Shown: positions 1 through 64,000 of the stretch, piece by piece | Layout of the letters: each line of letters begins with the position of its first letter | How positions within the stretch are numbered: position 1 is the first letter of the stretch | Assembly: GCA_000146045.2 (NCBI GenBank) | Contig: BK006942.2 | Span: 352,001 to 416,000 of the forward strand | Source of the DNA: TPA_inf: Saccharomyces | Lineage: Eukaryota | Direction of reading: 5' to 3' | Length of the DNA stretch: 64,000 nucleotides | Program-made: the position numbers and the translations under genes | Notes under the pieces: generated by a model | Seen by the model: only the letters and a program-made list of their open reading frames with translations | Told to the model about the DNA's origin: nothing | Databases searched by the model: none

Positions 1-1431
1 CGTTCGATCAAGCCAGTAATAGTTTTCTGACCATAGCTTATCATGTGCGTCCAAGAATGGGGAAGTCAATTCAAATACATCAATTTCATTTGTGGTTAAT
101 TCAAGTACCTCCTTGCTCACTAACCTTTCAACTGTGTTAGGTTTTTCAATTGAATCAAATGCGCTTATTCTTAATACCCCCGTTTGTTTTGCAAAGTAGA
201 TGCCCCTAGAGATATCATAGGCAAACGCTCCAAACTCGTAAATATCCTGTTTTAATAAATAAAGTAATTTGTGGGGAGACTTTGTCAGAACGCTTGAGCT
301 GTATTCTATATTTGTTATTTTTATTCCCTTTGATTCAGCACAATCCTTGTACGTCAGTGCTAACTTTTCTTGTGATTCGCTTTTAGGTTTTATGATATTA
401 ACGATACTCACAACACCATACTTTGAGGTTAAATTATCAAAATGCCTGTCAAAAGCTCCCTGAGCTTCAATAGAATCTTTTGTTACCTTAATTTTTTTTC
501 CATACAACAGTTGACTTTCTACAGATTCCCAAAAAAGAGGAATGCTTCCGTTCACTTGAGTATAAGAAAAAATAAACTTTTCTGTGGTTACTACAATTTC
601 TGTCTCAACAAATAGCGACACTCTCCCATCTTCACTAATACCCTCCAATTCTAGCGTATCCTGCTTGCTCTCAGTCGAAATTCTGGAAATAATGGTTATA
701 GAGGCTGTATTTGGGCCGTCTTCTATTAATGCTGTCTTGCAATAACCCCGAATTACAAATGTTAAGAACCCTGCGTTGGCAAAAAGTTGTTTCTCCTCAT
801 TTGAAATCTTGCTTCTCCAGTTGATTACCTCACTTGCTAAGTTAGCATTCCAAATAAATGATAAATCTTGATTATCTACGGTATATTCTAAGTTATGTGA
901 TAAACCATGGTTTTTCACGATATTAGAGATGTCGAAATCTCTAGAATAGTAGAATGTTCCATCACTAAACAGTTTTTTCAGGGGGCCGCAAGGATGCTCA
1001 TGAATCAATTTATCATAGTTTTGCTCTGATCTCTCGCAGAGGAGGTAGTCGAAAACATCATTTTCTAAGCTGTAAAAGTCAACATCCAATACTTTATAAA
1101 TGCTCTCCGAAGGCCTAACTTGATGATCTATCAGTTTCCATCGAGGAAACCCAACATTCTGAACACCAGATATGACGGCAACATATATATCACCATTAAG
1201 ACAAACGAGCCCTAATAATCCATTAAATATGCAACTTTTGACTTCGAGATAGTTACTATCACTTGAAAGATCTGTGTCAGGGTAGGACTTGATTGTTACG
1301 CTAGGAGTTTTACTTAATTGACGCTGCTGAGAACTGGCACCTGGTATGCTGCGCAAACGCTGGAAGGATAAACAGTAGTTGTTGGAAGATATTACAATCG
1401 ACCGTGATCTTCTACCGATGAAGAGTCTCAT
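1..1431 (-). CDS. INP51: Phosphatidylinositol 4,5-bisphosphate 5-phosphatase (synaptojanin-like, Sac1 domain). Only the N-terminal ~477 codons are in the window; the gene continues past coordinate 1.
   Basis: Minus-strand frame with ATG at 1429-1431 reads MRLFIGRRSRSIVISSNNYCLSFQRLRSIPGASSQQR. I checked the first ~37 codons by hand and found no stop. The ORF track omits it, presumably because it has no stop inside the window. The N-terminus is recognised as yeast Inp51, and the gene sits next to YIL001W as in the reference genome. Confidence 0.75.
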   Translation of the reverse strand, partial: MRLFIGRRSRSIVISSNNYCLSFQRLRSIPGASSQQRQLSKTPSVTIKSYPDTDLSSDSNYLEVKSCIFNGLLGLVCLNGDIYVAVISGVQNVGFPRWKLIDHQVRPSESIYKVLDVDFYSLENDVFDYLLCERSEQNYDKLIHEHPCGPLKKLFSDGTFYYSRDFDISNIVKNHGLSHNLEYTVDNQDLSFIWNANLASEVINWRSKISNEEKQLFANAGFLTFVIRGYCKTALIEDGPNTASITIISRISTESKQDTLELEGISEDGRVSLFVETEIVVTTEKFIFSYTQVNGSIPLFWESVESQLLYGKKIKVTKDSIEAQGAFDRHFDNLTSKYGVVSIVNIIKPKSESQEKLALTYKDCAESKGIKITNIEYSSSVLTKSPHKLLYLLKQDIYEFGAFAYDISRGIYFAKQTGVLRISAFDSIEKPNTVERLVSKEVLELTTNEIDVFELTSPFLDAHDKLWSENYYWLDRT

Positions 1432-1939
1432 TGTAGTGAAATGTGCTTCGAATTCATACGATTAACACAACTTTATCAATATTTGCTGACTTAATCCTAG
1501 AATGAAATAGAAAGGCTATTTGATTTGTGTAGATATTTGTTCCAACTTTCCGGTTTACAAATGTTTAACAAAGGGATTCGTTTAGCAATTAGGCAATGCT
1601 AAACAAGAAGGAAAACAGGAAACCCTGAAGGAGATAAAACGACGTCAAGAATAGAAGATAAAAAAAAAGGGACATTAACAGGTTATATTGAAACTCAATT
1701 CCTGCCTAACCTTCTAAATTGAGAATTTAGAAACGGTATCGCTTATTCTGAATTCCTAAAACACCCATCCCTTTTAAGTAAAATAATAATACGTGGACTA
1801 CGTAGATGTGGACACTCAATTTACTTACTATTCTCTATGGTCATATTGACAATAAACAAAAATACAAGAAAAAAAAAACTACAGGAAAGATTTGTCATAA
1901 ATTGTACACTACCACTTGAAAACGACCTTTGGCATATTT

Positions 1940-3481
1940 ATGGCAGATAAATTAATGGACAAAAATTTTGAAGAACTGTGCTATTCATGCCGCACTGGTG
2001 ATATGGACAATGTTGATAGATTGATTTCCACGGGAGTAAATGTGAATAGTGTTGACAAGTTTGACAATTCGCCACTTTTTCTGGCTAGCCTTTGCGGGCA
2101 TGAAGCAGTCGTGAAACTTCTTCTACAGAGAGGAGCCGTCTGTGATAGAGACAGATATGAAGGAGCTCGATGTATTTATGGAGCATTGACCGATACTATC
2201 AGAGATACCCTTTTAAGTTATGATATATCCAAGGCTGTAGATGTCAAGCAACCCTTTGCTACTCATATCTCATCGATGTATAATGACGAAGGCTTCCTTA
2301 AAAGAGATATCACATTCAGAGTTTCGAATGGAAAACTGTTCACAGCGCATAAGTTCTTATTATGTGCAAGGAGCGAAATTCTAGCAGAAAAAATGGTGAA
2401 TGAGTGGGCAAAGCATGAAATTGTTTCTCTTGAAGTGCGCCCAGATATATTTGACATATTTTTGAAATTTCTTTACTTAATTCCGATCCTGCACCAAATT
2501 GAACCGGGACAATATGAAGAACTTATAGAGCTATCTAGTAAATTTGATATTGAGTTATTGCCCGAATTTTTAGACAAAGCAAGGCATACCGCCGATCCTA
2601 CGGAAAAGTCGAGGTTAATGTCAGATTACCAATATAAGTTTACCGAGGTTGCAAGAAGTCAACTTTTAATATTTGTGAACAATTGTATCTTTAGATCTAC
2701 TGTTGATCTTGCTAATAGTGAACGACGAGTTTTTTCCTTGATGAACTGTCCAGCTTATCCGGATGTTCAACTTATGGTAAAAAACCGAAATGGAGCCATT
2801 CGAATATACCCTTGTCACCTGGCTGTTTTGAGCCGCGCAGAATATTTCAAGGTGATGTTCACAAACAACTTCAAGGAGAAAGTTACATATATCAAAGCCA
2901 AGCACGTTACAGGAAAGTATAATAGTATCATTCCACAGCTGACATTACCCAATTGTGAGTTTGAGGTTGCCGAAATTATTCTCCGCTACTTATATGCAGA
3001 TAATACAGACATTCCTTGGATGTATGCCGTCGATGTTTTGTTACTTGCCGATATACTTTTAGAAGACCGCTTAAAAACTATCGCTTCTACAATTATAACA
3101 CAATCAAAAGAGTTTATTCAGCAATACAATGTTTTTGACGTACTCTATTTATCATGGGAAATAGGAGTGGAACGCTTAGAACAATTTGCAGCTAAATTTA
3201 TAGCTATACATTTGCAAGAGTTATATAAAGATCCAGAGATTAAAAGGGCAATTATGTTGAGTTCACAACGAATTTCTCTCCGCCAGGAAACTGATACTAT
3301 TGAACTAGTGGATGACATTAGGTACTATTTGCTCCGAAAATATTCTTTTGAACCGGATGATGTGGAGCTGTTCGAAAACCAAGACGATTTAGAATACCTA
3401 AAACAAGTAGGGTATTTGGAGTACAGAAAAGATATGGGTATGTTAGATAATATCCTAGCTGATCTGGAACTTGATGTATAA
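1940..3481 (+). CDS. Uncharacterised BTB/POZ and ankyrin-repeat protein (YIL001W), 513 aa from the ATG at 1940. The track ORF starts 8 codons earlier at 1916.
   Basis: ORF 1916..3481. An ankyrin-like repeat (NSPLFLASLCGHEAVVKLLLQRGA) lies near the N-terminus. Position immediately left of CEN9 matches YIL001W. The start choice follows the reference annotation from memory. Confidence 0.8.
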   Translation: MADKLMDKNFEELCYSCRTGDMDNVDRLISTGVNVNSVDKFDNSPLFLASLCGHEAVVKLLLQRGAVCDRDRYEGARCIYGALTDTIRDTLLSYDISKAVDVKQPFATHISSMYNDEGFLKRDITFRVSNGKLFTAHKFLLCARSEILAEKMVNEWAKHEIVSLEVRPDIFDIFLKFLYLIPILHQIEPGQYEELIELSSKFDIELLPEFLDKARHTADPTEKSRLMSDYQYKFTEVARSQLLIFVNNCIFRSTVDLANSERRVFSLMNCPAYPDVQLMVKNRNGAIRIYPCHLAVLSRAEYFKVMFTNNFKEKVTYIKAKHVTGKYNSIIPQLTLPNCEFEVAEIILRYLYADNTDIPWMYAVDVLLLADILLEDRLKTIASTIITQSKEFIQQYNVFDVLYLSWEIGVERLEQFAAKFIAIHLQELYKDPEIKRAIMLSSQRISLRQETDTIELVDDIRYYLLRKYSFEPDDVELFENQDDLEYLKQVGYLEYRKDMGMLDNILADLELDV

Positions 3482-3628
3482 TTCCGCATTCAATAACCTT
3501 ATGTATTTTTACGCGTCACTGCGAACGGATGAATATTGCCAATGACTGCTGCGCACTCTTAAAAAATATAATGACAATTATAATAAGAAGTATGATACTT
3601 TTTCTGTAAAAAATATATATACATATGA

Positions 3629-3746
3629 TTCACGTGAAAATTTTTATATTTTTAATTAAATTTTTATAATATTATAAATTATTATAATATTGATATTTAA
3701 AATTAAAAACAAATTATTAATGGTTTTGTTTTCCGAAATGTTTTTT
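3629..3746. other. CEN9: Point centromere CEN9: CDEI (TTCACGTG, 3629-3636), CDEII (~85 bp, >90% A+T, 3637-3721), CDEIII (TGGTTTTGTTTTCCGAAATGTTTTTT containing the invariant CCGAA core, ~3721-3746).
   Basis: Seen directly. RTCACRTG box, then an ~85 bp almost pure A/T stretch, then the TGTTT-TTCCGAA-A-rich CDEIII consensus. The tripartite architecture and spacing are diagnostic of budding-yeast point centromeres. It lies between YIL001W and SGN1 as expected. Confidence 0.9.
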
Positions 3747-4142
3747 ATAATTATTACTTCAGAATAGTTATTTTCACGAATACGAGATACAGGGTAATGA
3801 AAACAGGTGTTATCCAAAAAAAAAAATTGATATATTTTAGATACTTTACATACAGAGGCAAGCTTCAGCTGTAGCCAGGTACATAATATTCCCTATAAAG
3901 TGATCAATATTTTTTAACGAAAAATTAAAAAAAAAAATCCTTGAATAAAGGAATGAAAATATTGTAACAAGCGATGACATTTCTTTTTTTGATTGTAGTT
4001 GTGGCATTTTATATTTGCTTTTGCATTTACCCTATTCTTGAAGGTTTGGATAGACAAGCGAGATAACACCAGTTGTCCTTCAACTTATTCAAAGCAGCAG
4101 CTCACTTAATTATTATTAAGTATACACATGAAAGCCTTGTGT

Positions 4143-4895
4143 TTATTTCGAATCTTTTTCTTGGGTAGAACTTTTAACGTTGTCAGACGGCATGACAACA
4201 GGTTTTTGGGAAGTAGATCTAATATTTTTTGTAGAGTCTTTGGCACTGTTGAAGTGTTTTTTTTGGAAGGTTCTATTCTTGTTATTGTAAGGACTCCTAT
4301 AATAATTGTTCTTATTATATCCGAAATTTTGATTTGGAGACTGATTTGGAGGGTACGGTGGGTAATAAGGGAAGGTATCGGGATTGGGGTAGGCCATTAA
4401 GGGATAATTCCATTGCCATTGTTGGAAATACTGGTTTTGCGAGTTGTAATGCCTATTAAATCCTGGAATGTTAGTTCTTTTTCTGGAGACAGCAATTTTT
4501 TTGCCTTTAAGTTCTCCTCCATTTAATTGCAGGGCTTTTTCTCTGTATGCCGGACTTTCAAATTCAATATAGCCGTAGCCTTTTGGTGTTCCCGTATTCC
4601 TATCATAAAGAAGTGTTATTCTTTTTATCTGGCCACAGTCTTTGAAATGATCTTCTATTTGCTCTGGGGTGACATCCGGAGTGATGTTACCGACAAAGAT
4701 AGAACGCGAGTCAGCTTCAAGTTGATGAGCGTGTTTTTCCTCCTTGCTTAGCTTTTGCGACACCTGTGGAGTGCCCTCGATAGATAGTTTACCCACAAGT
4801 TCATCCAGCTCGAGCTCTTGCTTGTCGTTCTTTTTATTGTTCGAAATTTCAGTCTTTAAGGTTGCCTTAGCATCCACTTTCTCTTCCTGGGACAT
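4143..4895 (-). CDS. SGN1: Cytoplasmic poly(A)-RNA-binding RRM protein Sgn1 (250 aa from the internal Met; the track ORF extends 8 codons further upstream to 4919).
   Basis: ORF 4143..4919 minus strand. Canonical RRM with RNP1/RNP2 (IFVGNI...KGYGYIEF). Position right of CEN9. Confidence 0.8.
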
Positions 4896-5414
4896 AACAG
4901 CAATTGCAAATGATGACACTATGTGACAGCAGATATATGTTTATGTTAATAGGCCTGGTTGGAGAGCGAAAGTTGAGATTACTTACTTAATCAAAATTAA
5001 ATTTGAAATTTGCTGCATTTTAAGGTTACTTTTCGGAGTGTAGGAAATTGTTGCGGTTTTTTTTCACCTAACGAATGATTGATAATCTTTTTCATATCCT
5101 CCAAGAAACAAGCTGTTTATTATGGTGATTGCCACAAATTGAAGCGCTATGCTTAGTGCTTCATGACAGAAAGGTTTTGCATTGGTAGGCGTGGAAGATT
5201 ACAGATTGTACTCGTCGTTGGCTCAATTTTTATATTTTGTTGCTTCAAAAACAGTGCCGTATCCTTAATGAATGAAAAATTCTAAAGAAAATAAGTTGAT
5301 ACTAAAAATATAATGTCCTTGAAGTATTTATGCGATATATAGAAAAATCTATAAATACTTAAATATTACAGCAGCGTTATTTTTGTATAGACGCCGACGT
5401 ATAAGAGTCTCCTA

Positions 5415-8396
5415 TCAAAAATCAGAATCTGAGCCCAGTATGTCATCTAATTCTGCGTTCGATAAGGTAAAAGATTGGGATGAATCATGGTTGACACTGT
5501 TGTTATCGACTTGACTTTTATCGTTAACTTTTACAAATTTTTTTTCGTCTCGTAACATGCCTCTCGCCAAACATTTAGTATAGTTCATATCAATTGTCCT
5601 CTTCTTATTATCATTACTCTCGTCGTTAAATAACGTAATGATTTTTGAAACTTTGTGACAATGCGGAACTTTTACCCCTTTGGTGTATTGTACAAAATTG
5701 GGCTCCACATCGAAGGAAACACCTTCTGGGATATAGCGGTTTCTGAAAAAATTCCAATCGTCCAAACTCAATACCATGTTATTCTTGTCAACAGTACAGC
5801 TCTTTTCTTTTTCAAGGTTGTGTTGATTTCCTCGGATGTCTTTCACATTTTTCTCGATTTTAGTTGGAAGACCACAATCATTCACAAATAAAGCCATATT
5901 AGGGCGTTCAAAATTATGAAGTGGCTTGAGTGTGGTAAGACTTTCGCCAGTGCGAATAATGGCAGTTTCCAAATCTTTTTGGCATCCATTCTGCCCTTCC
6001 GCAATGAAAACATTATTATCATCACTGACTTCTTCATCTTCAGTTTCTAATGAGGAGGAAGCTTCCTCGGTTGAATCATTCTCCAGATTATCCAAAGCTT
6101 TAAAAATCTTCCGCTTCTTACTTGGGTTTTCATTACTCGTTACTAGTTGTTTCCCGCCACTTTCATTCACCAAGAACTTATTAATTAAAGTGCTTGCACT
6201 AACAATACTGGTCTCAACATTATCAGGCATAAAGAACTTCTTCGGTTTTTTATTTTCCTGAACTCTCTTCTTCTTTGTTATGGCTTTTTTTGGCTTCACC
6301 TTTTTGCCCATCATACACTGAGTCGCATAACGAATAACTTCGTCAACATCTTCCATTTCATTAATTATTTCGTTTTCATCATTAATCGTGATCAATGTCT
6401 CGTGACATTCCGGAATAATGTCTTCAGGGATTATCCGATCTGATTTTTTATAGTCAATGCATTGCTTGGATATAAGCGCTTGCAGGGTTGAATAGTCTTC
6501 CATAGCACGCTCGAATTTGTATGATTCATTACTGCTAAACAGTAGTACTATCTTACCATCTCGTTTTCTGCCTGTTCTACCCATACGCTGAATATTTTTG
6601 ATTGGACTACTTGTAGTATCATAACAGATTATTAAATCAACTTCTCCGATATCCAAACCTTCTTCTCCAATTGATGTACAAACGAGAACATTATATTCAC
6701 CCTTTTTGAAATTATGGATAACCTCTTTTTGCATTTTTTGGTTCATTCCGCTAATCTGAGCCTCTTCAGAGCTCCCCGTTCGTCTGGCACTTCTTTCAAG
6801 TTTATCATTCGCCGCTCTCTTAGTTCGTTCAGCTTCCAAAAATTTCTCTTGCTCTTGCCTATGCAATCTCTCTACCTTCTTCCTTCCCTTTGGCGCATGT
6901 TTTCTTGTGTATTTGACCTCATCAAAACCTTCTTTTGCACGAGCTTGTCCAATAAAAATATGAGGCCTGATTTGATCGTCAGCTACCGAGTCTATGAACT
7001 TCACAATTTCAAGTGCGCTTTCTCTTAATTCTGTAAAAATAATAACCCTCGAGTCGGAACCCCTTTTCTGAAAAAAGTCCATTAGTTCATCTCTAACACA
7101 TTGTAACTTCCCATGACCGACAAACTTTGGATCACTTAAATAATTTTCGCATTGATTTTTGATGTTTTTCAAAATCGGATGGTAATAAAACTCAGCTGCA
7201 ATTTTATTAGTAGATTTTTTAAGATTATATTTCGTAGTGAATTCTGTACATTTATTCTGGAAGTAATTGAAAAATGTCCTTATTCCATAAATTTTTAATC
7301 TCTTTAGCATTTGACCCACATTGTTCAATAACTGTAAAATAAAGAAGTTCCTCCACTTAATTCCTTCAGGTATAGTAGGGTTAGCAATAATTTTTTGGCT
7401 TTGTTGCATGGCTTTGAAGGCGTTTATTTGTGAAGGGTCACATTCCTCATATATACCGAGTTCAATTGCCTGTTGAAGCACTGGTTTGACGGCCATACCT
7501 AATTGTTCGATTATGTCTTCAATTTCCAACAAAAGGGGCACTTCAATTTTTTCCTTTTTTCTTTTCTTCATATATTTCACGATATCCATGCTTTCTTCAG
7601 TCCTAATTTCAATCTTGGAAATATCTAAGTTATTAACCACTTCTTGGACACCTTCCAGGTCAGAGGCTGGTGTAGCGGTCAATGCTAATAATCTGTATGA
7701 TGAATTGAACCTATCTATGAATTTTACCACATTTGTATACGCAGAGGAGCCAGTAGCTCTGTGAGCTTCATCGATGACAAGACATACAATATCCTTAGGA
7801 TCCAATACACCCCTCTTCAAGTCATTCTCCACTACTTGCGGTGTGGCAAAGAAAACTCTCTTATTGGCCCAAATTTCTTCTCTATTTTTCCTGCTTTTAT
7901 CGAGTAATATAGCAGTTTGATCCGAAGGTATTCCTGTTATACCTAAGCATGCCTTAATTTGCTGGGCTACCAAAGGTCTTGTTGGAGCAGTAAAGATTAT
8001 TTTGGCTTTTTTGGTCCAACGAAAATAATTTAACATTACTGTACTGGCAATGAACGTTTTACCCATACCCGTTGGGATGGCGCATAACGTATTTTGAAAC
8101 AGTGATTTGTGAACAATTGTATACTGATAATCCCTTACCTCGTAATTTGTAGGGTACACGTAGAACGACAAAGCATCGTAATCAAGCTCATGATGAGTGG
8201 GTCCAAAACTGACATCTCTTTGAATTTCTTCGTACACAGTTTTCTGCCCAGGTAAAACGTTATCATGAAGGTCTTTTTGAACTGGTACAGCACGTCTCGT
8301 TATAGTTTCCTTCACAGATTTATTGATAGCCTTTTCATACAGTTTATCCAGCTCGTCATCTTCGAAATCACTAAAGTAATCATCTGCACTAGCCAT
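5415..8396 (-). CDS. MPH1: 3'-5' DNA helicase Mph1 (FANCM orthologue), 993 aa.
   Basis: ORF 5415..8396 minus strand. Helicase motifs: Walker A (PTGMGKT), DEAH box (VIDEAHRATG), C-terminal helicase domain. Length and position match MPH1. Confidence 0.9.
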   Translation of the reverse strand: MASADDYFSDFEDDELDKLYEKAINKSVKETITRRAVPVQKDLHDNVLPGQKTVYEEIQRDVSFGPTHHELDYDALSFYVYPTNYEVRDYQYTIVHKSLFQNTLCAIPTGMGKTFIASTVMLNYFRWTKKAKIIFTAPTRPLVAQQIKACLGITGIPSDQTAILLDKSRKNREEIWANKRVFFATPQVVENDLKRGVLDPKDIVCLVIDEAHRATGSSAYTNVVKFIDRFNSSYRLLALTATPASDLEGVQEVVNNLDISKIEIRTEESMDIVKYMKKRKKEKIEVPLLLEIEDIIEQLGMAVKPVLQQAIELGIYEECDPSQINAFKAMQQSQKIIANPTIPEGIKWRNFFILQLLNNVGQMLKRLKIYGIRTFFNYFQNKCTEFTTKYNLKKSTNKIAAEFYYHPILKNIKNQCENYLSDPKFVGHGKLQCVRDELMDFFQKRGSDSRVIIFTELRESALEIVKFIDSVADDQIRPHIFIGQARAKEGFDEVKYTRKHAPKGRKKVERLHRQEQEKFLEAERTKRAANDKLERSARRTGSSEEAQISGMNQKMQKEVIHNFKKGEYNVLVCTSIGEEGLDIGEVDLIICYDTTSSPIKNIQRMGRTGRKRDGKIVLLFSSNESYKFERAMEDYSTLQALISKQCIDYKKSDRIIPEDIIPECHETLITINDENEIINEMEDVDEVIRYATQCMMGKKVKPKKAITKKKRVQENKKPKKFFMPDNVETSIVSASTLINKFLVNESGGKQLVTSNENPSKKRKIFKALDNLENDSTEEASSSLETEDEEVSDDNNVFIAEGQNGCQKDLETAIIRTGESLTTLKPLHNFERPNMALFVNDCGLPTKIEKNVKDIRGNQHNLEKEKSCTVDKNNMVLSLDDWNFFRNRYIPEGVSFDVEPNFVQYTKGVKVPHCHKVSKIITLFNDESNDNKKRTIDMNYTKCLARGMLRDEKKFVKVNDKSQVDNNSVNHDSSQSFTLSNAELDDILGSDSDF

Positions 8397-8884
8397 CAGA
8401 GAGAAAAAAGGACACTAAAATAAAACAGAACCGGAATGTGTTGAATAAAACTGAAGTGAGCTACTATATCTTGAATCACAATATCTTAGCTCCGTGATAG
8501 AGCATAGGGCACCTCTATTGATCTCTTCGTGATGCCCGGTTATATACACACGTAACCCCGTAAAAGCCGTTACCCGGTTTATGTCTTTCTGTGAGCACAG
8601 TAAGCTAGGAAGGTCGATGGAGAAGAAGACTCCTGTCTCATATGGAACAACCTTGCAAATTGAGTGCAATTATCCCCTTTGGAGTTTGAATTTTGTGTTA
8701 GTACATTCTCCTTTTTTAACTTGTCTTTTCTACCACATGCACAATGAAAGCAATCTTGTTTTACCAGGCGCGAAGCAAAAGAAAAGGAGAAATATTGAGT
8801 ATATTTTAATTTAAGCTTTCTGATTTAGAAAGTATCATGTTTTGTTGGTGATCTAACAGGAAATCTATTTTGACCGATTATACA

Positions 8885-10924
8885 ATGCCATCGGAAGTTA
8901 CGCCAAAAGTACCTGAGAGGCCCTCAAGGAGGAAGACATCTGAGCTGTTTCCGTTATCCGGCTCTGAATCAGGAGATATTAAAGCTAATAGCGAGCCACC
9001 AACACCAGCAGGAACGCCCAATGTACCAACACGTAGACCCATACTTAAAGCAAAGACGATGACTTCGTTTGAGAGTGGTATGGATCAAGAGAGTTTGCCC
9101 AAGGTACCATTGCAGAGGCCAGTTAGACGCTCCACTACTGAAGAACTAAATAATGTAATGAATAACACCAGTAAGGAGTTAGAGGAGATTGAAAGTTTGA
9201 TTTCAAAGCACAATATACACAATGTTTCCAGGAAAAAAAGTCCAACTTCTGTGGAAGAGGGAAAGGTGGCCGCCATTCATCAAAACGGGCAAAGAAGTGC
9301 ATCAGATAACAAAACTTCTACAAATCCCTCCCCACTCGAAAAAAATGAGCACGAGGGTGCTGAGGGCAATGAGTCTGCTATTTCACCTTCTAATTTAGTT
9401 AACAAGTCTAATAATGAAGTGACAGAGCATAGTGACTCCGAAGACCTTACTGAAAAGCAAAAGGTACATGCTGCCCTAGATAATGAGGCAGGGGATAGAA
9501 GCCATTTTGAAGAAAAGCTCATTCCTGGAGATATGAAAGTACAGGTAGATGTTAGTAAGGACGTAGAAGAAGGCAGCCTCAATGCTCTGCCTCCATCTGG
9601 AATCACAGAATCAGACGACAAAGCTGAAAAGTTCACTAAACATCCTGAATCTAGTTTAGAAGAGCTACAGAAGCATCAAGAACAACAGGAAGAAAAAATT
9701 TTCCAAAATCCAACCGATGAAGAAAGTACTACCTCTTTGAATGAGAAACAAGAAGGCAAGGACAACATGGAAGTGAATTCTCAGCCGCAAGGACCTTCTG
9801 ATACTGAAACAGTTATAGCAGCAACTAGCTCAAACGTTCCTTCACAAATTGCAAGTGAAGAGGAAAATGACGTTCCAGTGATTCCAAGGAGTAGGCCTAA
9901 GAAGGATTTTGAAGCACACGTACAAAAAGAGGAGTTGCCTAACACACAAGAGAAGCGAGTATCAGAAGAGTGTGATTCGACCCTAATTAGTACCGAAGAG
10001 GAAAGTAAAATCCCAAAAATTCCCTCTGAAAGACCAAAGAGACGTGCCCCACCTCCGGTTCCCAAAAAACCTTCTTCAAGAATTGCGGCCTTTCAAGAAA
10101 TGTTACAAAAACAACAGCAACAAGATCTGCATAATAATGGTAATTCTTCAGCTACTACCGCTTCAGCAGATATTGCTAAAAAACACACAGATTCTTCTAT
10201 TACTAGCGATACCACGAAGGCAGATTTTACGAGCAAATTGAATGGACTGTTTGCGCTACCTGGTATGGTGAACCCTGGACAGCTTCCACCTTCCTTGGAG
10301 AAGAAGTTGTCCTCCCCGGATACTGAATCTAAGCTAGGACCCCAGGACCAATCACAGGCAAAAACGGGACCTCTGGGCGGAACTAGAAGAGGTAGAGGAC
10401 CTCGTGGGCGTAAATTACCTTCTAAAGTAGCTAGCGTAGAGAAGATTGAAGAAGATGACAACACTAATAAAATAGAAATATTTAACAATTGGAATGTTTC
10501 CTCTTCCTTCTCTAAGGAAAAAGTCTTAATAGATACTACTCCTGGTGAGCAAGCAGAAAGGGCCTTGGATGAAAAGTCAAAGAGCATTCCCGAGGAACAA
10601 CGAGAACAATCTCCAAATAAGATGGAGGCTGCTCTTTGTCCTTTTGAGCTGGACGAAAAGGAAAAGTTACCTGCTAATGCTGAGTCGGATCCTCTTTCTC
10701 AGTTGCCACAGACGAACGCCGTAGGTAATAGAAAAGCCATAAGTGAGGAATCTCTGTCCCCATCGGAGGCCATCGCCAACAGAGATCAAAACGATACGAC
10801 AGAAATACAGGAACAGCAGATGGAGGACCAAATGGAGGTTGATATGGAAAGAGAACTCTCAGGTGGCTACGAAGACGTTGATTCTGCCTTACATTCAGAA
10901 GAAGCGTCTTTTCACTCCCTTTAG
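8885..10924 (+). CDS. AIM21: Actin-patch and mitochondria-associated protein Aim21: proline-rich, low-complexity, acidic; 679 aa from Met at 8885 (track ORF begins at 8870).
   Basis: ORF 8870..10924. Low-complexity S/E/P-rich sequence with PPPVPKKP polyproline motifs. Position between MPH1 and DJP1. Confidence 0.75.
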   Translation: MPSEVTPKVPERPSRRKTSELFPLSGSESGDIKANSEPPTPAGTPNVPTRRPILKAKTMTSFESGMDQESLPKVPLQRPVRRSTTEELNNVMNNTSKELEEIESLISKHNIHNVSRKKSPTSVEEGKVAAIHQNGQRSASDNKTSTNPSPLEKNEHEGAEGNESAISPSNLVNKSNNEVTEHSDSEDLTEKQKVHAALDNEAGDRSHFEEKLIPGDMKVQVDVSKDVEEGSLNALPPSGITESDDKAEKFTKHPESSLEELQKHQEQQEEKIFQNPTDEESTTSLNEKQEGKDNMEVNSQPQGPSDTETVIAATSSNVPSQIASEEENDVPVIPRSRPKKDFEAHVQKEELPNTQEKRVSEECDSTLISTEEESKIPKIPSERPKRRAPPPVPKKPSSRIAAFQEMLQKQQQQDLHNNGNSSATTASADIAKKHTDSSITSDTTKADFTSKLNGLFALPGMVNPGQLPPSLEKKLSSPDTESKLGPQDQSQAKTGPLGGTRRGRGPRGRKLPSKVASVEKIEEDDNTNKIEIFNNWNVSSSFSKEKVLIDTTPGEQAERALDEKSKSIPEEQREQSPNKMEAALCPFELDEKEKLPANAESDPLSQLPQTNAVGNRKAISEESLSPSEAIANRDQNDTTEIQEQQMEDQMEVDMERELSGGYEDVDSALHSEEASFHSL

Positions 10925-11220
10925 AATCTTATAAATAATATGTATGAATAAACTCTATAGTATGTATCAAGAGAGAAATATGTGAATGACGAGCAAACTA
11001 GAGGTGTTATTAATAATAATGGCATAAAAACTAGATTTTATTCTATATATATATATATATATTTCTTCGACTTTTTTTTTTTTTACCCGCACACCCTGAA
11101 TTTTGTGCTATTTTGAAGCAGAGCGTACTGAACAAATTGGCAGATTTACAAGAGGAATAACAGAGTTATGCTAAATCATTAAGTGTTTCTTGCGGCCAGA
11201 AGGGGCATTATACAAAAGAT

Positions 11221-12519
11221 ATGGTTGTTGATACTGAGTATTACGATTTGTTAGGTGTGTCTACCACTGCATCTTCCATTGAAATAAAAAAGGCCTATAG
11301 AAAGAAATCTATTCAAGAGCATCCTGATAAGAATCCCAATGACCCCACGGCTACCGAAAGGTTTCAAGCAATATCCGAAGCTTATCAAGTTTTAGGTGAC
11401 GATGATCTTCGCGCAAAGTATGATAAGTATGGAAGAAAAGAAGCTATTCCTCAGGGCGGCTTTGAAGATGCAGCTGAACAGTTCTCTGTCATCTTTGGTG
11501 GAGATGCGTTTGCCTCATATATTGGCGAACTGATGCTATTAAAGAACCTACAGAAAACTGAGGAGCTAAATGCTGAAGACGAAGCTGAAAAGGAGAAGGA
11601 GAATGTGGAAACAATGGAAGAATCACCTGCAGACGGTAAGACGAATGGCACCACTAACGCTGTTGATGCAGCATTGGGCAATACTAACGAAAAAGATGAC
11701 AAAAATAAGGCGAGGACAACTTCTGGTAATTTAACTGTACACGATGGAAACAAGAAAAATGAGCAGGTAGGAGCAGAAGCTAAGAAGAAGAAGACAAAAT
11801 TAGAGCAGTTTGAGGAAGAACAAGAGGTAGAAAAGCAAAAAAGAGTAGACCAATTAAGCAAAACATTGATTGAAAGATTATCGATATTAACAGAAAGTGT
11901 CTATGATGATGCATGTAAAGATTCCTTTAAAAAAAAGTTCGAAGAGGAAGCCAATCTTTTAAAGATGGAATCATTTGGTCTGGACATATTACACACAATA
12001 GGCGACGTTTACTACGAAAAAGCTGAAATTTTTCTTGCATCCCAGAACCTGTTCGGAATGGGTGGTATATTTCATTCTATGAAGGCTAAAGGGGGAGTAT
12101 TTATGGATACACTAAGAACTGTTTCGGCAGCCATAGACGCTCAGAATACTATGAAGGAGCTTGAAAAAATGAAAGAAGCTAGCACGAATAATGAGCCTTT
12201 GTTTGACAAAGACGGAAATGAGCAAATTAAGCCAACCACTGAGGAACTGGCGCAGCAAGAGCAGCTATTGATGGGCAAAGTATTGTCGGCTGCTTGGCAT
12301 GGTTCTAAATATGAAATAACATCCACTTTACGTGGCGTTTGTAAAAAAGTACTAGAAGATGACTCGGTAAGTAAGAAAACGCTTATCAGAAGAGCTGAAG
12401 CAATGAAACTATTGGGTGAAGTCTTTAAGAAAACTTTCAGAACCAAAGTCGAACAAGAAGAGGCACAGATCTTTGAAGAACTTGTAGCAGAAGCTACAAA
12501 AAAGAAGAGACATACATGA
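11221..12519 (+). CDS. DJP1: Cytosolic J-domain co-chaperone Djp1 (peroxisomal and mitochondrial protein import), 432 aa.
   Basis: ORF 11221..12519. N-terminal J-domain with HPD motif (YYDLLGV...[15 protein letters not shown]). Confidence 0.85.
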
Positions 12520-12888
12520 AGTTAGCAATCATCTCTTGTATATTAAAAATTCAAAAATTCACTTTTTTTTATTATCTGTATTCAATATAATATAATGTAT
12601 ATAAGATCACACTAATACTGATAATTCTATTCTTGAAAGAAAGACAATAGAACAATAAAGAAGTGATTGAACTCAGTGACAATGATAATTTATGTGATAA
12701 GGAAGTGGTTATGGCTGGAGAATTATGCCACACTTAAATGATAAGCTCTTTTACCTTTCTGGGTTTAGGAATTTTTTGAGATTAATACAGATAAAAAAAA
12801 ATAGGCCGAACATTAATTACTCATACAACTCAAAAAGTGCAGCGTGCAATTCTAGATCAAGAACATAGATAATATAAACAAAATAACA

Positions 12889-13335
12889 ATGAACAAAATT
12901 CAGCAAATCAACGATAAAGAACTACAAAGTGGAATTCTTAGCCCGCATCAATCATGGCATAATGAATATAAGGATAATGCTTATATATATATCGGAAATC
13001 TCAACCGAGAATTAACAGAAGGTGACATATTGACAGTCTTTTCTGAATATGGAGTCCCTGTAGATGTAATTCTTAGCAGGGATGAAAACACAGGAGAATC
13101 GCAAGGTTTTGCATATTTGAAATATGAGGATCAACGGTCAACGATTCTAGCAGTCGATAATTTAAATGGATTTAAAATTGGCGGTAGAGCCCTCAAAATT
13201 GATCATACTTTTTATAGGCCAAAAAGGAGTTTACAAAAATACTATGAAGCTGTAAAGGAAGAATTGGATCGAGATATAGTTTCGAAGAACAATGCTGAGA
13301 AACTCATTTTGGCTAAAAAGGACCAACCAAATTAA
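12889..13335 (+). CDS. IST3: U2 snRNP / RES-complex RRM protein Ist3 (Snu17), 148 aa.
   Basis: ORF 12889..13335. Single RRM (IYIGNL...QGFAYLKYED). Size and position match. Confidence 0.85.
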   Translation: MNKIQQINDKELQSGILSPHQSWHNEYKDNAYIYIGNLNRELTEGDILTVFSEYGVPVDVILSRDENTGESQGFAYLKYEDQRSTILAVDNLNGFKIGGRALKIDHTFYRPKRSLQKYYEAVKEELDRDIVSKNNAEKLILAKKDQPN

Positions 13336-13465
13336 ATAATTTTTTCTTTCATCGCATATCTTATATTCATATAGCCTAGAAAAAAATAATCAATATCATA
13401 TTTGTAATTCTACATCCTTTCAGAAATTAGTATACATACGTATCTATAGAAAGCAAATTAAATCT

Positions 13466-16400
13466 TCATGGAAGGGGTGGGGGTGGAGGAATACCTGCAG
13501 GTGGAATTGATGGGATACCTGCAGTAGAAACTGGTTGTGCCCCTTCTTCCTCTTCATCTGTACCAACTGATTCAGGAATCGATAAAACGTCATCATCAGA
13601 ATCGGATCCATATGCGCCCGTGCCTTTTTCAGCACCATTGTAGTTATCAACGTGAGCGATAATAGGTTCTGAAGTGGAAGCTTGTTGAGTTGGTAAAGGT
13701 GGGGGTGGAGGCAAAACGCCTCCAGCTAAAGCTGGGGTGGAAGAACCCGATTTTTGCACGGCAGTAGCTATTGCAGGTGCTGAGGGAATTGGAGGTTCTT
13801 GAAAGCCATCAACAGCAGGCAAAGGGGGAGCCAACGGGACGGGTGGCTCCTGAGTAACAGAAGGTGGTATCGGAGCTATTGGAATAGGACTACTCTTTTC
13901 ATTAGAGGTATTCGCCTGAGGGACAGGGACAGCAGGTGGAACAGGGGTAACAGACGGCAAGGGAGCAGCAGTAACAGGTGGAGCACGTGCATGATCAGGA
14001 TGACCAATCTTTGCTTCTTCAACCTTATTATCTACAGCTACGCGGTTATTACTCTCGTCTTCATCAGACCATCCATCATCCTCGTCCTCATCCAATCCTC
14101 TTTGGATTCTTCTTTGCATTTCTGCAGCGCGAGCATCGAAAGTAGATGTAGAGCTAGCTGATGCATCCTTGAAGTATGGATTATGGCCCATTGTCGTGGA
14201 AGGCAGACCAGTACTGTTCTTACCTGCGGCAGGGGTAACAGCAGCGTGTACCGAGCGAGGAGCATTAGTAGAATTTTGCGAAAAAGCTGCAGATGGTGCC
14301 ACTGGAGCGGCCTGAGGAACGTTCACATGGCCGCCAAAGTTGTCTTTTCCGTTTGTCTCCTCTTCGTCACTTTCATTTTGAGCATCCTCAATTTGCTTAC
14401 GTAAAGCTGCAAGTCTTTTTTCTTTATCAGCCTTTTTTTTAAGTTTCAATCGTTTTAGCTCCTCTTGTAAACGCTTTTCTTCATCATCTTCATCTTCATC
14501 ATCGGATTCTTGCTTTGCATTATATACATTCTGAACAGGTTGAGTTGGTTGAACAGGTTGAGTTGGCTGAACAGGTTGAGTTGGCTGAACAGGTTGAGTT
14601 GGCTGAACAGGTTGAGTTGGTTGAACAGGTTGTGTTGATTGAACAGGTTGAGTTGGTTGAGCGACTTCCACATATTTTTCTTCTTGGAATGGAGTTGCTC
14701 TAGGTTCAACTAAATTGGAAGAACCAGCAATCTGTTGTGGCTGTTCTCGAGAGTTTTCACTGCTAATCGATCTGGAACTTTGAGTAACATTTCGCCTATT
14801 CTTATCAAATTTAGCTAATTTTTCCTTCATTCTCTTTTTTGCCTGTTCTTTCAGATAAGCTGCTCTTTCTTCAGCAGTTTTGAACTGAGAATAAGAAGGC
14901 GACGAGGAACGGTCATCTACAGGGGTTGGTGTTGAGGAAGGCACAAAGGGAGATGACTCAGTCACTGATTTATTTGAATTTGACTTCAGATCATCCAAAA
15001 ATTCACGAACACCATCTTCTAACCCTATGCCAAATTCCCATCTTTCAAATTCTTGATTGGATATCATATTCGATCCTGTCATAGTAGACTTCAAGGATGC
15101 AGAAATATCTGATATAGATGACCTTATGTCTTTAATGATTTCTTGGTTCTTACCATTTTCCTGCTGGATTCTCTTGATTTCAGCACTTTGCTGTTCATCT
15201 TCCATGGAAAGTGAATCCTCCGATTCCGTTGATTTTCCTGTTAGAGCAGACATCCTTGCTCTCAACAAAGCCCTACTCTTAGCTTTCTTCCTATCATTTT
15301 CAGTTATTTCACCATTTGGACCAGATCCAATTATCGAAGAAGGATTTTTTTTTCTATACAACTGAATTTTTGCATTGGTAATCTCATTATCAATTGTAGA
15401 AATTTCATTGAATAGGTTTGGAAGTTTGGCGATGATGGCATCAAAGCGGCTTGTCAAATCTGATGGAATAGAACTGTCATAACAGTTTTCAGGATTGCTG
15501 ATATTTTTGATCTCATTTTCCAGTGAAGCAATATTTTTCAGATTTATTTCTCTTGAAAACCCAGCATATTTTGGTTTCGCTGTCTTCTTTTCAACAGTCT
15601 TATCTACCGAAATGTCATCGGTTTGAAGGGTGCTGCTAGAATGATTAACAGATTTAGCAGATGGTGAAGAAAAAGAAGATTGCTCTTCATTTTTCGCAGA
15701 GTAAACCTTCCTACGATTTCTATAGTTCGGCAAAACATCATCATCATTATTTTTGTAGCTCAAGGCATCGATTTTACCAAACGAAGGTTTTTCTTTTGTG
15801 GTCGTTGGCTCTGTCTTTAATTGGTTCTTTAAGTTGTCTAAAAGTTTTGTGCTGGAGGGAATTAAACTTGAAGGTAGGACATTGGGGATTGGCTTCCCGT
15901 TTAATTTACCGTAAACCAAGTGCATACCTAGTGCAAATTCTTGTTTATTCAATTGGCCGGTGTTGTTTATATCACAAAGGTTCCAAATTTGCTCCAAATC
16001 TGCACGATTTAAGCCAGATTTTCTAAAAATCTCCACAGCAGTGGGGGAATCTAACAAACCTTTGTTTTGAGTATCAAAAGTTTCAAAAATTTTATAAAAC
16101 AAAGATTTTTCCTCCGTGGAAATTTTGTCTTGACTTGAGTTATCAATTAAGTTATTATTAAAGTTGGATTTGGTATAAATTTCGTTATTACCAAATCCTG
16201 TCTTTTGGGCAGTCAACGGCATGGTAGCACTAAAGTTAGATGGTGGTAGAAAACCCGTTGGTTGGGGTTGCAACCCGGTTAACTGAGATTGTAATCCTTG
16301 TTGATTAAAGGACAAATTGGGCATACTTGCAGGACCGCTTTGCTGGGGCATAACGGAACCATATCCTCCGGTATACTGAGATTGCAAAGCACCGCCGGTC

Positions 16401-17908
16401 AACTGAGGTCCTAAATTAACGCCAAATGAAGTCTGTGGCATCATACCAGTTGTCTGTGGCATCATACCAGTTGTCTGTGGCATCATACCAGTTGTCTGAG
16501 GTTGCAAAGCATTGCCAGTAATGTTGGGTTGCATAGAGGCAGGTGCTCCTCCAGTAATTTGGGGGTTCAATCCGGGAGTTCCGGTATTCATTGACATGTT
16601 GAAAGTGGTTGGTGCCATAAATCCTGTGGATTGAGGATTCAACGCCGAGGCAACACCGCCTCCAGTAATTTGAGACTGTAATGGGATACCAAAACTAGTT
16701 TGAGGCATATATCCTGTTGGTTGAGGTTGCAAATTTTGTACGCCCGCTGTAATGAATTCATCAAAGGGAGTTTTTGGGGCATCGTTTGCGGAAGAATCCT
16801 GGTTTGCAATGCTTAAATTAATGGCGTCAATAAAACTTGAAACTTCGTTTTTTGTCTTAGAATCCAATTCGTAAGGGATAGTGTCACCTTGTAAGACATC
16901 ATTGATCAAATGCATTGCTAATGCAAATTCAGGAAACAGTAACTCACCTGCTTTTGATGTATCACAAAGCGTCCAAATTCTTGCGAGTTGAGAAGGTGGC
17001 AAACCGGATCTCATCAAAATTTTCCTACAATTAGCACCGGAAACAGTATTCGAACCATTGGTAACAATTGATCTGAATAGAGTCTCAAATTTTGCCTGAT
17101 CTTGGGCAGTAATAAACGACAATCTAATGGCAGGGATTTTGATATCATTGTTTAGACCGTTGTTGGCAAATGAGTTGACAAAGCCAGTTGCGGTGGGCTT
17201 TAATGGTTCTAAGGGAGCTTGGTTTTGCGGTTGAAGGTAAAATCCTGTTTGCTGCGGCTTCAAAGGTTGCAAGGACTGTGCTTGCTGAGGAGGTGGCACC
17301 TGTTGAGGTTGAGATTGATAATAACCAGTGCCCTGGGCCTGAAGGGGCTGCTGGGTTTGATTAGAAGAGATCAAATTGGGTGTAGACACATAATATCCTG
17401 TCCCTTGAGATTGCAAAGGTTGTACTGAGTGTACATTTGCAGTATTAGCAGCTTGGTAATAGCCTGTTCCTTGGGGTTGTATGGATTGTAGCTGAGGCTG
17501 TTGAGCCGGATTAGGTGGAGGCATGGTGCCAGTAGTATTCATCATAGGCATACTGGAATTTGGTACGTATCCCGTATGCTGCGGTTTCGCCTGCTGTTGT
17601 TGCTGCTGGGGTTGTTGGCCAAAATTACCATTACCATATACACTACCATTATTTCCATTATTATTGTAACCCGTTTGGGGCTGCTGTGGCATACTTGAGA
17701 AAGAATTACCAAAACTTTGAGGCATCCCACCAATTCCGGTAGCCTGAGGCTGGTTAAACGCCATTTGCTGTTGTGGTTGAGGCTGGCCTTGGGGCTGGTT
17801 TGAAGACTGACCTTGCTGCTGCTGCGGGTAGAATCCATTTGGTTGTTGCTGCTGTTGCTGCTGTTGCTGCTGGTAACCCATGCCCTGTTGCTGGTACGGG
17901 TTATACAT
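13466..17908 (-). CDS. PAN1: Endocytic scaffold Pan1 (Eps15-like): two EH domains inside long repeats, Q-rich N-terminus, proline-rich C-terminus. 1480 aa.
   Basis: ORF 13466..17908 minus strand. N-terminus [22 protein letters not shown]. Two EH-domain regions, a (QPTQPV)n repeat, and a C-terminal polyproline tail (PPPPPLP). Confidence 0.92.
14533..14655. repeat. 18-nt coding tandem repeat (gaacaggttgagttggct)~7 in PAN1, encoding (QPTQPV)n.
   Basis: Direct reading; near-perfect copies. Confidence 0.9.
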
Positions 17909-18416
17909 ATTCAGTTGTACAGATTAGCAATTTCGCGTCGCTGATAGATTCTTCCTCTTCCTGCTTCTCGACGTGTGTTTCGCCAATAGATCTATATGGC
18001 TTTCTAATGCTTTTTTTCTTCCAATACCAACTTTTGCCCCTAACAAGAAAAAAATATCGTCGACGTGTCATGTGATCAAGCCAATTTATAATAACAAGCG
18101 ATTGATAAACAGAGTATACATAGCTACTATGCGACTGAGAGATCAATCGGTTATCGTGAGCACCTACCTTTAAGGTTTAACAGATCTGGACGTGATTTTT
18201 TTTTTTTTTTTTTGACGAACCAGATTGTCAAATAAACATTGTTAATTGATGAATTTTTAATATCTGCCCAATTGAAGCATAAAAAGCGTCTTAGGAAAGC
18301 ATTCGTTAAATATCTCTACTGTTGGTAAGCAGGTACTTCAGTAAAAAACCATATTAAACCCAAAATTATCAAATTAGTAGTACATAAGATCGAAGTAGAA
18401 AAAATATAGATTATAA

Positions 18417-18488
18417 TCCGATATAGTGTAACGGCTATCACATCACGCTTTCACCGTGGAGACCGGGGTTCGACTCCCCGTATCGGAG
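18417..18488 (+). tRNA. tE(UUC): tRNA-Glu, anticodon UUC, 72 nt, intronless.
   Basis: Sequence TCCGATATAGTGTAACGGCTATCACATCACGCTTTCACCGTGGAGACCGGGGTTCGACTCCCCGTATCGGAG matches yeast tRNA-Glu. It has a GTTCGACTCC T-arm (B box), an A-box-like GTGTAACGG, and a CTTTCAC anticodon loop. A T7 run at ~18503-18509 serves as the Pol III terminator. Confidence 0.93.
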
Positions 18489-18703
18489 TATGTTTATTTT
18501 ATTTTTTTCATATCCGCTCGAATATTGCCTTCGTTTAAGGTTTCTATATCTCTGGTAAACCTTAACAATGGAATTAATATTAATTCTATATTTCGCAATA
18601 ATTCTACTGACAGTTATTTTCTTAACCTTTCTTCTCTTTTTTTATTTATTTATTTCTTTTTCTTTCGTACCTAAATTGTTTGAATTTAATAAGAACAGAT
18701 CAT

Positions 18704-20998
18704 ATGCCTGCCAAAATACACATTTCTGCAGACGGTCAGTTTTGCGATAAAGATGGCAACGAGATCCAATTGCGTGGTGTCAATTTGGATCCGTCAGTTA
18801 AAATCCCTGCAAAGCCATTCCTATCCACCCACGCTCCCATAGAAAATGACACGTTTTTCGAGGATGCTGATAAAGTCAGTTTCATCAATCACCCCTTAGT
18901 TCTTGATGATATCGAACAGCATATCATCAGATTGAAATCACTGGGTTACAATACCATTCGTTTACCCTTCACCTGGGAATCTCTTGAACATGCTGGTCCA
19001 GGACAGTACGATTTTGACTATATGGATTATATCGTCGAGGTACTAACCAGGATTAACAGCGTACAACAAGGTATGTACATTTATTTGGACCCTCACCAAG
19101 ACGTCTGGTCTAGGTTTAGCGGTGGATCTGGAGCACCGCTATGGACCTTATACTGTGCAGGGTTTCAACCTGCAAACTTCCTGGCCACCGATGCTGCAAT
19201 CTTACATAATTATTATATTGACCCCAAAACGGGCAGGGAAGTTGGCAAAGATGAAGAGTCCTACCCTAAGATGGTTTGGCCTACAAACTACTTCAAACTG
19301 GCGTGTCAAACAATGTTTACGTTATTCTTTGGTGGGAAACAATATGCTCCTAAGTGCACAATTAATGGAGAAAACATACAGGATTACTTGCAAGGAAGGT
19401 TTAATGATGCAATCATGACACTGTGCGCAAGAATTAAAGAAAAGGCTCCTGAGTTGTTTGAGAGCAACTGCATTATTGGATTAGAGTCTATGAACGAGCC
19501 AAACTGTGGTTACATTGGTGAAACAAATCTCGATGTGATTCCGAAAGAGAGAAATTTGAAATTGGGCAAAACGCCAACGGCATTTCAAAGCTTTATGCTG
19601 GGTGAAGGTATTGAGTGCACAATAGATCAATATAAAAGGACATTTTTTGGATTTTCTAAGGGAAAACCGTGCACAATCAATCCCAAAGGCAAAAAAGCTT
19701 GGCTGAGTGCAGAGGAAAGAGATGCGATAGATGCGAAGTATAATTGGGAAAGGAACCCTGAATGGAAACCAGACACTTGCATTTGGAAACTCCATGGTGT
19801 TTGGGAGATTCAGAATGGTAAACGCCCTGTTTTACTCAAACCAAATTACTTTAGCCAACCTGATGCAACGGTATTTATAAACAATCATTTTGTTGACTAT
19901 TACACTGGAATTTATAACAAGTTTAGGGAATTCGATCAAGAATTGTTTATTATAATCCAACCGCCGGTAATGAAGCCACCACCCAATTTACAAAATTCTA
20001 AAATATTGGACAATAGGACGATTTGTGCATGTCATTTTTATGATGGTATGACACTAATGTATAAGACATGGAATAAACGAATTGGCATAGACACCTATGG
20101 ACTAGTAAACAAAAAATACTCAAATCCTGCCTTTGCTGTAGTGCTTGGCGAAAACAATATACGGAAATGCATTAGGAAGCAATTATCAGAAATGCAAAAG
20201 GACGCTAAATCCATGCTTGGAAAAAAAGTACCTGTATTCTTCACCGAAATTGGTATTCCATTTGACATGGACGACAAGAAAGCATATATTACAAATGACT
20301 ATTCTTCACAGACCGCTGCATTGGATGCTCTTGGATTTGCATTAGAAGGAAGTAATCTTTCGTACACCTTATGGTGTTATTGCAGTATTAATTCACATAT
20401 ATGGGGTGACAATTGGAACAATGAAGATTTTTCGATTTGGTCCCCGGATGACAAACCACTCTATCACGATACCCGAGCAAAAACTCCTACTCCTGAGCCA
20501 TCTCCAGCCTCTACTGTGGCTTCGGTATCCACTTCTACATCTAAATCGGGTTCTTCACAACCACCAAGTTTCATAAAACCAGATAATCATTTAGATTTGG
20601 ATAGTCCCTCGTGCACTTTAAAGAGCGACTTGTCAGGGTTCAGAGCTCTTGATGCTATAATGAGACCATTCCCCATACAAATTCACGGAAGATTTGAGTT
20701 TGCTGAGTTTAACTTATGTAATAAATCCTACCTTTTGAAATTAGTTGGTAAAACGACACCTGAACAGATAACTGTCCCTACATATATTTTTATACCACGG
20801 CACCATTTTACACCAAGCCGGTTGTCAATTCGTTCATCATCAGGTCATTATACCTATAACACTGACTACCAGGTTCTTGAATGGTTTCACGAGCCTGGCC
20901 ATCAGTTCATTGAAATTTGCGCAAAATCGAAGTCAAGGCCCAACACCCCTGGAAGTGACACTTCGAATGACTTACCAGCGGAATGCGTTATCAGCTAA
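18704..20998 (+). CDS. EGH1: Glycoside hydrolase family 5 enzyme (steryl/ergosteryl-beta-glucosidase, YIR007W/EGH1), 764 aa from Met at 18704 (track ORF begins at 18680).
   Basis: ORF 18680..20998. GH5-like core (RLPFTWESLEH...NEPN catalytic acid motif around LESMNEPNCG). Position after tE(UUC) and before PRI1. Confidence 0.8.
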   Translation: MPAKIHISADGQFCDKDGNEIQLRGVNLDPSVKIPAKPFLSTHAPIENDTFFEDADKVSFINHPLVLDDIEQHIIRLKSLGYNTIRLPFTWESLEHAGPGQYDFDYMDYIVEVLTRINSVQQGMYIYLDPHQDVWSRFSGGSGAPLWTLYCAGFQPANFLATDAAILHNYYIDPKTGREVGKDEESYPKMVWPTNYFKLACQTMFTLFFGGKQYAPKCTINGENIQDYLQGRFNDAIMTLCARIKEKAPELFESNCIIGLESMNEPNCGYIGETNLDVIPKERNLKLGKTPTAFQSFMLGEGIECTIDQYKRTFFGFSKGKPCTINPKGKKAWLSAEERDAIDAKYNWERNPEWKPDTCIWKLHGVWEIQNGKRPVLLKPNYFSQPDATVFINNHFVDYYTGIYNKFREFDQELFIIIQPPVMKPPPNLQNSKILDNRTICACHFYDGMTLMYKTWNKRIGIDTYGLVNKKYSNPAFAVVLGENNIRKCIRKQLSEMQKDAKSMLGKKVPVFFTEIGIPFDMDDKKAYITNDYSSQTAALDALGFALEGSNLSYTLWCYCSINSHIWGDNWNNEDFSIWSPDDKPLYHDTRAKTPTPEPSPASTVASVSTSTSKSGSSQPPSFIKPDNHLDLDSPSCTLKSDLSGFRALDAIMRPFPIQIHGRFEFAEFNLCNKSYLLKLVGKTTPEQITVPTYIFIPRHHFTPSRLSIRSSSGHYTYNTDYQVLEWFHEPGHQFIEICAKSKSRPNTPGSDTSNDLPAECVIS

Positions 20999-21076
20999 AC
21001 AAAAATTGAACCAAAAGCTATAGTAGTCATATATATATATATACACCCTTTTTATTGTTACAAAAAGATTTCACCA

Positions 21077-22306
21077 TCAGAAATCTAAAGAAGCCGGTTC
21101 ATCATCATCTTCACGTTCTCTTTTCACTGAACCCAGTTCATTTTTCAAAAGAGAACTCACATATGCTTGGAACTGATTGATAAAAGGTTGTAAAGCTGTT
21201 AATGAAACATCATTATTTTTCTCCATTTCTGTTTGAAGATCAATTAGCTTAGGTGCTTTTTCAGGTGCAAAGGATTCATCAATAGGCACACAGACATTCC
21301 CCGTAGCAGGATGAATACAAAAAGGGGCCTTTAACAAATGAATTGTTTGCTTTGTAACTTCCACATCCAGCTTCGGATAAAGAGTCATCAATACGAGATC
21401 TTCCTTACATTCACGTAACTTAATTATGTGAGAGTCTTGCTTGGGGCCTTTGAAGAGCGATGTAGCTATCTGATCTATATCATTCCACTTCTCTTTGCTT
21501 GACCTCCTTGGATTGTCCAGCCAATACTTCTTTAATGAATCAATCAATTGTTTATCATATAATGCAGGCAATAAAGTTTGGATAGCATGTTGGTCATCTT
21601 CCCAAGGATTTTGCTCTTCGAGCATAATGCTGACAAAGAAAGGTTTCAATTGCTCCAAAGAACGAGCAAGATGAGGGTGATAAGGCCTCTTCAAAGCCAA
21701 TCGCTTGTCAGTATTTCTGTCTCTAATCACGTTGACATAATCTAAAACGTTTCTTCGTTGTACATCCGTCAAAGCCCGTGCCCGTTTGTCGCTTACCCAA
21801 CAATGAGCACCACGTCTACCTGAAAATACCCAGATGAAGTCCTTATAACCAAAATCCTCTCTTAGGGCCGTGTTCGTAATTTTCATTGCCAAAGATATAA
21901 ATTTCCAGCACTTAGAGCAAACTTGGGCTCCGGAGCAACACGTTCTGAAGGCATCGTAATCATCCATATCAATATCAAACACCAACTCCTTCTCTAAAGC
22001 TTTCAATTCGCTTTTTAATAGAGTATCACGTTCTCTTGGCGGTTTGTTATATATGGCACCGATTTCAAATCTGTCTGGGTTGGCTTTTTCTATTTGTGCT
22101 TTGAAATCTTGCACAGAGTTAAAAGAATTATACCTTTTGTAAGCACCTGACCTGAACGCCATAGCGAATTCTCTGTTAATCATATCCCTAGAAGGTTTGG
22201 GCGAATGATTCAGCCAGTTGAAAATGTGTTTGAATGGATAGAGCGACTTATAGTAGTACTCCATGTCTGAGGAGCTTGGCCCATTAGTCTTTACTGAATT
22301 GGTCAT
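21077..22306 (-). CDS. PRI1: DNA primase small (catalytic, p48) subunit, 409 aa.
   Basis: ORF 21077..22306 minus strand. Primase small-subunit motifs (ELVFDIDMDDYD metal-binding aspartates; CCSGAQVCSKCW zinc knuckle). Confidence 0.92.
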   Translation of the reverse strand: MTNSVKTNGPSSSDMEYYYKSLYPFKHIFNWLNHSPKPSRDMINREFAMAFRSGAYKRYNSFNSVQDFKAQIEKANPDRFEIGAIYNKPPRERDTLLKSELKALEKELVFDIDMDDYDAFRTCCSGAQVCSKCWKFISLAMKITNTALREDFGYKDFIWVFSGRRGAHCWVSDKRARALTDVQRRNVLDYVNVIRDRNTDKRLALKRPYHPHLARSLEQLKPFFVSIMLEEQNPWEDDQHAIQTLLPALYDKQLIDSLKKYWLDNPRRSSKEKWNDIDQIATSLFKGPKQDSHIIKLRECKEDLVLMTLYPKLDVEVTKQTIHLLKAPFCIHPATGNVCVPIDESFAPEKAPKLIDLQTEMEKNNDVSLTALQPFINQFQAYVSSLLKNELGSVKREREDDDEPASLDF

Positions 22307-22524
22307 GATGTTTATAAAACAGTTTTTTGAGTTGCTAAAACTAATTTTTGCTAGTATTATGGCACGCTTTTCTCTTCAGCTTCAAAGTATTTTTGATTAA
22401 TTTTTTATCTTTTTGGCGTTATGAAACTTTTCAACTGAAAGAAAACAATAGGTAAAAGTGGCAAAGGGCACTGACCGAGCAACTGTTTCGAAACTCACGC
22501 ATCATTCACACGTAGGATATAGTA

Positions 22525-22860
22525 ATGGTTGAACCAGCAAGGAAAAAGCAGAGGATTGATCGCGATACTCATCACACTGTGGCTGAACCAGTAACGGAAG
22601 CTAAAAATACGCTGTACGTGAGCCAGCTTAATGAAAAAATTAATATGCAACGACTGCGAGTAAACCTTTTTTTGCTCTTTGCTACGTTTGGAGAGGTACT
22701 GAAGGTTAGCATGAATTTCAAGAAACAGCGGGGCCAAGCCTTTATCACCATGAGAACCATCGACCAGGCCAGTCTGGCCCAGATTTCATTAAACGGCGAG
22801 CGATTCTTTGGTAAGCCTTTGAAAGTTGAGTTCAGCAAGAGTGAAACTAAAACACTATGA
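22525..22860 (+). CDS. MSL1: U2 snRNP B'' protein Msl1 (U2B'' homologue), 111 aa.
   Basis: ORF 22525..22860. Single RRM ([10 protein letters not shown]...RGQAFITM). Size and position match. Confidence 0.85.
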
Positions 22861-23430
22861 CTGGCTTAACGCTCTATTCATAGCAGCACGTATATACCGA
22901 GAAGAGCTGCCATAGGGGCACATCAAAGTCAAGAGCGCAGAACCAAACCAAAATGTTTATATCCAAACAACCCGGCGTTATAGATGGTCGTCAACGGACA
23001 AATAATATCAAGGCATGTATCAATATGGAGTAGATATAGAATCTACAAAAATCTGTAGCAGAAAGAGTCTCCCGAAAAGACATACTGCAGAACGGCCGCT
23101 TATTCCTCACTTCAATTGCTTAAATAATACAAAGGGCAAACCACAGAGTACCCCATTGCCAAAAGACGTTTATTACATTTTGGAAGTGATAATTTAGTAT
23201 ATAAGACAGCTTACTATATGATGAATTACAGTGTAGTTCAGCGTTTATATGTGGCTTCGTTTAAAATGATATATATTTCTAGTAAAAGCAAAAATTCACA
23301 AATGATAAACAAATCAAAATAAACATCAAAAGAACCGCCAATTGATAAAAGCACAAAGTACCAGGCAGAGTTGTGAAACCGGGCCTCTTCTATTGTACCA
23401 CACACAAATTTTTCTTTATTTAGGTAGAGG

Positions 23431-25161
23431 ATGAGTCTGGAACCCACACAAACGGTCTCCGGTACGCCGCCGATGCTGCATCAAAGAACACACAAACAAG
23501 TATACCCATTGCGGATGGAAACTATCCCAATATTGGAATCCGACTCCAAGGCTACTCTACAAAGCAACGAGCCCACCCAGAAAGATGAGGAGGAGACCGA
23601 ATATTTTGAGAATAAACAATCCGTGTCGAATTTGAGCCCCGATTTGAAATTCAAACGACACAAGAATAAACATATCCAGGGGTTCCCTACTCTGGGCGAA
23701 AGGCTGGATAACCTGCAAGATATAAAAAAGGCCAAGAGAGTGGAGAATTTCAATTCTTCTGCGCCAATTGCTGACGACAATCATAGTGGAGATGCGACTG
23801 CAAATGCGACTGCAAATGCGACTGCAAATGCGACTGCGAATGTTAATGCAAGTGCAATGCCCGCTCCATATATGCCTTATTACTATTACTACCATCCGAT
23901 GAATGCACCAACTCCTGCAATGATACCATATCCTGGATCACCAATGCATTCGATTATGCCCAACTCCTCATTACAGCCCTTTTATTCGCAACCCACTGCT
24001 GCAGGCGGTCCCGATATGACTACTCCCCAAAATATATCTTCATCACAACAATTGCTGCCAGCTCCGCAATTGTTTCCGTACGGATCATTCCATCAACAAC
24101 AACTTCAGCAACCACACTACATTCAACGAACAAGGGAAAGGAAAAAATCAATCGGAAGTCAGAGAGGTAGAAGATTGTCTATGTTAGCATCTCAAGCTAA
24201 TGGGGGAAGCACTATTATATCTCCGCACAAGGATATTCCTGAAGAGGATTTTTACACCGTGGTTGGAAATGCGTCTTTTGGTAAAAATTTACAAATACGA
24301 CAGCTTTTCAACTGGTGTTTAATGAGATCTCTGCATAAATTGGAGTTGAAGGCTAAAAACCAAGAGGAAGAAGGGGAACTTGAACATCTGACCAAAAAAT
24401 CCAAGCTCGAATCAACAAAGGCAGAAACTGATTATGTGGATCCCAAACGTCTGGCTATGGTGATAATAAAAGAGTTTGTCGATGATCTTAAAAAAGATCA
24501 TATTGCGATAGATTGGGAAGATGAGGAAAAATATGAGGATGAAGATGAGGAGAAGATTCTGGATAATACTGAAAACTACGATGACACGGAACTGCGACAA
24601 CTGTTTCAGGAAAACGACGACGACGACGACGACGACGATGAGGTGGACTACTCGGAAATACAGAGGTCTAGACGTAAATTTAGTGAAAGGAGAAAAGCCC
24701 TACCGAAAGAACCAAAAAAACTATTACCTAATAGCAAAAACGTGGAAAACACAAAGAATCTTAGCATTTTAACGAGCAAGGTGAACGCGATCAAAAATGA
24801 AGTGAAAGAATGGGCAGTCACTTTAGACACTTCGAGACCAGATCTTGAATGGCAAGAATTGACTTCATTCTCATCACAACCACTGGAACCGTTGTCGGAT
24901 ACAGAAGAGCCAGACCTTGCGATTGCAGATGTTGAGACAAAGTTAGAAACAAAAGTCGATGAGCTAAGGTACCAGTCGCATATATTAAACTCGCACTCAC
25001 TAGCCTTAAACGAAATAACAAATTCAAAAGTGAATAAATTGAACATAGAAACAATGAGAAAGATCTCAAGCGAAACGGACGATGACCACTCACAAGTGAT
25101 TAATCCTCAACAGCTGTTGAAGGGATTAAGTTTATCTTTCAGTAAAAAACTGGATTTATGA
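23431..25161 (+). CDS. DSN1: Kinetochore MIND (Mis12) complex subunit Dsn1, 576 aa.
   Basis: ORF 23431..25161. N-terminal disordered region with an (ATAN)4 repeat, a poly-Asp tract, and a C-terminal coiled-coil region. Position between MSL1 and STS1. Confidence 0.8.
   Translation: MSLEPTQTVSGTPPMLHQRTHKQVYPLRMETIPILESDSKATLQSNEPTQKDEEETEYFENKQSVSNLSPDLKFKRHKNKHIQGFPTLGERLDNLQDIKKAKRVENFNSSAPIADDNHSGDATANATANATANATANVNASAMPAPYMPYYYYYHPMNAPTPAMIPYPGSPMHSIMPNSSLQPFYSQPTAAGGPDMTTPQNISSSQQLLPAPQLFPYGSFHQQQLQQPHYIQRTRERKKSIGSQRGRRLSMLASQANGGSTIISPHKDIPEEDFYTVVGNASFGKNLQIRQLFNWCLMRSLHKLELKAKNQEEEGELEHLTKKSKLESTKAETDYVDPKRLAMVIIKEFVDDLKKDHIAIDWEDEEKYEDEDEEKILDNTENYDDTELRQLFQENDDDDDDDDEVDYSEIQRSRRKFSERRKALPKEPKKLLPNSKNVENTKNLSILTSKVNAIKNEVKEWAVTLDTSRPDLEWQELTSFSSQPLEPLSDTEEPDLAIADVETKLETKVDELRYQSHILNSHSLALNEITNSKVNKLNIETMRKISSETDDDHSQVINPQQLLKGLSLSFSKKLDL
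23794..23841. repeat. 12-nt tandem repeat (gcgactgcaaat)x4 in DSN1, encoding ATANATANATANATAN.
   Basis: Direct reading; three perfect copies plus one with a single mismatch. Confidence 0.9.
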
Positions 25162-25286
25162 AATAAAAGAAAAAATCAAAAAAAAATCGGATACTTCTGC
25201 ATATGTAACATTACACAGTCATACATTTATATATACATATATATACATATTAATGTATTTGAAAAAGCAAAAGAACCATTCTATCC

Positions 25287-26246
25287 TTAGTTAAAGGGCG
25301 AATCAGTAGCAGCGCTACCACTATTGTTATTGTTTTCGTTTGCTGTCATGGTATCGTGGTGGTAAATAATACTTTCTTGAAGTGATAATGTTGATGACGA
25401 TGCTGCTGAAGGGCTACCCATATCTAAAGATTTGAACAGCTGGAGTGGGCGTTCCAATAACCCATTTGAATGTTCATTGTATACCTGTAATCTTGTCATA
25501 TGACTTTTCCAGACGGAGCTATTATCTGCTAATAAAATTATCCTGTCACGGGCAACATGTTCAATAAGCGTACACCATACGTGAGACAATTGTTCAATGC
25601 ATTTATCGTAGTAGTAATTATTACTAGCTAATTCAAATCTGGGCAATTTGATAACTAATTCCGTGCAAATGTCTAAGAATTTTAATGATGCGTGCAAATT
25701 TTCCAAACGTGGTGGAATGTTATCCAGTATGAAATCCACCAAACAGTTTAAGAACTCCAGAATTTGAGGTTTCATTCTCACGAAAGCATAGTCATCTAAT
25801 TTATTACTCTCATAAGACCTATTGTAAGGTATGCTCTGGTAAACGGCTTCTGATTTTTGTTTCAACATGTCCAGACACTTTTGTATACTGAAGTCTAATC
25901 CGATGACTCTCGTATGTACGCTTTGTTGTATTTCTGGATGTTTTGTCATCAAATCCACCAACAACTGCTGTAATTGGTTCTTGTTCATTAGTTCCATGCC
26001 TCGTTGCAAGGGCAGAGGCTGCCCTCTGATGAGCGATCCTGGCTGAGGCCTCCTCTTGGAGACGCCCCCATATTTCATCACATTCTTGTTACGAGGTAGT
26101 TCTTCCTCTTCTTGCTCCTCGTTGGCATACCGCCTTTTTTGTTTCACTCCAGCAGTTGGAATCATTACATTGCCTGTGCCTTGTGAACTGACTGTACTCT
26201 GTGTTATTTTACTGCTGGGTTTAAAACCCCATTCAAACCCCATCAT
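25287..26246 (-). CDS. STS1: Proteasome nuclear-import adaptor Sts1 (Cut8 homologue), 319 aa.
   Basis: ORF 25287..26246 minus strand. Size and position match; basic NLS-like stretch near the N-terminus ([11 protein letters not shown]). Confidence 0.75.
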
Positions 26247-26485
26247 AATGCTATACTGTCCTGTGTTTGTTGCTTTTGCCAGGTACCTTCGAACACACTA
26301 AGTGAGAATACTTGGTTAAGTATATTTTTAAGTAAGAAATTCCCACTCGCCGCATTATCACCCGCCCGCCGTTTCTTTTTCTGGCAAAATTTTCACTATG
26401 AATAACTAAAGAGATACATTCGATGGGCTTTAGATGAGGCCTTTTGAAGACCAAAACAGCACCAAATAGCGACACATTAAGCGTA

Positions 26486-27781
26486 ATGGAACCTCAAGAA
26501 GAGTTTATAACTACCGAAGAAGTTGAGCAGGAGATTGTGCCCACTGTGGAGGTCGAACAAGACGTTCCCGTTGATATTGAAGGAGAGAATGACGACGATG
26601 ATGAAATGATGAATGATGATGAGGAAGCTTTGGAGGTCGACATGTCCAACAACTCGCTTACCTATTTCGATAAGCACACAGACTCCGTGTTTGCCATTGG
26701 CCATCATCCTAACCTGCCGCTAGTATGTACCGGTGGGGGTGATAACTTGGCACATCTTTGGACATCACATTCACAGCCACCCAAGTTTGCTGGCACTCTA
26801 ACCGGTTATGGCGAATCTGTGATTTCATGTTCTTTCACTTCTGAAGGGGGCTTCTTGGTCACTGCCGATATGTCGGGGAAGGTTCTTGTACACATGGGTC
26901 AAAAAGGTGGCGCTCAGTGGAAGTTGGCATCGCAAATGCAAGAAGTCGAAGAGATTGTTTGGCTGAAAACTCATCCCACTATAGCAAGGACGTTTGCGTT
27001 TGGTGCAACTGATGGATCTGTTTGGTGCTACCAGATTAATGAGCAGGATGGTTCTTTGGAACAGTTAATGTCTGGTTTTGTACACCAGCAAGATTGCTCT
27101 ATGGGTGAATTCATTAACACCGACAAGGGTGAAAATACGCTGGAATTAGTCACTTGTTCTTTGGATAGCACTATTGTGGCATGGAATTGCTTCACTGGCC
27201 AACAATTATTTAAGATCACACAGGCAGAAATCAAGGGATTAGAAGCTCCATGGATTTCCCTATCATTAGCTCCGGAAACTTTGACCAAGGGTAACTCGGG
27301 TGTCGTGGCATGTGGGTCCAACAATGGTCTTCTGGCAGTAATTAATTGTAACAATGGCGGTGCGATTTTACATTTATCTACAGTGATTGAACTAAAGCCA
27401 GAACAAGACGAATTAGATGCCTCCATTGAATCCATTTCTTGGTCATCCAAATTCTCCCTTATGGCCATTGGCCTTGTCTGCGGTGAAATACTCTTATATG
27501 ATACAAGTGCATGGAGAGTAAGACACAAGTTTGTTCTCGAAGATTCTGTTACAAAACTTATGTTTGATAATGATGACTTATTCGCATCGTGTATCAATGG
27601 TAAGGTTTACCAGTTTAATGCAAGAACTGGCCAAGAGAAGTTTGTTTGTGTGGGCCATAATATGGGGGTTCTTGATTTTATATTACTGCATCCTGTGGCA
27701 AATACCGGCACCGAGCAGAAGAGAAAAGTAATAACTGCAGGTGATGAAGGTGTATCTCTGGTGTTCGAGGTACCAAACTGA
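26486..27781 (+). CDS. SQT1: WD40-repeat chaperone of ribosomal protein uL16/Rpl10 (Sqt1), 431 aa from Met at 26486 (track ORF begins at 26444).
   Basis: ORF 26444..27781. Acidic N-terminal segment followed by WD40 repeats (multiple GH...WD-like units, e.g. LAHLWTS, IVAWNCF). Confidence 0.8.
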   Translation: MEPQEEFITTEEVEQEIVPTVEVEQDVPVDIEGENDDDDEMMNDDEEALEVDMSNNSLTYFDKHTDSVFAIGHHPNLPLVCTGGGDNLAHLWTSHSQPPKFAGTLTGYGESVISCSFTSEGGFLVTADMSGKVLVHMGQKGGAQWKLASQMQEVEEIVWLKTHPTIARTFAFGATDGSVWCYQINEQDGSLEQLMSGFVHQQDCSMGEFINTDKGENTLELVTCSLDSTIVAWNCFTGQQLFKITQAEIKGLEAPWISLSLAPETLTKGNSGVVACGSNNGLLAVINCNNGGAILHLSTVIELKPEQDELDASIESISWSSKFSLMAIGLVCGEILLYDTSAWRVRHKFVLEDSVTKLMFDNDDLFASCINGKVYQFNARTGQEKFVCVGHNMGVLDFILLHPVANTGTEQKRKVITAGDEGVSLVFEVPN

Positions 27782-28018
27782 TAGATAGTCGCGTATACAT
27801 AAATAACAAAAAAACAAATTCAATAACATAAAATAAAAATACTTTTACATACAGAAGAAGAAACTTTATATATTCGACAAAGGAAAATGTAAAAAAAAAA
27901 AACACATTATTTTAAAAGAACTGCGCTCATTATCGTCGTTAACGATTTTATTATTACATGTTGAACGTTACATTGTCTTTTTGTCCCGATAGGTTGAAAG
28001 CTGAAAAAGTATAATGGG

Positions 28019-28384
28019 TCAGAATCTGACAGTTCCGGTAAGTTCTTTGGGGATCCTTCTCTTAGTCCCGGTACCTTTAATTTGCTCCATGTATCTTTTA
28101 GCAGCTGCTCTACCGAAGCGCAGAATCAATTTTCTAAAAAACAACCCACAAGCATTACACAGGCAAGCAGCACCGTTAGGGCCCTCCCTCCATTGTAATG
28201 AAGTCTTAATCTCTCCACATTGCCCACATGTCCTAGTAATGCCCGTTCTTGGTCGAGCAGGCTGAGAGTCAGCGTTCCTAGGGAGGCCATGTTGTGCCTC
28301 TGATCCGCTATTCAACAGCAATTGAACGGGGACTTTTTTGAAGGCTGTTCCGTTTGAAATCACAATAGGCAACTTAGTGGACAT
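28019..28384 (-). CDS. GAT4: Small GATA-type zinc-finger transcription factor Gat4, 121 aa.
   Basis: ORF 28019..28384 minus strand. Type IV C-x2-C-x17-C-x2-C GATA finger ([29 protein letters not shown]). Confidence 0.85.
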
Positions 28385-29085
28385 AGCGACCCTGTAATGT
28401 TATGTTTCTAGCTAGGAACAGAAAGTGCCAGCTTTTTGAGCAGTTAAAGAGTAAAATGTTTATGTGGTTTCACGGACTTACATGTGAAAGACTAGCCTGG
28501 CGCTATCTAAATTCATGATGAAACTCGATGGCCCTTTCCATGGCACAAAAATCTTGACACATGGATGTGCGCGGCGGCGGTAACCGCACCAAGGAAAAAA
28601 GGGTCCAATGCCAAGAAATAATAAAACGGACCCTTTTTTCTTTTTTTTTGAAATAAAATTGAAAGAGAAATGCAAACACTTTTCAGGTTTGAAAAGAAAA
28701 GAAAACGTCAAGAATCTTACGCCAAAAGTGCCTAAGATTCAAGTATCTCTGAAAGGCGTACCATTTTCAACAAGGGGCATAGGTGGCCGCAAACTAGGAT
28801 AATTGACAACTTAGTTTCATATTGACAATGTCATCGCAATTGAGGAGATAGCCATAATTCGGGAGGGTACAAAACCTGACCTGCTAGTGTTCAACTAATG
28901 CATCATGGGTACTATAGAGAGCATTCTAGTGGTAGAAAAAAAAAAAAAAACAAACTTTAAACCGGGTAATATAAACTTCTCATATGGCTTTTCTCCAGGG
29001 AAAGAAAGGGAAGGGATACTTCAATGACGAAGGCTTAGATGACAAGCTAATACAGAAAGGGAAAGGAGCAGGGCATCGGAAGGAA

Positions 29086-29814
29086 ATGTTGCATTTGGAA
29101 GATGACAATGGACGACAAAGGTCAGTGATAGCGAATTTGCAGAAATTCGTTTATTGCTGCCTGTACTTGAGGTTTATCAAAGATGGATCATTATTCTTGA
29201 TCCTCCTGGGGTGGATAATTTCATCGCTCTGTGATTTCATTCAGGAATTGACACTCAGGTACCTGAAGAAGAACTATTTAGAGGTGGGCCGCGACAATGA
29301 TCAGGAAGATGATGAAAGTCTTGCCATCAGAGGGTTAGAAACACCTATTGTAAGAATGATAATAAACAAAGCCATACGATATTACCAAGGCCTAATACTT
29401 CTAGAAACAGCGTACTGTATAGTATACCACATTAGGCTAGACGTATCGAGAGACATATGTTCCAAACCGTACGGATTTGTGATAATGCTTTTGATAAGGG
29501 AATTTACTTGTCCGGTACCCACAGCGTTTCCTAGCAAGCTACTTCTGGTACTACTCGATATTTTATTACTTTTCTGCCAGATTGTAATAATAAACGGCTC
29601 ACTGAGCTCGAGTCTTCAGAACGTGAAACTTATTGTCAAGGAGTTGAATGCAGAAGAAGAGGGCGCACTCAACATTCTCAAACTTAATACCTGGCACATG
29701 GATGCAACCGGACCGGAACTCATAGTACTCAAGAATCATGACAAGTCGATTCCTCAACAGGCAGACGGGGATGACGCTACAGAGATCACTCCTCTACTGA
29801 ATATCGCCGAATAA
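29086..29814 (+). CDS. Uncharacterised vacuolar membrane protein (YIR014W), ~242 aa from an internal Met (track ORF 28984..29814 is 276 aa).
   Basis: ORF with several hydrophobic predicted TM segments (LFLILLGWIISSL; LLVLLDILLLFCQIVII). Start position follows the reference annotation from memory and is uncertain. Confidence 0.6.
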   Translation: MLHLEDDNGRQRSVIANLQKFVYCCLYLRFIKDGSLFLILLGWIISSLCDFIQELTLRYLKKNYLEVGRDNDQEDDESLAIRGLETPIVRMIINKAIRYYQGLILLETAYCIVYHIRLDVSRDICSKPYGFVIMLLIREFTCPVPTAFPSKLLLVLLDILLLFCQIVIINGSLSSSLQNVKLIVKELNAEEEGALNILKLNTWHMDATGPELIVLKNHDKSIPQQADGDDATEITPLLNIAE

Positions 29815-29947
29815 ATTCAAGAAAGGAAAAGAAAAAAAATTACCAAAATGAAAAGAACGGAAAAAAAAGATGAACAGAAAATAAAACAATACGTGGTTCT
29901 TCTACTGTCCTTCCCACATCGCCGACAGAGAAAAGACAAGCAAAAAG

Positions 29948-30382
29948 ATGGGCAAGAAAGCACACGGAGGAAAGATGAAACCTGAGATCGACGAAAATGG
30001 TACTCTGCTAGTACCGCCACCAAGGACGATTGCGAACCAGGACCATTTCCATAGATTAAACTACCTCTACCAAATATCCGCTTACCAAACAAGAGCAAGA
30101 CAGAAAGCAAGAACAGACGCACATACGCCTTTGGCACGCAATTATATCAAATCAATGGACCTAATTAGTAAGAAAACCAAGACATCACTGCTTCCTACGA
30201 TAAAGAGAACAATTTGTAAAAAATGCCATCGGTTGTTATGGACCCCAAAAAAACTGGAAATCACATCCGACGGAGCGCTTTCGGTAATGTGTGGGTGCGG
30301 TACCGTTAAACGTTTTAATATTGGCGCCGATCCTAATTACAGGACCTACTCGGAGCGGGAGGGTAATCTACTAAATTCTTAG
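29948..30382 (+). CDS. RPR2: RNase P protein subunit Rpr2 (Rpp21 family, zinc ribbon), 144 aa.
   Basis: ORF 29948..30382. Conserved Rpr2 N-terminal helix (NYLYQISAY) and C-terminal C4 zinc ribbon (CKKCHRLL...CGCG). Confidence 0.85.
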   Translation: MGKKAHGGKMKPEIDENGTLLVPPPRTIANQDHFHRLNYLYQISAYQTRARQKARTDAHTPLARNYIKSMDLISKKTKTSLLPTIKRTICKKCHRLLWTPKKLEITSDGALSVMCGCGTVKRFNIGADPNYRTYSEREGNLLNS

Positions 30383-30627
30383 GGTTATTGGTAGGGTTTT
30401 GGACCAATGTTTTGAGCAGGACAAAAATGCGGAGTTTCCAGATTTTCTTTAAGAGCCGACCCCCCACCCCCTTGCCCCTATACATGGGGTACGTGCCTGT
30501 ATTTTGAGGGAAAACTACGACATAAAACACAGGGAAAAAAACGAGACGCCCGTTTGAAGAAGGTAATGTAGGATTCCGTCTTGCCAGCATAGCGGATAAA
30601 CACCGCAAGGAGGTGTTGTGGTCGGTA

Positions 30628-31425
30628 ATGAGTGGCACGAGGTGTTTGCTAGGCGTCGGACTACCAGTTGATGTGACTGCTACGGAAACTTTGACTCATG
30701 ATGAACAAGGACCAGGTGTAGAGCCAGGACCGTGTTCGCGAGGAAGTTCTATAGATGGTCTGCTGCCCTCGTTGCTCGGTCCACATGATGATGTGGATGA
30801 CGATTCGGCGGCTTTTCACAAGTACATGACACTATCGCGAGATGGCGCAGGCGCCATCCATGCTCCGTCATTAGTCGAAGACGCCTCAAGGAACGACGAC
30901 GACGACGATGATGAAGACGACGACGACAGTTCCATGTCGCGAGACCTATCCAAGGCTCTAGATATGTCATCGTCATCATCGTCCAGCCCGCGCGTTCAAA
31001 GTCGGCGGCACCGTAGTTCTGTGAGCGCAATATCTGCAATCTTACACCAAGGAAAATCTGGCCGCGAAGACATAACTGGAAGCCTTAGCGTTCCGGCAGA
31101 ACAAGAAAAACTCAGTTTTCTTGCCAAAGCCTCGAGTATTTTCTTTCGAAGGAACAGTATGCCCAGAGACAAACATACGCATTCAGTATGTCCCGCTAGC
31201 CGCCCAGATTCCGAGAGATTTATCGTCACATCTGCAGCCGCGCAGTCTTTACGCCGCCAACAACAACTGGAAGACGCTCAGTACGCTCGAGTTATTACAA
31301 ACTTTCGTACTATAGGATGGTGCTCTCCCAGCGAGATAGAGTCTGTGGAATATAAACGGTCCTTGATCAATGCGGAGTGGGACGAAAAGATCTCGCTTTT
31401 GTCTCACGCGCAATGCTATAAATAA
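30628..31425 (+). CDS. Uncharacterised protein YIR016W (acidic, Ser/Asp-rich, low complexity), ~265 aa.
   Basis: ORF 30613..31425. No recognisable domain; poly-Asp/Glu tract. Position between RPR2 and MET28. Confidence 0.6.
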   Translation: MSGTRCLLGVGLPVDVTATETLTHDEQGPGVEPGPCSRGSSIDGLLPSLLGPHDDVDDDSAAFHKYMTLSRDGAGAIHAPSLVEDASRNDDDDDDEDDDDSSMSRDLSKALDMSSSSSSSPRVQSRRHRSSVSAISAILHQGKSGREDITGSLSVPAEQEKLSFLAKASSIFFRRNSMPRDKHTHSVCPASRPDSERFIVTSAAAQSLRRQQQLEDAQYARVITNFRTIGWCSPSEIESVEYKRSLINAEWDEKISLLSHAQCYK

Positions 31426-31555
31426 TAAATATACATATATATATATTTATATGTAGATAGATGTGTGTATATATATGCTAGGTAAAGAAACGGAAAAATC
31501 GAAAAATCGAAGTTGGAGAGGAAAAACAAGACATCAGGCCCGCACGTTTCGCGGG

Positions 31556-32119
31556 CTACCTGCCCATGTTCCGTCTCTTAATGTCATTCAACAATTTCAA
31601 AGACTTAATCTCGTTAATGTCATTGAGCTTTGCTTTCCAAAACTCATTTTCCTTGTTCAATTGCTCTATACGATCGCGAAGTTTGTTGATTTGCGTGTTT
31701 AAGTTCTGCAGCTTATTCATGTTCTCAAAATTCTTTTGTTTCTTGCGAATGCGGAACCGCTGCGACGCCTCTGTGTTCTTTCTTCTCCGCTCTTGCTTAA
31801 TCTTATCCAGTTCGTTAGAAGTGCTCACGGGAGCTTCCTCTTCTTTTACAACAACTGCTGTTGTTGCGGCAACCTTCCCCTTTCTCGGCTCGCGGAGCTT
31901 CTTAAACTGCGAGACATCCTGGCCATTATTTATCATGCTAATGAGCTCCTCCGCGTTGCCACTGCTAACCAGCAGCAATGATAGCAAGCGCGAGCCCAGC
32001 TCTGAATCGCTTGATATCAGGTTCTGTAGATGTTCCGAAAGATTGTTCACGTTCATACCCTTCCTGCTTGCAATGTCAATGTTTGTTGATTTCTTTTCCC
32101 ACCCTTGTTTCGCACTCAT
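31556..32119 (-). CDS. MET28: bZIP transcriptional co-activator of sulfur metabolism Met28, 187 aa from the internal Met (track ORF extends to 32131).
   Basis: ORF 31556..32131 minus strand. Basic region plus leucine zipper (KQERRRKNTEASQRFRIRKKQ followed by heptad leucines). Confidence 0.85.
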   Translation of the reverse strand: MSAKQGWEKKSTNIDIASRKGMNVNNLSEHLQNLISSDSELGSRLLSLLLVSSGNAEELISMINNGQDVSQFKKLREPRKGKVAATTAVVVKEEEAPVSTSNELDKIKQERRRKNTEASQRFRIRKKQKNFENMNKLQNLNTQINKLRDRIEQLNKENEFWKAKLNDINEIKSLKLLNDIKRRNMGR

Positions 32120-32608
32120 ATTGACGAACAAAACAATTTGTCTTCGTAACTACCACTGGTTATAAATAGTTAAATTCAAGTTACCTCGTGTTCTTAGTCA
32201 TTGGCTGCCCGGCCTTGACTCACGCCAGTGACCTACAACTATGGCGTTTCCGCTTCCCGCCCAAAACTGTGGTGTTAGAAAGTAGAAAAAGGTGAAAAAA
32301 GCGAAACCTAAAACCAAAAAAAAAAAATAAGTCACGTGCACTCAGTACCCCTTCTATTGTATTTTAGTTTACCTATTGGGCCGGGCGGGCCCCACAACTG
32401 TGGCATCTTTCAGATCATTTTTTTCCAGAATGCATGGAACTGACGAGTGAACTTTTATTCCACGGAAAAGGACAAAAAGGTGCAGTAATGGAATGGTCTT
32501 TTTGCACGGCAGTGATGTCGCTATCATATCAATCACTGAAAGTGAAGTTAACCATATTACAACAAGTTCACACAACATAAACAGTGTAACTAGCATATTA
32601 TCACAGTC

Positions 32609-33346
32609 ATGGCTCTACCTCTGATAAAACCTAAGGAGTCTGAGGAAAGCCACCTCGCTCTTTTGTCCAAGATCCACGTGTCCAAAAATTGGAAACTGCC
32701 TCCAAGGTTGCCCCATAGAGCAGCTCAGCGGAGGAAAAGAGTTCATCGACTTCACGAAGATTACGAAACTGAAGAAAATGATGAGGAGCTACAGAAGAAA
32801 AAACGGCAGAATAGAGACGCCCAAAGGGCCTACAGAGAACGCAAAAACAACAAGTTGCAAGTGCTGGAGGAAACCATAGAGTCACTGAGTAAGGTCGTTA
32901 AAAACTACGAAACGAAACTAAACCGCCTCCAAAATGAACTTCAAGCGAAAGAATCGGAAAATCATGCCCTTAAACAGAAATTGGAGACCCTTACTCTGAA
33001 ACAAGCCTCTGTGCCTGCTCAGGACCCTATCCTGCAGAATTTGATCGAGAATTTCAAACCAATGAAGGCGATACCTATTAAGTACAATACCGCTATCAAG
33101 CGCCACCAGCACTCGACAGAACTGCCTAGCTCTGTCAAATGCGGCTTTTGTAACGACAACACTACTTGCGTTTGTAAAGAACTGGAAACAGATCACCGTA
33201 AAAGTGACGACGGTGTGGCCACAGAACAGAAGGATATGTCGATGCCACATGCAGAGTGCAATAATAAAGATAACCCCAATGGGCTCTGTAGTAATTGTAC
33301 TAATATCGACAAATCATGTATCGACATCCGGTCCATCATCCACTGA
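32609..33346 (+). CDS. YAP5: bZIP (YAP-family) iron-responsive transcription factor Yap5, 245 aa.
   Basis: ORF 32609..33346. YAP-type basic region (RQNRDAQRAYRERKNNKLQ), leucine zipper, and a C-terminal Cys-rich domain (CGFCNDNTTCVC...CSNC) consistent with Fe-S sensing. Confidence 0.88.
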   Translation: MALPLIKPKESEESHLALLSKIHVSKNWKLPPRLPHRAAQRRKRVHRLHEDYETEENDEELQKKKRQNRDAQRAYRERKNNKLQVLEETIESLSKVVKNYETKLNRLQNELQAKESENHALKQKLETLTLKQASVPAQDPILQNLIENFKPMKAIPIKYNTAIKRHQHSTELPSSVKCGFCNDNTTCVCKELETDHRKSDDGVATEQKDMSMPHAECNNKDNPNGLCSNCTNIDKSCIDIRSIIH

Positions 33347-35143
33347 AGAGAGAGAACTTCTTAATACTTATAAATACGTCATTGAACAGCTCAACTTTTG
33401 TAACGTCAAAAGAACGCACATGAAAGGAGTGACATTGCTTTTTTCTTTGCAAGTTTATTACTGTGGTTATGTGTAAAGAATTAGTTCATGGACATTGGCC
33501 GCAGAGTGCAAAAGCGTTTTGGACACCCCGCCTTTGGTGTTCTCGCCGCCATATTTTGAGACGTTAGTTTCCGACGAATTGAGCTGAAGCGGTGGACATT
33601 ATCTCAAGGTACCGCTTACTATGCCTATACATTCCTGCAATTTTTTTTTTTTTTTTTTTGATAAGTATTACTGGGTAATGGGAAGTATAATCACTAGGCA
33701 TATTATTTTTGACGCAGAGGAGTGGCAGCCTGTCTACTATGTAAATGTAATGGTAGAACCGTTATTATAACGTAAAATAGATCGTACATAAGAAAAACTG
33801 GACGCAAACCATTTAAATCTAAATGCGAATATGCGTACTGATTATTAACATGATACCATAATTTAGATCTTTCCTTTTGAAAGTCGTGTCAAATTCTAGT
33901 ATTGGCGGATGAGATCCTAATGTGCTAAACAATAGAGATAATGGGATCCCCGCAAATTTCATTTTTAAATTGCTTTCCTCTTCTGAGTTGAACACGAATT
34001 TTTGAGAATCTAGCTGTAGTTAGACGTTACGCAAAAGAAGCTTTGGCGCAAGCAAATCTCCTTCCATACTGGTCTCCTTTACGGCTGTACGAACACTACC
34101 GTAGTGACAAACTGAAAAACGAGGATTTGGTGAGCAGTCTGGAACAGGTAGATGAATCATAAAGCGCAGCAACCATCCTCGAACTGATGACAGTACGACT
34201 TTTCTCCAAAATAGATATAAAGAAAGGCTGGTTATTCGTGGAGAGTTCAGTCCTCCGTATCTAACCTTGATGAATTAAAACTCAGGCCAGAACAATCTCT
34301 TTAACAGACCTCCATACATACTCTCGGAGCTATATTTTAGTGCGATCAAACTGCGAATAGAATAAAGCAGACGCAAGAGGCAAATTACAAACTCTTGCGC
34401 TTCCTTTTTAGCGAGCTTGTTAAAGTAGGGTCTGAACGAGAGGCTGTCACAATTGCGTTGCGTTATGCAAAGGATATAACACGGTGCTGAAGTTAAACTG
34501 TGAAACTATACAAGTGGAGGACCCTTTGAGTTTTCTGTAGATAAAAAGGAGAATGTTTCAGAAGAGCGTCAGAGATCTCGAATGACAGATCGGTGGCTAC
34601 CACGAAATCTTATAGGCGTTTCTCTGGGCTCCCTAGTTACGTATAGCGCTGACGTAGTTTAGAAGGGCGCGCGCATTTTTTCTATTGTTGCCTCTTTTCT
34701 CGCTAGCTGGCTTTTAGCATCATGTTCTGCGGATATTATTCTCCGCCCGGAAGGTTCGTGGAAGGCCTAGAATGAGATCTATCAATAACGCTACGCAGAT
34801 TTCTAATGTTACATGTCACGTCGATCTGACATATATCTCCGTCAGGTTCGATCCAGACTCTCTGCGCGCGTACCAAGAGCTTTTTGTTTCAATAGGAACG
34901 GAATTTCCTTTATTGAATGTGGCAACGAACTGCGGAGGGTTATTAGCTTCTTGACACTTTCTTCGTCCATTACGTAGACCTAACGTTGAAAAGGAGACCT
35001 CGAAGAAATTTTAACTCTTGGCACCTCAGAATAAACAAGGTCATCTAGTGCGATGGCAATGCTTCAAAGTAAATGGAGAATTTCGAAGGCTAGCGTCTCT
35101 AGATAAATCTCAGCCTAACCCTTTTACACGAAGTTTTCCCAAC

Positions 35144-35144
<1 letters not shown>

Positions 35145-35172
<28 letters not shown>
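35145..35172. repeat. Homopolymer A28 tract in the ORF-free region between YAP5 and FLO11. A (GAAAA)5 microsatellite follows at ~35286-35310.
   Basis: Direct reading. Confidence 0.9.
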
Positions 35173-35174
<2 letters not shown>

Positions 35175-37571
35175 AGGGCGGTTGTCTTTGGCATATCGCG
35201 AAAATAATAGATCTTATCAAGGGGTTTTTAAGTCATCCTCTGATTATTGGAAGTCATAATCACGTTCAATGGTGGGAGGCCTTCGGAAAAGAAAAGAAAA
35301 GAAAAGAAAATTTTCTCAATCTGAAACAGTCTCTTGTTTACGTTACACTGGCAATTTTAACGGCGAGACTCATCTGAAAAAAGCTATTCGACTTAGTCCT
35401 GTGTTTTTCATTACAGATAATCCTGATCAACGGGTGTACGTTTTTCCATTTTAGGTCAGTATCCTCCCTCTGTGTTTCAAACTAAGTATAAGCGCCCACC
35501 CTAATTCGCTCGTATCCTTGTGTCAACTTCTTTGCTGCTCTGCAGCTGTAAACAGTTTTTGCGATAAGCCTCACATATGTCAGTGCTGTAAATACCGGAA
35601 ATAGAAAGTCACTGTGGTCTGTACCCTCATTTGATTTACGCGGTTAGAAAAGTGGAAACTCTTTCTTAACCGTGTAAATCAAGTATGTCATTTCAGGAAA
35701 CTTCCTCAATTCTTGGCGTACTATATTGAGTTGCCAATGTATGAGAGTGGTCGATTTCAATCGGCAACATTCTATCTCGCAATTACGCAATAAAAATTGA
35801 CATGGTATGTTATTTTCATCCTTCGGATTTTTCAAACCATTCTGTTATAAGAGATATGTACCATCAATCGCCGACAGCGATACCCTCTTTAACCTCTAGT
35901 AAGAAGGACCCGGCACTTATTGTAATACGTTTAGGGGAAGTAGGTAAATCTGGACCGGTAATACGGCATAACGATCCATTTCGGACATCGGGGACATTTC
36001 TTTTTTTTCCTTTATTATTTTTTTTTTCTAATGTCCTTACGAATTTCAGGCTCTAACCTTATTTCTTATTAGGACGTGTACTCATTGCCATCGCAACAAT
36101 AAAAATAAAACATTAATAAAAAATTAATTAGAGCCTGTAACATAGAGATCAACGCTACTGTAGCGTTAGAAGGACAGTGAGAGAGTGGCATGACAATTAA
36201 AGTTTCTTCCGATTACTTCATGTCATCTGCATTACAAAGGAAGGAAAGATGTTTCGAATTATTTCCCCTTTAAGGTATTTTTGATGTGAAATTTGACCCC
36301 ATACTGTGAAAATCAACTGCTAAGAACTCTGTGATCTTCTAAGATAAAAAGGCGGGCCCCTTTTTTCTTCTATATCTATTTATTATCTAAATATGCTTAC
36401 ATAAGCAAAATATACCGGGGTAGTTAGTGCACGCGGGGAACTACCTCTTTCTTACCGGATCTTGCCGCATCCTTTTTTCTGTTCATTCTCAGAAAAAAGA
36501 GGCTTTTTTTCGTGAATACAGTCCGAAGAGCACTAGAATTTCGGACCGAAATTAGTAATATCTTCTGTACGAAAAAGGAAGACCCCTTTTCGTACAGAAG
36601 CCTTGGTCAATCAGAACAGGCAACGTTGTTTTTTCTACTCCGGAATTTTCTGAGCGAAGACAATCGGCCCTGAAGAGAGGATCAATCGTGGAAATCTACA
36701 TCGTCCTCAAGAATTTCTAACGAGACTTCATGTCAAAATTTAACTTTTTTAGCTTTTTTTTAAGGTTGGCCCGCCAAAATCGTAAGTCTCGGTGCTCTGT
36801 TTAGGAAATAAAGAAGAGAAACGTCACCTAAAAAGTTTAAATTGAAGATGTCGTTCTATCTCGCGAATCTTAAATGAAAGACAGAGTGGGTTGATGACAC
36901 TAGCGGACTTGTCATTAAATAACCCATGATATCTAGGCACATTAAGGTTAGCGTGGGGGGACGCGAATAATATAAGCATTACTCCAGTAAACTCACATAG
37001 AAAGAAGGAAATATTCTTTGTTCAAAGAGCAAAGGTGCCTGTAAAGATCCTCTTATTCATCAAAGCCTGGTCGAAGATTATTAGTTGTGCCAAGGCAATA
37101 TCAGGTTTATTAATCTTTTAGGAAAAATGTAAGGTTGTTACGTCTCTTTCCGTCTCGCGGAAAAACATTTTTACTCAAGCCGTCCGTGGGATGATTTTTG
37201 GTGGTTATCATTTTCCAAGACTCCAGACAAAAGAACGTGCAGGCGCTTGGCAAAAAGAAAAAAAAAAAAAGCGAGAGGGAAAAGTGGCGCGGTGCCAATA
37301 CTACCGGTACTTGTTCTTGAATAAGCTATCAGATGGTCAAAATAGGGCTAGAAGAAAAATGGTAAAATAAAGTAAAAAAAGGTAAAAGATAATTTTTGAA
37401 GAACTAAAAAATATGTAAATGAATATGTATTCTACGGGTAGTTTTCTGCCTTACAAAATTATGGCAGCGAAAACAGAATGGTGGAAGAAAGTAAAGAGGG
37501 TATCGAAATAATATCTTAATTTAAGAATGAAAACATCGTAATGAAGAAACGAACATGTTGGAATTGTATCA

Positions 37572-40500
37572 TTAGAATACAACTGGAAGAGCGAGTAGCA
37601 ACCACATAAAGTTTCCAAGAACCTTGATATTAGCAGCACCTTGGTAAGTACTCGAGATAGAAGGAACAGAGTATGTAGCGACTGCAGAACCAGAAGCAGA
37701 TTGTAGTGGACCAGTTAGAGATGGAGATGTGACAACGGGAGCCACGCTAGAAGCAGAAGCTGTTGTAGCTAGTTGGGATGTAGTCTTGATTGAAATAGGG
37801 TTGGTTGCTGTGGCCACAGTTTCGTAATTCTTGGCACCATTTGAACCTGGAATCAAAGTGGTTATGTAAGTGGTTGGGATGGACTTGGTTGTGTAACCAG
37901 TTGTTGTTTCGCCAGCGGAGTTAGTACCAACAGATGACTCAGTGGTAATAACTGTGGTTGGAATAGCCGTCGTGACAGGGGTGGTAGCCGAAGGTGCAGT
38001 GTTTTCGCCTGCGCTTGCAGAACTTACGATAGTCTTAGCAGAGCATACAGATGTAGTTTCACCGGCAGCGTTTGTAGCAGCAGAACATTCAGTAGTGGTT
38101 ATTGTAGTTGGTACGGCATTAGTGGCAGGAGTTACTGGTGCACTTGGAGCCAAAGTGGTTACATAGGTGGTTGGTACAGACTTTGTTGTGTAACCAGTTG
38201 TCGTCTTACCAGCGGAGTTAGTACCCGTAGAGGATTCAGTGGTAACAACGGTGGTTGTGACAGCTGTTGTAACAAGGGTGGTAGCTTCAGTAGTGTATTC
38301 GCCAGTACCAGTTGAACAAGGAACAGTGGTTGTGACAGTCTTTGGAGAGCATCCAGAGGTAGTTTCACCGGCAGAGTTTGTACCTGTAGAGCAAACCGTA
38401 GTAGTAATAGTGGTTGGGGTGAAATTGGTAACCGTAGTGACTGATGGAGTTGGAGCAATTGTGGTTAGGTAAGTGGTTGGAATGTTTTTGGTGACAAATG
38501 TAGTTGTAATTTCACCACCTGGTTTTGTACTAGTAGAATACTCAGTAGTAACGACGGTGGTTGAGACAACTGTAGTTACAGGTGTGGTAGGTGAAGTGGT
38601 TGTTGATTCCGAGGCGGTTTCGCTTGGACTGGTTGAACATGGAACAGTAGTTGTAATGGTCTTTGGAGAGCATCCAGAGGTAGTTTCACCGGCAGAGTTT
38701 GTTCCTGTAGAGCAAACTGTAGTAGTAATAGTGGTTGTTGATGATGTAGTGACAGAAGTCGTAGTTGTAGTTGGAACAGTAGTTGTAACGGTCTTTGGAG
38801 AGCATCCAGAGGTAGTTTCACCGGCAGAGTTTGTTCCTGTAGAGCAAACCGTAGTGGTAATAGTGGTTGTTGATGGTGTAGTGACAGAAGTCGTAGTTTT
38901 AGTTGGAACAATGGTAGTTTCGGTTGTAGAAGAAACAGAGGTTTCTGTTTGACTGCCAGGGTATTTGGATGATGATGGAGTGACAGTAGTGCCAGTAGAA
39001 AAGCTTTCAGTAGTAGAGCTGAATGGAATTGAAGATGGAGCGGAGGAAGTGATGTTGCTAGAGGAAGATGGGGTTGGTACTGGTGCTACAGAGCTTTCAG
39101 TGGTGGAGCTGGATACTGGAGCAGAAGAGCTTTCAGTAGTAGAGCTTGATGGGGTTGGTACTGGAACAGAAGAGCTTTCAGTGCTAGAGCTGAATGGGGT
39201 TGAAGATGGAGCGGAGGAAGTGATGTTGCTAGAGGAAGATGGGGTTGGTACTGGTGCTACAGAGCTTTCAGTAGTAGAGCTTGATGGGGTTGGTACTGGA
39301 GCAGAAGAGCTTTCGGTAGTAGAGCTGGATGGAGTTGGCACTGGAGCAGAAGAGCTTTCAGTAGTAGAGCTGGATGGAGTTGGTACTGGAGCAGAAGAGC
39401 TTTCAGTGGTAGAGCTGGTTACTGGAGCAGAAGAGCTTTCAGTAGTAGAGCTGGATGGAGTTGGTACTGGAGCAGAAGAGCTTTCAGTAGTAGAGCTGGA
39501 TGGAGTTGGTACTGGAGCAGAAGAGCTTTCAGTAGTAGAGCTGGATGGAGTTGGTACTGGAGCAGAAGAGCTTTCAGTGGTAGAGCTGGTTACTGGAGCA
39601 GAAGAGCTTTCAGTGGTAGAGCTGGTTACTGGAGCAGAAGAGCTTTCAGTAGTAGAGCTGGATGGAGTTGGTACTGGAGCAGAAGAGCTTTCAGTAGTAG
39701 AGCTGGATGGGGTTGGTACTGGAGCAGAAGAGCTTTCAGTAGTAGAGCTGGATGGAGTTGGTACTGGAGCAGAAGAGCTTTCAGTGGTAGAGCTGGTTAC
39801 TGGAGCAGAAGAGCTTTCAGTAGTAGAGCTTGATGGGGTTGGAGCTGGAGCAGAAGAGCTTTCAGTAGTAGAGCTTGATGGAGTTGGTACTGGAGCAGAA
39901 GAGCTTTCAGTAGTAGAGCTTGATGGAGTTGGCACTGGAGCAGAAGAGCTTTCAGTGGTGGAGCTGGTTACTGGAGTAGAAGAGCTTTCAGTAGTAGAGC
40001 TGGATGGAGTTGGTACTGGAGCAGAAGAGCTTTCAGTGGTAGAGCTGGTTACTGGAGCAGAAGAGCTTTCAGTGGTGGAGCTTGATGGGGTTGGAGCTGG
40101 AGCAGAAGAGCTTTCAGTAGTAGAGCTGGATGGAGTTGGTACTGGAGCAGAAGAGCTTTCAGTGGTAGAGCTGGTTACTGGAGCAGAAGAGCTTTCAGTA
40201 GTAGAGCTGGATGGAGTTGGTACTGGAGCAGAAGAGCTTTCAGTGGTAGAGCTGGTTACTGGAGCAGAAGAGCTTTCAGTAGTAGAGCTGGATGGAGTTG
40301 GTACTGGAGCAGAAGAGCTTTCAGTGGTAGAGCTGGTTACTGGAGCAGAAGAGCTTTCAGTGGTAGAGCTGGTTACTGGAGCAGAAGAGCTTTCAGTGGT
40401 AGAGCTGGTTACTGGAGCAGAAGAGCTTTCAGTGGTAGAGCTGGTTACTGGAGCAGAAGAGCTTTCAGTAGTAGAGCTGGATGGAGTTGGTACTGGAGCA

Positions 40501-41675
40501 GAAGAGCTTTCAGTGGTAGAGCTGGTTACTGGAGCAGAAGAGCTTTCAGTGGTAGAGCTGGTTACTGGAGCAGAAGAGCTTTCAGTAGTAGAGCTTGATG
40601 GGGTTGGTACTGGAGCAGAAGAGCTTTCAGTGGTAGAGCTGGTTACTGGAGCAGAAGAGCTTTCAGTAGTAGAGCTGGATGGAGTTGGTACTGGAGCAGA
40701 AGAACTTTCAGTAGTAGAGCTTGATGGGGTTGGTACTGGAGTAGTAGTCTTCTTAGTGCATGTCTTAGATGTGGTAGTTTTCTTCTTTGTACATGGAGTG
40801 GTGTCGTGATGAGGAGGTGTAGGCTTTTCCTTTGTGCATGAGGTAGTGGTTGGGGGTGTAGGCTTTTCCTTAGTGCATGAGGTAGTGGTTGGTGTAGCAG
40901 GAGCGGTGGTTGATGATGATGTAGATGACTCGGAAGTGCTAGATGTAGTGGTAGATGACTCGGAAGTGCTAGATGTAGTGGTAGATGACTCGGAAGTGCT
41001 AGATGTAGTGGTAGATGACTCGGAAGTGCTAGATGTAGTGGTAGATGACTTCGTACCGCCACAATTATTGTCACAATCTATGTTCCAATAGAAGCCTGGG
41101 AAATCCGTTTGAGAGTGGCCTTGATTGTCATAGTTGTTACAACCAGTAGACAAATCAAAAGATGTAGTTCCCCATTGCCAGGAGCTTGCATATTGAGCGG
41201 CACTACCTTGCAAATACTCGAATTGAATTTGGAAGTTAGGCATCCACACCTGACAGCTGTTGACATCTTGTGTGGCATAAACTTCAAAAGTGGCTGTGAA
41301 ATCAGTTGGGTTGTCAATCAAATAGGTATTTTCGTTGTAACCGTATAGTTGGACGGTACCTTTTGGACCAGTGACACCAATGATTTTCAAAGACCATAGA
41401 TACTTCAGGTCAATATTTTCTTTACCTTTGACATGAATAGTGATTTGGTATGTGTTGTCTTGAACCCAAGAAACGGAAGTCACATCCAAAGTATACTGCA
41501 TGATATTTTGCTGGTCCATGTGCCAATTGAAGTCTAAGTTGGGACAGCCATTAACGATAGAATTACAGCTAGTTCCTTCGGAGGATCCTCTTGGAACTAG
41601 TGCAGTTGGAAAACCCAAAGCCGAGTTAAATAGAAGCGAAAGGACCAAATAAGCGAGTAGAAATGGTCTTTGCAT
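37572..41675 (-). CDS. FLO11: GPI-anchored cell-surface flocculin/adhesin Flo11 (Muc1), 1367 aa: signal peptide, N-terminal Flo11 adhesion domain, very long Ser/Thr-rich tandem-repeat stalk, C-terminal GPI signal.
   Basis: ORF 37572..41675 minus strand. N-terminus MQRPFLLAYLVLSLLFNSALG. Central ~1.8 kb of near-perfect tandem repeats encodes SSTTESSSAPVPTPS-type units. Hydrophobic C-terminus (NFMWLLLALPVVF) preceded by small residues, consistent with a GPI omega site. Confidence 0.95.
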   Translation of the reverse strand: MQRPFLLAYLVLSLLFNSALGFPTALVPRGSSEGTSCNSIVNGCPNLDFNWHMDQQNIMQYTLDVTSVSWVQDNTYQITIHVKGKENIDLKYLWSLKIIGVTGPKGTVQLYGYNENTYLIDNPTDFTATFEVYATQDVNSCQVWMPNFQIQFEYLQGSAAQYASSWQWGTTSFDLSTGCNNYDNQGHSQTDFPGFYWNIDCDNNCGGTKSSTTTSSTSESSTTTSSTSESSTTTSSTSESSTTTSSTSESSTSSSTTAPATPTTTSCTKEKPTPPTTTSCTKEKPTPPHHDTTPCTKKKTTTSKTCTKKTTTPVPTPSSSTTESSSAPVPTPSSSTTESSSAPVTSSTTESSSAPVPTPSSSTTESSSAPVTSSTTESSSAPVTSSTTESSSAPVPTPSSSTTESSSAPVTSSTTESSSAPVTSSTTESSSAPVTSSTTESSSAPVTSSTTESSSAPVPTPSSSTTESSSAPVTSSTTESSSAPVPTPSSSTTESSSAPVTSSTTESSSAPVPTPSSSTTESSSAPAPTPSSSTTESSSAPVTSSTTESSSAPVPTPSSSTTESSSTPVTSSTTESSSAPVPTPSSSTTESSSAPVPTPSSSTTESSSAPAPTPSSSTTESSSAPVTSSTTESSSAPVPTPSSSTTESSSAPVPTPSSSTTESSSAPVPTPSSSTTESSSAPVTSSTTESSSAPVTSSTTESSSAPVPTPSSSTTESSSAPVPTPSSSTTESSSAPVPTPSSSTTESSSAPVTSSTTESSSAPVPTPSSSTTESSSAPVPTPSSSTTESSSAPVPTPSSSTTESSVAPVPTPSSSSNITSSAPSSTPFSSSTESSSVPVPTPSSSTTESSSAPVSSSTTESSVAPVPTPSSSSNITSSAPSSIPFSSTTESFSTGTTVTPSSSKYPGSQTETSVSSTTETTIVPTKTTTSVTTPSTTTITTTVCSTGTNSAGETTSGCSPKTVTTTVPTTTTTSVTTSSTTTITTTVCSTGTNSAGETTSGCSPKTITTTVPCSTSPSETASESTTTSPTTPVTTVVSTTVVTTEYSTSTKPGGEITTTFVTKNIPTTYLTTIAPTPSVTTVTNFTPTTITTTVCSTGTNSAGETTSGCSPKTVTTTVPCSTGTGEYTTEATTLVTTAVTTTVVTTESSTGTNSAGKTTTGYTTKSVPTTYVTTLAPSAPVTPATNAVPTTITTTECSAATNAAGETTSVCSAKTIVSSASAGENTAPSATTPVTTAIPTTVITTESSVGTNSAGETTTGYTTKSIPTTYITTLIPGSNGAKNYETVATATNPISIKTTSQLATTASASSVAPVVTSPSLTGPLQSASGSAVATYSVPSISSTYQGAANIKVLGNFMWLLLALPVVF
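38950..40760. repeat. Coding minisatellite inside FLO11: dozens of head-to-tail copies of ~30- and ~45-nt units (…gcagaagagctttcagtagtagagctggatggagttggtactgga… on the + strand). Flanking shorter arrays sit at 40895-41050 (30 nt x4, coding SSTSESSTTT) and 38630-38900.
   Basis: Direct reading. The same 30-45 nt motif recurs almost perfectly across ~1.8 kb. This generates the long artefactual antisense ORF 38965..40809 in the track. Confidence 0.95.
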
Positions 41676-41883
41676 AGTGTGCGTATATGGATTTTTGAGG
41701 CCTACAAAAGTATATTTTAATTAGAACCACAACATGACGAGGGATAATAACTGATGAATAGGGTGCTTTTTATACGTTTATTTTAGGAAGCAAGAGATCC
41801 TTTTTATCAATTGGGAACCCTTCAACAATTTGTACTGGTAAGTCTATGAGTTATCCGTTCTTGAACTAGAAGAGAGCGCAGTA

Positions 41884-44800
41884 ACGTAAATGCTTGAACA
41901 TATTTGTTAAGGTAAATAAAACTGCCCTAATTTTTTATTTAATTCGAACACGGACATTCCTCAGATAAGACAAGTCTAACAGTTAATTCAAAGTAGAAAG
42001 AGCTTAATTTCTCCGTAAAAGAACGAAGTATATTGCGATGATGCCTTGAATCCCAATTGGTAACTCTATGACATTTTTGTAAAGGTTACCTCATCAGAAG
42101 AGAACGGACCTAAAAAGATGACCCACATTTCTCTAGAAACAATCGTACCCTAATAGTTGCTTTAAATTGCTCAGCGGTCAAGAAAACGTATCATAATGTT
42201 ATTCTATTCTTGAGCAGGCACTTTTAGGGTTGGGCAATGTCCTCAAAGTAAATATTAGTAAACAAACGAATACCTCCAAATCCATTGAATTGAAAATCCA
42301 TTCCAAGCTCTGCGCTTCCAATTGTTAATCACACCACCGATAGGCAATAGAAGTTCTGTCCGTGAAGATACCGCAGAATGAGTTGTGCCCGTATTGTTGC
42401 ACCTAATTACGGAATCCCAAGGTATGCGATGTCCCAGTACGACCGTTAAAAAGACAACATGAATGACTGATCTGTTTAAGAGTATAGGCAGAAATAAAAA
42501 AGTTTGTGCAATGCCTGACAAAAAAAAGCTAATTTTTCTTTTAAGAAAGAATGTCATTCTTTTACCGCAAAGTTAATTTCTGCCTACAATCACCTTCTAA
42601 ACGCTCGGACTGATTGCCTTGAGCAATCAGCAGTTCTTTGAAGCCACTGTCGCAACAAAGAAAAAGAAAAGGGAAGTCCATTCTTAGCCCCAAAGAAAAG
42701 GATGACAAAAAAAAGAAAAAAAGTTAACTCGTACCAGTAAAGCCTAATTTTGCAGTGATCGCTAGCCCCAGAGAAGGACTAAAGACAAAAAGGACCCACT
42801 CGATAGGAAAATAACGGCCGAAACTCTTTGGGCGACATTTTCTTGTTAAGAAAACAGAAGAAAAAAACCTTAATTTGAACTTTCCAGGCACACCCAAAAA
42901 GGATTATGCTTATGTAATGCCACATTCCGAGAAACTGAAAGGCAAAAAAGAAAAAGCCTTTTTTTTCCTGCCGCGAAAGTTTAATTTGCCTACCGGCGTT
43001 CCTATTGGAGTCAGGAAAAGATCACTAGGAATTACAGCTGTGAGAACATACTCTGGGGCTGGCGTAGGCACACAATCCGGTATTCCTAAAGTTTTGTGGT
43101 ACAAAACTCCATACCTAAAACATAAAACAAATCTCACCCGTGGATCCTTTTATTCATAATACCCCGTCCTGCACGCCGTGGAACTGAGTCTAAGTTGACA
43201 AGGCTACGAATGAATTTTGGGAAATGCATACGAAGAGGACTGAAAAAGTAGCAGGTTTCATGTGGTGGAAATACCGATTAGCGCATTCACATTCGTGTTA
43301 GGGTCCGTTTTCCCGCACAGCTTTCGAAATATGAAACAATGTCCGTCTGCGTCAGCAGCTCAGATAAGGAAAAAAGAGATGGTAAAAAACATTCGAGAAA
43401 AACAAGTACTGCAGGTGCATGTCCTCAATGCATGCAAGTGACCGTTTTGGGGTGGTGAGAACCATCACTAATTAAACTTTTCCTATTTTTTGTCTTTACA
43501 ATATTCATTAGTCTTCATTCGCATTGGGTGTTCTACAGAAATGCTGGGCAAATCTGGAGATGGGTTGATACGCTAGCGTTCCTACTTGTAAGGGAGCAAA
43601 GATGTTAGATTTTTCTGTTTTGGAATTTTAGCTTTCTGTCCACCTTAGGTGTATGGCTCGGCTCTCGATGAGAATAGGAAAGTATTCCGCACTAACCGAT
43701 GGGGGGTTGTTCTTACCGTAAAACCACACTTGAAAGCTATACGTAGTTGGAACCCCAAAACGACGGTATGAAATGAGGGATACATTAGGGGACAAAAAGG
43801 ACTAGTAATTTCTTTGAAATTTGTAATAATAATTCGAAAAGTTGAGCATCCTTAATCTGACATGGCACACAGATGAAAAGGTGTTGAAAGCACTGTAAAA
43901 GAGGTTAAGAAATATCCTCTTTTCAACGAGCTTCATTTTGAGTATAATATGTTTATATTTGTCGCTGGCCCTGAGATGCTCAACTGTAAGTAAAACATCG
44001 GATGTGTGGATAAAAAGAACATGGAAAACGAGTGCAGCAACGACTATATTTAAAATAGTATCATTCATAATTCGATAGATGGACTTTTCAGCTACTTGTA
44101 AACGGCGAAATTGTGTCTAAGTTGTGAATGAGCTTTTCATTTTCATTTGCGTACCGAAGTGGTAAAACTGACGACCTAAAGTACGATATACGGAATAAAG
44201 CAAGTTCTAATACTCTCTGCAGTTTGACCAGTGCTACTTGGCGCTGTTCATTCCAATTAGCCGTAAATTTGTGAAATAGATCCCAAGATAATCTCCGTTT
44301 TATTTGCTTCCAAAGAGGTTATCTTTTTAATAGTTGGCATTTTCTAGCTTCTTGGTTGCTATAAGGCATAGTTGAAGTGCAGTGAGAGGAAGAGGGGAAC
44401 TCACGGAAAGAGACTCCTTATACTTTTGTCAACCGGTGTGTTCCAAAATTCGCTAGTTAAACGTTTTATTAGCAGCGGTCCCATTGAGCCAAAACCCCGC
44501 TGAGCGTTGCGACACAATCTGATCATACCACATAATCATTGCAGCGCCTACTTTTTAACTTCTAGCAGCCAAATTGTTATTCAGATTTAGTTGGCGGTAC
44601 GACTCCTTACAGCAGTAAATTATTCGAATTAGTAACAAACGAGTGATTGGTATGTGGAGATAGGAAACGAAGACTGAGCAGAAGCACCCACGCTAAGTAA
44701 TTGTATTCTTGAATTGGGAGCCTGAAGAATTATGATCAAGCTCAGCATCTTTCCGTAGCGTCTTCGAGAATTTGTCCTGTGAGCGGAAGGTTGAAAGTTA

Positions 44801-45082
44801 TAAATGATGTCTTATTTTTTTGCATGATCTCCCCAGACCCAGATGTCATCTGTAAAGAATTTAGTAGGACAATTGAAGACGCTGTCTTCCAATTGATTCA
44901 GCGAAACCTTTTCTTAAGATCATTCATATTCTTGTCAAAACACAGATCAGCGTCATATTATTCTTGTCTCGACATTAGGCCGTAATTTCGTCGAAGAAAA
45001 ATGATCTATGTCATTGTAAATATCTACAATTCCAGCTATTTACGATAATCACGTTAGAATCTTTTGAATGAATGTCTTTCGA
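41884..45082 (-). ncRNA. ICR1: Approximate position of the ~3.2 kb regulatory lncRNA ICR1, transcribed through the FLO11 promoter towards FLO11. Coordinates are from memory of the reference annotation, not derived from sequence.
   Basis: Established knowledge only: ICR1 starts ~3.4 kb upstream of the FLO11 ATG and represses FLO11 in cis. Nothing in the raw sequence lets me confirm the transcript boundaries. Confidence 0.35.
43900..45000 (+). ncRNA. PWR1: Approximate position of lncRNA PWR1, antisense to the 5' part of ICR1. It promotes FLO11 expression by interfering with ICR1. Boundaries uncertain.
   Basis: Established knowledge only (the Sfl1/Flo8-controlled ncRNA toggle). Cannot be verified from sequence alone. 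Confidence 0.25.
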
Positions 45083-45293
45083 TACTTTTCCACGCTTGAA
45101 AGTTCGCATTCTTTTGGCGTTTTGTATCCTTATTATTCCAAACTTTGATCCGTTTCAACAACGGAAAAGGGAAAAATGAAAAAGTGCTGGTAAGTGAAAA
45201 ATTATGAAAACTCGCTAAACGGCGAAGTTTAGATGTGAGACAAGCAGCAATGGAAGTATAGGTTGGTATTGAATATCTGTGGTTACTCTAAAG

Positions 45294-46385
45294 ATGTCTC
45301 CGAAGAATATAACAAGGTCGGTGATCCCGGCTATAGATTTGTATTGCCGCAAAGCAAATTTTAAAACTCTAAAATCATTGTCGATGATCCTAGGTAGTAA
45401 AAAAGAATGGTATGACACTAAAAAGGCGCCATTGAGAACCTTTTTGGTCTCTCGATGTGGCATTTTCGAGCAGTTGAGGGGTCGTCTCGTTGAAGATGGC
45501 AAAGTCAACTTGTTTAGTGTTTTCCTGACAAACGACTCATTTTCTTTTTGCAAGATGACCGTTGATGATAAGTTCAACACTAGCTTGGTCGATTGGCAAA
45601 AAATACCCTTTGACAGTACATTTGCAACTGACAGAAGACAGAATATCAGTTTACTACCTGTTGATACACTGTTTGCAACTGAAAAGATCATATCGATTCT
45701 TGGTGTATCTCCTAATATGACGAATCTTGTTTCTATAGAAAGAGAGCGATCAGACCTGGTGGATTTTAATTGTAAACTGCAATCAAACATCCTAGAACAC
45801 CTACTATACGCGAAATGCCAAGGAGTGTACGTAACTTCTACCAATGAAAAAGCTCGTTTGCTTGCAGCTGTCTGCAATCCTGAATTCATTGACACCTTCT
45901 GGTGCGAATTGACTCCCATAAGAGTCTCATTAAAGGAAAACCCTTCCATTTCTGTACCTCGAGAATATCAGATGTACGATCCGGTGGTACGTGCCACTAT
46001 AAAGGAGGTTGTCACCAAGCGATTACTGCGATCCGCCTTCGATAATGACATCGACCCGCTAATGTGTCTTCATTTGGATAAAGGCTGGAAACTTAAATTC
46101 CCCATACTATCCTCGACAACGGGCCTAAACTTCTCCCTGAAGGATTGTCTTTCCCTGGACACAGGAAAAGATGCATCTGATATGACAGAGGTGTTTCTCG
46201 CTACTATGGAGTCGAGTAAAGTTCTTCGTACGTATAGCAACCTCGTTGACATTGTGATGAAGGACAATGGTAGGTTGGACTCAGGCGTCCTAAAGCAATT
46301 CAACGACTACGTTAAGCAAGAAAAGCTCAATCTACAACATTTTCAGGCCGGTTCCTCAAAGTTTCTCAAAGGCGCAAAGATATAA
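45294..46385 (+). CDS. MRS1: Mitochondrial group I intron splicing factor Mrs1 (RNase H-fold / Cce1-related), ~363 aa from Met at 45294 (track ORF begins at 45279).
   Basis: ORF 45279..46385. Size and position between FLO11 and SEC11. The long antisense ORF 45215..45949(-) overlaps it and corresponds to a dubious ORF (YIR020C-B). Confidence 0.75.
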   Translation: MSPKNITRSVIPAIDLYCRKANFKTLKSLSMILGSKKEWYDTKKAPLRTFLVSRCGIFEQLRGRLVEDGKVNLFSVFLTNDSFSFCKMTVDDKFNTSLVDWQKIPFDSTFATDRRQNISLLPVDTLFATEKIISILGVSPNMTNLVSIERERSDLVDFNCKLQSNILEHLLYAKCQGVYVTSTNEKARLLAAVCNPEFIDTFWCELTPIRVSLKENPSISVPREYQMYDPVVRATIKEVVTKRLLRSAFDNDIDPLMCLHLDKGWKLKFPILSSTTGLNFSLKDCLSLDTGKDASDMTEVFLATMESSKVLRTYSNLVDIVMKDNGRLDSGVLKQFNDYVKQEKLNLQHFQAGSSKFLKGAKI

Positions 46386-46732
46386 TCCTCTTATATAGCA
46401 TGTAAATAGAAAGTACGTAAAAAAAAGCTACTATTGACTTTATTCTCCGTGAGGGCGGTTCTTTCTGTAGCTGTTGGTTTTTTCCAGATCTTATGTGACA
46501 CACCTGCACAACAATGTCATTCTCTGTCAGCTGCAAGACTCCCAAGACCACGAAGCTGCTGGTATCTTCTATTTCAGAGAGCGCTGTTGCTCTTATTATT
46601 ATTACCATACGTATACTTTTTTCCATTGGCAAAAGCGATTTCAAAAAAATAATCTCCAAGGAAATAAATGGTGCAGAAACAATATACTACAGAAATATAC
46701 CGGAAAGTAAACCCCAAGGGAGTTAGCACAAG

Positions 46733-47236
46733 ATGAATCTAAGATTTGAATTGCAGAAACTATTGAACGTTTGCTTTTTGTTTGCATCTGCTTACATGTT
46801 CTGGCAAGGCTTAGCCATTGCTACTAATAGCGCTTCTCCGATCGTGGTGGTGCTTTCAGGCTCCATGGAACCAGCTTTCCAAAGGGGTGATATCCTTTTC
46901 CTATGGAATAGAAATACTTTCAACCAAGTAGGTGATGTCGTGGTGTATGAGGTCGAAGGGAAACAAATCCCCATTGTGCATAGAGTTTTGAGGCAACATA
47001 ACAATCACGCGGACAAGCAATTCCTCCTGACCAAAGGTGACAATAACGCCGGCAATGATATCTCACTATATGCTAATAAGAAAATTTACTTGAACAAGTC
47101 AAAGGAGATTGTAGGGACCGTCAAGGGCTACTTTCCACAACTAGGGTACATTACGATTTGGATTAGCGAGAACAAATATGCCAAGTTTGCATTGTTAGGT
47201 ATGTTGGGGTTGAGTGCTCTGCTGGGGGGCGAGTAG
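46733..47236 (+). CDS. SEC11: Signal peptidase complex catalytic subunit Sec11 (S26 family), 167 aa.
   Basis: ORF 46733..47236. N-terminal TM anchor, catalytic serine box ([11 protein letters not shown]), and histidine box (IVHRV) typical of ER signal peptidase SPC18/Sec11. Confidence 0.92.
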
Positions 47237-47776
47237 TTCGCCAAGTTTTTTTGGAACGATGTTTACGTACTTTGTATTTGTGCTTATGGTCTTTAACTTG
47301 TTTAATTATATAACCATAACCATTCGGTCCACGCTGAAAACAAAATATTGTCTTAGGACACGCTTTGAGAATTATTGAAAAAGGAGCTCCCACAGTGATG
47401 TAGGCAATTCAACAGAGATGATTTGTGTCATTTTTTATAAGGTGATACCGTCGCTCATTAACTCGATATCTTGAAAAGGCATATGTGTCGGTAATTGAGA
47501 CCGCTAGGTTTAACTTCTCGAATAAAAAATGGTCTAAGCTGCATAAGCATATAGAATTGTACAATCAGTGTATAGGTAGAGCAGAAGCAGTCCAAGATTC
47601 GAGCTAATAATACTCATATAATATCCATCGCGATGGGTATTATATGAAACATAACAATCGTACATGGTGATTGAAAATAATAGATGATAAGAATCATTTT
47701 CAAATAATAGTGTAGATCTTAAAAACTCTTGGCCTGTTTAGACGAGCGGCAGAACGACAGGCAGCCATACTATCAA

Positions 47777-50689
47777 ATGGACCCTCACCAATCACCAGCT
47801 GATAATGCCGCATCGCCTACGAAGAGCGTGAAGGCAACCACTAAAAATTCGTCCACGAATAATAATGTCAATAGCAACAACAGCAATAATAACAGTAACC
47901 ATGATATACTGAATTTTAATGATAACTATACTACCATTCTGCAACATTTGGCAAACGACCATCCTAATATACTGAGGGAGAAAGGAGGATCACAACAACA
48001 ACAGCATCAGCAGCAGCAACAACAGCAACAACAGCAGCAACAACAGCAGCAACAACAGAGCCTGGATACCCTTTTGCACCATTATCAAAGTTTACTCTCC
48101 AAGAGTGATAATGCAATAGCCTTTGATGACAATGTTAGTAACAGCGCAGATCATAATGGCAGTAATAGCAACAATAATAACAACAATAATGACATATCTA
48201 GTCCCGGTAATCTGATGGGATCTTGCAATCAATGTAGATTAAAGAAAACAAAGTGCAACTATTTTCCCGACCTAGGCAACTGTCTCGAATGTGAAACGTC
48301 AAGAACTAAATGCACCTTCAGTATTGCTCCAAATTATTTGAAAAGAACGTCCTCTGGGGCAAACAATAACATGCCAACCTCTTCAAACTCCAAACGAATG
48401 AAAAATTTTGAAGACTATTCGAATCGCTTACCCAGTAGCATGCTCTATAGACATCAACAGCAGCAGCAACAGCAACAGCAGCAACAGCGTATACAATACC
48501 CCAGATCCTCTTTTTTCGTCGGTCCGGCCTCAGTTTTCGATTTGAACTTGACCAAGCATGTAAGACTAGATAATGTTGACCAAATACAGCTATCAAAAAC
48601 TTTATCATTAAGAAAGGTGTCTCCTACCGCACAGTTTATTCTTCAGGACGATTTTGACACGACCCTTCATAGTAAGCAAGAATACGAAGTTGATTTGGTC
48701 GAAAATCTGGTACATCCGCACGGTCACCTTTTAGTAGAGATTTTCTTCAAATTGATTCATCCTTTTCTTCCAATTTTACACGAACGTGTATTTTTGGAAA
48801 AGTATTCTAGATCTTATAGAGAACTCACTGCGCCTTTACTGGCATCCATTTACTCACTGGCATTACAATATTGGGATTTTCATCCTGCACTTTTGGGGTT
48901 CCCTAAACCCGATGTAACTGCTCAACTAAACAATATCGCATTGGAAACATTTTATGCTCGAGTTGGAAGGCCAAAATTGAGCATTATACAAACAGGCCTT
49001 TTGATTTTGCAATGCCGTAGTGAATGTCATAACAACTGGGTCCTCTGCTCCAGCGTAGTGGCCCTTGCAGAGGAATTGGGGCTCGGGGTTGAATGTAATG
49101 ATTGGAAACTTCCCAAATGGGAAAAAGATTTGAGAAAGAGATTAGCGTGGGCAGTTTGGTTGATGGATAAATGGTGTGCATTAAACGAAGGTAGACAATC
49201 CCATTTAATTTTAGGTAGGAACTGGATGATCAAGCTATTAAACTTTGATGATTTTCCTCTGAATTCGCCCACTATTTTAAATTCCTTGCAAAATGACCAG
49301 TCGGGGTCTTCACCCTCGTCATCAAATGATGTGAAAAACCATCAGATAGCATTTGGTAACTTGCCCATATTTAACATAAACCCCACTTTAGAAGATTTCA
49401 AGAATGGAACGCTTATGTTTCAACAAATGGTTTCCTTGAGTATAATTCTTGGGGAAATCATGGACACATTTTACACTCAGGGATCCATGACAATAAACAA
49501 AAGCATTGAACAGGTATTGAAACTGGCAAAGCCGTTGCAACTGAAATTAAGAGAATGGTACCATTCCCTACCCAAGAATTTGTCAATGAGTTATGCCACG
49601 CCACAAAAATTGAACTCAAATTCAACTTTAACTCTAGCTTATTTTGCCACGGAAATTACGTTACATAGGAAAATTATCTGTGCCTTGAATCCTCAAACTC
49701 CAAAGGAACTGGTTCAAGTATGCAGGACTGCTGCAAGAACCAGGCTTGTAGCAGCAATTGAATTTATAAGAGATCTAAAAAACGAACATATTAATGCTTT
49801 TTGGTATAACTGCTCAACTGGAAATCTGATGCTAATTGGAACATTTGCTGCCCTGCTGTATGTGACTTCAGCTACGAAGGAAGAGGCTATGATTTTCAGA
49901 GATTATGTTAGAAATTATACCTGGGTATTGAAGATAGGTTCCAAATACTTTGATAAACTATCGAATGCTTTGAATAATATGCATTTACTATTTGCACAAA
50001 TTCCTGGTCTTCTGACCGATGAACCGGTGGTCGTGAGCCCTAACTCTAACATCAATTCCGTTAACCCACAAAGGTCAGGTGTACAATCGCAAATCCCAAT
50101 ACAATTTAACGTGGGATCACCTGCCATGACCGAGCAAGGATCTCCTTTAAACCAGTGGAAGAATTTGCCCCAGGAAATCTTGCAACAACTAAACTCCTTT
50201 CCCAACGGTACGACCAGTACAACAACGCCAGTAAACCCCACTTCCAGACAAACACAACTAGAATCGCAGGGAAGTCCAGCCATAAATAGTGCTAATAATA
50301 ATAGCAACAACACGCCTTTACCATTTGCGCCAAATAAGTCTTCTAAAAAAACTTCACAATCTTCACCAAATGTTACGCCCTCTCATATGAGCAGACACCC
50401 CCCCTCTAATACATCTTCACCAAGAGTCAATTCCAGCACAAATGTCAACTCTAATACACAAATGAATGCTTCTCCCTTGACCTCAATTAACGAAACCAGA
50501 CAAGAGTCAGGTGACGCTGCAGATGAAAAAACAGCAGGAAGAGAAAGAACCGCCAACGAGGAATCATCAACGGAACTCAAGGACGATAATCCAAACTCGA
50601 ACCAGGAAACAAGCGCAACTGGTAACCAAACTATAAAAATGAATGATGATAAAAATGTAACAATTAACACAAGGGAAACCCCTCTGTAA
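47777..50689 (+). CDS. DAL81: Zn(II)2Cys6 transcription factor Dal81/Uga35 (general co-inducer for allantoin, GABA, urea and amino-acid (SPS) responsive genes), ~970 aa from Met at 47777 (track ORF begins at 47729).
   Basis: ORF 47729..50689. Gal4-type zinc cluster (CNQCRLKKTKCNYFPDLGNCLECETSRTKC), two poly-Gln tracts, and a fungal transcription-factor middle homology region. Confidence 0.9.
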   Translation: MDPHQSPADNAASPTKSVKATTKNSSTNNNVNSNNSNNNSNHDILNFNDNYTTILQHLANDHPNILREKGGSQQQQHQQQQQQQQQQQQQQQQQSLDTLLHHYQSLLSKSDNAIAFDDNVSNSADHNGSNSNNNNNNNDISSPGNLMGSCNQCRLKKTKCNYFPDLGNCLECETSRTKCTFSIAPNYLKRTSSGANNNMPTSSNSKRMKNFEDYSNRLPSSMLYRHQQQQQQQQQQQRIQYPRSSFFVGPASVFDLNLTKHVRLDNVDQIQLSKTLSLRKVSPTAQFILQDDFDTTLHSKQEYEVDLVENLVHPHGHLLVEIFFKLIHPFLPILHERVFLEKYSRSYRELTAPLLASIYSLALQYWDFHPALLGFPKPDVTAQLNNIALETFYARVGRPKLSIIQTGLLILQCRSECHNNWVLCSSVVALAEELGLGVECNDWKLPKWEKDLRKRLAWAVWLMDKWCALNEGRQSHLILGRNWMIKLLNFDDFPLNSPTILNSLQNDQSGSSPSSSNDVKNHQIAFGNLPIFNINPTLEDFKNGTLMFQQMVSLSIILGEIMDTFYTQGSMTINKSIEQVLKLAKPLQLKLREWYHSLPKNLSMSYATPQKLNSNSTLTLAYFATEITLHRKIICALNPQTPKELVQVCRTAARTRLVAAIEFIRDLKNEHINAFWYNCSTGNLMLIGTFAALLYVTSATKEEAMIFRDYVRNYTWVLKIGSKYFDKLSNALNNMHLLFAQIPGLLTDEPVVVSPNSNINSVNPQRSGVQSQIPIQFNVGSPAMTEQGSPLNQWKNLPQEILQQLNSFPNGTTSTTTPVNPTSRQTQLESQGSPAINSANNNSNNTPLPFAPNKSSKKTSQSSPNVTPSHMSRHPPSNTSSPRVNSSTNVNSNTQMNASPLTSINETRQESGDAADEKTAGRERTANEESSTELKDDNPNSNQETSATGNQTIKMNDDKNVTINTRETPL

Positions 50690-50840
50690 TATAAATAATA
50701 GCACATAAGTAAAAATGGAATACGGTAATAACTATATAGAAATATCTTCTGCAGGACCAAGGTTACTGAGTGGTGAATGTAAAATTATTTATTCGCTTGC
50801 GTTATATTTACATGTGGTATATCCGGATGCATAGAGCCTA

Positions 50841-51491
50841 CTATAGAAATTTTGGGATTTTATCATGTTCTTTGGCGATTTCATTCAAATCACCTGGTTG
50901 GTTCATCATCATATGGACATCACCACTTAGGTAAACCTTTTCATCTTCTTTTTTCGACTTTTCTAAATCTTTTAGAACATTCAAATCAGTGACAATCCCT
51001 TCTTTGTTCTTAACGCCAGCATCTGGAGTTTTTTCGATTACTTCTTTTTTTGCCTCGTCTATTATACTTTGCCAGATCTCTTCCAATGACTCTTCCTTAG
51101 GAACCACAATATCAGTCTCATCTTCCTTCATCCCAGTTGCGTTCTTGCCGACGATTCCTAAACGCAAATTCACAAGTTTCAATTCATCATCTGCGTCGAA
51201 GTCTACCTTTCCATTATTATCATGAACCCTCCGTATCAGCTCTTTCAATTTATCAAGTTTTAGCTTATATTTCCTTTCCATATCAATAATGTTCCTTTTC
51301 TCGGCTATTACTGCGTTTAATATCGACCCAAATATCATTACCAAAAGTAAAGGTTTGATCATTGTTTTATCAAATCTTGACTTTCTCTTAATGCCCGCAT
51401 TTGCTGATGCAACAGTTCTAGCGGTTATCTTTATGGGAGCAAGGCTCCTTAAAAATAGACCATTTCTTAACACTTGTCTTGCCATAAACAT
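50841..51491 (-). CDS. INA22: Mitochondrial inner-membrane assembly complex subunit Ina22 (F1Fo ATP synthase assembly), 216 aa.
   Basis: ORF 50841..51491 minus strand. N-terminal presequence-like basic region, one TM segment (LLLVMIFGSILNAVI), and a C-terminal coiled-coil/acidic domain. Position between DAL81 and MND2. Confidence 0.7.
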   Translation of the reverse strand: MFMARQVLRNGLFLRSLAPIKITARTVASANAGIKRKSRFDKTMIKPLLLVMIFGSILNAVIAEKRNIIDMERKYKLKLDKLKELIRRVHDNNGKVDFDADDELKLVNLRLGIVGKNATGMKEDETDIVVPKEESLEEIWQSIIDEAKKEVIEKTPDAGVKNKEGIVTDLNVLKDLEKSKKEDEKVYLSGDVHMMMNQPGDLNEIAKEHDKIPKFL

Positions 51492-51658
51492 TTTTCCTTA
51501 CACCTTTTACGTATGACTTGTCTTTCCTTGTTGTTACTTTTTCCCTGCTCATTATATCACATAAGATGTAAATTAGAGGATGCGTAAAATAGTTCAACTG
51601 TGCTACGCCACATCAGAATACCGACAACCATAAACAGCGGCGAAGAGAAGACAAAGCA

Positions 51659-52765
51659 ATGGCAAGAGCGTTGAGGGATATATCATTATTCAATGATATA
51701 AGAAAGGATCAAAATTCGGCAGGAGCCAAGCATGAGAGATATAACATGAGAGATCTCCGAAGTAAGAAGAACCAGCATGTAAATGGCATAGATGATTATG
51801 AAGATGATTCGCTTGACAGATTTATAAGAAGGAAGAAATCCAGAGTTGTGAAATACATTCCATCATTGTCAGCGTATAATGTGTTCAATGAATTTCCTTA
51901 CTATCCTACGTCAGCCAGTCAGTTACTAGACGGCAAATTAGACGAATTTCTAATGCTGTCAGAACAATACAAAAGTAGATTACCCAAAATACGCAAGCTA
52001 GGATGGAATAGATTCAAACCAATAGGCATTAATAAAACTATGTACGAATTAGAAATGCTAAGGTCTCGAGCACGAGCTCAAAACGCGGAAGGGAACAATG
52101 AGGAAGACTTCAGGCAGCACGATTCTAGAGAAGAGGATCCAAGAAACAATGGCTCTATAGGACGCGTGATACTGCCTCATATTCTACAGGAAAATGAAGA
52201 ATATGATACTGGTGAGGGTGTTACAGGATTGCATAGCATGCCAAATGACAGTATGGCCATACTTGCGAATAACAGTGCTAATAATTCGCAAAATGAGGAA
52301 GTATCAGAGGAGGATGAAATATCATACGATTATGATGCAGAGTTCGATCATGTTGTAGATGAGGATGATAATGAGGAGGGAGAAGTGCCGGGGGAAGGTG
52401 TGGAAGGTATAGAAGTTCAGAGAGAGAGAATTGTGCCGGATGACTTATTAATGAGACCCACTTCACTGTCACGCTCCCTACAACAGTTTGTGGAAGAGGC
52501 TCATCATTTAGATAGAAACCCATATGATATTGACAGTGATAACGACGGAGAAGATTCAAAGGTAGAACTGGACATGAATCCGGATTTTGAAGATGACGTG
52601 GGAAGAGAGCATGATTATAATAGCGAATACAGCCAAGAGCCGACTTCTTATGGTGGGATTACACCTGATCTAGCGAGTAATTGGAGGAATTGGACTAGGG
52701 AGAGGATAACTAGTTTAGATGAATTAATGGAGAGACGAGCCAGGCAGCAACGAGGTCAAGATTAG
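51659..52765 (+). CDS. MND2: Meiosis-specific APC/C subunit Mnd2 (inhibits APC-Ama1), 368 aa.
   Basis: ORF 51659..52765. Acidic, low-complexity protein. Size and position match. Confidence 0.7.
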   Translation: MARALRDISLFNDIRKDQNSAGAKHERYNMRDLRSKKNQHVNGIDDYEDDSLDRFIRRKKSRVVKYIPSLSAYNVFNEFPYYPTSASQLLDGKLDEFLMLSEQYKSRLPKIRKLGWNRFKPIGINKTMYELEMLRSRARAQNAEGNNEEDFRQHDSREEDPRNNGSIGRVILPHILQENEEYDTGEGVTGLHSMPNDSMAILANNSANNSQNEEVSEEDEISYDYDAEFDHVVDEDDNEEGEVPGEGVEGIEVQRERIVPDDLLMRPTSLSRSLQQFVEEAHHLDRNPYDIDSDNDGEDSKVELDMNPDFEDDVGREHDYNSEYSQEPTSYGGITPDLASNWRNWTRERITSLDELMERRARQQRGQD

Positions 52766-52872
52766 AAAAATGCTCTCCTCAGCACCAAAATTCATCTATC
52801 TATTAAGATGTATACATACACAAGTGCACCAAAAGTGCTTAGTGGTAGTTATATTTGCTGATTATATCTAAG

Positions 52873-53967
52873 TTATCTATTTACTTTCTCGGATTCAAAA
52901 TTAACCATGTTGGGCAAAGCAGTGGATTGTAAGGGAAATTGATCCACTTTACTAGTTTGCAGGTGGATAGCGGGGATGACCCACTTACCACAACTGCACC
53001 TAGATCCTTTCCAGTTGTAACCGCCAACTTTACTTGAACAGCCTGGACATGAAAACTTCCCTTCTAACTCTTGCTTGCCTTGTAGTTCAGGTTGCATCCA
53101 TTTTAAAGGTTCGATGAAAAAATGAGAGCAATTTGCTTGTGACTCTTGAATATCAATAATACGATGGGAGTTGGCGGCCCTCTTGATGAAGTGTCCCTCT
53201 GATGATTCCTTACTTGGTGGGTCATGCGCGATGAAAGATGTAGATAACGCCAATTTGGTTCTGCACTTCTTACATCTCACTGCGGTGACCTTGCTCTTCT
53301 CAGCTTCAGTTAATTTATCCAAGTCTTGCGACGACTCCGAATCTTTAAACATTCCAGAATTGGAGACCAATTCGCTGCCCGATGGATCTAACTTGATAGA
53401 TTGCTTCAGCTTCCACTGCTTATAGGCTGGGTTGTCGAAATCGACAAAATCTCCACCCATTTTCTCAAAGAGATGTAATTGTTCCATGAAATTCTCGTTT
53501 GGCTCAACACTCGGTTTCTTCCTCTTGACAGCGTGCATAGCCATTGATAGTGACAATCCATAACGATACATTAGGTAGGCTACTATGAAGGTTACAGATC
53601 TCGAGAGTCCTGCTTGACAATGAGCAAAAACAGCACCACGTTGTGGTTTCTTCTTGAAATCTACTAATCTGGGCGAATACTCAACTTCATTGGGGAACAA
53701 GCATTGATCAATGAATCGGTTCGTTTCATCGAAGTATTGCAGCACATCAGTCACATCATCATCATCGATGGGTATGTTTTTTAGCGTGTAACCTTTCCTT
53801 ATTAGATACTCTGGAATGACCTGGAATTTGATAACAGAAAGAATATGAGTAATGTTAAATTCTGCACCCAATGGTCTGTGGTCAATAATTGGACGGATTC
53901 CGCCAAGATATATGCCTCCTAATATCCTGGTAACTTCCTCGTCTACTGAGTTTGCATTTCCAGCCAT
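52873..53967 (-). CDS. YVH1: Dual-specificity protein phosphatase Yvh1 (ribosome 60S maturation, Mrt4 release), 364 aa.
   Basis: ORF 52873..53967 minus strand. DSP active site (HCQAGLSRS) in the N-terminal half, and a C-terminal Cys/His-rich zinc-binding domain (CKKCRTKL...CPGCSSK...CSCGKW). Confidence 0.9.
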   Translation of the reverse strand: MAGNANSVDEEVTRILGGIYLGGIRPIIDHRPLGAEFNITHILSVIKFQVIPEYLIRKGYTLKNIPIDDDDVTDVLQYFDETNRFIDQCLFPNEVEYSPRLVDFKKKPQRGAVFAHCQAGLSRSVTFIVAYLMYRYGLSLSMAMHAVKRKKPSVEPNENFMEQLHLFEKMGGDFVDFDNPAYKQWKLKQSIKLDPSGSELVSNSGMFKDSESSQDLDKLTEAEKSKVTAVRCKKCRTKLALSTSFIAHDPPSKESSEGHFIKRAANSHRIIDIQESQANCSHFFIEPLKWMQPELQGKQELEGKFSCPGCSSKVGGYNWKGSRCSCGKWVIPAIHLQTSKVDQFPLQSTALPNMVNFESEKVNR

Positions 53968-54259
53968 CTTCCCTGTAATTTCTTGCTGCTTTTACTGCTT
54001 TCTCTGCGTTATACCTGTATTAGATGCATTCGATGAGCTGAGGTATAATTTTTTTTTTCAGTTAGATTTCTTTTTTTTAGCGCTAAGAAAATTTCAAAAT
54101 TGCAGCCGTGGAGACCCAGATGGATATATTGTAGATCATTAAAAGTTGTGTCATCTCAAACTAAGAGTGGTTAATATATGTATGTGTGTAAATAACTTTT
54201 TATAAATTTGTTTCTTTTATTTCTATAGAATTTCTTTAATAAAAATTTGCAACTTTAGT

Positions 54260-55642
54260 TTAACGTCTAGAATCAAGCAAAGTTTGACCCAATGGTGTTT
54301 TCGAGACTCCGTTGGCATTCGTATATACCACCTGGCCTCTTAATATGGTTTTCAAAACTGTGCCCTTGACCGTCATCCCGTTGTAGGCAGTCAATTTGTT
54401 TTTGAAGTAGACACTTGAATTACTTATTTTATGTTTACTTGCAGTATCAAATACCACCAAATCAGCATCGTACCCGGGAGCTATAGTGCCTTTTTGGTGA
54501 GATAGTCCTACCTGATGGGATGTATTTTTACAGCACCATGTAACGATATCGACCAAAGAGCAGCCTTGGGTAAACATCAATGGCAAACCTAGTCCGACGG
54601 AAGCGATTCCTCCCCAAGAATCGAAAAAGTCACCTTTTTGCAAGTTCTTCAACTCAGGGGTGCATGGCGAATGGTCGCTCACTACTGAGCCTATAACACC
54701 TTCACGCAAAGCGTCCCATAGGCCTTGGCGATTAGACTCAGAGCGGATGGGTGGACAACATTTAAAGTAGGTGGCTCCGTCTGGGATCTGCTCTGCAGCA
54801 ATACACAAATAGTGGAAACAAGTCTCTGTTGTGACTGGTAGCCCTGACGCACGTGCCTTTCTGATCAAGGGAATTGCTTTCATTGATGCCAGATGAACTA
54901 TATGTACAGGAGGAACTGGTCCATTTCTGGCTCTCAAGCATTCGAGAATCAAATTGATGGCGTCTATTTCGAAAGAATCCGGCCTCGAGGACAAAAACGA
55001 AGAATATTCACGATGGCTTTGCTCGGGTTGCTGTTGGTCCTCATGTGCCTTGGGCAACTCAGCATGAAACATCATCATGGTATCCTCCTCGGCTAAGACC
55101 TTCAAGGCTTCTTCTATATATTCTTTGCCAATTGGAGGGAATTCTTCCACACCAGAATCAAGCAAGAATCCTTTGAACCCGCGAACGCCAGCTTTGACAA
55201 GCGGAATTAAGTCTGGCAAGTTGTGTGGTACCAGTCCACCCCAAAACCCAACATCGCACCACATTTGGCCCTCAGCAGCTTCCAATTTAATTCGGAAATT
55301 CTCCACATTTGTTGTGGGAGGAATAGCATTTAGCGGCATATCAACCACCGTTGTGACCCCGCCACTAATAGCAGCTTGAGTTCCAGTTTCGAATCCTTCC
55401 CAGCTAGTCCTACCGGGCTCGTTCAAGTGAACATGAGAGTCCACAAGTCCAGGCAGAATTGTACATGGAGATACGTTCTCCAGCGTATGTATTTCATATT
55501 TGGTTATCTCAGTTTTCTCCATAACCACGGAGCCTTCTAAAACATCCAGAATCGTGCCTGATTCGGTCGAATACACAATAGTCGCAGGTTTATTTGCACC
55601 ATTGATAATGACATGGTCGGAAGTGATGGCATTGATAGGCAT
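54260..55642 (-). CDS. DAL1: Allantoinase (cyclic amidohydrolase superfamily), 460 aa.
   Basis: ORF 54260..55642 minus strand. Metal-binding H-x-H (VDSHVHLNEPGRTSWEG), carbamylated-Lys region, and the rest of the amidohydrolase fold. Part of the DAL cluster. Confidence 0.92.
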   Translation of the reverse strand: MPINAITSDHVIINGANKPATIVYSTESGTILDVLEGSVVMEKTEITKYEIHTLENVSPCTILPGLVDSHVHLNEPGRTSWEGFETGTQAAISGGVTTVVDMPLNAIPPTTNVENFRIKLEAAEGQMWCDVGFWGGLVPHNLPDLIPLVKAGVRGFKGFLLDSGVEEFPPIGKEYIEEALKVLAEEDTMMMFHAELPKAHEDQQQPEQSHREYSSFLSSRPDSFEIDAINLILECLRARNGPVPPVHIVHLASMKAIPLIRKARASGLPVTTETCFHYLCIAAEQIPDGATYFKCCPPIRSESNRQGLWDALREGVIGSVVSDHSPCTPELKNLQKGDFFDSWGGIASVGLGLPLMFTQGCSLVDIVTWCCKNTSHQVGLSHQKGTIAPGYDADLVVFDTASKHKISNSSVYFKNKLTAYNGMTVKGTVLKTILRGQVVYTNANGVSKTPLGQTLLDSRR

Positions 55643-55843
55643 CTTTGTTCTTCGCAGTATTTCACTTTTTTTTTGCCTATACGTTTTTGCGAAATATACA
55701 CTTTTCTAACCTAATTAAAGATAGCTAAAAGAAAAAGGGGTACCTTCAATTACAAGATACCAGTAGAAACTCATCACTTTTGCGTTACCTCATCATTGTC
55801 CCCTTCGATGAGATATGCCTCCTCTATATAGATAATTAAGCAC

Positions 55844-56221
55844 CGCAATTTTGAACCACTTCTCCTGATAAAGTTCCATCAGTCCACCATCAACACATTT
55901 GCGCCTATTCGATGATCCGCAGTAAGGGACAATAGAATCGAAACATGCAGTTCCTTTCTTTCCTGCAATTCTCGGGTCTAATGTGGCTCGAGGGTATCTC
56001 TTATCGGTATTACTTTCTTATCAATGAAAAATTTCTGCCAGGGAAAATGCGCCCGCTTTTTTTCCGGCCATCCTTACTCGCTGTCGCATACAAAATAGCG
56101 CCTCTAATCTAGTTGCGATAAGGAATGTGTATGTGTAATTGAAGATCCAGGATGTTTTCCTTTTCAGGGAGATGAGAAGGAATAATAGGATGGATTGACC
56201 GCTTTGCTGTCACGTCGATAA
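55844..56221. promoter_or_regulatory. DAL1-DAL4 divergent promoter: GATAAG motifs (CTTATC 56000-56005 and 56017-56022; GATAAG ~56116-56121 and ~56216-56221) and a UIS(ALL)-like AAAATTGCGG element (reverse-complement around 55844-55853).
   Basis: Direct motif reading in the 825-bp region shared by the two divergent genes. Confidence 0.6.
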
Positions 56222-56467
56222 GGTTCCTTTAAAAATTGTGTCCAATGATTAGCATAGAGAGGTAGAGTATCAGAGAAACAAGTTTGTAATCGAGAAACTT
56301 GATCTGCTAGTGTTGAGCATAGAAGGCTAGGAAAACATGGGGAAGAAAAAAAAAGTATAAATAATTAGCTTGATGAGTAGTTTGAATATATATGTTACTT
56401 TAGTTTCCCTTTTTGACCTTTTATATTCATCTACATCTTGTGATATAAAACATCAACAAAGACGAGA

Positions 56468-58375
56468 ATGGCTAACGACGCTCTAAGTGCTATTTTCAGT
56501 AATCCTTCGAGGAAAGGTGTCCAACCCTCCACATCTATTGTGTCATATACAAACAATGAAGATGATATTATAGATGTGGAAAATGGGAAGTTCAACAAGA
56601 ACAAGAATATCAACACTAATGTGTATGTGGACAACTCCTCAATAGAGGAGAGCGAAGTCGTGCCCTTGCCCGAAACAAAGTCCATCTGGAGTAAAATATA
56701 CTACGATTTCATTGTGTTAGACAAGACAACTTTGAATGTTTCGTTGAAAGAGTCGTTCTTGTATAACAGAGACTTGAAACCGGTTGAAGAAGAAAGAAGG
56801 TGTTGGTCCTGGTTCAATTACTTATATTTCTGGCTGGCAGACTGTTTCAATATTAACACATGGCAAATAGCTGGTACAGGTCTACAACTAGGTCTGAATT
56901 GGTGGCAATGTTGGCTTACAGTTTGGATCGGCTACACTTTTGCAGGTATCTTCGTAGTATTGAACTCGAGATTTGGTTCCGCATATCACTTATCTTTCCC
57001 TATTACTGTTAGGGCCTCATTTGGTATATTCTTTTCTATGTGGCCGATTATAAATCGTGTCGTGATGGCTATAGTATGGTATGCCGTGCAAGCCTGGTTA
57101 GGTGCAACGCCCGTGGCACTGATGCTAAAATCTATTTTTGGCAAGAATCTGGAAGATAGAATCCCAAACCATTTTGGTTCTCCAAATAGCACTACTTTTG
57201 AATTCATGTGTTTCTTTATATTTTGGGTGGTCAGTATACCATTTGTCCTAGTGGCTCCTCATAAAATCAGGCATTTATTCACAGTAAAAGCAGCTTTGAT
57301 CCCCTTCGCAGCCTTTGGATTTTTAATCTGGGCTTTGAAGAAATCGCACGGTAAAATTGAGTTGGGGACGCTGAATGATTATTCACCTCATGGTTCCGAA
57401 TTTTCATGGATATTCGTTAGATCCCTAATGGCCTGTGTTGCTAACTTTGCCGCTTTGATTATCAACGCCCCTGACTTCGGTAGATTTGCCAAAAATCCTC
57501 AAGCGTCTTTGTGGCCACAATTGGTTGCCATCCCATTGTTCTTCGCCATAACATGTTTGATCGGTATCATTGTTACTGCGGCCGGTTATCACTTATATGG
57601 GGTTAACTATTGGTCACCACTGGATGTACTTGGTCAATTTTTGGAGACCACTTACACCAGAGGTACTAGGGCTGGTGTGTTCTTGATTTCTTTTGTATTT
57701 GCCTTAGCTCAACTGGGTACAAACATTTCTGCCAACTCTCTGGCATGTGGTGCTGATATGACGGCTTTGTTTCCAAGATATATTAATATTAGAAGAGGTT
57801 CTTTATTCTGTGTGGCAATGGCTCTATGTATCTGTCCATGGAACTTAATGGCCAGTTCAAGTAAGTTCACCAGCGCTTTGGGTGCTTATGCAATTTTCCT
57901 TTCCAGTATTGCTGGTGTCATTTGCGCGGATTATTTCGTAGTAAGAAGAGGATATGTGAAATTAACACATTTATTCCTGGCACAGAAGGGTTCCTTTTAC
58001 ATGTTTGGAAACAAATTTGGTGCCAATTGGAGGGCCTTTGTTGCGTATATTTGCGGTATCGCTCCAAATTTACCAGGTTTTATAGGTGATGTTGGAGCTC
58101 CAAAAATTACGGTTTCAGAGGGTGCAATGAGGTTATACTATTTAGGTTATCCGGTAGGTTTCTTTATTAGTGCGGTGATATACCTCATATTATGTTACTT
58201 TTTTCCTGTCCCTGGTACTCCCGTAACCAATTTTCTGACAGAGAAAGGATGGTTCCAAAGATGGGCTTATGTTGAGGACTTCGAGCAAGATTGGAAGAAT
58301 GAGTTACGTAGGGATGACCTCTGCGATGACACAGTCAGTATCTATGATGGCACCGAGGAAAAGATAGTTTACTAA
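56468..58375 (+). CDS. DAL4: Allantoin permease (NCS1 nucleobase:cation symporter family), 635 aa, ~12 TM helices.
   Basis: ORF 56468..58375. Multiple hydrophobic helices. Strong similarity to the Fur4/Dal4 NCS1 signature (e.g. NRDLKPVEEERRCWSWFNY). Diverges from DAL1. Confidence 0.92.
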   Translation: MANDALSAIFSNPSRKGVQPSTSIVSYTNNEDDIIDVENGKFNKNKNINTNVYVDNSSIEESEVVPLPETKSIWSKIYYDFIVLDKTTLNVSLKESFLYNRDLKPVEEERRCWSWFNYLYFWLADCFNINTWQIAGTGLQLGLNWWQCWLTVWIGYTFAGIFVVLNSRFGSAYHLSFPITVRASFGIFFSMWPIINRVVMAIVWYAVQAWLGATPVALMLKSIFGKNLEDRIPNHFGSPNSTTFEFMCFFIFWVVSIPFVLVAPHKIRHLFTVKAALIPFAAFGFLIWALKKSHGKIELGTLNDYSPHGSEFSWIFVRSLMACVANFAALIINAPDFGRFAKNPQASLWPQLVAIPLFFAITCLIGIIVTAAGYHLYGVNYWSPLDVLGQFLETTYTRGTRAGVFLISFVFALAQLGTNISANSLACGADMTALFPRYINIRRGSLFCVAMALCICPWNLMASSSKFTSALGAYAIFLSSIAGVICADYFVVRRGYVKLTHLFLAQKGSFYMFGNKFGANWRAFVAYICGIAPNLPGFIGDVGAPKITVSEGAMRLYYLGYPVGFFISAVIYLILCYFFPVPGTPVTNFLTEKGWFQRWAYVEDFEQDWKNELRRDDLCDDTVSIYDGTEEKIVY

Positions 58376-58591
58376 ATAAAAATCCCAATTTATTCTCTTA
58401 CCAGTAGTGATCAGGAGAATTGATAATTTCTTCAAAACACCTTAATATTCGTTCTGTGTATTTTTATGTACCTTTCTTAATCAAATTTATCAGCTTCATA
58501 CATGCATTCCCGTCTGAATAATGTACTGATGATTAGCTAAACCGTCATCAACCTACCAAACTTGCGCTTGTTTGAGCCTATCAGAACTCCG

Positions 58592-58633
58592 GATAATTCC
58601 GACATCTTATCTTTGACTCGAATTAGCGATAAG
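58592..58633. promoter_or_regulatory. DAL2 promoter GATA elements (GATAA 58592-58596, CTTATC 58606-58611, GATAAG 58628-58633).
   Basis: Direct motif reading ~180-215 bp upstream of the DAL2 ATG. Confidence 0.55.
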
Positions 58634-58806
58634 ATAAAAACACAGGAACCACAATGAAATTCAGCTGGAAGAAAAGTCTAAATTATAGACACATTTTCTG
58701 AGATCAAATGCTATAAAGGAATGGAAGTGCATTTTGCTATGATATGGGGAAATTATGAAGCCGATCAAACAATTAATTGTATCTAATCGGTCTCTTCTTT
58801 AGAAAA

Positions 58807-59838
58807 ATGAAGTTTTTTAGTTTGGCAGATGAGGCAGAATTTAAGTCAATAATCATTTCAAAAAACAAAGCAGTAGATGTTATAGGATCTAAGTTAGGTG
58901 GTCAAGTGGTTTCTTTTTCAGATGAATGGTTTGCTTCTGCTGAAAATTTAATTCAGCCAACTGCTCCTATAAGGGATCCTACCAGATTTGTTCATTCAGG
59001 CGCATGGTACGACGGCTGGGAAACACGAAGACATAATGAGATGGAATACGATTGGGTTATCATCAAGATGGGAGTCGCTGCTGCCCATATTATTGGTGGT
59101 GAAATTGACACTGCGTTTTTCAATGGTAATCATGCACCATTTGTATCAATAGAGGCGCTCTATGACGAGGGCGAAGAAGGTAATATAGTGGAAGATGACT
59201 CGCGTTGGGTTGAGATTGTTGAGAAATTTGAGTGTGGTCCTTCGCAAAGGCATCTTTTCGTTAGAGGCAACGGCCTTACTAAAGAAAGGTTTACTCACAT
59301 CAAGCTGAAGATGTACCCCGATGGAGGAATCGCCAGATTTAGATTATACGGAAGAGTTGTTCCTCCAGAACTCAAAACGAAGGATCATATAATTGACTTG
59401 GCTTATGTTTGCAATGGTGCTGTCGCTTTAAAGTATTCTGACCAACACTTCGGTTCAGTTGATAATTTGCTACTGCCAGGTCGAGGTCATGATATGTCGG
59501 ACGGCTGGGAAACCAAAAGATCGAGACAACCAGGTCATACTGATTGGGCGGTAATTCAACTGGGCAGGGAGTCTTCTTTCATTGAGAAGATTATTGTTGA
59601 TACGGCACACTTCAGGGGGAACTTCCCTCAGTTCATTACCGTGGAAGGTTGCTTGAAGGAGTCAGAATCAAGTGAGAACACTGGTGAAGGAACATGGGTA
59701 GAGCTAGTTGGTAAGTCAAAGACGGGGCCTGACAAAGAACATGTGTATGAAATACGTAAGAGTATAAGAGTCTCCCATGTCAAATTAACGATTATTCCAG
59801 ATGGAGGAGTGAAAAGAATAAGAGTTTGGGGGTACTGA
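58807..59838 (+). CDS. DAL2: Allantoicase (two tandem allantoicase repeats), ~343 aa from Met at 58807 (track ORF begins at 58777).
   Basis: ORF 58777..59838. Internal duplication visible (SDEWFASAENL...GWETRR and MSDGWETKR...). Allantoicase family. Confidence 0.88.
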   Translation: MKFFSLADEAEFKSIIISKNKAVDVIGSKLGGQVVSFSDEWFASAENLIQPTAPIRDPTRFVHSGAWYDGWETRRHNEMEYDWVIIKMGVAAAHIIGGEIDTAFFNGNHAPFVSIEALYDEGEEGNIVEDDSRWVEIVEKFECGPSQRHLFVRGNGLTKERFTHIKLKMYPDGGIARFRLYGRVVPPELKTKDHIIDLAYVCNGAVALKYSDQHFGSVDNLLLPGRGHDMSDGWETKRSRQPGHTDWAVIQLGRESSFIEKIIVDTAHFRGNFPQFITVEGCLKESESSENTGEGTWVELVGKSKTGPDKEHVYEIRKSIRVSHVKLTIIPDGGVKRIRVWGY

Positions 59839-60035
59839 TAAATACTTAACTACTGTATATTTTAAACCAATGCACTCTTGGCACTTTAAAAGTAAAGGTA
59901 TAAATGTAGTTAAAAGTTTTTGTTTTGATAATTGAATGTTTTCATTTCGCTATCCCCACGCTACTTTATTTACTTCTTCTTCTTCACGACAAAACATTAA
60001 AATTTACACTCTATAAAAAACAATCATATTTCTAT

Positions 60036-60770
60036 TTATTTTTGTGAGTTGACAAATCTTATCATAGTGATTAGAATCTGTAAACCGATCTCAATCGTGT
60101 CCAGAAACAGCGTGCCATCCCTTTGGAATGTTTTCGCCAGTTTATTTTGCAAACCCGAGAATCCTGCACAACCTAATATTACAATGTCTGAATCAAGCTT
60201 TTTAATATTTTCGCGATATATAATTTCTGCTATCTGCTGGAAATTTTCTGGACTATGTAGGTCGAGGACCTGTAAATCAGTAGATACCGTACCTTTCCAT
60301 AAATTTTTGTTAACTGTATTCCCTGTCAAGAATTTCGATTCCACAGAGTTATTCAATATTGGAATCCATTCTTTATTTGAAGTAATAATAGAGAACTTCT
60401 TTCCAACCAAATTGCAATAATTAATACTACTATCTAATAACCCAACAATAGAAACATCTGCTTTTTCTTTAGCAGCTCTATCCTTTATCTTTGCTACCAA
60501 AGGATGATCTGAAAAACAGGCAATTAATATCCCGTTGAATTTCTGAAAGTAATATACCGACTCCTGGTCATCAATTAAGAGGGGAAGACAGGCCTCCATA
60601 CTTTTAATACTTGTTTCCTGCCCATCAATTTGTGGTGGCGACGTGTCTGGCCCTGTGAAATAACTGATTTTACATGATTCCATTGAAAAAGTCTTTTCAA
60701 TGGTTTCCCGCAAGGACACCGTCATTGACTTCGAACTATTAGGATTCACAACAAGTATTCTTGTTTCCAT
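60036..60770 (-). CDS. DCG1: Dal80-controlled gene 1: Asp/Glu/hydantoin-racemase-like protein, 244 aa, substrate unknown.
   Basis: ORF 60036..60770 minus strand, sitting inside the DAL cluster. Two putative racemase catalytic Cys regions (ILIACFSDHP and ILGCAGFSG). Confidence 0.85.
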   Translation of the reverse strand: METRILVVNPNSSKSMTVSLRETIEKTFSMESCKISYFTGPDTSPPQIDGQETSIKSMEACLPLLIDDQESVYYFQKFNGILIACFSDHPLVAKIKDRAAKEKADVSIVGLLDSSINYCNLVGKKFSIITSNKEWIPILNNSVESKFLTGNTVNKNLWKGTVSTDLQVLDLHSPENFQQIAEIIYRENIKKLDSDIVILGCAGFSGLQNKLAKTFQRDGTLFLDTIEIGLQILITMIRFVNSQK

Positions 60771-60918
60771 CGTTCGATAATTTGCTTAGCTAGTTTTTCT
60801 TTGTTCTTTTGATTTTCCTGAGGTAAGAATTAGTAATTCAGTTTCCTTACATATTCTCGCTTCAAAGGCTTAAATATGATCTGGCATGGAGAAAAAATAT
60901 GAGTTCAATTTGTCATAC

Positions 60919-60934
60919 CTTATCAGGCCTTATC
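60919..60934. promoter_or_regulatory. DCG1 promoter: two tandem CTTATC (GATAAG) sites 10 bp apart (60919-60924 and 60929-60934), ~150 bp upstream of the DCG1 ATG.
   Basis: Direct motif reading. DCG1 was named for its control by the GATA repressor Dal80. Confidence 0.6.
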
Positions 60935-61014
60935 AGCTCAAATTTGATTGGATTATGCGTTAAAACAGCGCCTAAAATTCTTCGAATATTCGTCAGGTTA
61001 TGTACGTATACATT

Positions 61015-62679
61015 CTATAATTTACTTAAGTCAACTGGTTTGGCACTTGGCTTAATAATTTCATCATACAATAAAGTGGTCAAGAAGTCGCTAAAGATTT
61101 TACCAGTGACTTCAGGCAAAAAATACTTGGCTGCCAAGGCAAACTTGTTCTTTTCACCCAGCGGACTTGCTGAAGCCAATTTTGCAGTCTCTTCATTTAA
61201 TATCTTAGCGGTCAATTCTGGAGTTACTTTGTCACCGGTATCACTTAAGACAACACCATGTTTAACCCACTGGTACAATTGACAACGTGATACTTCCGCA
61301 GTAGCGGCATCTTCCATCAAATGATTAATTGGGACACAACCAGATCCCCTTAACCAAGCCTCCATATATTGTAGGCCAATATCCAAGTTTACTCTGATTC
61401 CCTCAGTAGTGACTTGAGCATCTTGAATCTTCGTATTCAATAAATCAGATGATGTAACATGTACATCCGGGACAAAATATATTTGATTTGCTGTACCCAT
61501 GTTACTGAAAACTTCATTACAAATCGGTGCCAATGCTGGGTGTGCTACCCATGACCCATCATGCCCATTCTTCATTTCTCTAATTTTGTCATTACGAACT
61601 TTGTTCATTGCAGCTTCATTAGCCTTTGGATCATCTTTTATGGGGATTTGGGCAGCCATACCACCCATCGCATGGACCCCTCTACGGTGACATGTATTGA
61701 TCAATCTTTTCACATAAGCATCCATAAAAGGTGAAGTCATAGTCACTAGATCCCTATTTGGCAAAACGTGTTCAGGCAAGTTTCTCAGTTTTTTAATGGT
61801 CGAAAATATGTAGTCCCAACGACCACAGTTCAAACCGCTTGAATGTTCTCTTATTTGATAGATAATCTCCTCCATTTGGAAGGCCGCTGGCAAAGTTTCA
61901 ATCAGAACAGTGGCCCTAATGGTACCGCGGGGCATTCCAATAAAATCTTGTGCAACACAGAATATGTCATTCCATAGTTTTACCTCCATATGGTGCTCCA
62001 TCTTTGGTAAGTAAAAATAAGGTCCTTTACCAATTTTAACTAACTCTTTAGCGTTATGGTAAAAATATAAACCAAAATCGAAGATGGAAGCACTAATCGG
62101 TTCATCATCTATGTAAAGGTGCTTCTCCACCATGTGCCAGCCACGAGGTCTGACAATTAAAGTGGGCAGTCTTGAAATGTCATCCTTCAACCTGTACTCC
62201 TTTCTTGGTGTCTTGAAATCGATTTGATTTCTAATGGCATCATAAAGATTAACTTGTCCGTAAATCATGTTCTCCCAAGTTGGAGATGAAGAGTCCTCGA
62301 AATCAGTCATATATGTCGTTACTTCAGCATTCAAAGCGTTGACTAACATATTTCTCAATGGTGGCCCAGTAATCTCGCTGGATCTGTTGATCAAACCAGG
62401 GGCTGGGATAGCACCTTGCCATGTAGGATCGTTCCTGATTTGTTCGGTTTCCGGCAAGAAATCAAATCGGTATTCACCAGAGTCTAACTTTGATTGTAAA
62501 TTGCTTCTGTTGGCTAAAAGCTGTTTCCGTGTTGAATTGAAAGTTCTATGCAGCAAAACAATGAACTCTAAGGCATCTTTTGTTAAAATATCAGCTACAG
62601 TAGTTTTGGAAGGTTCAAATTGAGGAGTCGTGTCGATGTCTGCGTATAGAGCAGTGTTGTCCAAGCTTATCTTCACCAT
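61015..62679 (-). CDS. DAL7: Malate synthase (glyoxylate-consuming; allantoin-pathway isozyme), 554 aa.
   Basis: ORF 61015..62679 minus strand. Malate synthase family signatures throughout. Carries a C-terminal SKL peroxisomal targeting signal. Confidence 0.93.
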
Positions 62680-62840
62680 TGTTCAGTGCTCTTTACCGTG
62701 CCTATGACACATACTCTAAGTGATATCAACTGCACAGAAAGTGAAGAATTAAGACTACATGCGTAAATGTCCCCATTTTATACTTATTGCTTCACCAATT
62801 GACGAAACTATCCAATCTTTGTGATACTTTCACGATGTAC

Positions 62841-62907
62841 CTTATCCAAGATAAGCCAAAACTTATGAAATTCAATTTATGTGATAAGAAAAGCAAACGC
62901 AATTTTC
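62841..62907. promoter_or_regulatory. DAL7 upstream control region: inverted pair of GATAAG sites (CTTATC 62841-62846, GATAAG 62850-62855), a further GATAAG at ~62884-62889, and the allantoin-pathway upstream induction sequence UIS(ALL) GAAAATTGCGTT (reverse-complement at 62896-62907).
   Basis: Motifs read directly. GATAAG is the UAS-NTR bound by Gln3/Gat1/Dal80/Gzf3. The dodecanucleotide GAAAATTGCGTT is the published Dal82-dependent UIS of DAL7. Confidence 0.75.
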
Positions 62908-63029
62908 CAAAATCCGCGGTATTCTATCGCACCGCAACTTTCAGCGGAGATTTTATGTCGATAATCGTAAACCTATGAAATTACTAATACATGAACATTT
63001 ACATATTTACTTCGCCCACAGTCGCAGAA

Positions 63030-63617
63030 TTAGATGATAATACAAACGTCGCCATCGCTGTAGTGTTCTTCCACACAGTCCTTCTCGGGCCTGTCAGGGT
63101 CCAGACTTTCGTAGATTAAGACTGAAAAATCCAAATGTTCTTCCTTGCCAAGTACTATCATGGGCGCATGCCAGGTACCTAAGCCATAGGTAACGGCCTG
63201 ATTACCCAAACATGTAAAAGCCCTCAACGTAGACAAGTCTGGCTTATTTCCAATTTCTTTAGCGACTACTACCAAGTATGCTACTTCCGCTGACGTTCTC
63301 CCCATAGGCACAAACGTCTGCGTACTACACGGATGCTTTTCGAGGACTTTGATAGAATGAGAAATCGCCTGATTGGAGCCTTGAGTGAATACTCTATTCA
63401 GGTGCGGCTGTGGAAAGCAACGGAATAGGTTCCAATTGGGAACTTTACTGGTAGATTTATTCTCTACCTGGCTTACTTGAAGCAATTTGATCGCTGTTCC
63501 CTGGTTTGCACCTTTTTCAAGGTTTTGCATCCTTGAAATCTCTTCATCTGGCGAAATTATCGTCCCATACTCCTCGAAGGACTCTTTCGTCAATGTCTCC
63601 GCCACCACGGTCACCAT
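63030..63617 (-). CDS. DAL3: Ureidoglycolate lyase (ureidoglycolate hydrolase family, cupin fold), 195 aa.
   Basis: ORF 63030..63617 minus strand. Size and position at the distal end of the DAL cluster. A cluster of GATAAG motifs lies upstream. Confidence 0.88.
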   Translation of the reverse strand: MVTVVAETLTKESFEEYGTIISPDEEISRMQNLEKGANQGTAIKLLQVSQVENKSTSKVPNWNLFRCFPQPHLNRVFTQGSNQAISHSIKVLEKHPCSTQTFVPMGRTSAEVAYLVVVAKEIGNKPDLSTLRAFTCLGNQAVTYGLGTWHAPMIVLGKEEHLDFSVLIYESLDPDRPEKDCVEEHYSDGDVCIII

Positions 63618-63648
63618 ATCTTTGCTTCAAAGATTTTTTGCCCTACAA

Positions 63649-63784
63649 GATAAGCATCAAGAGCGATTGGATGACAGTTACTGACTTATATATGCGAATG
63701 CACATGAATAGACCGCATATGCTTCTTATCAGTCTTACCTCGCTTATCTTTCCCCATTTATTTGCCAATCCATCTTATCTTATC
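63649..63784. promoter_or_regulatory. DAL3 promoter: at least five GATAAG motifs (GATAAG 63649-63654; CTTATC 63725-63730, 63743-63748, 63774-63779 and 63779-63784 overlapping).
   Basis: Direct motif count. Far denser than expected by chance in 140 bp. Consistent with nitrogen-catabolite-repression control. Confidence 0.7.
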
Positions 63785-64000
63785 TGGCACTTTGTCTCAG
63801 GGTTAGTGTTACAAAAAGGCTAGGACTTATTTCCAAAATTCTACTTTTGAAAATAACCCTAACAATAAAAGCAAGGGCATTCTGATGTTACCCTAGAAAT
63901 GTCGTATTTCTTTTTATATCGTGGATCATGACAAAAAACTCAACATTTTCAAATGGGTGAGCTCTAAACCAGAAAATACAGCCGCCGAAAGCCTTTTAAA

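What the first reader, a model, noticed from the sequence alone, without database searches (positions are those of the whole stretch)
33347..37571. A 4.2 kb ORF-poor gap 3' of FLO11 that is unusually long for yeast
The interval between the YAP5 stop (33346) and the FLO11 stop (37572) has no ORF above 119 aa in any frame. The longest, 35018-35377(+), owes its length to the A28 tract encoding poly-Lys and is almost certainly not a gene. Typical yeast convergent or tandem intergenic regions are 0.2-0.6 kb. The region has a comparatively GC-rich, low-complexity-poor character around 34.4-34.75 kb and 36.3-36.7 kb, unlike the AT-rich terminators elsewhere in the window. That suggests functional non-coding content: an unannotated ncRNA, a replication origin, a boundary or insulator element for the silenced FLO11 locus, or a decayed gene relic. 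I recall a small reference ORF (YIR018C-A) in this gap, but I cannot place it from sequence.
Basis: inference. Interest (0 to 1): 0.6.

Follow-up and report, generated by a model that had tools for sequence, protein, structure and literature searches.

The report
Dead FLO11-like gene and its control region
The 4.2 kb gene-free stretch behind the yeast adhesin gene FLO11 is real and is kept in all seven Saccharomyces species examined; it looks like the leftovers of a second, now dead FLO11-like gene next to about 3 kb of regulatory-looking DNA that is still partly conserved.

Summary
Window 33347-37571 (4225 bp, between the YAP5 and FLO11 stops) has no ORF beyond chance and is 14 times the window's median intergenic length. 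It is intact in no other species.

The gap exists in all seven Saccharomyces species examined (3.3-5.5 kb) with no gene called in it. It has two layers:
- **Left, about 1.1 kb next to YAP5.** Unconstrained and variable in length (0.37-2.46 kb). In S. eubayanus this part holds a Flo11-domain pseudogene (Pfam PF10182, 30-36 bits, with stops and frameshifts) in FLO11's orientation. S. uvarum keeps a fragment of it.
- **Right, about 3.1 kb (34429-37571).** Colinear and nearly constant in length across the genus. It contains conserved blocks (34429-34928; 36601-37060) made of short islands that look like transcription-factor sites.

I found no RNA family, tRNA, base-pair covariation, exact origin consensus or conserved small ORF.

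Best reading: the scar of a dead FLO11-like tandem gene plus its former long upstream region, part of which is still under selection. No relic is detectable in S. cerevisiae itself, so the dead gene may be specific to the S. eubayanus/S. uvarum lineage. One S. cerevisiae isolate lacks 34508-37336, so the region is not essential. Moderate interest; a new member of known kinds.

The parts
33347..37571 (.). Whole gene-free interval between the YAP5 stop and the FLO11 stop (4225 bp)
   Evidence: ORF lists. The shuffle test shows its ORF content is at chance level. An equivalent gap of 3253-5492 bp, with no gene called in it, is present in six other Saccharomyces species. It is 4.1-4.25 kb in the three other S. 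cerevisiae strains with a called FLO11 end; one further strain carries a 2.8 kb deletion.
33347..34428 (.). Variable, unconstrained left segment. Putative scar of the body of a dead FLO11-like gene (inferred).
   Evidence: Identity to other species is far below the intergenic baseline: S. mikatae 0.37-0.42, S. kudriavzevii 0.14-0.16. The equivalent segment is 373 bp in S. kudriavzevii, about 1.2 kb in S. uvarum and about 2.46 kb in S. eubayanus. In S. eubayanus it holds the Flo11-domain pseudogene L008:12404-12734(-). No relic is detectable here in S. cerevisiae: the best Flo11-profile score is 2.1 bits, reached by 27 of 1000 shuffles.
33564..33701 (-). YIR018C-A, a 45-codon orphan ORF. It is the only annotated feature I recall in the gap.
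   Evidence: Its translation is an exact match to NP_878099.1, YIR018C-A of S288C. It is not intact in any of the six other species. Its K6 run comes from the S. cerevisiae-specific T19 tract. It is listed among differentially expressed genes in PMC4022668, and one peptide is listed in PMC12786128.
33641..33659 (.). T19 tract, specific to S. cerevisiae
   Evidence: Homopolymer scan of all seven gaps.
34429..34928 (.). Conserved block 2, with promoter-like content: repeated GAGATCT-type islands, CGCGC followed by a T-run, and CGG-N10-CCG
Evidence: A DNA profile built from three species finds it in S. kudriavzevii (E 3e-29), S. eubayanus (3e-19), S. uvarum (3e-13) and S. arboricola (8e-6, about 90 bp only), in colinear order. 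Alignment. In S. eubayanus it lies 0.5-0.95 kb upstream of the N-terminus of the Flo11-domain relic. The transcription-factor names are from memory and were not tested.
35144..35172 (.). A29 tract, specific to S. cerevisiae. It creates the 119-codon open frame.
35170..35528 (.). Weaker conserved patch between the two blocks
   Evidence: Profile match to S. eubayanus gap positions 3131-3467, E 1e-12, in colinear order.
35898..37571 (.). Right-hand region that aligns in every species
   Evidence: BLASTN and profile matches to all six species. Mean identity is at the intergenic baseline: 0.65/0.60/0.54/0.53/0.52.
36562..36600 (.). Perfect 14-bp inverted repeat (CTTCTGTACGAAAA ... TTTTCGTACAGAAG)
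   Evidence: Folding energy -14.5 kcal/mol, z = -6.9, with 0 of 200 shuffles folding as well. A shorter palindrome sits at the same place in the presumed S. paradoxus contig. Its role is unknown.
36601..37060 (.). Conserved block 1, a cluster of short invariant islands 0.5-1.0 kb beyond the FLO11 stop
   Evidence: Identity 0.81/0.71/0.68/0.57/0.62/0.60, above the baseline. Islands seen: CCAATCGTGGAAATCTACATC; ACGTCAA; TAAGGTTGGCCCGCC; GACGTCA; ATGACAC..TGTCAT; TCTAGGCAC paired with GTGCCT; CGTGGGGG; and GAAnnTTC with a spacer that varies among species. No base-pair covariation in 36860-37060, the part that was folded. No conserved ORF. Within-species diversity is lower than in the flanks, pi 0.0175 against 0.022-0.035.
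37337..37571 (-). FLO11 3' end region (3'UTR and terminator, inferred)
   Evidence: Conserved in all species, including ATATGTAAAT at 37410-37420, which reads TACATA on the FLO11 strand. This is exactly the part kept in the isolate that carries the 2.8 kb deletion. The poly(A)-signal reading is from general knowledge and was not tested.
34508..37336 (.). Segment absent from one natural S. cerevisiae isolate (a 2829-bp deletion)
   Evidence: Locus L018 (GCA_949124415.1) aligns to window 32609-34507 at 99.6% and then directly to 37337-38778 at 98.2%, with no N in the locus.

Best explanation
The gap is non-coding DNA with two evolutionary layers.

**Layer 1, next to YAP5 (33347 to about 34428).** This is neutrally decaying DNA. 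It is probably the deletion scar of a second FLO11-like adhesin gene that once lay downstream of FLO11, in the same orientation.
- The gene is still recognisable as a Flo11-domain pseudogene in S. eubayanus, and as a fragment in S. uvarum.
- In S. cerevisiae nothing of it can be recognised. The segment carries only the species-specific 45-codon ORF YIR018C-A.

**Layer 2, the remaining 3.1 kb (34429-37571).** This lies upstream of the dead gene's start. It is about as long as FLO11's own giant promoter, so it is most simply read as the dead gene's former control region.
- It is still colinear, almost constant in length, and conserved in patches made of short islands that look like transcription-factor sites.
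- Part of it is therefore probably still used as regulatory DNA.
- The likely uses are a promoter for non-coding or YIR018C-A transcription running towards YAP5, a downstream control region acting on FLO11 chromatin, or both.

**Shown:** the anatomy, the conservation pattern, the relic in two sister species, and the absence of any ORF, RNA-family or origin signature.

**Inferred:** that the S. cerevisiae left segment descends from the relic, that the 3.1 kb was its promoter, and what it does now.
For: **The gap is old and conserved in layout.**
- It is present, with no called gene, in all seven species.
- The distance from block 2 to the FLO11 stop is about 3030-3140 bp in S. cerevisiae, 3032 in S. 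eubayanus, 3093 in S. uvarum, 2880 in S. kudriavzevii and 2406 in S. arboricola.
- The YAP5-side segment, by contrast, varies from 373 to 2460 bp.

**The relic is real in sister species.**
- tblastn against S. cerevisiae Flo11 residues 38-161 gives E 1e-8, with four in-frame stops and a frameshift.
- A family profile gives E 3e-7, with colinear pieces in two frames covering profile positions 9-176 of 182.
- Pfam PF10182 scores 30.3 bits in a single frame and 35.9 bits after frameshift correction, against a cut-off of 25.
- S. uvarum keeps the N-terminal fragment STVVDVYPNL, against NTVVDGCPNL in S. eubayanus, next to internal deletions. The pseudogene therefore predates the split of those two species.
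- The relic's N-terminus points at block 2, 0.5 kb away.

**Part of the 3.1 kb is constrained.**
- Block 1 is above the local intergenic baseline.
- Block 2 is recovered at E down to 3e-29.
- Diversity within S. cerevisiae is lower in block 1 and in the FLO11-proximal 0.5 kb than in the rest of the gap.

**Other points.**
- The FLO11 locus does duplicate its A domain: S. mikatae has two and S. kudriavzevii three in one ORF.
- A minus-strand product of the left segment is reported in two data sets.
Against: **No relic is detectable in S. cerevisiae.**
- Pfam finds nothing in six frames at E<=10.
- tblastn and the family profile are at noise level.
- The one weak, positionally plausible match scores 2.1 bits, is reached by 2.7% of shuffles, and is absent from the closest two species.
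- The relic could therefore be a duplication specific to the S. eubayanus/S. uvarum lineage.

**No link to the FLO11 promoter.** No DNA similarity was found between the gap and the FLO11 promoter.

**Constraint is modest.**
- Conservation of the right part as a whole only equals ordinary intergenic DNA.
- It is well below the FLO11 promoter, which is 0.79/0.69/0.66 identical to S. mikatae/arboricola/uvarum.
- Block 2 shows no reduced polymorphism.

**The region is dispensable.** A natural isolate lacks 34508-37336.

**Untested here.** No transcript, chromatin or binding data could be consulted. The transcription-factor assignments are from memory.
Confidence: 0.5

Rival explanations
1. Inert spacer. 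The whole interval is leftover DNA with no present function. It persists only because deletions are slow to accumulate, and the apparent conservation is residual similarity.
For: - The left 2.5 kb is far below the intergenic baseline.
- Diversity among S. cerevisiae strains is very high across the gap, pi 0.013-0.035.
- One isolate has lost 2829 bp of it.
- S. kudriavzevii and S. arboricola have shortened it to 3.3 and 3.6 kb.
- There is no ORF, RNA family or exact origin motif.
Against: - Block 1 exceeds the baseline of ten neighbouring, presumably functional intergenic regions in every species.
- Its conservation is concentrated in 8-20 bp invariant islands separated by indels.
- Block 2 is recovered at E 3e-29 to 3e-13 in three species and colinearly in a fourth, while the DNA next to it cannot be aligned at all.
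- The block-2-to-FLO11 distance is held within 0-16%.
Confidence: 0.2
2. A downstream control or insulating region of FLO11 itself, unrelated to any dead gene. The conserved blocks would bind FLO11 regulators or co-repressors and help set or confine the chromatin state of the FLO11 locus. The S. eubayanus relic would be a later, lineage-specific insertion.
For: - Conserved islands lie 0.5-1.0 kb beyond the FLO11 stop.
- By my recollection they resemble sites of heat-shock-factor-type, CRE-type and C2H2 repressor-type factors. This was not tested.
- Non-syntenic Flo11-family genes in Naumovozyma dairenensis and Kazachstania africana also sit between multi-kb ORF-free stretches: 6.4 and 4.9 kb, and 3.5 kb.
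- No relic is detectable outside the S. eubayanus/S. uvarum lineage.
Against: - Nothing ties the blocks to FLO11 rather than to a transcript of their own.
- The isolate with the deletion keeps FLO11 and its 3' end.
- The papers found by my searches describe FLO11 control from the 5' side only.
- The relic's orientation and its distance to block 2 fit a promoter relationship.
Confidence: 0.17
3. A gene for a non-coding RNA lies in the gap and accounts for the conservation. It could be structured, or a regulatory long RNA like ICR1/PWR1 on the other side of FLO11.
For: - Promoter-like conserved blocks with no conserved ORF.
- YIR018C-A is listed among differentially expressed genes in one study.
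- The FLO11 5' side is known to work through such RNAs.
Against: - For a structured RNA: no Rfam match at E<=1.
- The consensus fold of 36860-37060 rests on invariant palindromes, with a covariation term of +0.11 and no compensatory support.
- Conservation is island-like rather than continuous.
- An unstructured long RNA is not excluded. It overlaps with the best explanation.
Confidence: 0.08
4. A replication origin occupies the gap.
For: The region is long, gene-free and has AT-rich stretches. There are seven one-mismatch ACS matches in the gap, 1.7 per kb against 1.1 per kb in the whole window.
Against: - None of the six exact ACS matches in the window lies in the gap.
- Only one near-match is conserved, at 37410. 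It lies in the FLO11 3' end and reads as a poly(A) efficiency-type element on the FLO11 strand.
- The long A/T tracts are specific to S. cerevisiae.
Confidence: 0.03
5. An overlooked protein-coding gene, small or species-restricted, explains the interval.
For: YIR018C-A is annotated, and a peptide is listed in one proteomics table.
Against: - None of the 17 ATG ORFs of 30 aa or more, YIR018C-A included, is intact even in the closest species.
- No Pfam match in any frame.
- ORF lengths are at chance level.
- The ORF covers only 138 of the 4225 bp.
Confidence: 0.02

Closest known systems
Gene relics (decayed pseudogenes) in yeast intergenic regions
   Same: The long intergenic interval harbours, in S. 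eubayanus, a frame-broken copy of a neighbouring gene family's domain (Flo11, PF10182), with progressive deletion in S. uvarum. The left segment evolves without detectable constraint.
   Different: In S. cerevisiae itself the relic cannot be recognised by tblastn, Pfam or a family profile. Membership for this window therefore rests on position only.
The FLO11 upstream control region (about 3-3.5 kb promoter with the ICR1/PWR1 non-coding RNAs)
   Same: Both are multi-kb and ORF-free, flank a Flo11-family coding region on its 5' side (here the dead copy), and are conserved in islands. The ICR1/PWR1 mechanism is described in the reviews read.
   Different: There is no detectable sequence similarity between the two. 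The 3' gap is less conserved: block 1 is 0.71/0.57/0.62 identical against 0.79/0.69/0.66 for the proximal 1.4 kb of promoter. No transcripts or factor binding are documented for the gap in the papers found.
BSC1 (YDL037C), the other Flo11-domain gene of S. cerevisiae
   Same: It shows that Flo11-domain paralogues exist in the genus; Bsc1p is 65% identical to the Flo11 A domain.
   Different: The S. eubayanus relic scores better against FLO11 (phmmer 1e-16) than against Bsc1p (8e-12). It also lies next to FLO11. By my recollection BSC1 is on another chromosome.
Species-specific orphan ORFs of S. cerevisiae (de novo candidates)
   Same: YIR018C-A is 45 codons, lies in otherwise non-coding DNA, depends on a species-specific T tract, and is disrupted in all other species.
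   Different: Whether it is translated to any purpose is unknown. It occupies 3% of the interval and does not explain the gap.

Membership tests
Flo11-family gene relic (pseudogene) | Significant similarity of the S. cerevisiae interval to the Flo11 domain (PF10182 or a family profile) | tested here: not met
   Pfam finds no match at E<=10 in six frames. The best tblastn E-value is 3.3. The family profile gives E>2. Restricted to the predicted segment and strand, the score is 2.1 bits, reached by 27 of 1000 shuffles, and the match is not shared by the two closest species.
Flo11-family gene relic (pseudogene) | Recognisable, disabled copy at the homologous position in a related genome | tested here: met
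   S. eubayanus L008:12404-12734(-) scores 30.3 and 35.9 bits on PF10182 (cut-off 25), with four in-frame stops and frameshifts. S. uvarum keeps a fragment.
Flo11-family gene relic (pseudogene) | Descent of the S. cerevisiae segment from that copy (the relic was present in the common ancestor) | tested here: inconclusive
   The position relative to conserved block 2 agrees. No sequence homology to the left segment was found outside the species' own clade. A lineage-specific duplication is not excluded.
Yeast regulatory intergenic DNA (promoter / UAS-URS region) | Conservation above the local neutral or intergenic level, concentrated in short motif-sized islands | tested here: met
   Blocks 34429-34928 and 36601-37060.
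Yeast regulatory intergenic DNA (promoter / UAS-URS region) | Transcription initiation, nucleosome depletion or factor occupancy at the element | not testable with these tools
   No expression, MNase or ChIP data are available here. The literature searches found nothing for this interval.
Replication origin (ARS) | Match to the 11-bp ARS consensus WTTTAYRTTTW | tested here: not met
   There are 0 exact matches in the gap and 6 elsewhere in the window. Seven one-mismatch sites exist. Only one is conserved, and it lies in the FLO11 3' end.
Replication origin (ARS) | ORC/MCM binding or plasmid maintenance activity | not testable with these tools
   This needs an experiment or origin maps.
Structured non-coding RNA gene | Match to a described RNA family | tested here: not met
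   No Rfam match at gathering score or at E<=1 with permissive filters. No tRNA or tmRNA.
Structured non-coding RNA gene | Compensatory base-pair changes across species | tested here: not met
   RNAalifold on 36860-37060 in six species (the plus strand as given) gives a covariation term of +0.11. 23 of 24 pairs show no change on both sides. Only this 200-bp part of block 1 was tested.
Protein-coding gene | Open reading frame kept intact in related species | tested here: not met
   All 17 ATG ORFs of 30 aa or more, including YIR018C-A, are disrupted in every other species.
tDNA-type chromatin boundary | A tRNA gene in the interval | tested here: not met
   The only tRNA gene of the window is at 18417-18488.

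The most novel reading that the evidence does not exclude
The 3.1 kb between block 2 and the FLO11 stop is the control region of an extinct FLO11 twin that has outlived its gene because it was co-opted. On this reading it still fires non-coding transcription or recruits co-repressors. It would then be one of the cis elements behind the position-dependent, heritable on/off switching of FLO11, or an antisense regulator of YAP5. The natural 2.8 kb deletion allele would be a ready-made test strain.
Probability: 0.15. Interest if true: 0.6.

Novelty: new member of a known kind. Interest (0 to 1): 0.4.

Why it matters
FLO11 is the standard model for epigenetic, variegated control of a cell-surface adhesin. 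In the papers I could search, its regulation is described entirely from the 5' side.

- **A possible missing piece of FLO11 control.** A 3 kb block of length-conserved, patchily conserved DNA sits on the 3' side. If it acts on FLO11 or YAP5, part of the locus's cis-regulatory logic has been overlooked.
- **Birth and death at the locus.** The S. eubayanus pseudogene, and the two- and three-domain FLO11 genes of S. mikatae and S. kudriavzevii, show that the locus undergoes duplication and loss. This gives a concrete historical explanation for one of the longest gene-free intervals in this part of the yeast genome.
- **If the blocks are inert.** The interval is then a well-delimited, naturally deletable stretch of neutral DNA. 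That would make it useful as an integration site or a neutral-rate reference.

Tried and rejected
- **Bacterial-type promoter and terminator scan.** Irrelevant for yeast and at chance level.
- **Pfam on DNA references.** Repeated with stops masked, with no hits.
- **Word-indexed protein search with the relic's conceptual translation.** The family was obtained instead by an exhaustive search with the Flo11 A domain and a named search.
- **A 'ghost' Flo11 domain in S. cerevisiae at 33719-34201(-).** It has the C-x5-GC-x2-L-x-F and F-x3-TGC patterns in one frame at the predicted place. I rejected it as evidence because 2.7% of shuffles score as well and neither S. paradoxus nor S. mikatae shares it.
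- **Homology between the gap and the FLO11 promoter.** No repeats and no profile match.
- **Ser/Thr-rich repeat remnants or strand skew** downstream of the S. eubayanus relic: none.
- **DNA similarity of the relic to S. eubayanus FLO11.** Only a 44-bp patch, so the duplication cannot be dated.
- **Literature.** No paper in the library discusses the interval, a 3' transcript of FLO11, ChIP probes for it, or a FLO11 relic.
- **Outgroup synteny.** The Flo11-family genes of N. dairenensis and K. africana are not next to a YAP5 homologue, so they do not date the tandem copy.

Full report
**1. The observation**

The window carries YAP5 at 32609-33346(+). An exact look-up confirms the protein as Yap5p of S. 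cerevisiae. A 1367-aa ORF lies at 37572-41675(-). Its N-terminal domain is the Flo11 domain (PF10182), 95-100% identical to S. cerevisiae FLO11 entries.

Between the two stop codons lie 4225 bp.
It runs through an A29 tract.
- With ATG starts the maximum is 84 codons.
- The longest stop-free run is 120 codons. Dinucleotide shuffles of the same DNA give 108 +/- 22, and 26% of shuffles reach 120.

The interval therefore has exactly the ORF content of non-coding sequence. It is 14 times the median intergenic length of this window (296 bp). Only the FLO11 promoter side comes close.

From memory, window coordinate + 352000 equals the S288C chromosome IX coordinate. This fits, but nothing in the analysis depends on it.

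**2. The gap is old**

I used Yap5 orthologues to fetch the homologous loci of six species:
- S. mikatae, S. kudriavzevii, S. arboricola, S. uvarum and S. eubayanus (named records).
- A contig that I take to be S. paradoxus. Its Yap5 is 88% identical, and it comes from a synthetic metagenome that also holds the S. mikatae and S. kudriavzevii contigs. The species label is not given.

The FLO11 stop was located in each locus by tblastn. Every species has the same convergent YAP5/FLO11 arrangement with nothing called in between. Gap lengths in bp:

| Species | Gap length |
|---|---|
| S. cerevisiae | 4225 |
| presumed S. paradoxus | 4262 |
| S. mikatae | 4073 |
| S. kudriavzevii | 3253 |
| S. arboricola | 3569 |
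| S. uvarum | 4300 |
| S. eubayanus | 5492 |

Of eight other S. cerevisiae assemblies fetched, the three with a called FLO11 end have gaps of 4.1-4.25 kb. One assembly has a 2.8 kb deletion.

**3. What is not there**

- No tRNA and no Rfam family, even at E<=1 with permissive filters.
- No Pfam domain in any of the six frames.
- None of the 17 ATG ORFs of 30 codons or more, YIR018C-A included, is intact in any other species, not even the closest.
- None of the window's six exact matches to the ARS consensus lies in the gap. Of seven one-mismatch sites, only one is conserved. It sits 150 bp beyond the FLO11 stop and reads as a TACATA-type element on the FLO11 strand.
- The two long homopolymer tracts, T19 at 33641 and A29 at 35144, are specific to S. 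cerevisiae.

**4. Conservation compared with a local baseline**

I aligned ten neighbouring intergenic regions and third codon positions of ten neighbouring genes to the same species. I then aligned the gap in seven species. Identity to S. cerevisiae:

| Region | S. mikatae | S. kudriavzevii | S. arboricola | S. uvarum | S. eubayanus |
|---|---|---|---|---|---|
| Ten neighbouring intergenic regions | 0.64 | 0.55 | 0.52 | 0.52 | 0.51 |
| Third codon positions | 0.66 | 0.61 | 0.60 | 0.56 | 0.54 |
| Gap, 33347-35900 | 0.48 | 0.28 | 0.29 | 0.31 | 0.41 |
| Gap, 35901-37571 | 0.65 | 0.60 | 0.54 | 0.53 | 0.52 |
| Block 1, 36601-37060 | 0.71 | 0.68 | 0.57 | 0.62 | 0.60 |

- The stretch 33347-35900 is far below baseline. 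It is only 0.66 identical to the presumed S. paradoxus.
- The stretch 35901-37571 equals the baseline.
- Block 1 exceeds the baseline in every species.
- For comparison, the proximal 1.4 kb of the FLO11 promoter is higher still: 0.79 (S. mikatae), 0.69 (S. arboricola) and 0.66 (S. uvarum).

A DNA profile built from the three closest species is more sensitive than pairwise BLAST (coordinates mapped). It shows:
- A second conserved block at 34429-34928. It matches S. kudriavzevii (E 3e-29), S. eubayanus (3e-19), S. uvarum (3e-13) and S. arboricola (8e-6, about 90 bp only).
- A weaker patch at 35170-35528 (S. eubayanus, 1e-12).
- All matches are colinear.

The distance from block 2 to the FLO11 stop is nearly constant. 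It is 3028-3142 bp in S. cerevisiae (depending on the anchor point), 3032 in S. eubayanus, 3093 in S. uvarum, 2880 in S. kudriavzevii and 2406 in S. arboricola. The segment between the YAP5 stop and block 2 varies more than six-fold, from 373 bp in S. kudriavzevii through about 1.1 kb in S. cerevisiae to 2.46 kb in S. eubayanus.

The gap therefore consists of a variable, unconstrained left segment and a length-conserved, patchily conserved right segment of about 3.1 kb. The second is marginal.

**5. The nature of the conserved blocks**

*Block 1.* Conservation is concentrated in invariant islands of 8-20 bp, separated by substitutions and by indels that are not multiples of three. The islands are:
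- CCAATCGTGGAAATCTACATC
- two ACGTCA elements
- TAAGGTTGGCCCGCC
- ATGACAC...TGTCAT
- TCTAGGCAC, with an inverted GTGCCT about 95 bp away
- CGTGGGGG
- a GAAnnTTC element whose two spacer bases differ among species while the flanks stay fixed

*Block 2.* It contains repeated GAGATCT-type islands, CGCGC followed by a T run, and CGG-N10-CCG.

This pattern is typical of transcription-factor binding DNA. I recall resemblances to CRE-type, heat-shock-factor-type (the family that includes the FLO11 repressor Sfl1), Mig/Nrg-type and Rsc3-type sites. I could not test them, so they are leads only.

A consensus fold of 36860-37060 (the plus strand as given) rests entirely on invariant palindromes, with a covariation term of +0.11 and no compensatory support. 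A structured RNA is therefore unsupported, at least for that stretch.

Within S. cerevisiae, diversity is lower in block 1 (pi 0.0175) and in the last 0.5 kb (0.013) than in the rest of the gap (0.021-0.035). Block 2 is not lower (0.025).

**6. A dead FLO11-like gene in sister species**

A tblastn search with the Flo11 N-terminal domain, run only to find FLO11 ends, hit a second place in S. eubayanus, inside the gap. It lies at L008:12404-12734 on the minus strand, the same orientation as FLO11.
- The alignment covers Flo11 residues 38-161 at E 1e-8. It contains four in-frame stops and a frameshift, yet keeps GCPNLxFxW and VWMPNFQIQxxYLxG.
- A profile built from 75 family representatives finds colinear pieces in two frames covering profile positions 9-176 of 182, at E 3e-7.
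- Pfam PF10182 scores 30.3 bits on one frame and 35.9 bits on the frameshift-corrected translation, against a curated cut-off of 25.
- The relic scores slightly better against FLO11 than against the other Flo11-domain gene of the genus, BSC1 (1e-16 against 8e-12).
- Only 44 bp remain similar to S. eubayanus FLO11 at the DNA level, so it is old.
- S. uvarum retains the N-terminal fragment (STVVDVYPNL against NTVVDGCPNL) next to several internal deletions. The pseudogene therefore predates the split of those two species and is being whittled away by deletion.

The relic lies in the variable left segment. Its N-terminus points at block 2, 0.5 kb away. This is the geometry of a gene and its upstream region.

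**7. Is the relic in S. cerevisiae?**

Not detectably.
- tblastn, Pfam and the family profile are at noise level in S. cerevisiae and in four other species.
- One weak match lies at the place and strand predicted by synteny (33719-34201, minus strand), with the cysteine patterns of the domain in one frame.
- Its score of 2.1 bits is reached by 27 of 1000 shuffles, and the closest two species do not share it. I do not count it as evidence.

The claim that the S. cerevisiae left segment descends from the same dead gene is therefore an inference. It rests on position, on the lack of constraint, and on the length variability of exactly that segment. The alternative is a duplication specific to the S. 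eubayanus/S. uvarum branch, and it remains open.

**8. Interpretation**

My best reading (confidence about 0.5) has two parts.
- The left segment is the scar of a FLO11-like tandem gene.
- The 3.1 kb to its right was that gene's upstream control region. It is comparable in size to FLO11's own promoter, and parts of it are still under selection and so still in use.

What the region does today is not shown. The candidates are:
- A promoter for non-coding transcription running through YIR018C-A towards the YAP5 3' end. YIR018C-A is listed among differentially expressed genes in one study, and a peptide is listed in another.
- A downstream regulatory or co-repressor-binding region for FLO11.

Two findings argue against a strong function. 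One S. cerevisiae isolate (GCA_949124415.1) lacks 34508-37336 precisely while keeping the FLO11 3' end. Polymorphism across the gap is high.

The rivals are inert spacer (0.2), a FLO11 3' control region unrelated to the relic (0.17), a non-coding RNA gene (0.08), an origin (0.03) and an overlooked coding gene (0.02).

**9. Comparison with what is known, and novelty**

- Gene relics in yeast intergenic DNA and species-specific orphan ORFs are known kinds.
- The FLO11 5' region, with its ICR1/PWR1 RNAs, is the closest functional analogue. It shares no detectable sequence with the gap.
- I found no paper in the searchable library that discusses this interval, a FLO11 relic, or 3' elements of FLO11. 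That library is incomplete, so absence there is not proof of novelty.

I rate the finding as a new member of known kinds, and of moderate interest. The anatomy is now clear and the evolutionary story is plausible. The functional question is directly testable, with a natural deletion allele at hand.

Noticed in passing
L001:17674-19152 (S. mikatae) and L003:16896-19730 (S. kudriavzevii): The FLO11 ORF of S. mikatae contains two complete Flo11 A domains, and that of S. kudriavzevii contains three. Each scores 286-295 bits on the family profile. S. cerevisiae, S. arboricola, S. uvarum and S. eubayanus have one. This is internal duplication of the adhesion domain.
   Followed up: partly
L018:7901 (GCA_949124415.1), equivalent to window 34508-37336: One S. 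cerevisiae isolate carries a clean 2829-bp deletion. It removes most of the gap, including both conserved blocks, but keeps 235 bp beyond the FLO11 stop. The strain's identity and phenotype are unknown.
   Followed up: partly
window 33347-38000 compared with L011-L017: Nucleotide diversity among nine S. cerevisiae sequences is very high across the gap (pi 0.013-0.035). Divergence from this window reaches 5.4-5.6% in 35901-36600, where the difference counts fall into three groups (about 38-39, 22-23 and 10-13 differences). The FLO11 3' coding end is also about 2% diverged. The loci were chosen for having an identical Yap5 protein, so YAP5 itself is not a fair comparison.
   Followed up: partly
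L009:3554-10000 and 11021-15959 (Naumovozyma dairenensis); L010:6513-10000 (Kazachstania africana): Flo11-family genes at non-syntenic positions in other genera also sit between multi-kb ORF-free stretches: 6.4 kb upstream and 4.9 kb downstream in N. dairenensis, and 3.5 kb upstream in K. africana. Long empty flanks may be a general trait of this gene family.
   Followed up: partly
window 36562-36600: A perfect 14-bp inverted repeat (z = -6.9 against shuffles), built around ACGAAAA / TTTTCGT. A shorter palindrome lies at the same place in the presumed S. paradoxus contig, and the repeat is degraded in S. mikatae.
   Followed up: partly
window 41676-43075: The proximal 1.4 kb of the FLO11 promoter is much more conserved than ordinary intergenic DNA here: 0.79/0.69/0.66 to S. 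mikatae/arboricola/uvarum, against 0.64/0.52/0.52. It rises to 0.80-0.86 around 42676-43075.
   Followed up: no
window 36705-36720: A CATTCY element is present at the same aligned position in the presumed S. paradoxus, S. kudriavzevii, S. arboricola, S. uvarum and S. eubayanus. It reads AATTTC in this S. cerevisiae sequence and CATTGT in S. mikatae. From memory CATTCY is the Tec1 site; this was not tested.
   Followed up: no
window 5228-5238 and five other sites: There are six exact matches to the ARS consensus in the window against 2.3 expected, all outside the gap. The one at 5228 lies in the intergenic region between the ORFs that end at 4895 and start at 5415.
   Followed up: no
window 31556-32165: Two long ATG ORFs overlap almost completely on opposite strands: 31556-32119(-), 187 aa, and 31566-32165(+), 199 aa. 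Annotated orthologous loci call the minus-strand one, which has a bZIP_2 domain.
   Followed up: no

Follow-up and report, generated by a model that had tools for sequence, protein, structure and literature searches.

Short inverted repeats of Saccharomyces cerevisiae are known to change by template switching, which homogenizes their arms and reversibly inverts their spacers (Abraham and Hazkani-Covo, 2021; PMC8604942). The same events have been found in promoters (Rozenfeld et al., 2026; PMC13100816). Template switching both creates and maintains hairpins (Monttinen and Loytynoja, 2022, PMC8794818; Loytynoja and Goldman, 2017, PMC5453318).

A hairpin located downstream of the FLO11 gene is a new instance of this known type of event, as it combines arm homogenization with spacer inversion, the published signature of template switching. 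Like the repeats of the two yeast studies, it combines perfect arms exceeding 9 bp with a spacer far shorter than 70 nt, and thus lies within the limits used there (arms of at least 9–10 bp, spacer of at most 70 nt; PMC8604942, PMC13100816). A multi-nucleotide change in one arm turned an imperfect into a perfect repeat, and strains with unchanged arms differ by an exact reverse complement of the spacer, the pattern by which template-switch-active repeats are recognized; the event looks recurrent or reversible. Those screens were directed at coding sequences and at 1 kb of upstream DNA per gene, whereas the hairpin lies in a 3′ intergenic spacer. Its inverted spacer measures 11 nt, compared with changes of 2–5 nt reported inside genes, and its two orientations are also split between species (S. 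paradoxus versus S. mikatae), which distinguishes it from the published yeast cases. With the cases of PMC8794818 and PMC5453318 it shares loop inversion with a retained stem and one-step mismatch repair, which give a 'compensatory' look without selection. Those cases, however, are functional RNA genes or organelle or human DNA, whereas the hairpin belongs to no known RNA gene and looks unconstrained. FLO11, YAP5 and YIR018 are unmentioned in the main text of PMC13100816, and FLO11 is unmentioned in that of PMC8604942.

Our preferred reading, to which we assign a probability of roughly 0.7, is that this hairpin and a smaller palindrome next to it are non-coding inverted repeats in a fast-evolving intergenic stretch, with no demonstrable dedicated function, and that they most plausibly owe their present form to a DNA polymerase switching template between the two arms of a short quasi-palindrome.

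Two palindromes downstream of FLO11

The window (the whole stretch of 64 kb that was analysed) is from chromosome IX of S. cerevisiae. By our mapping, adding 352,000 to a window position gives the chromosomal one, so that the first palindrome falls at 388,537–388,553 and the hairpin at 388,562–388,600. The gene coordinates put both palindromes 3′ of FLO11, about 970 bp past its stop codon, in agreement with the placement in an earlier note on this DNA. The nearest gene start, that of YIR018C-A, is 2.8 kb away, and a promoter-like block conserved throughout the genus (36668–37053) starts about 70 bp from the hairpin. Only short ORFs (up to 53 aa) overlap the palindrome site. Coding potential of a 51-aa ORF at 36824–36979 was rejected, its frame being broken by an 11-nt indel between species. 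The 11-bp ARS consensus WTTTAYRTTTW has six matches in the 64-kb window but none in 33346–37572, and identity as a replication origin was therefore rejected. No direct repeats were found in 36400–36700. The literature on YIR018C-A, on features downstream of FLO11 and on FLO11 antisense, SUT or XUT transcripts contained nothing on the palindrome interval, and that on FLO11 transcripts dealt only with the upstream ICR1/PWR1.

Table 1. Inverted repeats in the intergenic region and the genes around them (positions within the window).
Feature	Position	Strand	Sequence or product	Basis or remark
YAP5	32609–33346			
YIR018C-A	33564–33701			
Overlapping A/T-run inverted repeats	36472–36517		CTTTTTTCTG / CAGAAAAAAG / CTTTTTTTCG	Inverted-repeat search and sequence
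Third CCGAA-type half-site	36521–36527		GTCCGAA	Complementary to TTCGGAC at 36540–36546
First palindrome (8+1+8)	36537–36553		AATTTCGG-A-CCGAAATT	Sequence; inverted-repeat search
Hairpin, left arm	36562–36575		CTTCTGTACGAAAA	Sequence; inverted-repeat search
Hairpin, spacer	36576–36586		AGGAAGACCCC (11 nt)	Sequence; strain and species alignments
Hairpin, right arm	36587–36600		TTTTCGTACAGAAG	Sequence; inverted-repeat search
FLO11	37572–41675	minus	1367 aa	

A sequence check revealed both structures exactly as the earlier note had described them: the first palindrome with 8-bp arms and a 1-nt spacer, and the hairpin with perfectly complementary 14-bp arms around an 11-nt loop. The first palindrome belongs to an unexceptional class: the window contains 13 palindromes that combine 8-bp arms with a spacer of at most 3 nt, compared with 5.05 ± 2.2 in shuffles. 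The exact string TTCGGNCCGAA occurs once in the 64-kb window, compared with 0.01 expected. The inverted triplets CGG (36542–36544) and CCG (36546–36548) are separated by a single nucleotide (N1 spacing). The half-site GTCCGAA provides an alternative pairing partner for the first palindrome and is used in minimum free energy folds of 36480–36610.

The hairpin is the longest perfect inverted repeat with a loop of up to 30 nt in the window. A repeat of 14 bp was not reached in any of 200 dinucleotide-preserving shuffles of the window, and inverted repeats of at least 12 bp were observed twice, compared with 0.15 expected from the shuffles. From base composition we estimate about 0.016 such 14-bp repeats per 64 kb, which amounts to about three per 12-Mb genome; the hairpin is locally unusual, yet not unique genome-wide. 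If one A·C mismatch is allowed, the stem grows to 17 positions and the loop shrinks to 5 nt. On the minus strand this mismatch is a G·U pair, giving 17 consecutive pairs. For the RNA hairpin, the predicted free energies of the plus and minus strands are −21.2 (z −5.3) and −25.9 kcal/mol (z −6.9); for the DNA hairpin they are −14.5 and −15.8 kcal/mol.

A search of the window for further copies of the hairpin arm (up to two mismatches) gave none above chance-level matches, and a metagenome scan returned two contigs only, both representing the same locus. As the hairpin is single-copy in the window and the metagenome matches are the same locus twice, the idea of a repeated element was rejected. 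The A7/T7-flanked segment which had been reported just upstream is present, with the correction that it consists of A6 (36493–36498), GAGGC and T7 (36504–36510). It is part of the A/T-run element, in which a perfect 10-bp inverted repeat (36472–81/36490–99) overlaps one that is 80% complementary (36485–99/36503–17). The run lengths of this element differ among strains, and the element is missing in S. paradoxus.

Spacer orientation and stem pairing among strains and species

The comparison took in 40 S. cerevisiae haplotypes, the relatives S. paradoxus and S. mikatae, and the more distant species S. kudriavzevii, S. arboricola, S. uvarum and S. eubayanus. The spacer occurs in both orientations within S. 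cerevisiae and between species. It is reverse-complemented in three S. cerevisiae assemblies, L009 (GCA_947369785.1), L014 (GCA_000977925.3) and L048 (GCA_947369885.1), where it reads AAAAGGGGTCTTCC(T)n, one edit from the reverse complement of S288C AAAAAGGAAGACCCCTTTT and 6–8 edits from the forward form. In four S. paradoxus-type loci it is two edits from the reverse complement and six from the forward form, whereas the S. mikatae spacer is three edits from the forward and eight from the reverse form. Since the flipped spacer is found in S. cerevisiae assemblies as well as in S. paradoxus, at least two flips have to be placed on the species tree. In L048, the flanks of which are L012-like on both sides, the inverted spacer points to a third independent flip or else to a conversion tract some tens of bp long.

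The flip-prone spacer carries CCCCT/AGGGG and CTTCC/GGAAG motifs. The idea that L009 and L014 acquired the inverted spacer by introgression from S. paradoxus was rejected: both have S. cerevisiae-type arms and flanks, with 93% identity to S288C, compared with about 80% for S. paradoxus. As a control, the other long inverted repeat of the window (13-bp arms, 28594–28640) did not show inversion in about 45 loci. A further parallel are the 'minute inversions' at hairpins in chloroplast non-coding DNA.

Pairing of the stem is complete in S. cerevisiae (14/14), reaches 11/14 in S. paradoxus and 7/14 in S. mikatae, and the sequence is not alignable in the species beyond. Conservation in the sensu stricto species, which the earlier note had proposed to check, thus extends in part to an imperfect stem in the two nearest relatives but not farther; a perfect stem was found only in S. 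cerevisiae among the species compared. With S. mikatae as outgroup, three arm changes (36566 A>T, 36568 A>T and 36596 G>A) are placed on the branch leading to S. cerevisiae. Positions 36566 and 36568 are A in S. paradoxus and S. mikatae and T in S. cerevisiae, which created pairing, and 36596 G>A completes the pairing with 36566. Judged against S. paradoxus and S. mikatae as outgroups, these changes brought the S. cerevisiae stem from about 12/14 pairs to the full 14/14. Two of the changes are 2 nt apart in the left arm and one is in the right arm. A single point change and a subsequent arm-copying event would be the simplest history.

Among strains, all but one of the 40 S. cerevisiae-type loci carry the palindromes, so that the lack of conservation even among strains which the earlier note had associated with chance features is not observed. 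This retention is no stronger than that of flanking DNA. The left arm is invariant in all 39 loci that retain the region. Three different SNPs in the right arm break the stem, namely 36599 A>T (L022, L025), 36599 A>C (L027, L036) and 36597 G>A (L039), and are carried by 5 of the 40 haplotypes; in L045, 36586 C>T extends the stem to 17 bp. Two of the 28 arm positions segregate, compared with 202 of 1601 (12.6%) in the surrounding 1.6 kb. Across the species, the hairpin forms the least conserved 40 bp of the alignable region, with 2/40 invariant columns versus 14–17/40 just downstream. Among ten distinct sequences none of the 14 pairs of the helix has changed on both sides, all departures being unpaired cells, and the covariation score of the helix (0.013) is below the shuffled mean (0.030).

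The first palindrome varies as well. For the pair 36539/36551, 22 sequences (the S288C type) have T/A and 15 have a T/C mismatch; L009 and L014, altered on either side of the pair, have C/G, and S. paradoxus has T/G. Position 36551, in the outer arm, accordingly has three alleles among S. cerevisiae strains. The 5+1+5 core TTCGG-N-CCGAA is identical in all S. cerevisiae haplotypes. It is kept in S. paradoxus with a different spacer base, and the palindrome is absent from S. mikatae, S. kudriavzevii, S. arboricola, S. uvarum and S. eubayanus. That the pair became perfect twice from T/G (as T/A and as C/G) is also the classical route of an RNA stem via a G·U intermediate.

One strain (L017) lacks 34507–37337, a deletion of 2.83 kb that includes both palindromes. 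Stem, spacer and neighbouring palindrome therefore tolerate polymorphism as well as complete deletion, and there is no sign of functional constraint on the hairpin. The deletion speaks for the proposal that the inverted repeat is a cruciform-forming fragile site which drives breakage and large rearrangements near the FLO11 repeats, as do the stable DNA hairpin that is predicted and the highly polymorphic flank. The breakpoints, however, are 2 kb and 0.7 kb from the hairpin, without microhomology or relation to it, and the deletion was therefore rejected as a hairpin product. High diversity spans all of the 1.6 kb rather than centring on the repeat. Moreover, marked fragility of yeast palindromes needs arms of about 100 bp or more with short spacers, as against 14 bp here. 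We consider a fragile site extremely improbable. Of the three roles suggested earlier, the fragile or recombinogenic cruciform is the only one to gain support, and a milder form of it survives, a structure-prone, rearranged repeat with a spacer that is inverted in some strains and in S. paradoxus; the term 'fragile site' does not.

Readings as protein site or RNA element

The Ppr1 site is TTCGG-N6-CCGAA and the Gal4 site CGG-N11-CCG. The first palindrome resembles both by its inverted CGG/CCG triplets, and its TTCGG/CCGAA half-sites are those of Ppr1; it differs by a spacer of 1 nt instead of 6 or 11, a non-promoter position and the lack of conservation beyond S. paradoxus. On the reading as a zinc-cluster site, TTCGG-A-CCGAA would be bound by a dimeric Zn2Cys6 factor and the hairpin arms would form a second dimer site in a putative regulatory region downstream of FLO11. 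In favour of such a site are the half-sites shared with Ppr1, the single occurrence of TTCGGNCCGAA, the core shared by all S. cerevisiae haplotypes and S. paradoxus, and the third CCGAA half-site at 36521–36527. But spacing defines the specificity of the dimers, and the triplet spacings known for zinc-cluster sites include N0, N4, N6, N10, N11 and larger. We know of no yeast zinc-cluster factor with CGG-N1-CCG spacing, and a full-text literature search for CGGNCCG, CGG-N1-CCG and similar terms found no paper using the motif. Thus, a CGG pair in defined orientation is present, but neither a known spacing nor conservation throughout Saccharomyces. The palindrome is already missing in S. mikatae, while the block 70–500 bp downstream is conserved genus-wide. 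It further has a triallelic position, lies behind FLO11 and far from the next gene start, is dispensable in one natural strain, and belongs to a size class that is common in the window. A Zn2Cys6 site is therefore very unlikely, and this part of the earlier note gained no support. By-eye comparison with consensus sites for Rgt1, Upc2/Ecm22 (SRE), SCB, HSE, Abf1, Reb1, Mig1, STRE, Gcr1 and Tec1 gave partial or single short chance-type matches only.

The hairpin had also been likened to a Rho-independent RNA structure. It shares the stem-loop with bacterial intrinsic terminators but is situated at a eukaryotic nuclear locus, its stem is AT-rich, with G-C at 5 of 14 pairs, and the full stem is followed by CCTTGGTC, not by a T-run. 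A scan for bacterial-type terminators and promoters gave artefactual sub-hairpins only, the 'T-run' being the other arm or the T7 run. With neither an Rfam match nor covariation, this comparison is not supported.

A more general possibility is that the hairpin, perhaps together with the first palindrome, is a selected stem-loop in a putative transcript downstream of FLO11, maybe started from the block 36668–37053, and that the perfecting and compensatory changes reflect selection for pairing. The predicted folds are indeed very stable on both strands, with 17 consecutive pairs including one G·U on the minus strand, and the genus-conserved block is close by. Every change on the S. cerevisiae lineage raises pairing, the L045 substitution lengthens the stem, and the pair 36539/36551 is T/A or C/G depending on the haplotype and T/G in S. 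paradoxus. However, none of the pairs in the 14-bp helix shows a two-sided change, S. paradoxus and S. mikatae have imperfect stems, and beyond these two species the sequence is unalignable. Stem-breaking SNPs segregate at the hairpin, the mismatch allele of the first palindrome is found in 15 of 39 sequences, and the loop sequence is not kept because it flips between strains. A scan of the whole window at Rfam gathering thresholds gave only the tRNA at 18417, and a permissive scan of 35800–37600 gave two matches of 18 and 20.5 bits (thresholds 245 and 44). The region is lost in one strain. To our knowledge S. cerevisiae is without RNAi, which we also count against a selected stem-loop. Taken together, we regard such an element as unlikely. 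Substrates of Rnt1p, the yeast RNase III, have a stem capped by an AGNN tetraloop; the loop here is AAGAC (plus strand) or GUCUU (minus strand), shows no AGNN on either strand and flips among strains, which makes the hairpin an improbable Rnt1p target.

It is conceivable, though in our judgement highly improbable, that template switching supplied a perfect RNA stem which is now tested by selection, hairpin and palindrome forming the 5′ or 3′ part of a putative transcript specific to S. cerevisiae and S. paradoxus and driven by the block 36668–37053. If true, a structured element of recent, de novo origin would lie beside FLO11, and the flip-prone spacer might contribute to strain differences in regulation of the FLO11 region.

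Template switching as probable origin of the palindromes

Template switching would account for arms and spacer by the same steps. While replication or repair synthesis leaves the region single-stranded, one arm could pair with the other (predicted DNA hairpin about −15 kcal/mol), and the nascent strand may briefly copy the wrong arm or strand and then switch back. Depending on the switch points, either one arm would be overwritten by the complement of the other, turning an imperfect into a perfect repeat (arm homogenization), or the spacer would be reverse-complemented with the arms unchanged (spacer inversion). The outcome in sequence is the same for template switching and for recombination between 14-bp arms; the former seems to us the probable molecular route.

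The perfecting of the arms must be seen in the light of ascertainment: the locus was chosen as perfect in S288C, and any imperfect ancestor then looks like 'perfecting'. For this reason the clustering of arm changes, a mark of template-switch-active repeats that is found here as well, is weak when taken alone. Three random substitutions perfect the stem with a probability of 1.7 × 10⁻⁴ per locus. We estimate about 2,000 repeats paired at 12/14 in the genome, of which about 0.5–1 would be perfected by plain point mutation. Given this ascertainment, spacer inversion is the only independent evidence.

These estimates also bear on the view that the two palindromes arose purely by chance in AT-rich intergenic DNA, without a special mutational process or function. 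About three perfect 14-bp repeats (loop up to 30 nt) are expected per yeast genome from base composition, random perfecting of one among the 12/14 repeats is not implausible, and the first palindrome belongs to a common class. Against this, exact reverse-complementation of the 11-nt spacer is beyond independent point mutations, requiring 6–8 edits compared with 1–2 for an inversion, and it is seen repeatedly, in three S. cerevisiae assemblies as well as S. paradoxus; 14 bp were also never reached in the window shuffles. Pure chance is thus distinctly unlikely.

With both spacer orientations present among strains and no support for a regulatory or RNA role, the palindromes look like by-products of slips in copying, and probably no protein or RNA function is attached to them. 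Knowledge of FLO11 regulation is unchanged by this result. For genome scans it provides a caution: a long perfect palindrome with stem-preserving changes is by itself no evidence of an RNA element or a dimer site. A second caution concerns variant callers, which will register a spacer flip as many neighbouring SNPs. The locus illustrates cleanly, in natural sequences, how short inverted repeats evolve: one mutational process yields a perfect 14-bp stem, apparently 'compensatory' changes and a cluster of differences over 11 nt, and function is not required. It extends the published yeast cases from coding regions and promoters to a 3′ intergenic spacer, where both orientations persist across species.

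Palindromes in the FLO11 3' flank

The two palindromes downstream of FLO11 are exact, as the earlier note gave them, and lie about 970 bp past the FLO11 stop codon, inside a 3.9-kb interval without an annotated gene. The window belongs to S. cerevisiae chrIX, at about 352,001-416,000, and a homologue search with its YAP5 gave Saccharomyces proteins. A literature search on this palindrome interval found nothing. Among perfect inverted repeats of the window whose loop is at most 30 nt, the hairpin has the longest arms, and its stem grows to 17 positions with a 5-nt loop if one mismatch is allowed. An arm length of 14 bp was reached in none of 200 dinucleotide-preserving shuffles of the window. 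From base composition, we estimate about 0.016 perfect 14-bp repeats per window and about three per genome; the hairpin is striking locally but not unique genome-wide. High stability is predicted for it both in RNA form (−21 and −26 kcal/mol; z −5.3 and −6.9) and in DNA form (−14.5 and −15.8 kcal/mol).

Features in and around the FLO11 3' flank and other inverted repeats (window coordinates)
Feature	Position	Strand	Description
FLO11	37572-41675	minus	ORF, 1367 aa
YAP5	32609-33346		245 aa
YIR018C-A	33564-33701		45 aa
tRNA-Glu	18417
First palindrome	36537-36553		8+1+8 inverted repeat; core TTCGGNCCGAA
Hairpin	36562-36575 / 36587-36600		perfect 14-bp arms enclosing AGGAAGACCCC
Conserved block	36668-37053		alignable in all seven Saccharomyces species
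Segment missing in S. paradoxus	36425-36494		about 70-100 bp
Inverted repeat	36418-36445		GGTAGTT ... AACTACC
Deletion in L017	34507-37337		2.83 kb
Control repeat	28594-28640		13-bp arms, GAAAAAAGGGTCC ... GGACCCTTTTTTC, 21-nt spacer; GAT4-YIR014W intergenic region
AT-rich palindrome	3668-3691		AATATTATAA-ATTA-TTATAATATT
ARS-consensus match	3642

The first palindrome belongs to a common class (13 in the window versus about five expected), and its exact core occurs once in the window. Its proposed role as a zinc-cluster site fails on spacing (N1), position and conservation; a literature search for a CGG-N1-CCG factor found none, and we know of no zinc-cluster factor with N1 spacing. The A/T runs of the 'A7/T7' element are present, but its actual form is A6-GAGGC-T7, which is part of additional, overlapping A/T-run inverted repeats. 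These are included in the segment just upstream of the palindromes that S. paradoxus lacks and that both S. cerevisiae and S. mikatae have. A replication origin was rejected, as the gap holding the palindromes has no ARS consensus match. Elsewhere in the window, the AT-rich palindrome and an ARS-consensus match coincide with what we take to be the position of CEN9 (about 3629-3745).

Variation among strains and species

Anchoring on YAP5 and the members of its cluster brought in the orthologous intervals of 40 S. cerevisiae-type loci, of S. paradoxus CBS432 with three further S. paradoxus-type loci, and of S. mikatae, S. kudriavzevii, S. arboricola, S. uvarum and S. eubayanus. Among these species, the hairpin region is alignable only in S. 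cerevisiae, S. paradoxus and S. mikatae. The 40 bp holding the hairpin contain two invariant columns in the seven-species alignment, versus 14-17 in windows just downstream, where the conserved block starts about 70 bp beyond the hairpin.

This block, 0.5-0.9 kb past the FLO11 stop, contains no annotated gene and no conserved ORF. Its motif-like conserved islands include CCAATCGTGGAAATCTACATC, ACGTCA (twice), TAAGGTTGGCCCGCC, CGTGGGGG and AGAAGAA-GGAATATTCT. The block resembles a promoter or regulatory region kept by selection of its sequence across the genus. Here S. cerevisiae stands apart from all the others in having an 11-nt deletion near 36919 and ATGTCA in place of ACGTCA near 36733.

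Within S. cerevisiae, the flank is unusually variable (35900-37500, orthologous loci L009 to L051). Across 1.6 kb, identity to S288C is no more than 94.6-99%, with 202 of the 1601 sites segregating in 39 sequences, a diversity which implies deep haplotype classes (S288C-like, L012-like and L009-like). Two assemblies labelled S. cerevisiae, L030 (GCA_000976965.3) and L031 (GCA_947370875.1), carry an S. paradoxus-type YAP5, 88% identical to that of the window, and an S. paradoxus-type hairpin region, consistent with an introgressed chrIX segment. A cluster of eight differences that separates the L009/L014 haplotype from S288C at 36423-36432 is flanked by the small GGTAGTT repeat and may be a second one of template-switch or indel-shift origin.

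S. cerevisiae is the only species with all 14 stem positions paired (11 of 14 in S. paradoxus, 7 of 14 in S. mikatae). When polarised against S. mikatae, the S. cerevisiae lineage has two left-arm changes, 36566 A>T and 36568 A>T, and one right-arm change, 36596 G>A; these brought the stem from 12/14 in the inferred ancestor to 14/14. SNPs that break the stem are of three kinds (36599 A>T, 36599 A>C and 36597 G>A) and are carried by 5 of the 40 haplotypes. One variant, 36586 C>T, makes the stem longer. Two of 28 arm sites segregate, versus the 202 of 1601 over the surrounding 1.6 kb; the stem enjoys no extra protection compared with flanking DNA. A formal pair count over ten distinct sequences found no pair changed on both sides. 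The hairpin may be a selected RNA structure, but this reading is opposed by the missing covariation and deep conservation, by the segregating stem-breaking alleles and the varying loop, and by the lack of an Rfam family match. A bacterial-type, Rho-independent-like terminator is inapplicable.

The pair 36539/36551 of the first palindrome is T/A in 22 sequences, T/C (a mismatch) in 15, C/G in two and T/G in S. paradoxus; it thus became perfect twice and was broken once. This palindrome is missing from S. mikatae and the more distant species.

The clean deletion in the S. cerevisiae assembly L017 (GCA_949124415.1) removes most of the YAP5-FLO11 spacer with both palindromes and the conserved block, and shows this strain to be able to dispense with them. 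Its junction shows no microhomology and its breakpoints are far from the hairpin, so the deletion is unrelated to it. The suggestion of a fragile cruciform is opposed by the arm length, sizes linked to fragility in yeast being far above 14 bp, and by the lack of any relation between this sole deletion and the repeat.

Spacer inversion and probable template switching

The S288C spacer is reverse-complemented in three S. cerevisiae assemblies, L009 (GCA_947369785.1), L014 (GCA_000977925.3), L048 (GCA_947369885.1), and in all S. paradoxus-type loci, the flipped forms being 1-2 edits from the reverse complement versus 6-8 from the forward form. The S. mikatae spacer has the S288C orientation, and at least two flips are needed on the species tree. 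Because both flanks of L048 match the common L012-type haplotype, its spacer stems either from an additional flip or from gene conversion over a very short tract. In the control repeat, which ranks second in length among the window's perfect inverted repeats, spacer inversion was found in none of about 45 loci. Unlike the FLO11 hairpin, this repeat is kept into S. paradoxus, and it is possibly the stronger candidate for a functional dimer site.

From these sequence comparisons, the form of the palindromes is best explained as the product of a known mutational mechanism, template switching at short inverted repeats. An exactly reverse-complemented spacer between unchanged arms is one part of the published signature of this process, clustered changes rendering one arm complementary to the other a second. 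Both have been seen in S. cerevisiae coding genes (Abraham and Hazkani-Covo, PMC8604942), and thousands of candidate events are reported up to 1 kb upstream of genes (Rozenfeld et al., PMC13100816). Neither screen covered the present locus; FLO11, YAP5 and YIR018 go unmentioned in the main text of PMC13100816, as does FLO11 in that of PMC8604942. The same process makes and maintains perfect hairpins, mimicking compensatory evolution (Monttinen and Loytynoja, PMC8794818).

Perfection of the stem by three random substitutions has P = 1.7e-4 per locus. With an estimated 2,000 or so repeats at 12/14 genome-wide, chance perfecting somewhere is possible. Choosing a repeat that is perfect today also ensures, in part, that its arm changes will run in a 'perfecting' direction. 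The independent evidence is the spacer inversion. Recombination between the 14-bp arms may have acted instead, the two processes being indistinguishable by sequence alone.

Given the published template-switch signature of spacer inversion and arm matching, the palindromes read as mutationally self-perpetuating structures in weakly constrained spacer rather than functional elements. The feature is genuine and, at the local scale, unusual, and as a known mechanism explains it best, it is a further instance of an already known kind of event. The main use of the locus is to illustrate this cleanly and to warn against inferring function from perfect palindromes.

Follow-up and report, generated by a model that had tools for sequence, protein, structure and literature searches.

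The repetitive stretch analysed here belongs to FLO11, which encodes a GPI-anchored cell-wall adhesin of Saccharomyces cerevisiae: it is the Ser/Thr/Pro-rich B domain of that adhesin, present in the S288C reference form (probability roughly 97%). It lies in a window of 64,000 nucleotides, the whole stretch of DNA that was analysed, which carries the S288C allele of the gene. The tandem arrays that a sequence-only reading of this DNA had described are present where it placed them, far beyond chance, and comparison with other strains confirmed that the window holds one allele of a fast-evolving locus. Both the repeats and their between-strain variation are correct, ordinary and already published.

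Identification of the gene

The gene was identified from the domains of its product and from its neighbours. The ORF lies on the minus strand, a point on which the earlier description is corrected, and begins with a signal peptide followed by a Flo11 A domain; four tandem arrays, all in frame, come next, and the C-terminus is a hydrophobic tail (Table 1). Pfam domain PF10182 matched aa 43-193 (41097-41549) over its full profile (1-151/151, E=1.3e-71), and aa 21-211 showed 100% identity with the solved structure of the Flo11 A domain (PDB 4UYR/4UYS; 4UYR_A). The neighbouring genes carry the Pfam domains expected of MET28, YAP5, MRS1, SEC11, DAL81, MND2, YVH1, DAL1, DAL4 and DAL7, in the gene order of other S. 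cerevisiae chromosome assemblies. Together these results bear out the assignment to a Ser/Thr-rich FLO11 adhesin gene, and no finding speaks against it or against the existence of the arrays. Upstream, the FLO11 promoter is known to exceed 3 kb and to contain the ICR1/PWR1 ncRNAs (review, PMC8617999); the corresponding region of the window includes a 100-aa ORF at 42255-42557, and an Rfam scan of it gave zero matches.

Table 1. Features of the FLO11 locus in the window.
Feature	Position	Strand	Description	Basis
FLO11 (MUC1/YIR019C) ORF	37572..41675	-	S288C allele; 1367 aa + stop, 4104 nt	ORF list, Pfam, PDB
Secretion signal	41613..41675	-	aa 1-21 (MQRPFLLAYLVLSLLFNSALG)	hydrophobic N-terminus by eye; boundary after Barua 2016 (PMC4989245)
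A domain	41055..41612	-	aa 22-207; adhesion, fibronectin type III-like	PF10182, 4UYR_A identity
RI array	40921..41050	-	30-nt unit x4.3, 100% identical, encodes TTSSTSESST	TRF
39-nt array	40816..40892	-	unit x2.0, 97% identical, encodes TTTSCTKEKPTPP (TSCTKEKPTPP)	TRF
Core (RII) coding minisatellite	39081..40736	-	38 canonical units + one 30-aa degenerate unit	unit parse, TRF, autocorrelation
Degenerate tail of core	38970..39080	-	aa 866-902; part of 171-nt duplicated super-unit (STTESSVAPVPTPSSSSNITSSAPSS...)	
RIII array	38640..38910	-	132-nt unit x2.1, 96% identical; 44-aa Cys-containing module (…TTITTTVCSTGTNSAGETTSGCSPKT.TTTVP)	TRF
C-terminal region	37575..38639	-	further Cys-module copies, beta-aggregation cores, GPI-signal tail	motif search
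Upstream region	41676..45278	-	ORF-poor, 3.6 kb; known large FLO11 promoter	ORF lists
Antisense 614-aa 'ORF'	38965..40809	+	ELSVVELDGVGTGAE repeats, TTG start; by-product of repeat	ORF list

Structure of the repeat arrays

The core array consists of 22 units of 45 nt (VPTPSSSTTESSSAP) and 16 units of 36 nt (VTSSTTESSSAP), in frame and spanning 1656 nt. The order of long (L) and short (s) units is irregular (LLsLssLssssLsLsLLsLsLLLsLLLssLLLsLLLLs), with the 30-aa degenerate unit preceding the last two. TRF placed an array of period 45 at 39114-40741 (39.2 copies, score 1743) and also offered periods of 81 and 126 nt (score 1823). Base autocorrelation computed over 39081-40736 reached peaks of 0.65, 0.64, 0.59 and 0.59 at lags of 45, 81, 126 and 171 nt, against a maximum of 0.33 in 200 shuffles and a median of 0.30 for 1.66-kb windows over the 64 kb; the top six windows of the whole 64 kb were all FLO11. 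Unique anchors flanking the core lie 1805 nt apart, degenerate units included, so that the earlier figure of about 1.8 kb was fair.

Mean pairwise nucleotide identity was 0.95 among long and 0.98 among short units, and 11/22 and 14/16 of them, respectively, were DNA-identical. Stretches of perfect identity include a run of four 36-nt units and a 184-nt exact repeat offset by 81 nt. Codon differences from the unit consensus were mostly synonymous (25 versus 6 non-synonymous), all repeat periods in FLO11 are multiples of 3, and Ser+Thr make up 62% and Pro 16% of the encoded segment.

Some details of the earlier description were revised. Its near-identical units of two classes stand, but the core units measure 45 and 36 nt in place of the 30-45 nt it gave, the 30-nt unit belonging to the separate TTSSTSESST array, and the two classes do not strictly alternate. 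The fourfold 30-nt array it placed at 40895-41050 exists but starts later, at 40921, and the flanking array it gave as 38630-38900 is present but of a different kind, built from the Cys module. It had passed over the 39-nt array, and also a duplication of 171 nt at the core's 3' end; the copies of this duplication, in minus-strand orientation, start at 39278 and 39107 (aa 800 and 857).

Beyond RIII, the 19-aa core of the Cys module (CSTGTNSAGETTSGCSPKT) recurs as a third exact copy at 38337-38393 and a diverged fourth at 38031-38087. Motif search located beta-aggregation cores at 38550-38570 (VVSTTVV) and 38244-38270 (TTAVTTTVV), and the hydrophobic GPI-signal tail occupies 37575-37619; the amyloid cores and GPI anchor of Flo11 were taken from the literature (including PMC8617999). 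The C-terminal region shows autocorrelation at lag 297.

Variation between alleles

We compared the window with nine other S. cerevisiae FLO11 loci (designated by L numbers), including an S288C-like strain (L008) and the synthetic synIX copy. Their ATG-to-stop spans were 2548, 3604, 3624, 4104 (twice), 4116, 4182, 4244 and 4299 nt, giving 8 different spans among 10 alleles, and the two haplotypes of one assembly differed from each other (4299 versus 4244 nt). Core motif number ranged from 6 to 40 across the nine loci, a count that may partly reflect error since several of these alleles come from nanopore 'collapsed' assemblies. The segment between the pre-core and post-core anchors measured 386-1958 nt among alleles having both. 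Alleles differed by whole units gained, lost or reordered, with unique flanks 94-100% identical. The claim of hypervariability was thereby upheld: the window's order is shared only by the S288C-like strain and, judged by segment lengths, by the synIX copy, and every other natural allele differs.

The variation extends beyond the core to all four arrays and to the C-terminal module. The segment from the end of the A domain to the pre-core anchor, containing RI, measured 248 nt in the window, against 218 nt for L006 and 188 nt for L009. According to the translations, the 39-nt unit is single in L001 and its segment is absent from L004; the pre-core anchor is likewise missing in L005 and L007. 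Translations also showed three copies of the 171-nt super-unit in L009, and a single truncated one in each of L001, L002 and L004. The RIII-bearing segment (293 nt in the window) was 161 nt in L002, one unit fewer, and 425 nt in L004, one unit more. In L004, L005 and L007 the C-terminal region was 267 nt longer, and the L004 translation shows the TTAVTTTVV module duplicated. Published ORF lengths are in agreement with such variation: 4104 bp for S288c, 3633 bp for Sigma1278b, 4890 bp for the flor strain 133d and 5166 bp for the wine strain L69 (PMC8617999), and 4014/3654 bp for the WA/NA alleles.

Alternative readings of the array and its variation

The plus-strand ORF through the array was rejected as a gene: it is a by-product of the repeat, which lacks stop codons when read in that reverse frame. 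Its long open frame might be taken for the true coding sequence of the repeats, but it starts at TTG, a Pfam search of its 614 aa found no family, and its peptide mirrors the FLO11 repeat in monotonous fashion, while the minus strand encodes a complete, homology-supported adhesin, from signal peptide through solved A domain to an anchor signal at the C-terminus; we give this reading practically no credence. It is also very improbable that assembly has collapsed or mis-joined the array, so that its length and order in the window would be an artefact and differ from those in the source strain. Such arrays do collapse or mis-assemble, as the sequence-only reading had cautioned: two contigs of about 2 kb (L010 and L011) break off after 2-5 units of the array, N-gaps interrupt the B domain of the S. 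eubayanus reference, and short reads could not resolve the FLO11 B domain (Oppler et al., 2019). The window ORF, however, is intact and in frame, its 4104 bp equal the published S288c length (PMC8617999), and its 1367 aa and 18 positions of exact VPTPSSSTTESSSAP units agree with Barua 2016 (PMC4989245). L008, an independent assembly, has the same unit order and length, with only 4 SNPs, none inside the array. The synIX copy (8 loxPsym sites in 20 kb) has segment lengths equal to those of the window and, although 141 bases are recoded, its protein is identical.

Errors made in sequencing or assembling the comparison genomes could be proposed as the main source of the differences between alleles. 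The lengths of L001, L002 and L005 are not multiples of 3 and break the frame, L007 is in frame by length but meets an early stop at aa 292, and L002 carries a second, indel-riddled A-domain copy. L006 has flanks identical to S288C yet is 480 nt shorter, a loss that short-read collapse could yield; from its accession series we presume that it may be a short-read assembly, and hence possibly collapsed. Differences of hundreds to 1500 nt are nevertheless beyond the reach of single-base errors, and L004 (4299 nt), L006 (3624 nt) and L009 (4182 nt) are in frame, their offsets from the window being multiples of 3 and their translations showing whole-unit changes. PCR fragment sizing independently gave B domains of ~650-3100 bp across 64 isolates (PMC6834051), and published alleles from Sanger and long-read sequencing run from 3633 to 5166 bp. 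We consider error unlikely to account for most of the variation.

Proposed mechanism and role of repeat length

The near-identical units would lend themselves to replication slippage and to unequal or intrachromatid recombination, events that would add or remove units while keeping the frame. We infer this from established work, and what is seen here is the outcome alone, that is, the allele differences. The B-domain segment would be heavily O-mannosylated and form an extended stalk, which would carry the A domain, itself homophilic and hydrophobic, past the cell wall and add to surface hydrophobicity. Because the stalk would present the A domain and contribute to hydrophobicity, array length and composition may modulate adhesion, mat and flor formation and invasive growth if the gene is expressed. 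Both the slippage and recombination model and the stalk model rest on Verstrepen 2005 and Fidalgo 2006, 2008, as cited in PMC8617999. In S288C, FLO11 is unexpressed owing to a flo8 nonsense mutation (PMC8617999); the length of its allele is therefore phenotypically silent in its own strain and represents a historical state, not a selected one.

The phenotypic effects of repeat length are, according to the literature, real but contested. The sequence-only reading had stated effects on hydrophobicity, flor and biofilm formation and pseudohyphal growth; these come from published work, in which Barua 2016, Barre 2020 and the case of strain L69 call them into question. Variation in repeat number could instead be a largely neutral by-product of an unstable sequence, with adhesion governed chiefly by the sequence of the A domain, by how strongly the gene is expressed (promoter, FLO8, ICR1/PWR1) and by the C-terminal amyloid cores; such an account disputes why the array varies, not what it is. 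[quoted passage not shown] The S288C allele, moreover, stays intact although the gene is unexpressed. Against this, Fidalgo 2006, 2008 and Zara 2009, as reported in PMC8617999, tied longer arrays to hydrophobicity and velum formation, and found repeats and phenotype lost after five passages without selection and kept under selection. Removing about half of the repeats lowered aggregation by ~50% and strongly reduced invasion (Bouyx 2021), and the excess of synonymous codon differences within units is consistent with constraint on the peptide. We regard largely neutral variation as possible, though rather doubtful.

Comparison with known systems

The window shows no substantive difference from the S288C FLO11/MUC1 (YIR019C) of Barua 2016 (PMC4989245), being alike in protein and gene length (1367 aa, 4104 bp), A domain (4UYR) and the 18 VPTPSSSTTESSSAP positions. 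The regions RI (aa 210-250), RII (aa 312-876) and RIII (aa 930-1086) of that study match the arrays of the sequence-only reading. Its position list contains two apparent typos (636-651 and 652-667, where the protein encoded in the window has 638-652 and 653-667). Other FLO11 alleles (Sigma1278b, 133d, L69, WA/NA and the nine loci) have in common the gene, the locus, the 45/36-nt unit family and the domain order. They differ in core unit number (6-40 motifs in the nine-locus set) and order, in RI copy number (2-4 among the scorable alleles: window, L006 and L009) and RIII copy number (1-3), in presence or absence of the TSCTKEKPTPP segment and in the A domain, whose DNA diverges by up to about 6%. 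The 267-nt (89-aa) C-terminal duplication of some alleles is apparently like the 'RR2' duplication of L69. S. eubayanus has a diverged but related unit (SSVETSSTPAPTPS).

Among other yeast cell-surface glycoproteins, FLO1/5/9 (135-nt repeats) and HPF1, of the intragenic coding minisatellite class of Verstrepen 2005, likewise contain in-frame, Ser/Thr-rich, highly homogeneous repeats, whose copy number is also polymorphic between strains and linked to adhesion, flocculation or buoyancy. FLO11 differs in its much shorter units (12 and 15 aa, as against 45 aa in FLO1), which form two interspersed length classes, in its fibronectin-III-like, homophilic A domain as against the PA14 lectin of Flo1/5/9, and in not being subtelomeric. 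Mucin-type VNTRs, such as the 60-nt VNTR of human MUC1, resemble it by analogy in their Ser/Thr/Pro-rich, O-glycosylated stalk and allelic copy-number polymorphism; they share no homology with FLO11, which differs in anchoring (GPI and cell-wall glucan) and glycan type (O-mannose).

Results

The gene carrying the repeats is FLO11

We identified the gene at window 37572..41675 as FLO11 from its protein domains and its chromosomal setting. It lies on the minus strand, a minor correction to the sequence-only reading. Residues 43-193 matched the Flo11 domain PF10182, which adopts a fibronectin type III-like fold, along the entire Pfam profile (1-151/151; E=1.3e-71, 240 bits against a cutoff of 25). 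Residues 21-211 were 100% identical to the crystallised Flo11 A domain in PDB 4UYR_A, and a second structure, 4UYS_A, was also 100% identical, with coverage of 30-211. Between residues 314 and 865 the protein is composed of Ser and Thr to a fraction of 0.62 (41% Ser, 21% Thr) and of Pro to 0.16. Judged by eye, both the N-terminus MQRPFLLAYLVLSLLFNSALG and the C-terminal tail GNFMWLLLALPVVF, a candidate GPI signal, are hydrophobic, and each matches a published boundary (PMC4989245). The gene therefore presents the features of the Flo11 adhesin: an A domain, a Ser/Thr-rich repeat B domain and the orthologous position with a large promoter.

Pfam searches of the neighbouring genes placed two bZIP proteins on the 3' side of FLO11. 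On the 5' side, past a 3.6-kb gap, we found MRS1/Ydc2-type, signal-peptidase S24, Zn2Cys6 regulator, Apc15p and dual-specificity phosphatase domains, and still farther out an amidohydrolase, an allantoin-type permease and a malate synthase. These are the domains expected on the right arm of S. cerevisiae chromosome IX, and from the map of that chromosome we take the neighbours to be MET28, YAP5, MRS1, SEC11, DAL81, MND2, YVH1 and the DAL cluster. The gene order is common to nine S. cerevisiae assemblies and S. eubayanus. The single small ORF of the gap had no match in Pfam, and Rfam returned zero RNA families in or near the FLO11 locus, the gap included. The literature describes an unusually large promoter (>3 kb) for FLO11, with the non-coding RNAs ICR1/PWR1, and the gap corresponds to it.

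Elsewhere in the window, a tRNA-Glu (anticodon UUC; 18417-18488, plus strand) was the only tRNA and the only Rfam match. Coding tandem repeats also occur at 14532-14660 (18 nt x7.2, 94%) and 16431-16498 (21 nt x3.2, 100%), within a 1480-aa minus-strand ORF (13466..17908), probably PAN1, with EH and EF-hand domains.

Features of the FLO11 locus in the window and of the S. eubayanus comparison locus
Feature	Location	Strand	Description	Source
FLO11 ORF	window 37572..41675	minus	4104 nt; 1367 aa + stop; uninterrupted	ORF list
Core array (RII)	window 39114-40741		period 45 nt, 39.2 copies, score 1743; also readable with periods 81 and 126 nt, score up to 1823	TRF
RI-type array	window 40921-41050		30-nt unit x4.3, 100% identity; encodes TTSSTSESST	TRF
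39-nt array	window 40816-40892		39-nt unit x2.0; encodes TSCTKEKPTPP	TRF
132-nt array	window 38640-38910		132-nt unit x2.1, 96% identity; encodes 44-aa Cys-containing module	TRF
ORF-poor 3.6-kb stretch 5' of FLO11	window 41676-45278		sole ORF 100 aa, 42255-42557	
N-gaps in S. eubayanus FLO11 B domain	L012 9119-10393 and 10688-11647			

Two interspersed unit types build the core array

The sequence-only reading had described hypervariable coding minisatellites with core units of 30-45 nt, and tandem repeats were readily detected. In addition to the high TRF scores, base autocorrelation of window 39081-40736 peaked at lags of 45, 81, 126 and 171 nt (0.65 to 0.59), against a maximum of 0.33 over 200 shuffles and a median of 0.30 across the 64-kb window. 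The internal periodicity that a dot-plot was proposed to reveal was thus recovered as autocorrelation, the top six 1.66-kb windows within the 64 kb all lying in FLO11.

Translation parsed the same segment into 38 canonical units, 22 of 45 nt (L) and 16 of 36 nt (s), in the order LLsLssLssssLsLsLLsLsLLLsLLLssLLLsLLLLs. The long units encode VPTPSSSTTESSSAP and three single-residue variants, and the short units, which equal the long unit without 9 nt at its 5' end, encode VTSSTTESSSAP and one variant. A degenerate unit of 30 aa precedes the last two core units. The core is therefore made of 45- and 36-nt units, the 30-nt array being separate, and the alternation of long and short units suggested earlier gave way in the parse to an irregular, interspersed order. 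At the DNA level, 14 of the 16 short and 11 of the 22 long units are identical, with mean pairwise identities of 0.98 and 0.95, respectively. Codon differences from the consensus are 25 synonymous and 6 non-synonymous, and the longest exact internal repeat extends over 184 nt at an offset of 81 nt (L+s). The repeat periods found in FLO11 (30, 36, 39, 45, 81, 126, 132 and 171 nt) are all multiples of 3 and in frame. Exact blocks recur within the allele, namely L+s (81 nt), four identical 36-nt units in a row and LLLs (171 nt), and there is a 171-nt duplication at the 3' end of the core array. The LLLs block was found again in the allele of strain ASN (L002). The unit-order strings are non-random.

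The flanking arrays required small adjustments. The 30-nt x4 array is present but begins at 40921 instead of 40895. A repeat does occupy the region previously given as 38630-38900, but it is of a different kind, with a 132-nt unit; the 19-aa core of its Cys-containing module has further copies at 38337-38393 (exact) and 38031-38087 (diverged). The 39-nt array had been missed.

On the plus strand, GC skew reaches +0.52 to +0.53 at window 39001-41000 because of the codons that make up the repeat on the coding (minus) strand (TCT/ACT/AGC/CCA); outside FLO11 it ranges from roughly -0.25 to +0.28, mostly within ±0.2. The opposite strand of the array also contains a 614-aa ORF (38965..40809) and several smaller ones. 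We rejected these as genes, since the former starts with TTG and the latter with TTG or GTG, all encode mirror-image repeat peptides, and none has a Pfam match. Such frames arise because the repeat unit is free of stop codons in them.

The window carries the S288C reference allele

Published FLO11 ORF lengths are 4104 bp for S288c, 3633 for Sigma1278b, 4890 for 133d and 5166 for L69 (PMC8617999 Table 2), and the window ORF has the S288c value. Barua et al. (2016, PMC4989245) gave the residue numbers of 18 exact VPTPSSSTTESSSAP copies in S288C, and our parse returned the same 18 positions, save two evident typos in the paper. An independent assembly of an S288C-like strain (L008) has the unit order of the window, with four SNPs outside the array and 1 aa difference. 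In a synthetic synIX copy (L003), 141 bases of FLO11 are recoded in blocks, with 0 aa differences over 1367 aa. The anchor-to-anchor segment lengths of this copy are unchanged, and the repeat array was therefore retained in the synthetic chromosome. Since ORF length, VPTPSSSTTESSSAP positions and both loci agree, we conclude that the window carries the S288C reference allele of FLO11. Look-up of the exact 1367-aa protein in the protein collection gave no match. When its N-terminal 313 aa served as a homology query, the hits were the paralogue Bsc1 and Flo11 models that were short, partial or truncated, with no complete Flo11 among them; the identity of the window protein to S288C-derived sequences rests on the two DNA loci. 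The 20 kb of L003 (1-20303; GCA_030034595.1, CP125382.1) contain 8 loxPsym sites (ATAACTTCGTATAATGTACATTATACGAAGTTAT), which mark it as a Sc2.0-type synthetic chromosome.

Arrays of this type are often collapsed or misassembled, as had been stated. Two contigs of ~2 kb (L010, L011) break off 2-5 units into the array, in the S. eubayanus reference (L012, GCA_001298625.1) two N-runs (1275 and 960 nt) fall precisely within the B domain, and by their own statement the B domain was beyond the reach of the short-read pipeline of Oppler et al. (PMC6834051). In many public assemblies the FLO11 gene model is cut short, frameshifted or gapped where the array lies. We considered an assembly artefact as the source of the array in the window as well, and rejected it on the same unit order in L008, the identical protein in L003 and the published unit positions.

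The arrays vary between strains by whole units

Comparison loci were reached through two truncated Flo11 models and the neighbouring 100-aa ORF. The ATG-to-stop spans of the nine other S. cerevisiae loci were 2548, 3604, 3624, 4104, 4104, 4116, 4182, 4244 and 4299 nt, the values 4299 and 4244 belonging to two haplotypes of one assembly. With the window included, the ten alleles contain 6 to 40 core motifs, and unit order is distinct in each natural allele, the S288C-like L008 excepted. These differences bear out the description of the locus as hypervariable. Measured as distances between unique anchors, every array differs in length among alleles. Alleles carrying both anchors have core segments of 386, 1355, 1805 or 1958 nt. 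The RI-containing segment measures 188, 218 or 248 nt (30-nt steps) and the RIII-containing segment 161, 293 or 425 nt (132-nt steps). Three alleles (L004, L005 and L007) lack the pre-core anchor and are longer by 267 nt in the C-terminal region. Translation of L004 shows that its additional sequence is a duplication of the TTAVTTTVV beta-aggregation module and that this allele has no TSCTKEKPTPP/HHDTTPCTKKK segment ahead of the core array. The unique A-domain and C-terminal sequences are 94-100% identical across alleles.

Alleles differ in size by hundreds to 1500 nt. For the in-frame L004, L006 and L009, the length difference from the window is in each case divisible by 3, and in their translations whole units are gained or lost. 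The spans of L001, L002 and L005 are not divisible by 3 and a premature stop occurs in L007, both likely caused by base-level errors of long-read assemblies, and L006 may be a collapsed short-read assembly. In published data, PCR sizing across 64 isolates gave B domains of ~650-3100 bp (PMC6834051), and the WA and NA alleles of FLO11 measure 4014 and 3654 bp (PMC7263189).

The ASN locus (L002, GCA_030035875.1) has a second A-domain copy at about 10950-11700, which begins from SEGTSCNS after eight repeat units and differs from the first copy by numerous small indels and substitutions. This structure might reflect a genuine 'two-headed' allele in degraded form or an artefact of a collapsed long-read assembly. 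The visible units of S. eubayanus, SSVETSSTPAPTPS, are related to the S. cerevisiae unit and diverged from it; comparison of the units suggests that they are homogenised within each species.

Discussion

The FLO11 array is in frame, homogeneous at the DNA level and polymorphic by whole units between strains, and it encodes a Ser/Thr/Pro-rich segment between the homophilic adhesion domain and the C-terminal anchor region. In-frame units, high unit identity and copy-number polymorphism place it among the hypervariable coding minisatellites of the Verstrepen 2005 class. The sequence-only reading was right in both observation and interpretation, with minor corrections only.

Published work leads us to infer that slippage and unequal recombination between units would create new lengths, and that the O-glycosylated repeats would act as a stalk on which the A domain is exposed, adding to surface hydrophobicity (PMC8617999, PMC8457840, PMC6834051). 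As relayed in PMC8617999, Fidalgo 2008 saw loss of repeats within five YPD passages in the absence of selection. Whether new lengths arise mostly by single-unit slippage or by multi-unit unequal exchange bears on how alleles can be compared. We tentatively raise the second possibility, at somewhat below even odds, in which case unit-order strings could be aligned as characters. If so, allele genealogies and step-size spectra would be obtainable from long-read population data. Published repeat tables are inadequate for such genealogies: the main S288c FLO11 repeat is entered as 63 nt x24, 60.8% conserved (PMC8617999 Table 2), unlike the clean 45/36-nt structure found here, and this entry is probably an artefact of repeat-finding software.

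The literature on the effect of repeat length on surface phenotype is mixed, and the size of the effect is disputed. Effects have been described for flor formation, hydrophobicity and invasion. Longer arrays are cited as going with velum formation in flor yeast (in PMC8617999, PMC8457840 and PMC6834051), and removal of about half of the repeats halved aggregation and strongly reduced agar invasion (PMC8457840). On the other side, A domains suffice for flocculation specificity, with the repeats judged secondary (Barua et al. 2016, PMC4989245), and Flo11p abundance was the main determinant of hydrophobicity in the work of Bouyx et al. (2021, PMC8457840), where L69 has 46 repeats, yet forms no flor. 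A swap of the whole FLO11 array left life span unaffected, and buoyancy was unaffected by FLO11 alleles (PMC7263189). Because of a flo8 nonsense mutation, FLO11 is unexpressed in S288C (PMC8617999), and the length of this allele is therefore without phenotype in its own background.

Through variation in its coding tandem repeats, FLO11 offers a textbook example of rapid, reversible change in a cell-surface trait, and this variation matters in practice for flor and wine yeasts, biofilm work and strain typing. The feature itself is already known, the S288C allele having been sequenced, dissected into repeat regions and compared with other strains in print. What this analysis adds is a clean unit-level parse with its order. 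The RI, RII and RIII of S288C Flo11p (Barua et al. 2016, PMC4989245) are the arrays in the window, and the 'RR2' duplication of L69 (Bouyx et al. 2021, PMC8457840) is apparently like the 267-nt duplication of L004.

Follow-up and report, generated by a model that had tools for sequence, protein, structure and literature searches.

The FLO11–MRS1 interval of Saccharomyces cerevisiae: a long non-coding regulatory region spanned by the ICR1 and PWR1 transcripts

Genes flanking the FLO11 upstream region

The window analysed, a 64-kb stretch of S. cerevisiae DNA, contains a gap of 3618 bp (41676-45293, measured from ATG to ATG) between FLO11 and MRS1. One side is bounded by FLO11 (37572-41675, minus strand), which reads away from the gap and encodes a protein of 1367 aa comprising a Flo11 domain (PF10182, residues 43-193, E 1.3e-71) and Ser/Thr-rich tandem repeats. 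The other side is bounded by MRS1 (45294-46385, plus strand), whose 363-aa product, a member of the Ydc2/MRS1 family, has exactly the sequence of Mrs1p from strain S288C (NP_012287.3). Exact S288C matches were also obtained for YIR020C, YIR020W-A, YIR020C-B and YIR021W-A. The sequence is therefore the S288C-type FLO11 (YIR019C)–MRS1 (YIR021W) interval, the strain identity being given by the exact matches of the neighbouring genes. S288C carries the flo8-1 allele, as had been remarked when the DNA was read from its letters alone (hereafter the sequence-only reading); the FLO8 gene lies outside the 64-kb window. With both flanking genes identified, the boundaries that this reading had given for the region are correct.

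At an ORF threshold of 150 aa, this is the second-largest ORF-free stretch in the window (3539 bp), the median at this threshold being 437 bp; overall, median ORF-free gaps of 347-437 bp were obtained for the window. The region had been described as one of the largest promoters in the yeast genome, and the literature agrees, reporting an unusually long FLO11 promoter of ~3.5 kb (PMC2745563), a value that the gap of 3618 bp fits.

Conservation of the gap among Saccharomyces species

The gap was compared in five species, namely S. cerevisiae, S. mikatae, S. kudriavzevii, S. arboricola and S. uvarum; S. arboricola was left out for the region 3' of FLO11, where its segment contains a run of Ns. 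The length of the gap is kept across the species, at 3493-3637 bp. The most conserved block (42725-43075, positions -1050 to -1400 relative to the FLO11 ATG) reaches a conservation of 0.835, compared with 0.755 for the MRS1 coding sequence and 0.64 for control intergenic DNA, and it carries non-triplet indels. This peak coincides with the reported hub of the Sfl1/Flo8 'toggle' at about -1.2 kb. The half of the gap occupied by PWR1 and the 5' part of ICR1, the two non-coding transcripts discussed below, is poorly conserved (0.48-0.49), which would fit RNAs that act via their transcription and not via their sequence. A distal spacer of ~1.2 kb (1054-1211 nt among the species) shows pairwise identities of 0.48-0.60, lower than those of neighbouring promoters. 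A literature search found no paper on the interspecies conservation of ICR1/PWR1 or on a promoter shared by MRS1 and ICR1.

Factor-binding sites

The FLO11 TATA box, TATAAAAA (41767-41774, minus strand, -99 to -92), is identical in all five species (conservation 1.00), and so is the Ste12 pheromone-response element TGAAACA (43332-43338, plus strand, -1663 to -1657; conservation 1.00). Tec1 TCS sites occur nine times in the gap against 4.4 expected (P = 0.047). Two inverted TCS (CATTCT) half-sites form the palindrome AAGAATGACATTCTT (42547-42561), which is kept in four of the five species (conservation 0.83). In another palindrome, CTGATTGC-N5-GCAATCAG (42610-42630, conservation 0.86), the arms are almost unchanged while the length of the spacer varies among species. 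The amplicon of published primers for a flor-yeast deletion is located in the gap at 42588-43061; this 111-bp deletion raises FLO11 expression (PMC4182726).

The literature places both Sfl1 and Flo8 at about -1.2 kb, with a hub and nucleosome-free region at -1200 (PMC8617999, PMC2745563), in line with the sequence-only reading, which had the two factors competing for the same region. Its suggestion that the Sfl1 motif AGAA-n-TTCT be sought at about -1.1 to -1.4 kb was borne out only in part: a scan of the hub over these positions found no strict motif (AGAANTTCT), whose single match in the gap is at -682, but HSE-like GAA/TTC units are present there. They form an HSF-type cluster (42840-42884, -1209 to -1165) that includes TTC-N7-GAA (42840-42852) and GAAAGTTC (42877-42884), and could represent the pair of Sfl1 dimer sites reported around -1160/-1200 (PMC2745563). 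Closer to FLO11, the HSE-like TTCTTGAA (41858-41865, -190 to -183, conservation 0.78) is a candidate for the proximal Sfl1 site that Octavio et al. reported at 'about -200' (PMC2745563).

Scans of the gap found no Gcn4 (TGASTCA), Rim101 or Rme1 sites, and the counts of Nrg1, Mig1, Phd1/Sok2 and TATA consensus sequences in the gap were not above those in shuffled sequences. A 14-nt inverted repeat bracketing the hub was discarded as being at about chance level, roughly one such pair being expected by our estimate.

The ICR1 and PWR1 transcripts

Published primers for ICR1 and PWR1 fall inside the gap, the RT primer for PWR1 lying in the expected orientation at 44771-44789. For the conversion of chrIX coordinates to the window an offset of 352000 was used, which is based on the SGD R64 coordinates of FLO11 and agrees with the positions of neighbouring ORFs. 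PWR1, which runs antisense to ICR1 over its 5'-terminal third, would then presumably occupy 43999-44939 on the plus strand (chrIX 395999-396939 in SGD), an interval consistent with the site of the RT primer. The offset is within 3 bp of an older-release position given in PMC3128112. With it, the published ICR1 interval, chrIX 393884-397082 (PMC7263678 Table 1), maps to 41884-45082 on the minus strand, so that ICR1, with its 3199 nt in the FLO11 sense, would extend from -209 to -3407.

According to the literature, ICR1 is a 3.2-kb sense transcript that represses FLO11 by promoter occlusion, and PWR1 is a transcript of about 1-1.2 kb, antisense to ICR1, that relieves this repression (PMC4398931, PMC8113380, PMC11012152); the toggle is set by Sfl1, Flo8 and Rpd3L (PMC4398931, PMC8113380, PMC11012152, PMC7970126). 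Mutually exclusive transcription of the two RNAs, repression of FLO11 in cis only, and displacement of factors or deposition of nucleosomes by the passing polymerase likewise belong to the published picture. The sense ICR1 and antisense PWR1 transcription that had been proposed for the region is in agreement with published work. In strain W303, RNAPII and R-loop signals extend over about 3 kb, matching ICR1 (bioRxiv 10.1101/2025.08.14.670160).

The ICR1 interval covers eight of the nine TCS sites, the pheromone-response element and the Sfl1/Flo8 hub, and its 3' end is about 110 nt before the FLO11 TATA box. A conserved block with a TATA-like AATAATAAGG (45112-45162, minus strand, conservation 0.86) precedes the 5' end of ICR1 by 30-80 nt and the ATG of MRS1 by 132-182 nt, and it is probably a promoter region common to the divergent ICR1 and MRS1. 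Another TATA-like sequence, TATAATATGTTTATATTT (43940-43961), 40-60 nt upstream of the presumed PWR1 start, is partly conserved, and the PWR1 start region as such is weakly conserved across the species.

The proposed switch and possible control by factors alone

The interval 41676-45293 is very probably the FLO11 upstream regulatory region, a non-coding array of factor sites with an ICR1/PWR1 switch. The present analysis shows which locus this is, how it is laid out, that it is non-coding and how it is conserved, while the transcripts and the switch logic are taken from the literature. The array would consist of the TATA box at about -95, the Tec1 TCS sites, the Ste12 element and the Sfl1/Flo8 hub, which reaches from about -1.05 to -1.4 kb. 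The start of ICR1 would be roughly 210 bp from the MRS1 ATG, and its transcription would proceed for 3.2 kb toward FLO11 across all of the upstream activating sites. PWR1 transcription would begin roughly 2.3 kb upstream of FLO11 and proceed the opposite way across the ICR1 start. With Sfl1 on the hub, PWR1 would be off and ICR1 transcription would sweep factors off the FLO11 promoter, leaving FLO11 off. With Flo8 on the hub, helped by Rpd3L, PWR1 would be on and interfere with ICR1, and FLO11 could then fire. The outcome of such a switch would be heritable ON/OFF variegation of FLO11.

The region could also operate as an enhancer/silencer through its factors only, with silencing by Sfl1-Hda1/Tup1-Ssn6 opposed to activation by Flo8, Tec1, Ste12 and Phd1, and with ICR1 and PWR1 as non-causal by-products of the open divergent MRS1 promoter and the chromatin state. 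The footprints at the factor sites are strong and the hub is conserved like coding sequence, as this explanation would have it, and the distal, RNA-only half is the least conserved part of the gap. The ICR1 start adjoins the conserved block upstream of MRS1, which is what divergent promoter transcription predicts. Octavio et al. explained silencing via Sfl1 and Hda1, without the RNAs (PMC2745563), and a review treats it as open whether lncRNA synthesis in itself drives switching (PMC7970126). However, several reviews describe, after Bumgarner 2009 and 2012, action in cis only and displacement of factors by ICR1 transcription. The gap has moreover retained its length even though the distal sequence has been free to change, a fact that hints at constraint beyond the factor sites. 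The primary paper on ICR1/PWR1 is said to show that early termination of ICR1, without any deletion of DNA, derepresses FLO11 in cis. Control by factors alone is therefore considered unlikely, and the array with its ICR1/PWR1 switch is the preferred reading.

Short ORFs inside the gap

Three short ORFs are found in the gap. YIR020C (42255-42557, minus strand; 100 aa) is an S. cerevisiae-only ORF inside ICR1 and on the ICR1 strand. YIR020W-A (42917-43159, plus strand), an ATG ORF of 80 aa, lies over the conserved hub. An unnamed ORF of 88 aa (43802-44068, minus strand) is located in the poorly conserved distal region, on the ICR1 strand. The sequence-only reading had these frames at the right positions, and none is longer than chance allows; its 94-aa frame (42875-43159, plus strand), however, begins at a TTG codon at 42875, not at an ATG, and is an extension of YIR020W-A. 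Its statement that these are dubious ORFs in the reference was mistaken: a RefSeq protein (NP_001257681.1) exists for YIR020C, which is labelled 'Uncharacterized', not 'Putative uncharacterized', and 43802-44068 bears only the label 'unnamed protein product / cosmid 9168' and has no systematic name.

When the gap was shuffled 1000 times with its dinucleotides preserved, the longest ATG ORF measured 82 +/- 22 aa, and ORFs of at least 100 aa arose with P = 0.18; ATG ORFs of at least 80 aa were expected 0.68 times and observed three times (P = 0.026). A Pfam search of the gap ORFs and YIR020C-B gave no match. All of the short ORFs are broken by stops or frameshifts in S. mikatae, S. kudriavzevii, S. 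arboricola and S. uvarum: the YIR020C frame meets its first stop at codon 22-47 in each of the four, and the 88-aa ORF has neither a start codon nor an open frame in the relatives. The gap is non-coding, as its ORFs are of chance length, disrupted in relatives and devoid of Pfam matches, and the indels in the hub are not in triplets.

The excess of ORFs of at least 80 aa could suggest that among YIR020C, YIR020W-A and the 88-aa ORF there is at least one young protein-coding gene confined to S. cerevisiae. YIR020C stays 100 aa long in many strains, in addition to having its RefSeq entry, and ICR1, on whose strand both YIR020C and the 88-aa ORF lie, is an NMD substrate and so is engaged by ribosomes (PMC3128112). 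A young gene is nevertheless very unlikely, given that the frames are broken in four of four other species, that no domains were found and that even the longest ORF is within chance; as for YIR020W-A, the hub beneath it shows clearly non-coding conservation, with 1-nt indels. YIR020C is most likely not a functional gene, and YIR020W-A is a chance ORF.

The antisense ORF over MRS1

A longer ORF, YIR020C-B (45215-45949, minus strand; 244 aa), is antisense to the 5' half of MRS1. It is read in the antisense frame that shares its third codon positions with MRS1, and this frame contains 3-7 stops per species, compared with 14-23 in the other two antisense frames. Stops are rare in it, as each requires a Tyr, His or Gln codon in a specific context. 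In synonymous shuffles of MRS1 the longest antisense run was 168 +/- 41 codons, and runs of at least 224 codons were reached with P = 0.083. The longest antisense runs in the MRS1 genes of other Saccharomyces species are 106-174 codons, and all five of these species have an antisense stop at MRS1 codons 107/108, corresponding to 45612-45617 and to an ancestral GAT TAT. In S. cerevisiae this stop was lost because of a Tyr108Ser change in MRS1.

The sequence-only reading had located this ORF where ICR1 initiates and had seen in that initiation a plausible reason for the persistence of the frame. The location is incorrect: YIR020C-B, which is on the same strand as ICR1, terminates 133 nt before the ICR1 interval begins and lies wholly outside it. 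The explanation fails with it, since the length of the ORF is within what the MRS1 codons produce by chance and the frame is interrupted in all five relatives. That the 244-codon frame is maintained because ICR1 transcription initiates there would be supported by the short distance between the two and by the retention of a long ORF in S. cerevisiae strains, where its length is 244 aa or 278 aa. Yet non-coding transcription selects for no open frame, the frame is stop-poor in every species and the product has no Pfam match, which makes such maintenance extremely improbable. From the sequences compared, YIR020C-B emerges as a by-product of the MRS1 coding frame that is restricted to one lineage, was brought about by Tyr108Ser and has no link to ICR1. 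It resembles the antisense 'shadow' ORFs of the SGD dubious-ORF class in having a long open frame with third positions aligned to the sense codons, and no difference from them was noted; YIR020C-B is a typical case, present in one species only and polymorphic in length among strains.

RNA structure

Rfam covariance models gave no match in 41000-46500 at E <= 1, and at the gathering score only a tRNA, located elsewhere, was recovered from the whole 64-kb window. Consensus folding gave a signal at 42484-42683 (z about -5.6 to -6.6) that has the same strength on either strand and is due to two DNA palindromes, the arms of which barely vary and display no compensatory changes; RNA structure was rejected as the source of such signals in the gap. 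It is hardly credible that ICR1 or PWR1 is a structured or trans-acting RNA, because the folding signal that would speak for it is strand-symmetric and palindrome-derived, no Rfam family was matched, the region of overlap between the RNAs is the least conserved, and the literature classes both as strictly cis-acting.

Comparison with known systems

The locus is the one at which the ICR1/PWR1 toggle was described (Bumgarner et al. 2009, 2012; S. cerevisiae chrIX), as the flanks, the named ORFs, the ICR1 interval and the primers all match. There is no difference in kind, but the mechanism was established in Sigma1278b, whereas the window is S288C-type sequence.

The arrangement of ICR1 and FLO11 is similar to that of SRG1 and SER3, where likewise a sense ncRNA begins upstream, runs across the sites that activate the adjacent gene and represses that gene in cis. 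The two systems differ in that ICR1 is about 3.2 kb long, compared with about 0.5 kb for SRG1, and is opposed by an antisense transcript, PWR1. Furthermore, SRG1-SER3 provides a graded metabolic response, while FLO11 adopts heritable bistable states linked to Hda1/Rpd3L chromatin. The CD-CUTs of the subtelomeric genes ZRT1 and FIT3 (Toesca et al. 2011, PMC3128112) are also upstream sense transcripts that are NMD-sensitive, controlled by Rpd3 and repress the downstream gene, and the parallel with ICR1 was drawn by Toesca et al. themselves (PMC3128112). Unlike ICR1, which is annotated to end 209 nt before the FLO11 ATG, these CD-CUTs are 5'-extended forms of the mRNAs.

Significance

The control of FLO11 is a standard model for the generation of heritable differences between the cells of a unicellular organism, in adhesion, biofilm formation and filamentous growth, and also for cis-acting non-coding transcription. 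The FLO11 promoter and the ICR1/PWR1 toggle are already known, and confirming that the window holds this locus teaches the field nothing new. What the present analysis contributes is modest, namely a quantitative footprint, in which the Sfl1/Flo8 hub is as conserved as coding sequence over five species and the PWR1 half is not, the finding that the ICR1 start adjoins a block conserved upstream of MRS1, and the tracing of YIR020C-B to the Tyr108Ser change in MRS1 instead of to ICR1. Tentatively, the conservation pattern may mean that the toggle is kept throughout the genus as a geometry consisting of the hub, the ICR1 start block (45112-45162) and a fast-evolving spacer between them. If so, selection would act on the length of the region and on the act of ICR1/PWR1 transcription, and not on the RNAs.

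Locus identity and gene content

The interval 41676-45293 is flanked on one side by a 1367-aa ORF (37572-41675, minus strand) that has a Flo11 domain by Pfam (E 1.3e-71) and long tandem repeats rich in Ser/Thr, and on the other by a 363-aa ORF of the Ydc2/MRS1 family (45294-46385, plus strand). In an exact-sequence look-up the product of the latter is S288C Mrs1p (NP_012287.3); the look-up also identified YIR021W-A (46514-46726, plus strand). The Flo11-domain ORF and the exact Mrs1p and YIR matches thus define the 3618-bp FLO11-MRS1 intergenic region directly; the sequence-only reading had named this locus correctly, and it is well known already. The FLO11 product itself had no exact match in a collection of 15 billion proteins, while the neighbouring products all match S288C exactly. 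Its repeat array is crossed antisense by a 614-codon TTG ORF (38965-40809, plus strand).

At a 150-aa threshold, 3539 bp of this gap are ORF-free, the second-longest such stretch in the window (median 437 bp). The longest, which with a 100-aa threshold measures 4225 bp (33347-37571), is not FLO11 promoter; it lies 3' of the gene, between a 245-aa ORF (32609-33346, plus strand) and the FLO11 stop, so that FLO11 is flanked on both sides by very long ORF-poor DNA. The 1.8 kb adjoining the stop have an identity of 0.70 with S. mikatae and 0.60 with S. uvarum, without a strongly conserved block. A tRNA-Glu (anticodon TTC, 18417-18488, plus strand) is the sole Rfam or ARAGORN match in the 64-kb window.

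Non-coding transcripts

Chromosomal positions were converted with an offset of 352000, which rests on the SGD R64 coordinates of FLO11 and also fits the positions of the neighbouring ORFs; by its SGD coordinates PWR1 would occupy 43999-44939 (plus strand). The offset agrees within 3 bp with older-release coordinates (PMC3128112), and places ICR1 (chrIX 393884-397082, 3199 nt; PMC7263678) at 41884-45082 (minus strand), or -209 to -3407 from the FLO11 ATG.

The identity of the locus, its layout, its non-coding character and its conservation are results of this analysis; the transcripts and their switch logic are taken from the literature. ICR1, of 3.2 kb and in FLO11 sense, represses FLO11 via promoter occlusion; PWR1, of about 1-1.2 kb and antisense to ICR1, lifts this repression; and the choice between them is set by Sfl1, Flo8 and Rpd3L (PMC4398931, PMC8113380, PMC6097775, PMC5889882, PMC11012152, PMC7970126). 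Even W303 shows an RNAPII and R-loop signal of about 3 kb corresponding to ICR1 (bioRxiv 10.1101/2025.08.14.670160). The Sfl1 and Flo8 sites overlap within a nucleosome-free region at -1200, an Sfl1 dimer is bound at two sites around -1160, and an additional putative Sfl1 site is located at about -200 (PMC2745563). The earlier description of the gap as a FLO11 control region with ICR1, PWR1, Sfl1 and Flo8 agrees with these studies (PMC2745563, PMC4398931, PMC8113380, PMC11012152).

The RT primers that have been published for ICR1 and PWR1 map within the gap. The 'ICR1' first-strand cDNA primer of PMC11827858, CCAGATTTGCCCAGCATTTC, matches the minus strand at 43538-43557 and has the polarity of ICR1 RNA, so that, as printed, it is unable to prime on ICR1; the PWR1 primer (44771-44789, minus strand) is correctly oriented. 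'ICR1' and PWR1 were found to fall together in that study (PMC11827858).

Conservation and regulatory sites

From ATG to ATG the gap measures 3618 bp in S. cerevisiae, compared with 3637 in S. mikatae, 3493 in S. kudriavzevii, 3572 in S. arboricola and 3508 in S. uvarum, which indicates that the unusual length is old and has been retained. Conservation was expressed as the share of the other four species (loci L001, L003, L006 and L005, respectively, in the orthologous gap alignment) identical to S. cerevisiae. It is 0.67 between -1 and -1000, 0.74 between -1001 and -2000, 0.48 between -2001 and -3200, and 0.63 in the final 418 bp adjoining MRS1, compared with 0.755 for the MRS1 coding sequence and 0.64 for seven neighbouring intergenic regions pooled. 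The interval presumed to encode PWR1 scores 0.49. The peak, 0.835 between -1050 and -1400 (42725-43075), coincides with the published Sfl1/Flo8 site and falls within the amplicon 42588-43061 of the primers for a flor-yeast deletion of 111 bp that raises FLO11 expression (PMC4182726). Since the alignment of this block contains 1-nt indels, its conservation is non-coding, despite the overlying YIR020W-A. The weak interspecies conservation of the distal gap fits a study describing, within the species, alleles that segregate at about -2800 and are under balancing selection (PMC6834051).

Two elements, the FLO11 TATA box (41767-41774) and a Ste12 PRE (43332-43338), do not differ among the five species. 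The gap is enriched in Tec1 TCS sites (9 against 4.4 expected, P = 0.047); seven of these fall between -280 and -1253, two of them as a palindromic pair at 42547-42561. This conserved palindrome (-886 to -872), AAGAATGACATTCTT, consists of two inverted Tec1 half-sites. Another, CTGATTGC-N5-GCAATCAG (42610-42630, -955 to -935), has nearly constant arms and a spacer of varying length among species. The proposed search for Sfl1 sites 1.1-1.4 kb upstream had a mixed outcome: the strict AGAA-n-TTCT motif occurs once, at -682, and is absent from the conserved block; HSF-type units are present there at -1209 to -1165, namely GAAAGTTC (42877-42884) and TTC-N7-GAA (42840-42852). Together with TTCTTGAA (-190 to -183), they match both locations described by Octavio et al. 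(PMC2745563), and we infer that all are candidate Sfl1 sites.

A block of 0.86 conservation with a TATA-like AATAATAAGG (45112-45162) is situated upstream of both the ICR1 5' end (by 30-80 nt) and the MRS1 ATG (by 132-182 nt), and probably represents a divergent promoter region common to ICR1 and MRS1. A further block, GAGACAAGAATAATATGACGC (0.89; 44950-44970), some 110-130 nt into the 5' region of ICR1, is close to the putative PWR1 3' end (44939). The most conserved block is flanked by a 14-nt inverted repeat, CGCTAGCCCCAGAG (42760-42773) and CTCTGGGGCTGGCG (43051-43064), complementary at 13 of 14 positions; the left arm has a conservation of 0.93, and by our own estimate chance alone would give about one such pair.

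The most serious alternative is that ICR1 and PWR1 are by-products and the bound factors do all of the work. Both the conservation pattern and a caveat in a review (PMC7970126) are compatible with it, but it is contradicted by cis-termination and single-cell results, as reported from the primary papers, and we regard it as improbable. The published ICR1/PWR1 toggle system acting on this sequence is very probably the correct reading.

Short and antisense ORFs

Exact-sequence look-up identified YIR020C (42255-42557, minus strand), YIR020W-A (42917-43159, plus strand) and a product of the original cosmid that has neither a name nor any other label (43802-44068, minus strand). The ORF table and translations place them as previously listed, except that the listed start, 42875, is the TTG of an extended form of YIR020W-A, whose ATG is at 42917. 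Their description as dubious in the reference fails for YIR020C, a RefSeq protein ('Uncharacterized protein' in UniProt), and for the cosmid product, known only as such; UniProt applies 'Putative uncharacterized' to YIR020W-A and YIR020C-B, not to YIR020C.

A coding function for these ORFs is most unlikely. They are not beyond chance: when the gap was shuffled 1000 times with dinucleotides preserved, the longest ATG ORF averaged 82 +/- 22 aa and reached at least 100 aa in 18% of shuffles. Three ORFs of at least 80 aa are somewhat more than the 0.68 expected (P = 0.026), but none matched Pfam, and all are broken by stops or frameshifts in the alignment with S. mikatae, S. kudriavzevii, S. arboricola and S. 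uvarum. Both YIR020C and the 88-aa cosmid ORF lie within ICR1 and on its strand; the reported NMD decay of ICR1 (PMC3128112) would fit translation of short ORFs of this kind by ribosomes on a 'non-coding' RNA.

YIR020C-B (45215-45949, minus strand; exact-sequence look-up) had been proposed to persist because ICR1 initiates there. This speculative idea is refuted, and we give it practically no credence. The mapped 5' end of ICR1 comes 133 nt downstream of the ORF's stop codon, which puts the ORF outside ICR1. The ORF is read in the antisense frame in which third codon positions fall on those of MRS1; in all six Saccharomyces MRS1 genes examined, this frame contains 3-7 stops, compared with 14-23 for the two remaining antisense frames. 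The scarcity of stops therefore belongs to the MRS1 coding sequence. Synonymous-codon shuffling within MRS1, preserving protein and codon usage, gave a longest antisense stop-free run of 168 +/- 41 codons, and the observed 224 was attained in 8.3%. The ORF lacks conservation: the longest runs in other species are 106-174 codons, with an antisense stop at MRS1 codons 107/108 in all five. These codons (45612-45617) read GAT TAT (Asp-Tyr) in the closest MRS1 relative (L007), S. mikatae and S. kudriavzevii, and GAC AGT (Asp-Ser) in S. cerevisiae; thus a single protein change in the S. cerevisiae lineage removed the stop and created the long frame. Within S. cerevisiae its length is 244 or 278 aa by strain. 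YIR020C-B is an ordinary 'shadow' ORF.

A structured or trans-acting RNA was rejected as having next to no likelihood: consensus folding of the gap found no strand-specific structure, the sole strong signal (42484-42683) has the same strength on either strand and arises from the two DNA palindromes at 42547-42561 and 42610-42630, which show no compensatory changes, and Rfam had no match in the FLO11-MRS1 region, as expected.

Evolution of the region

The one point that is mildly new is a genus-wide pattern: the length of the gap is kept, the -1050 to -1400 block is conserved at a coding-like level, the block at the ICR1 start is conserved, and the PWR1 half evolves fast. Read from sequence comparison, this pattern suggests that what selection may preserve is the geometry of transcription and not the sequence of the RNA.
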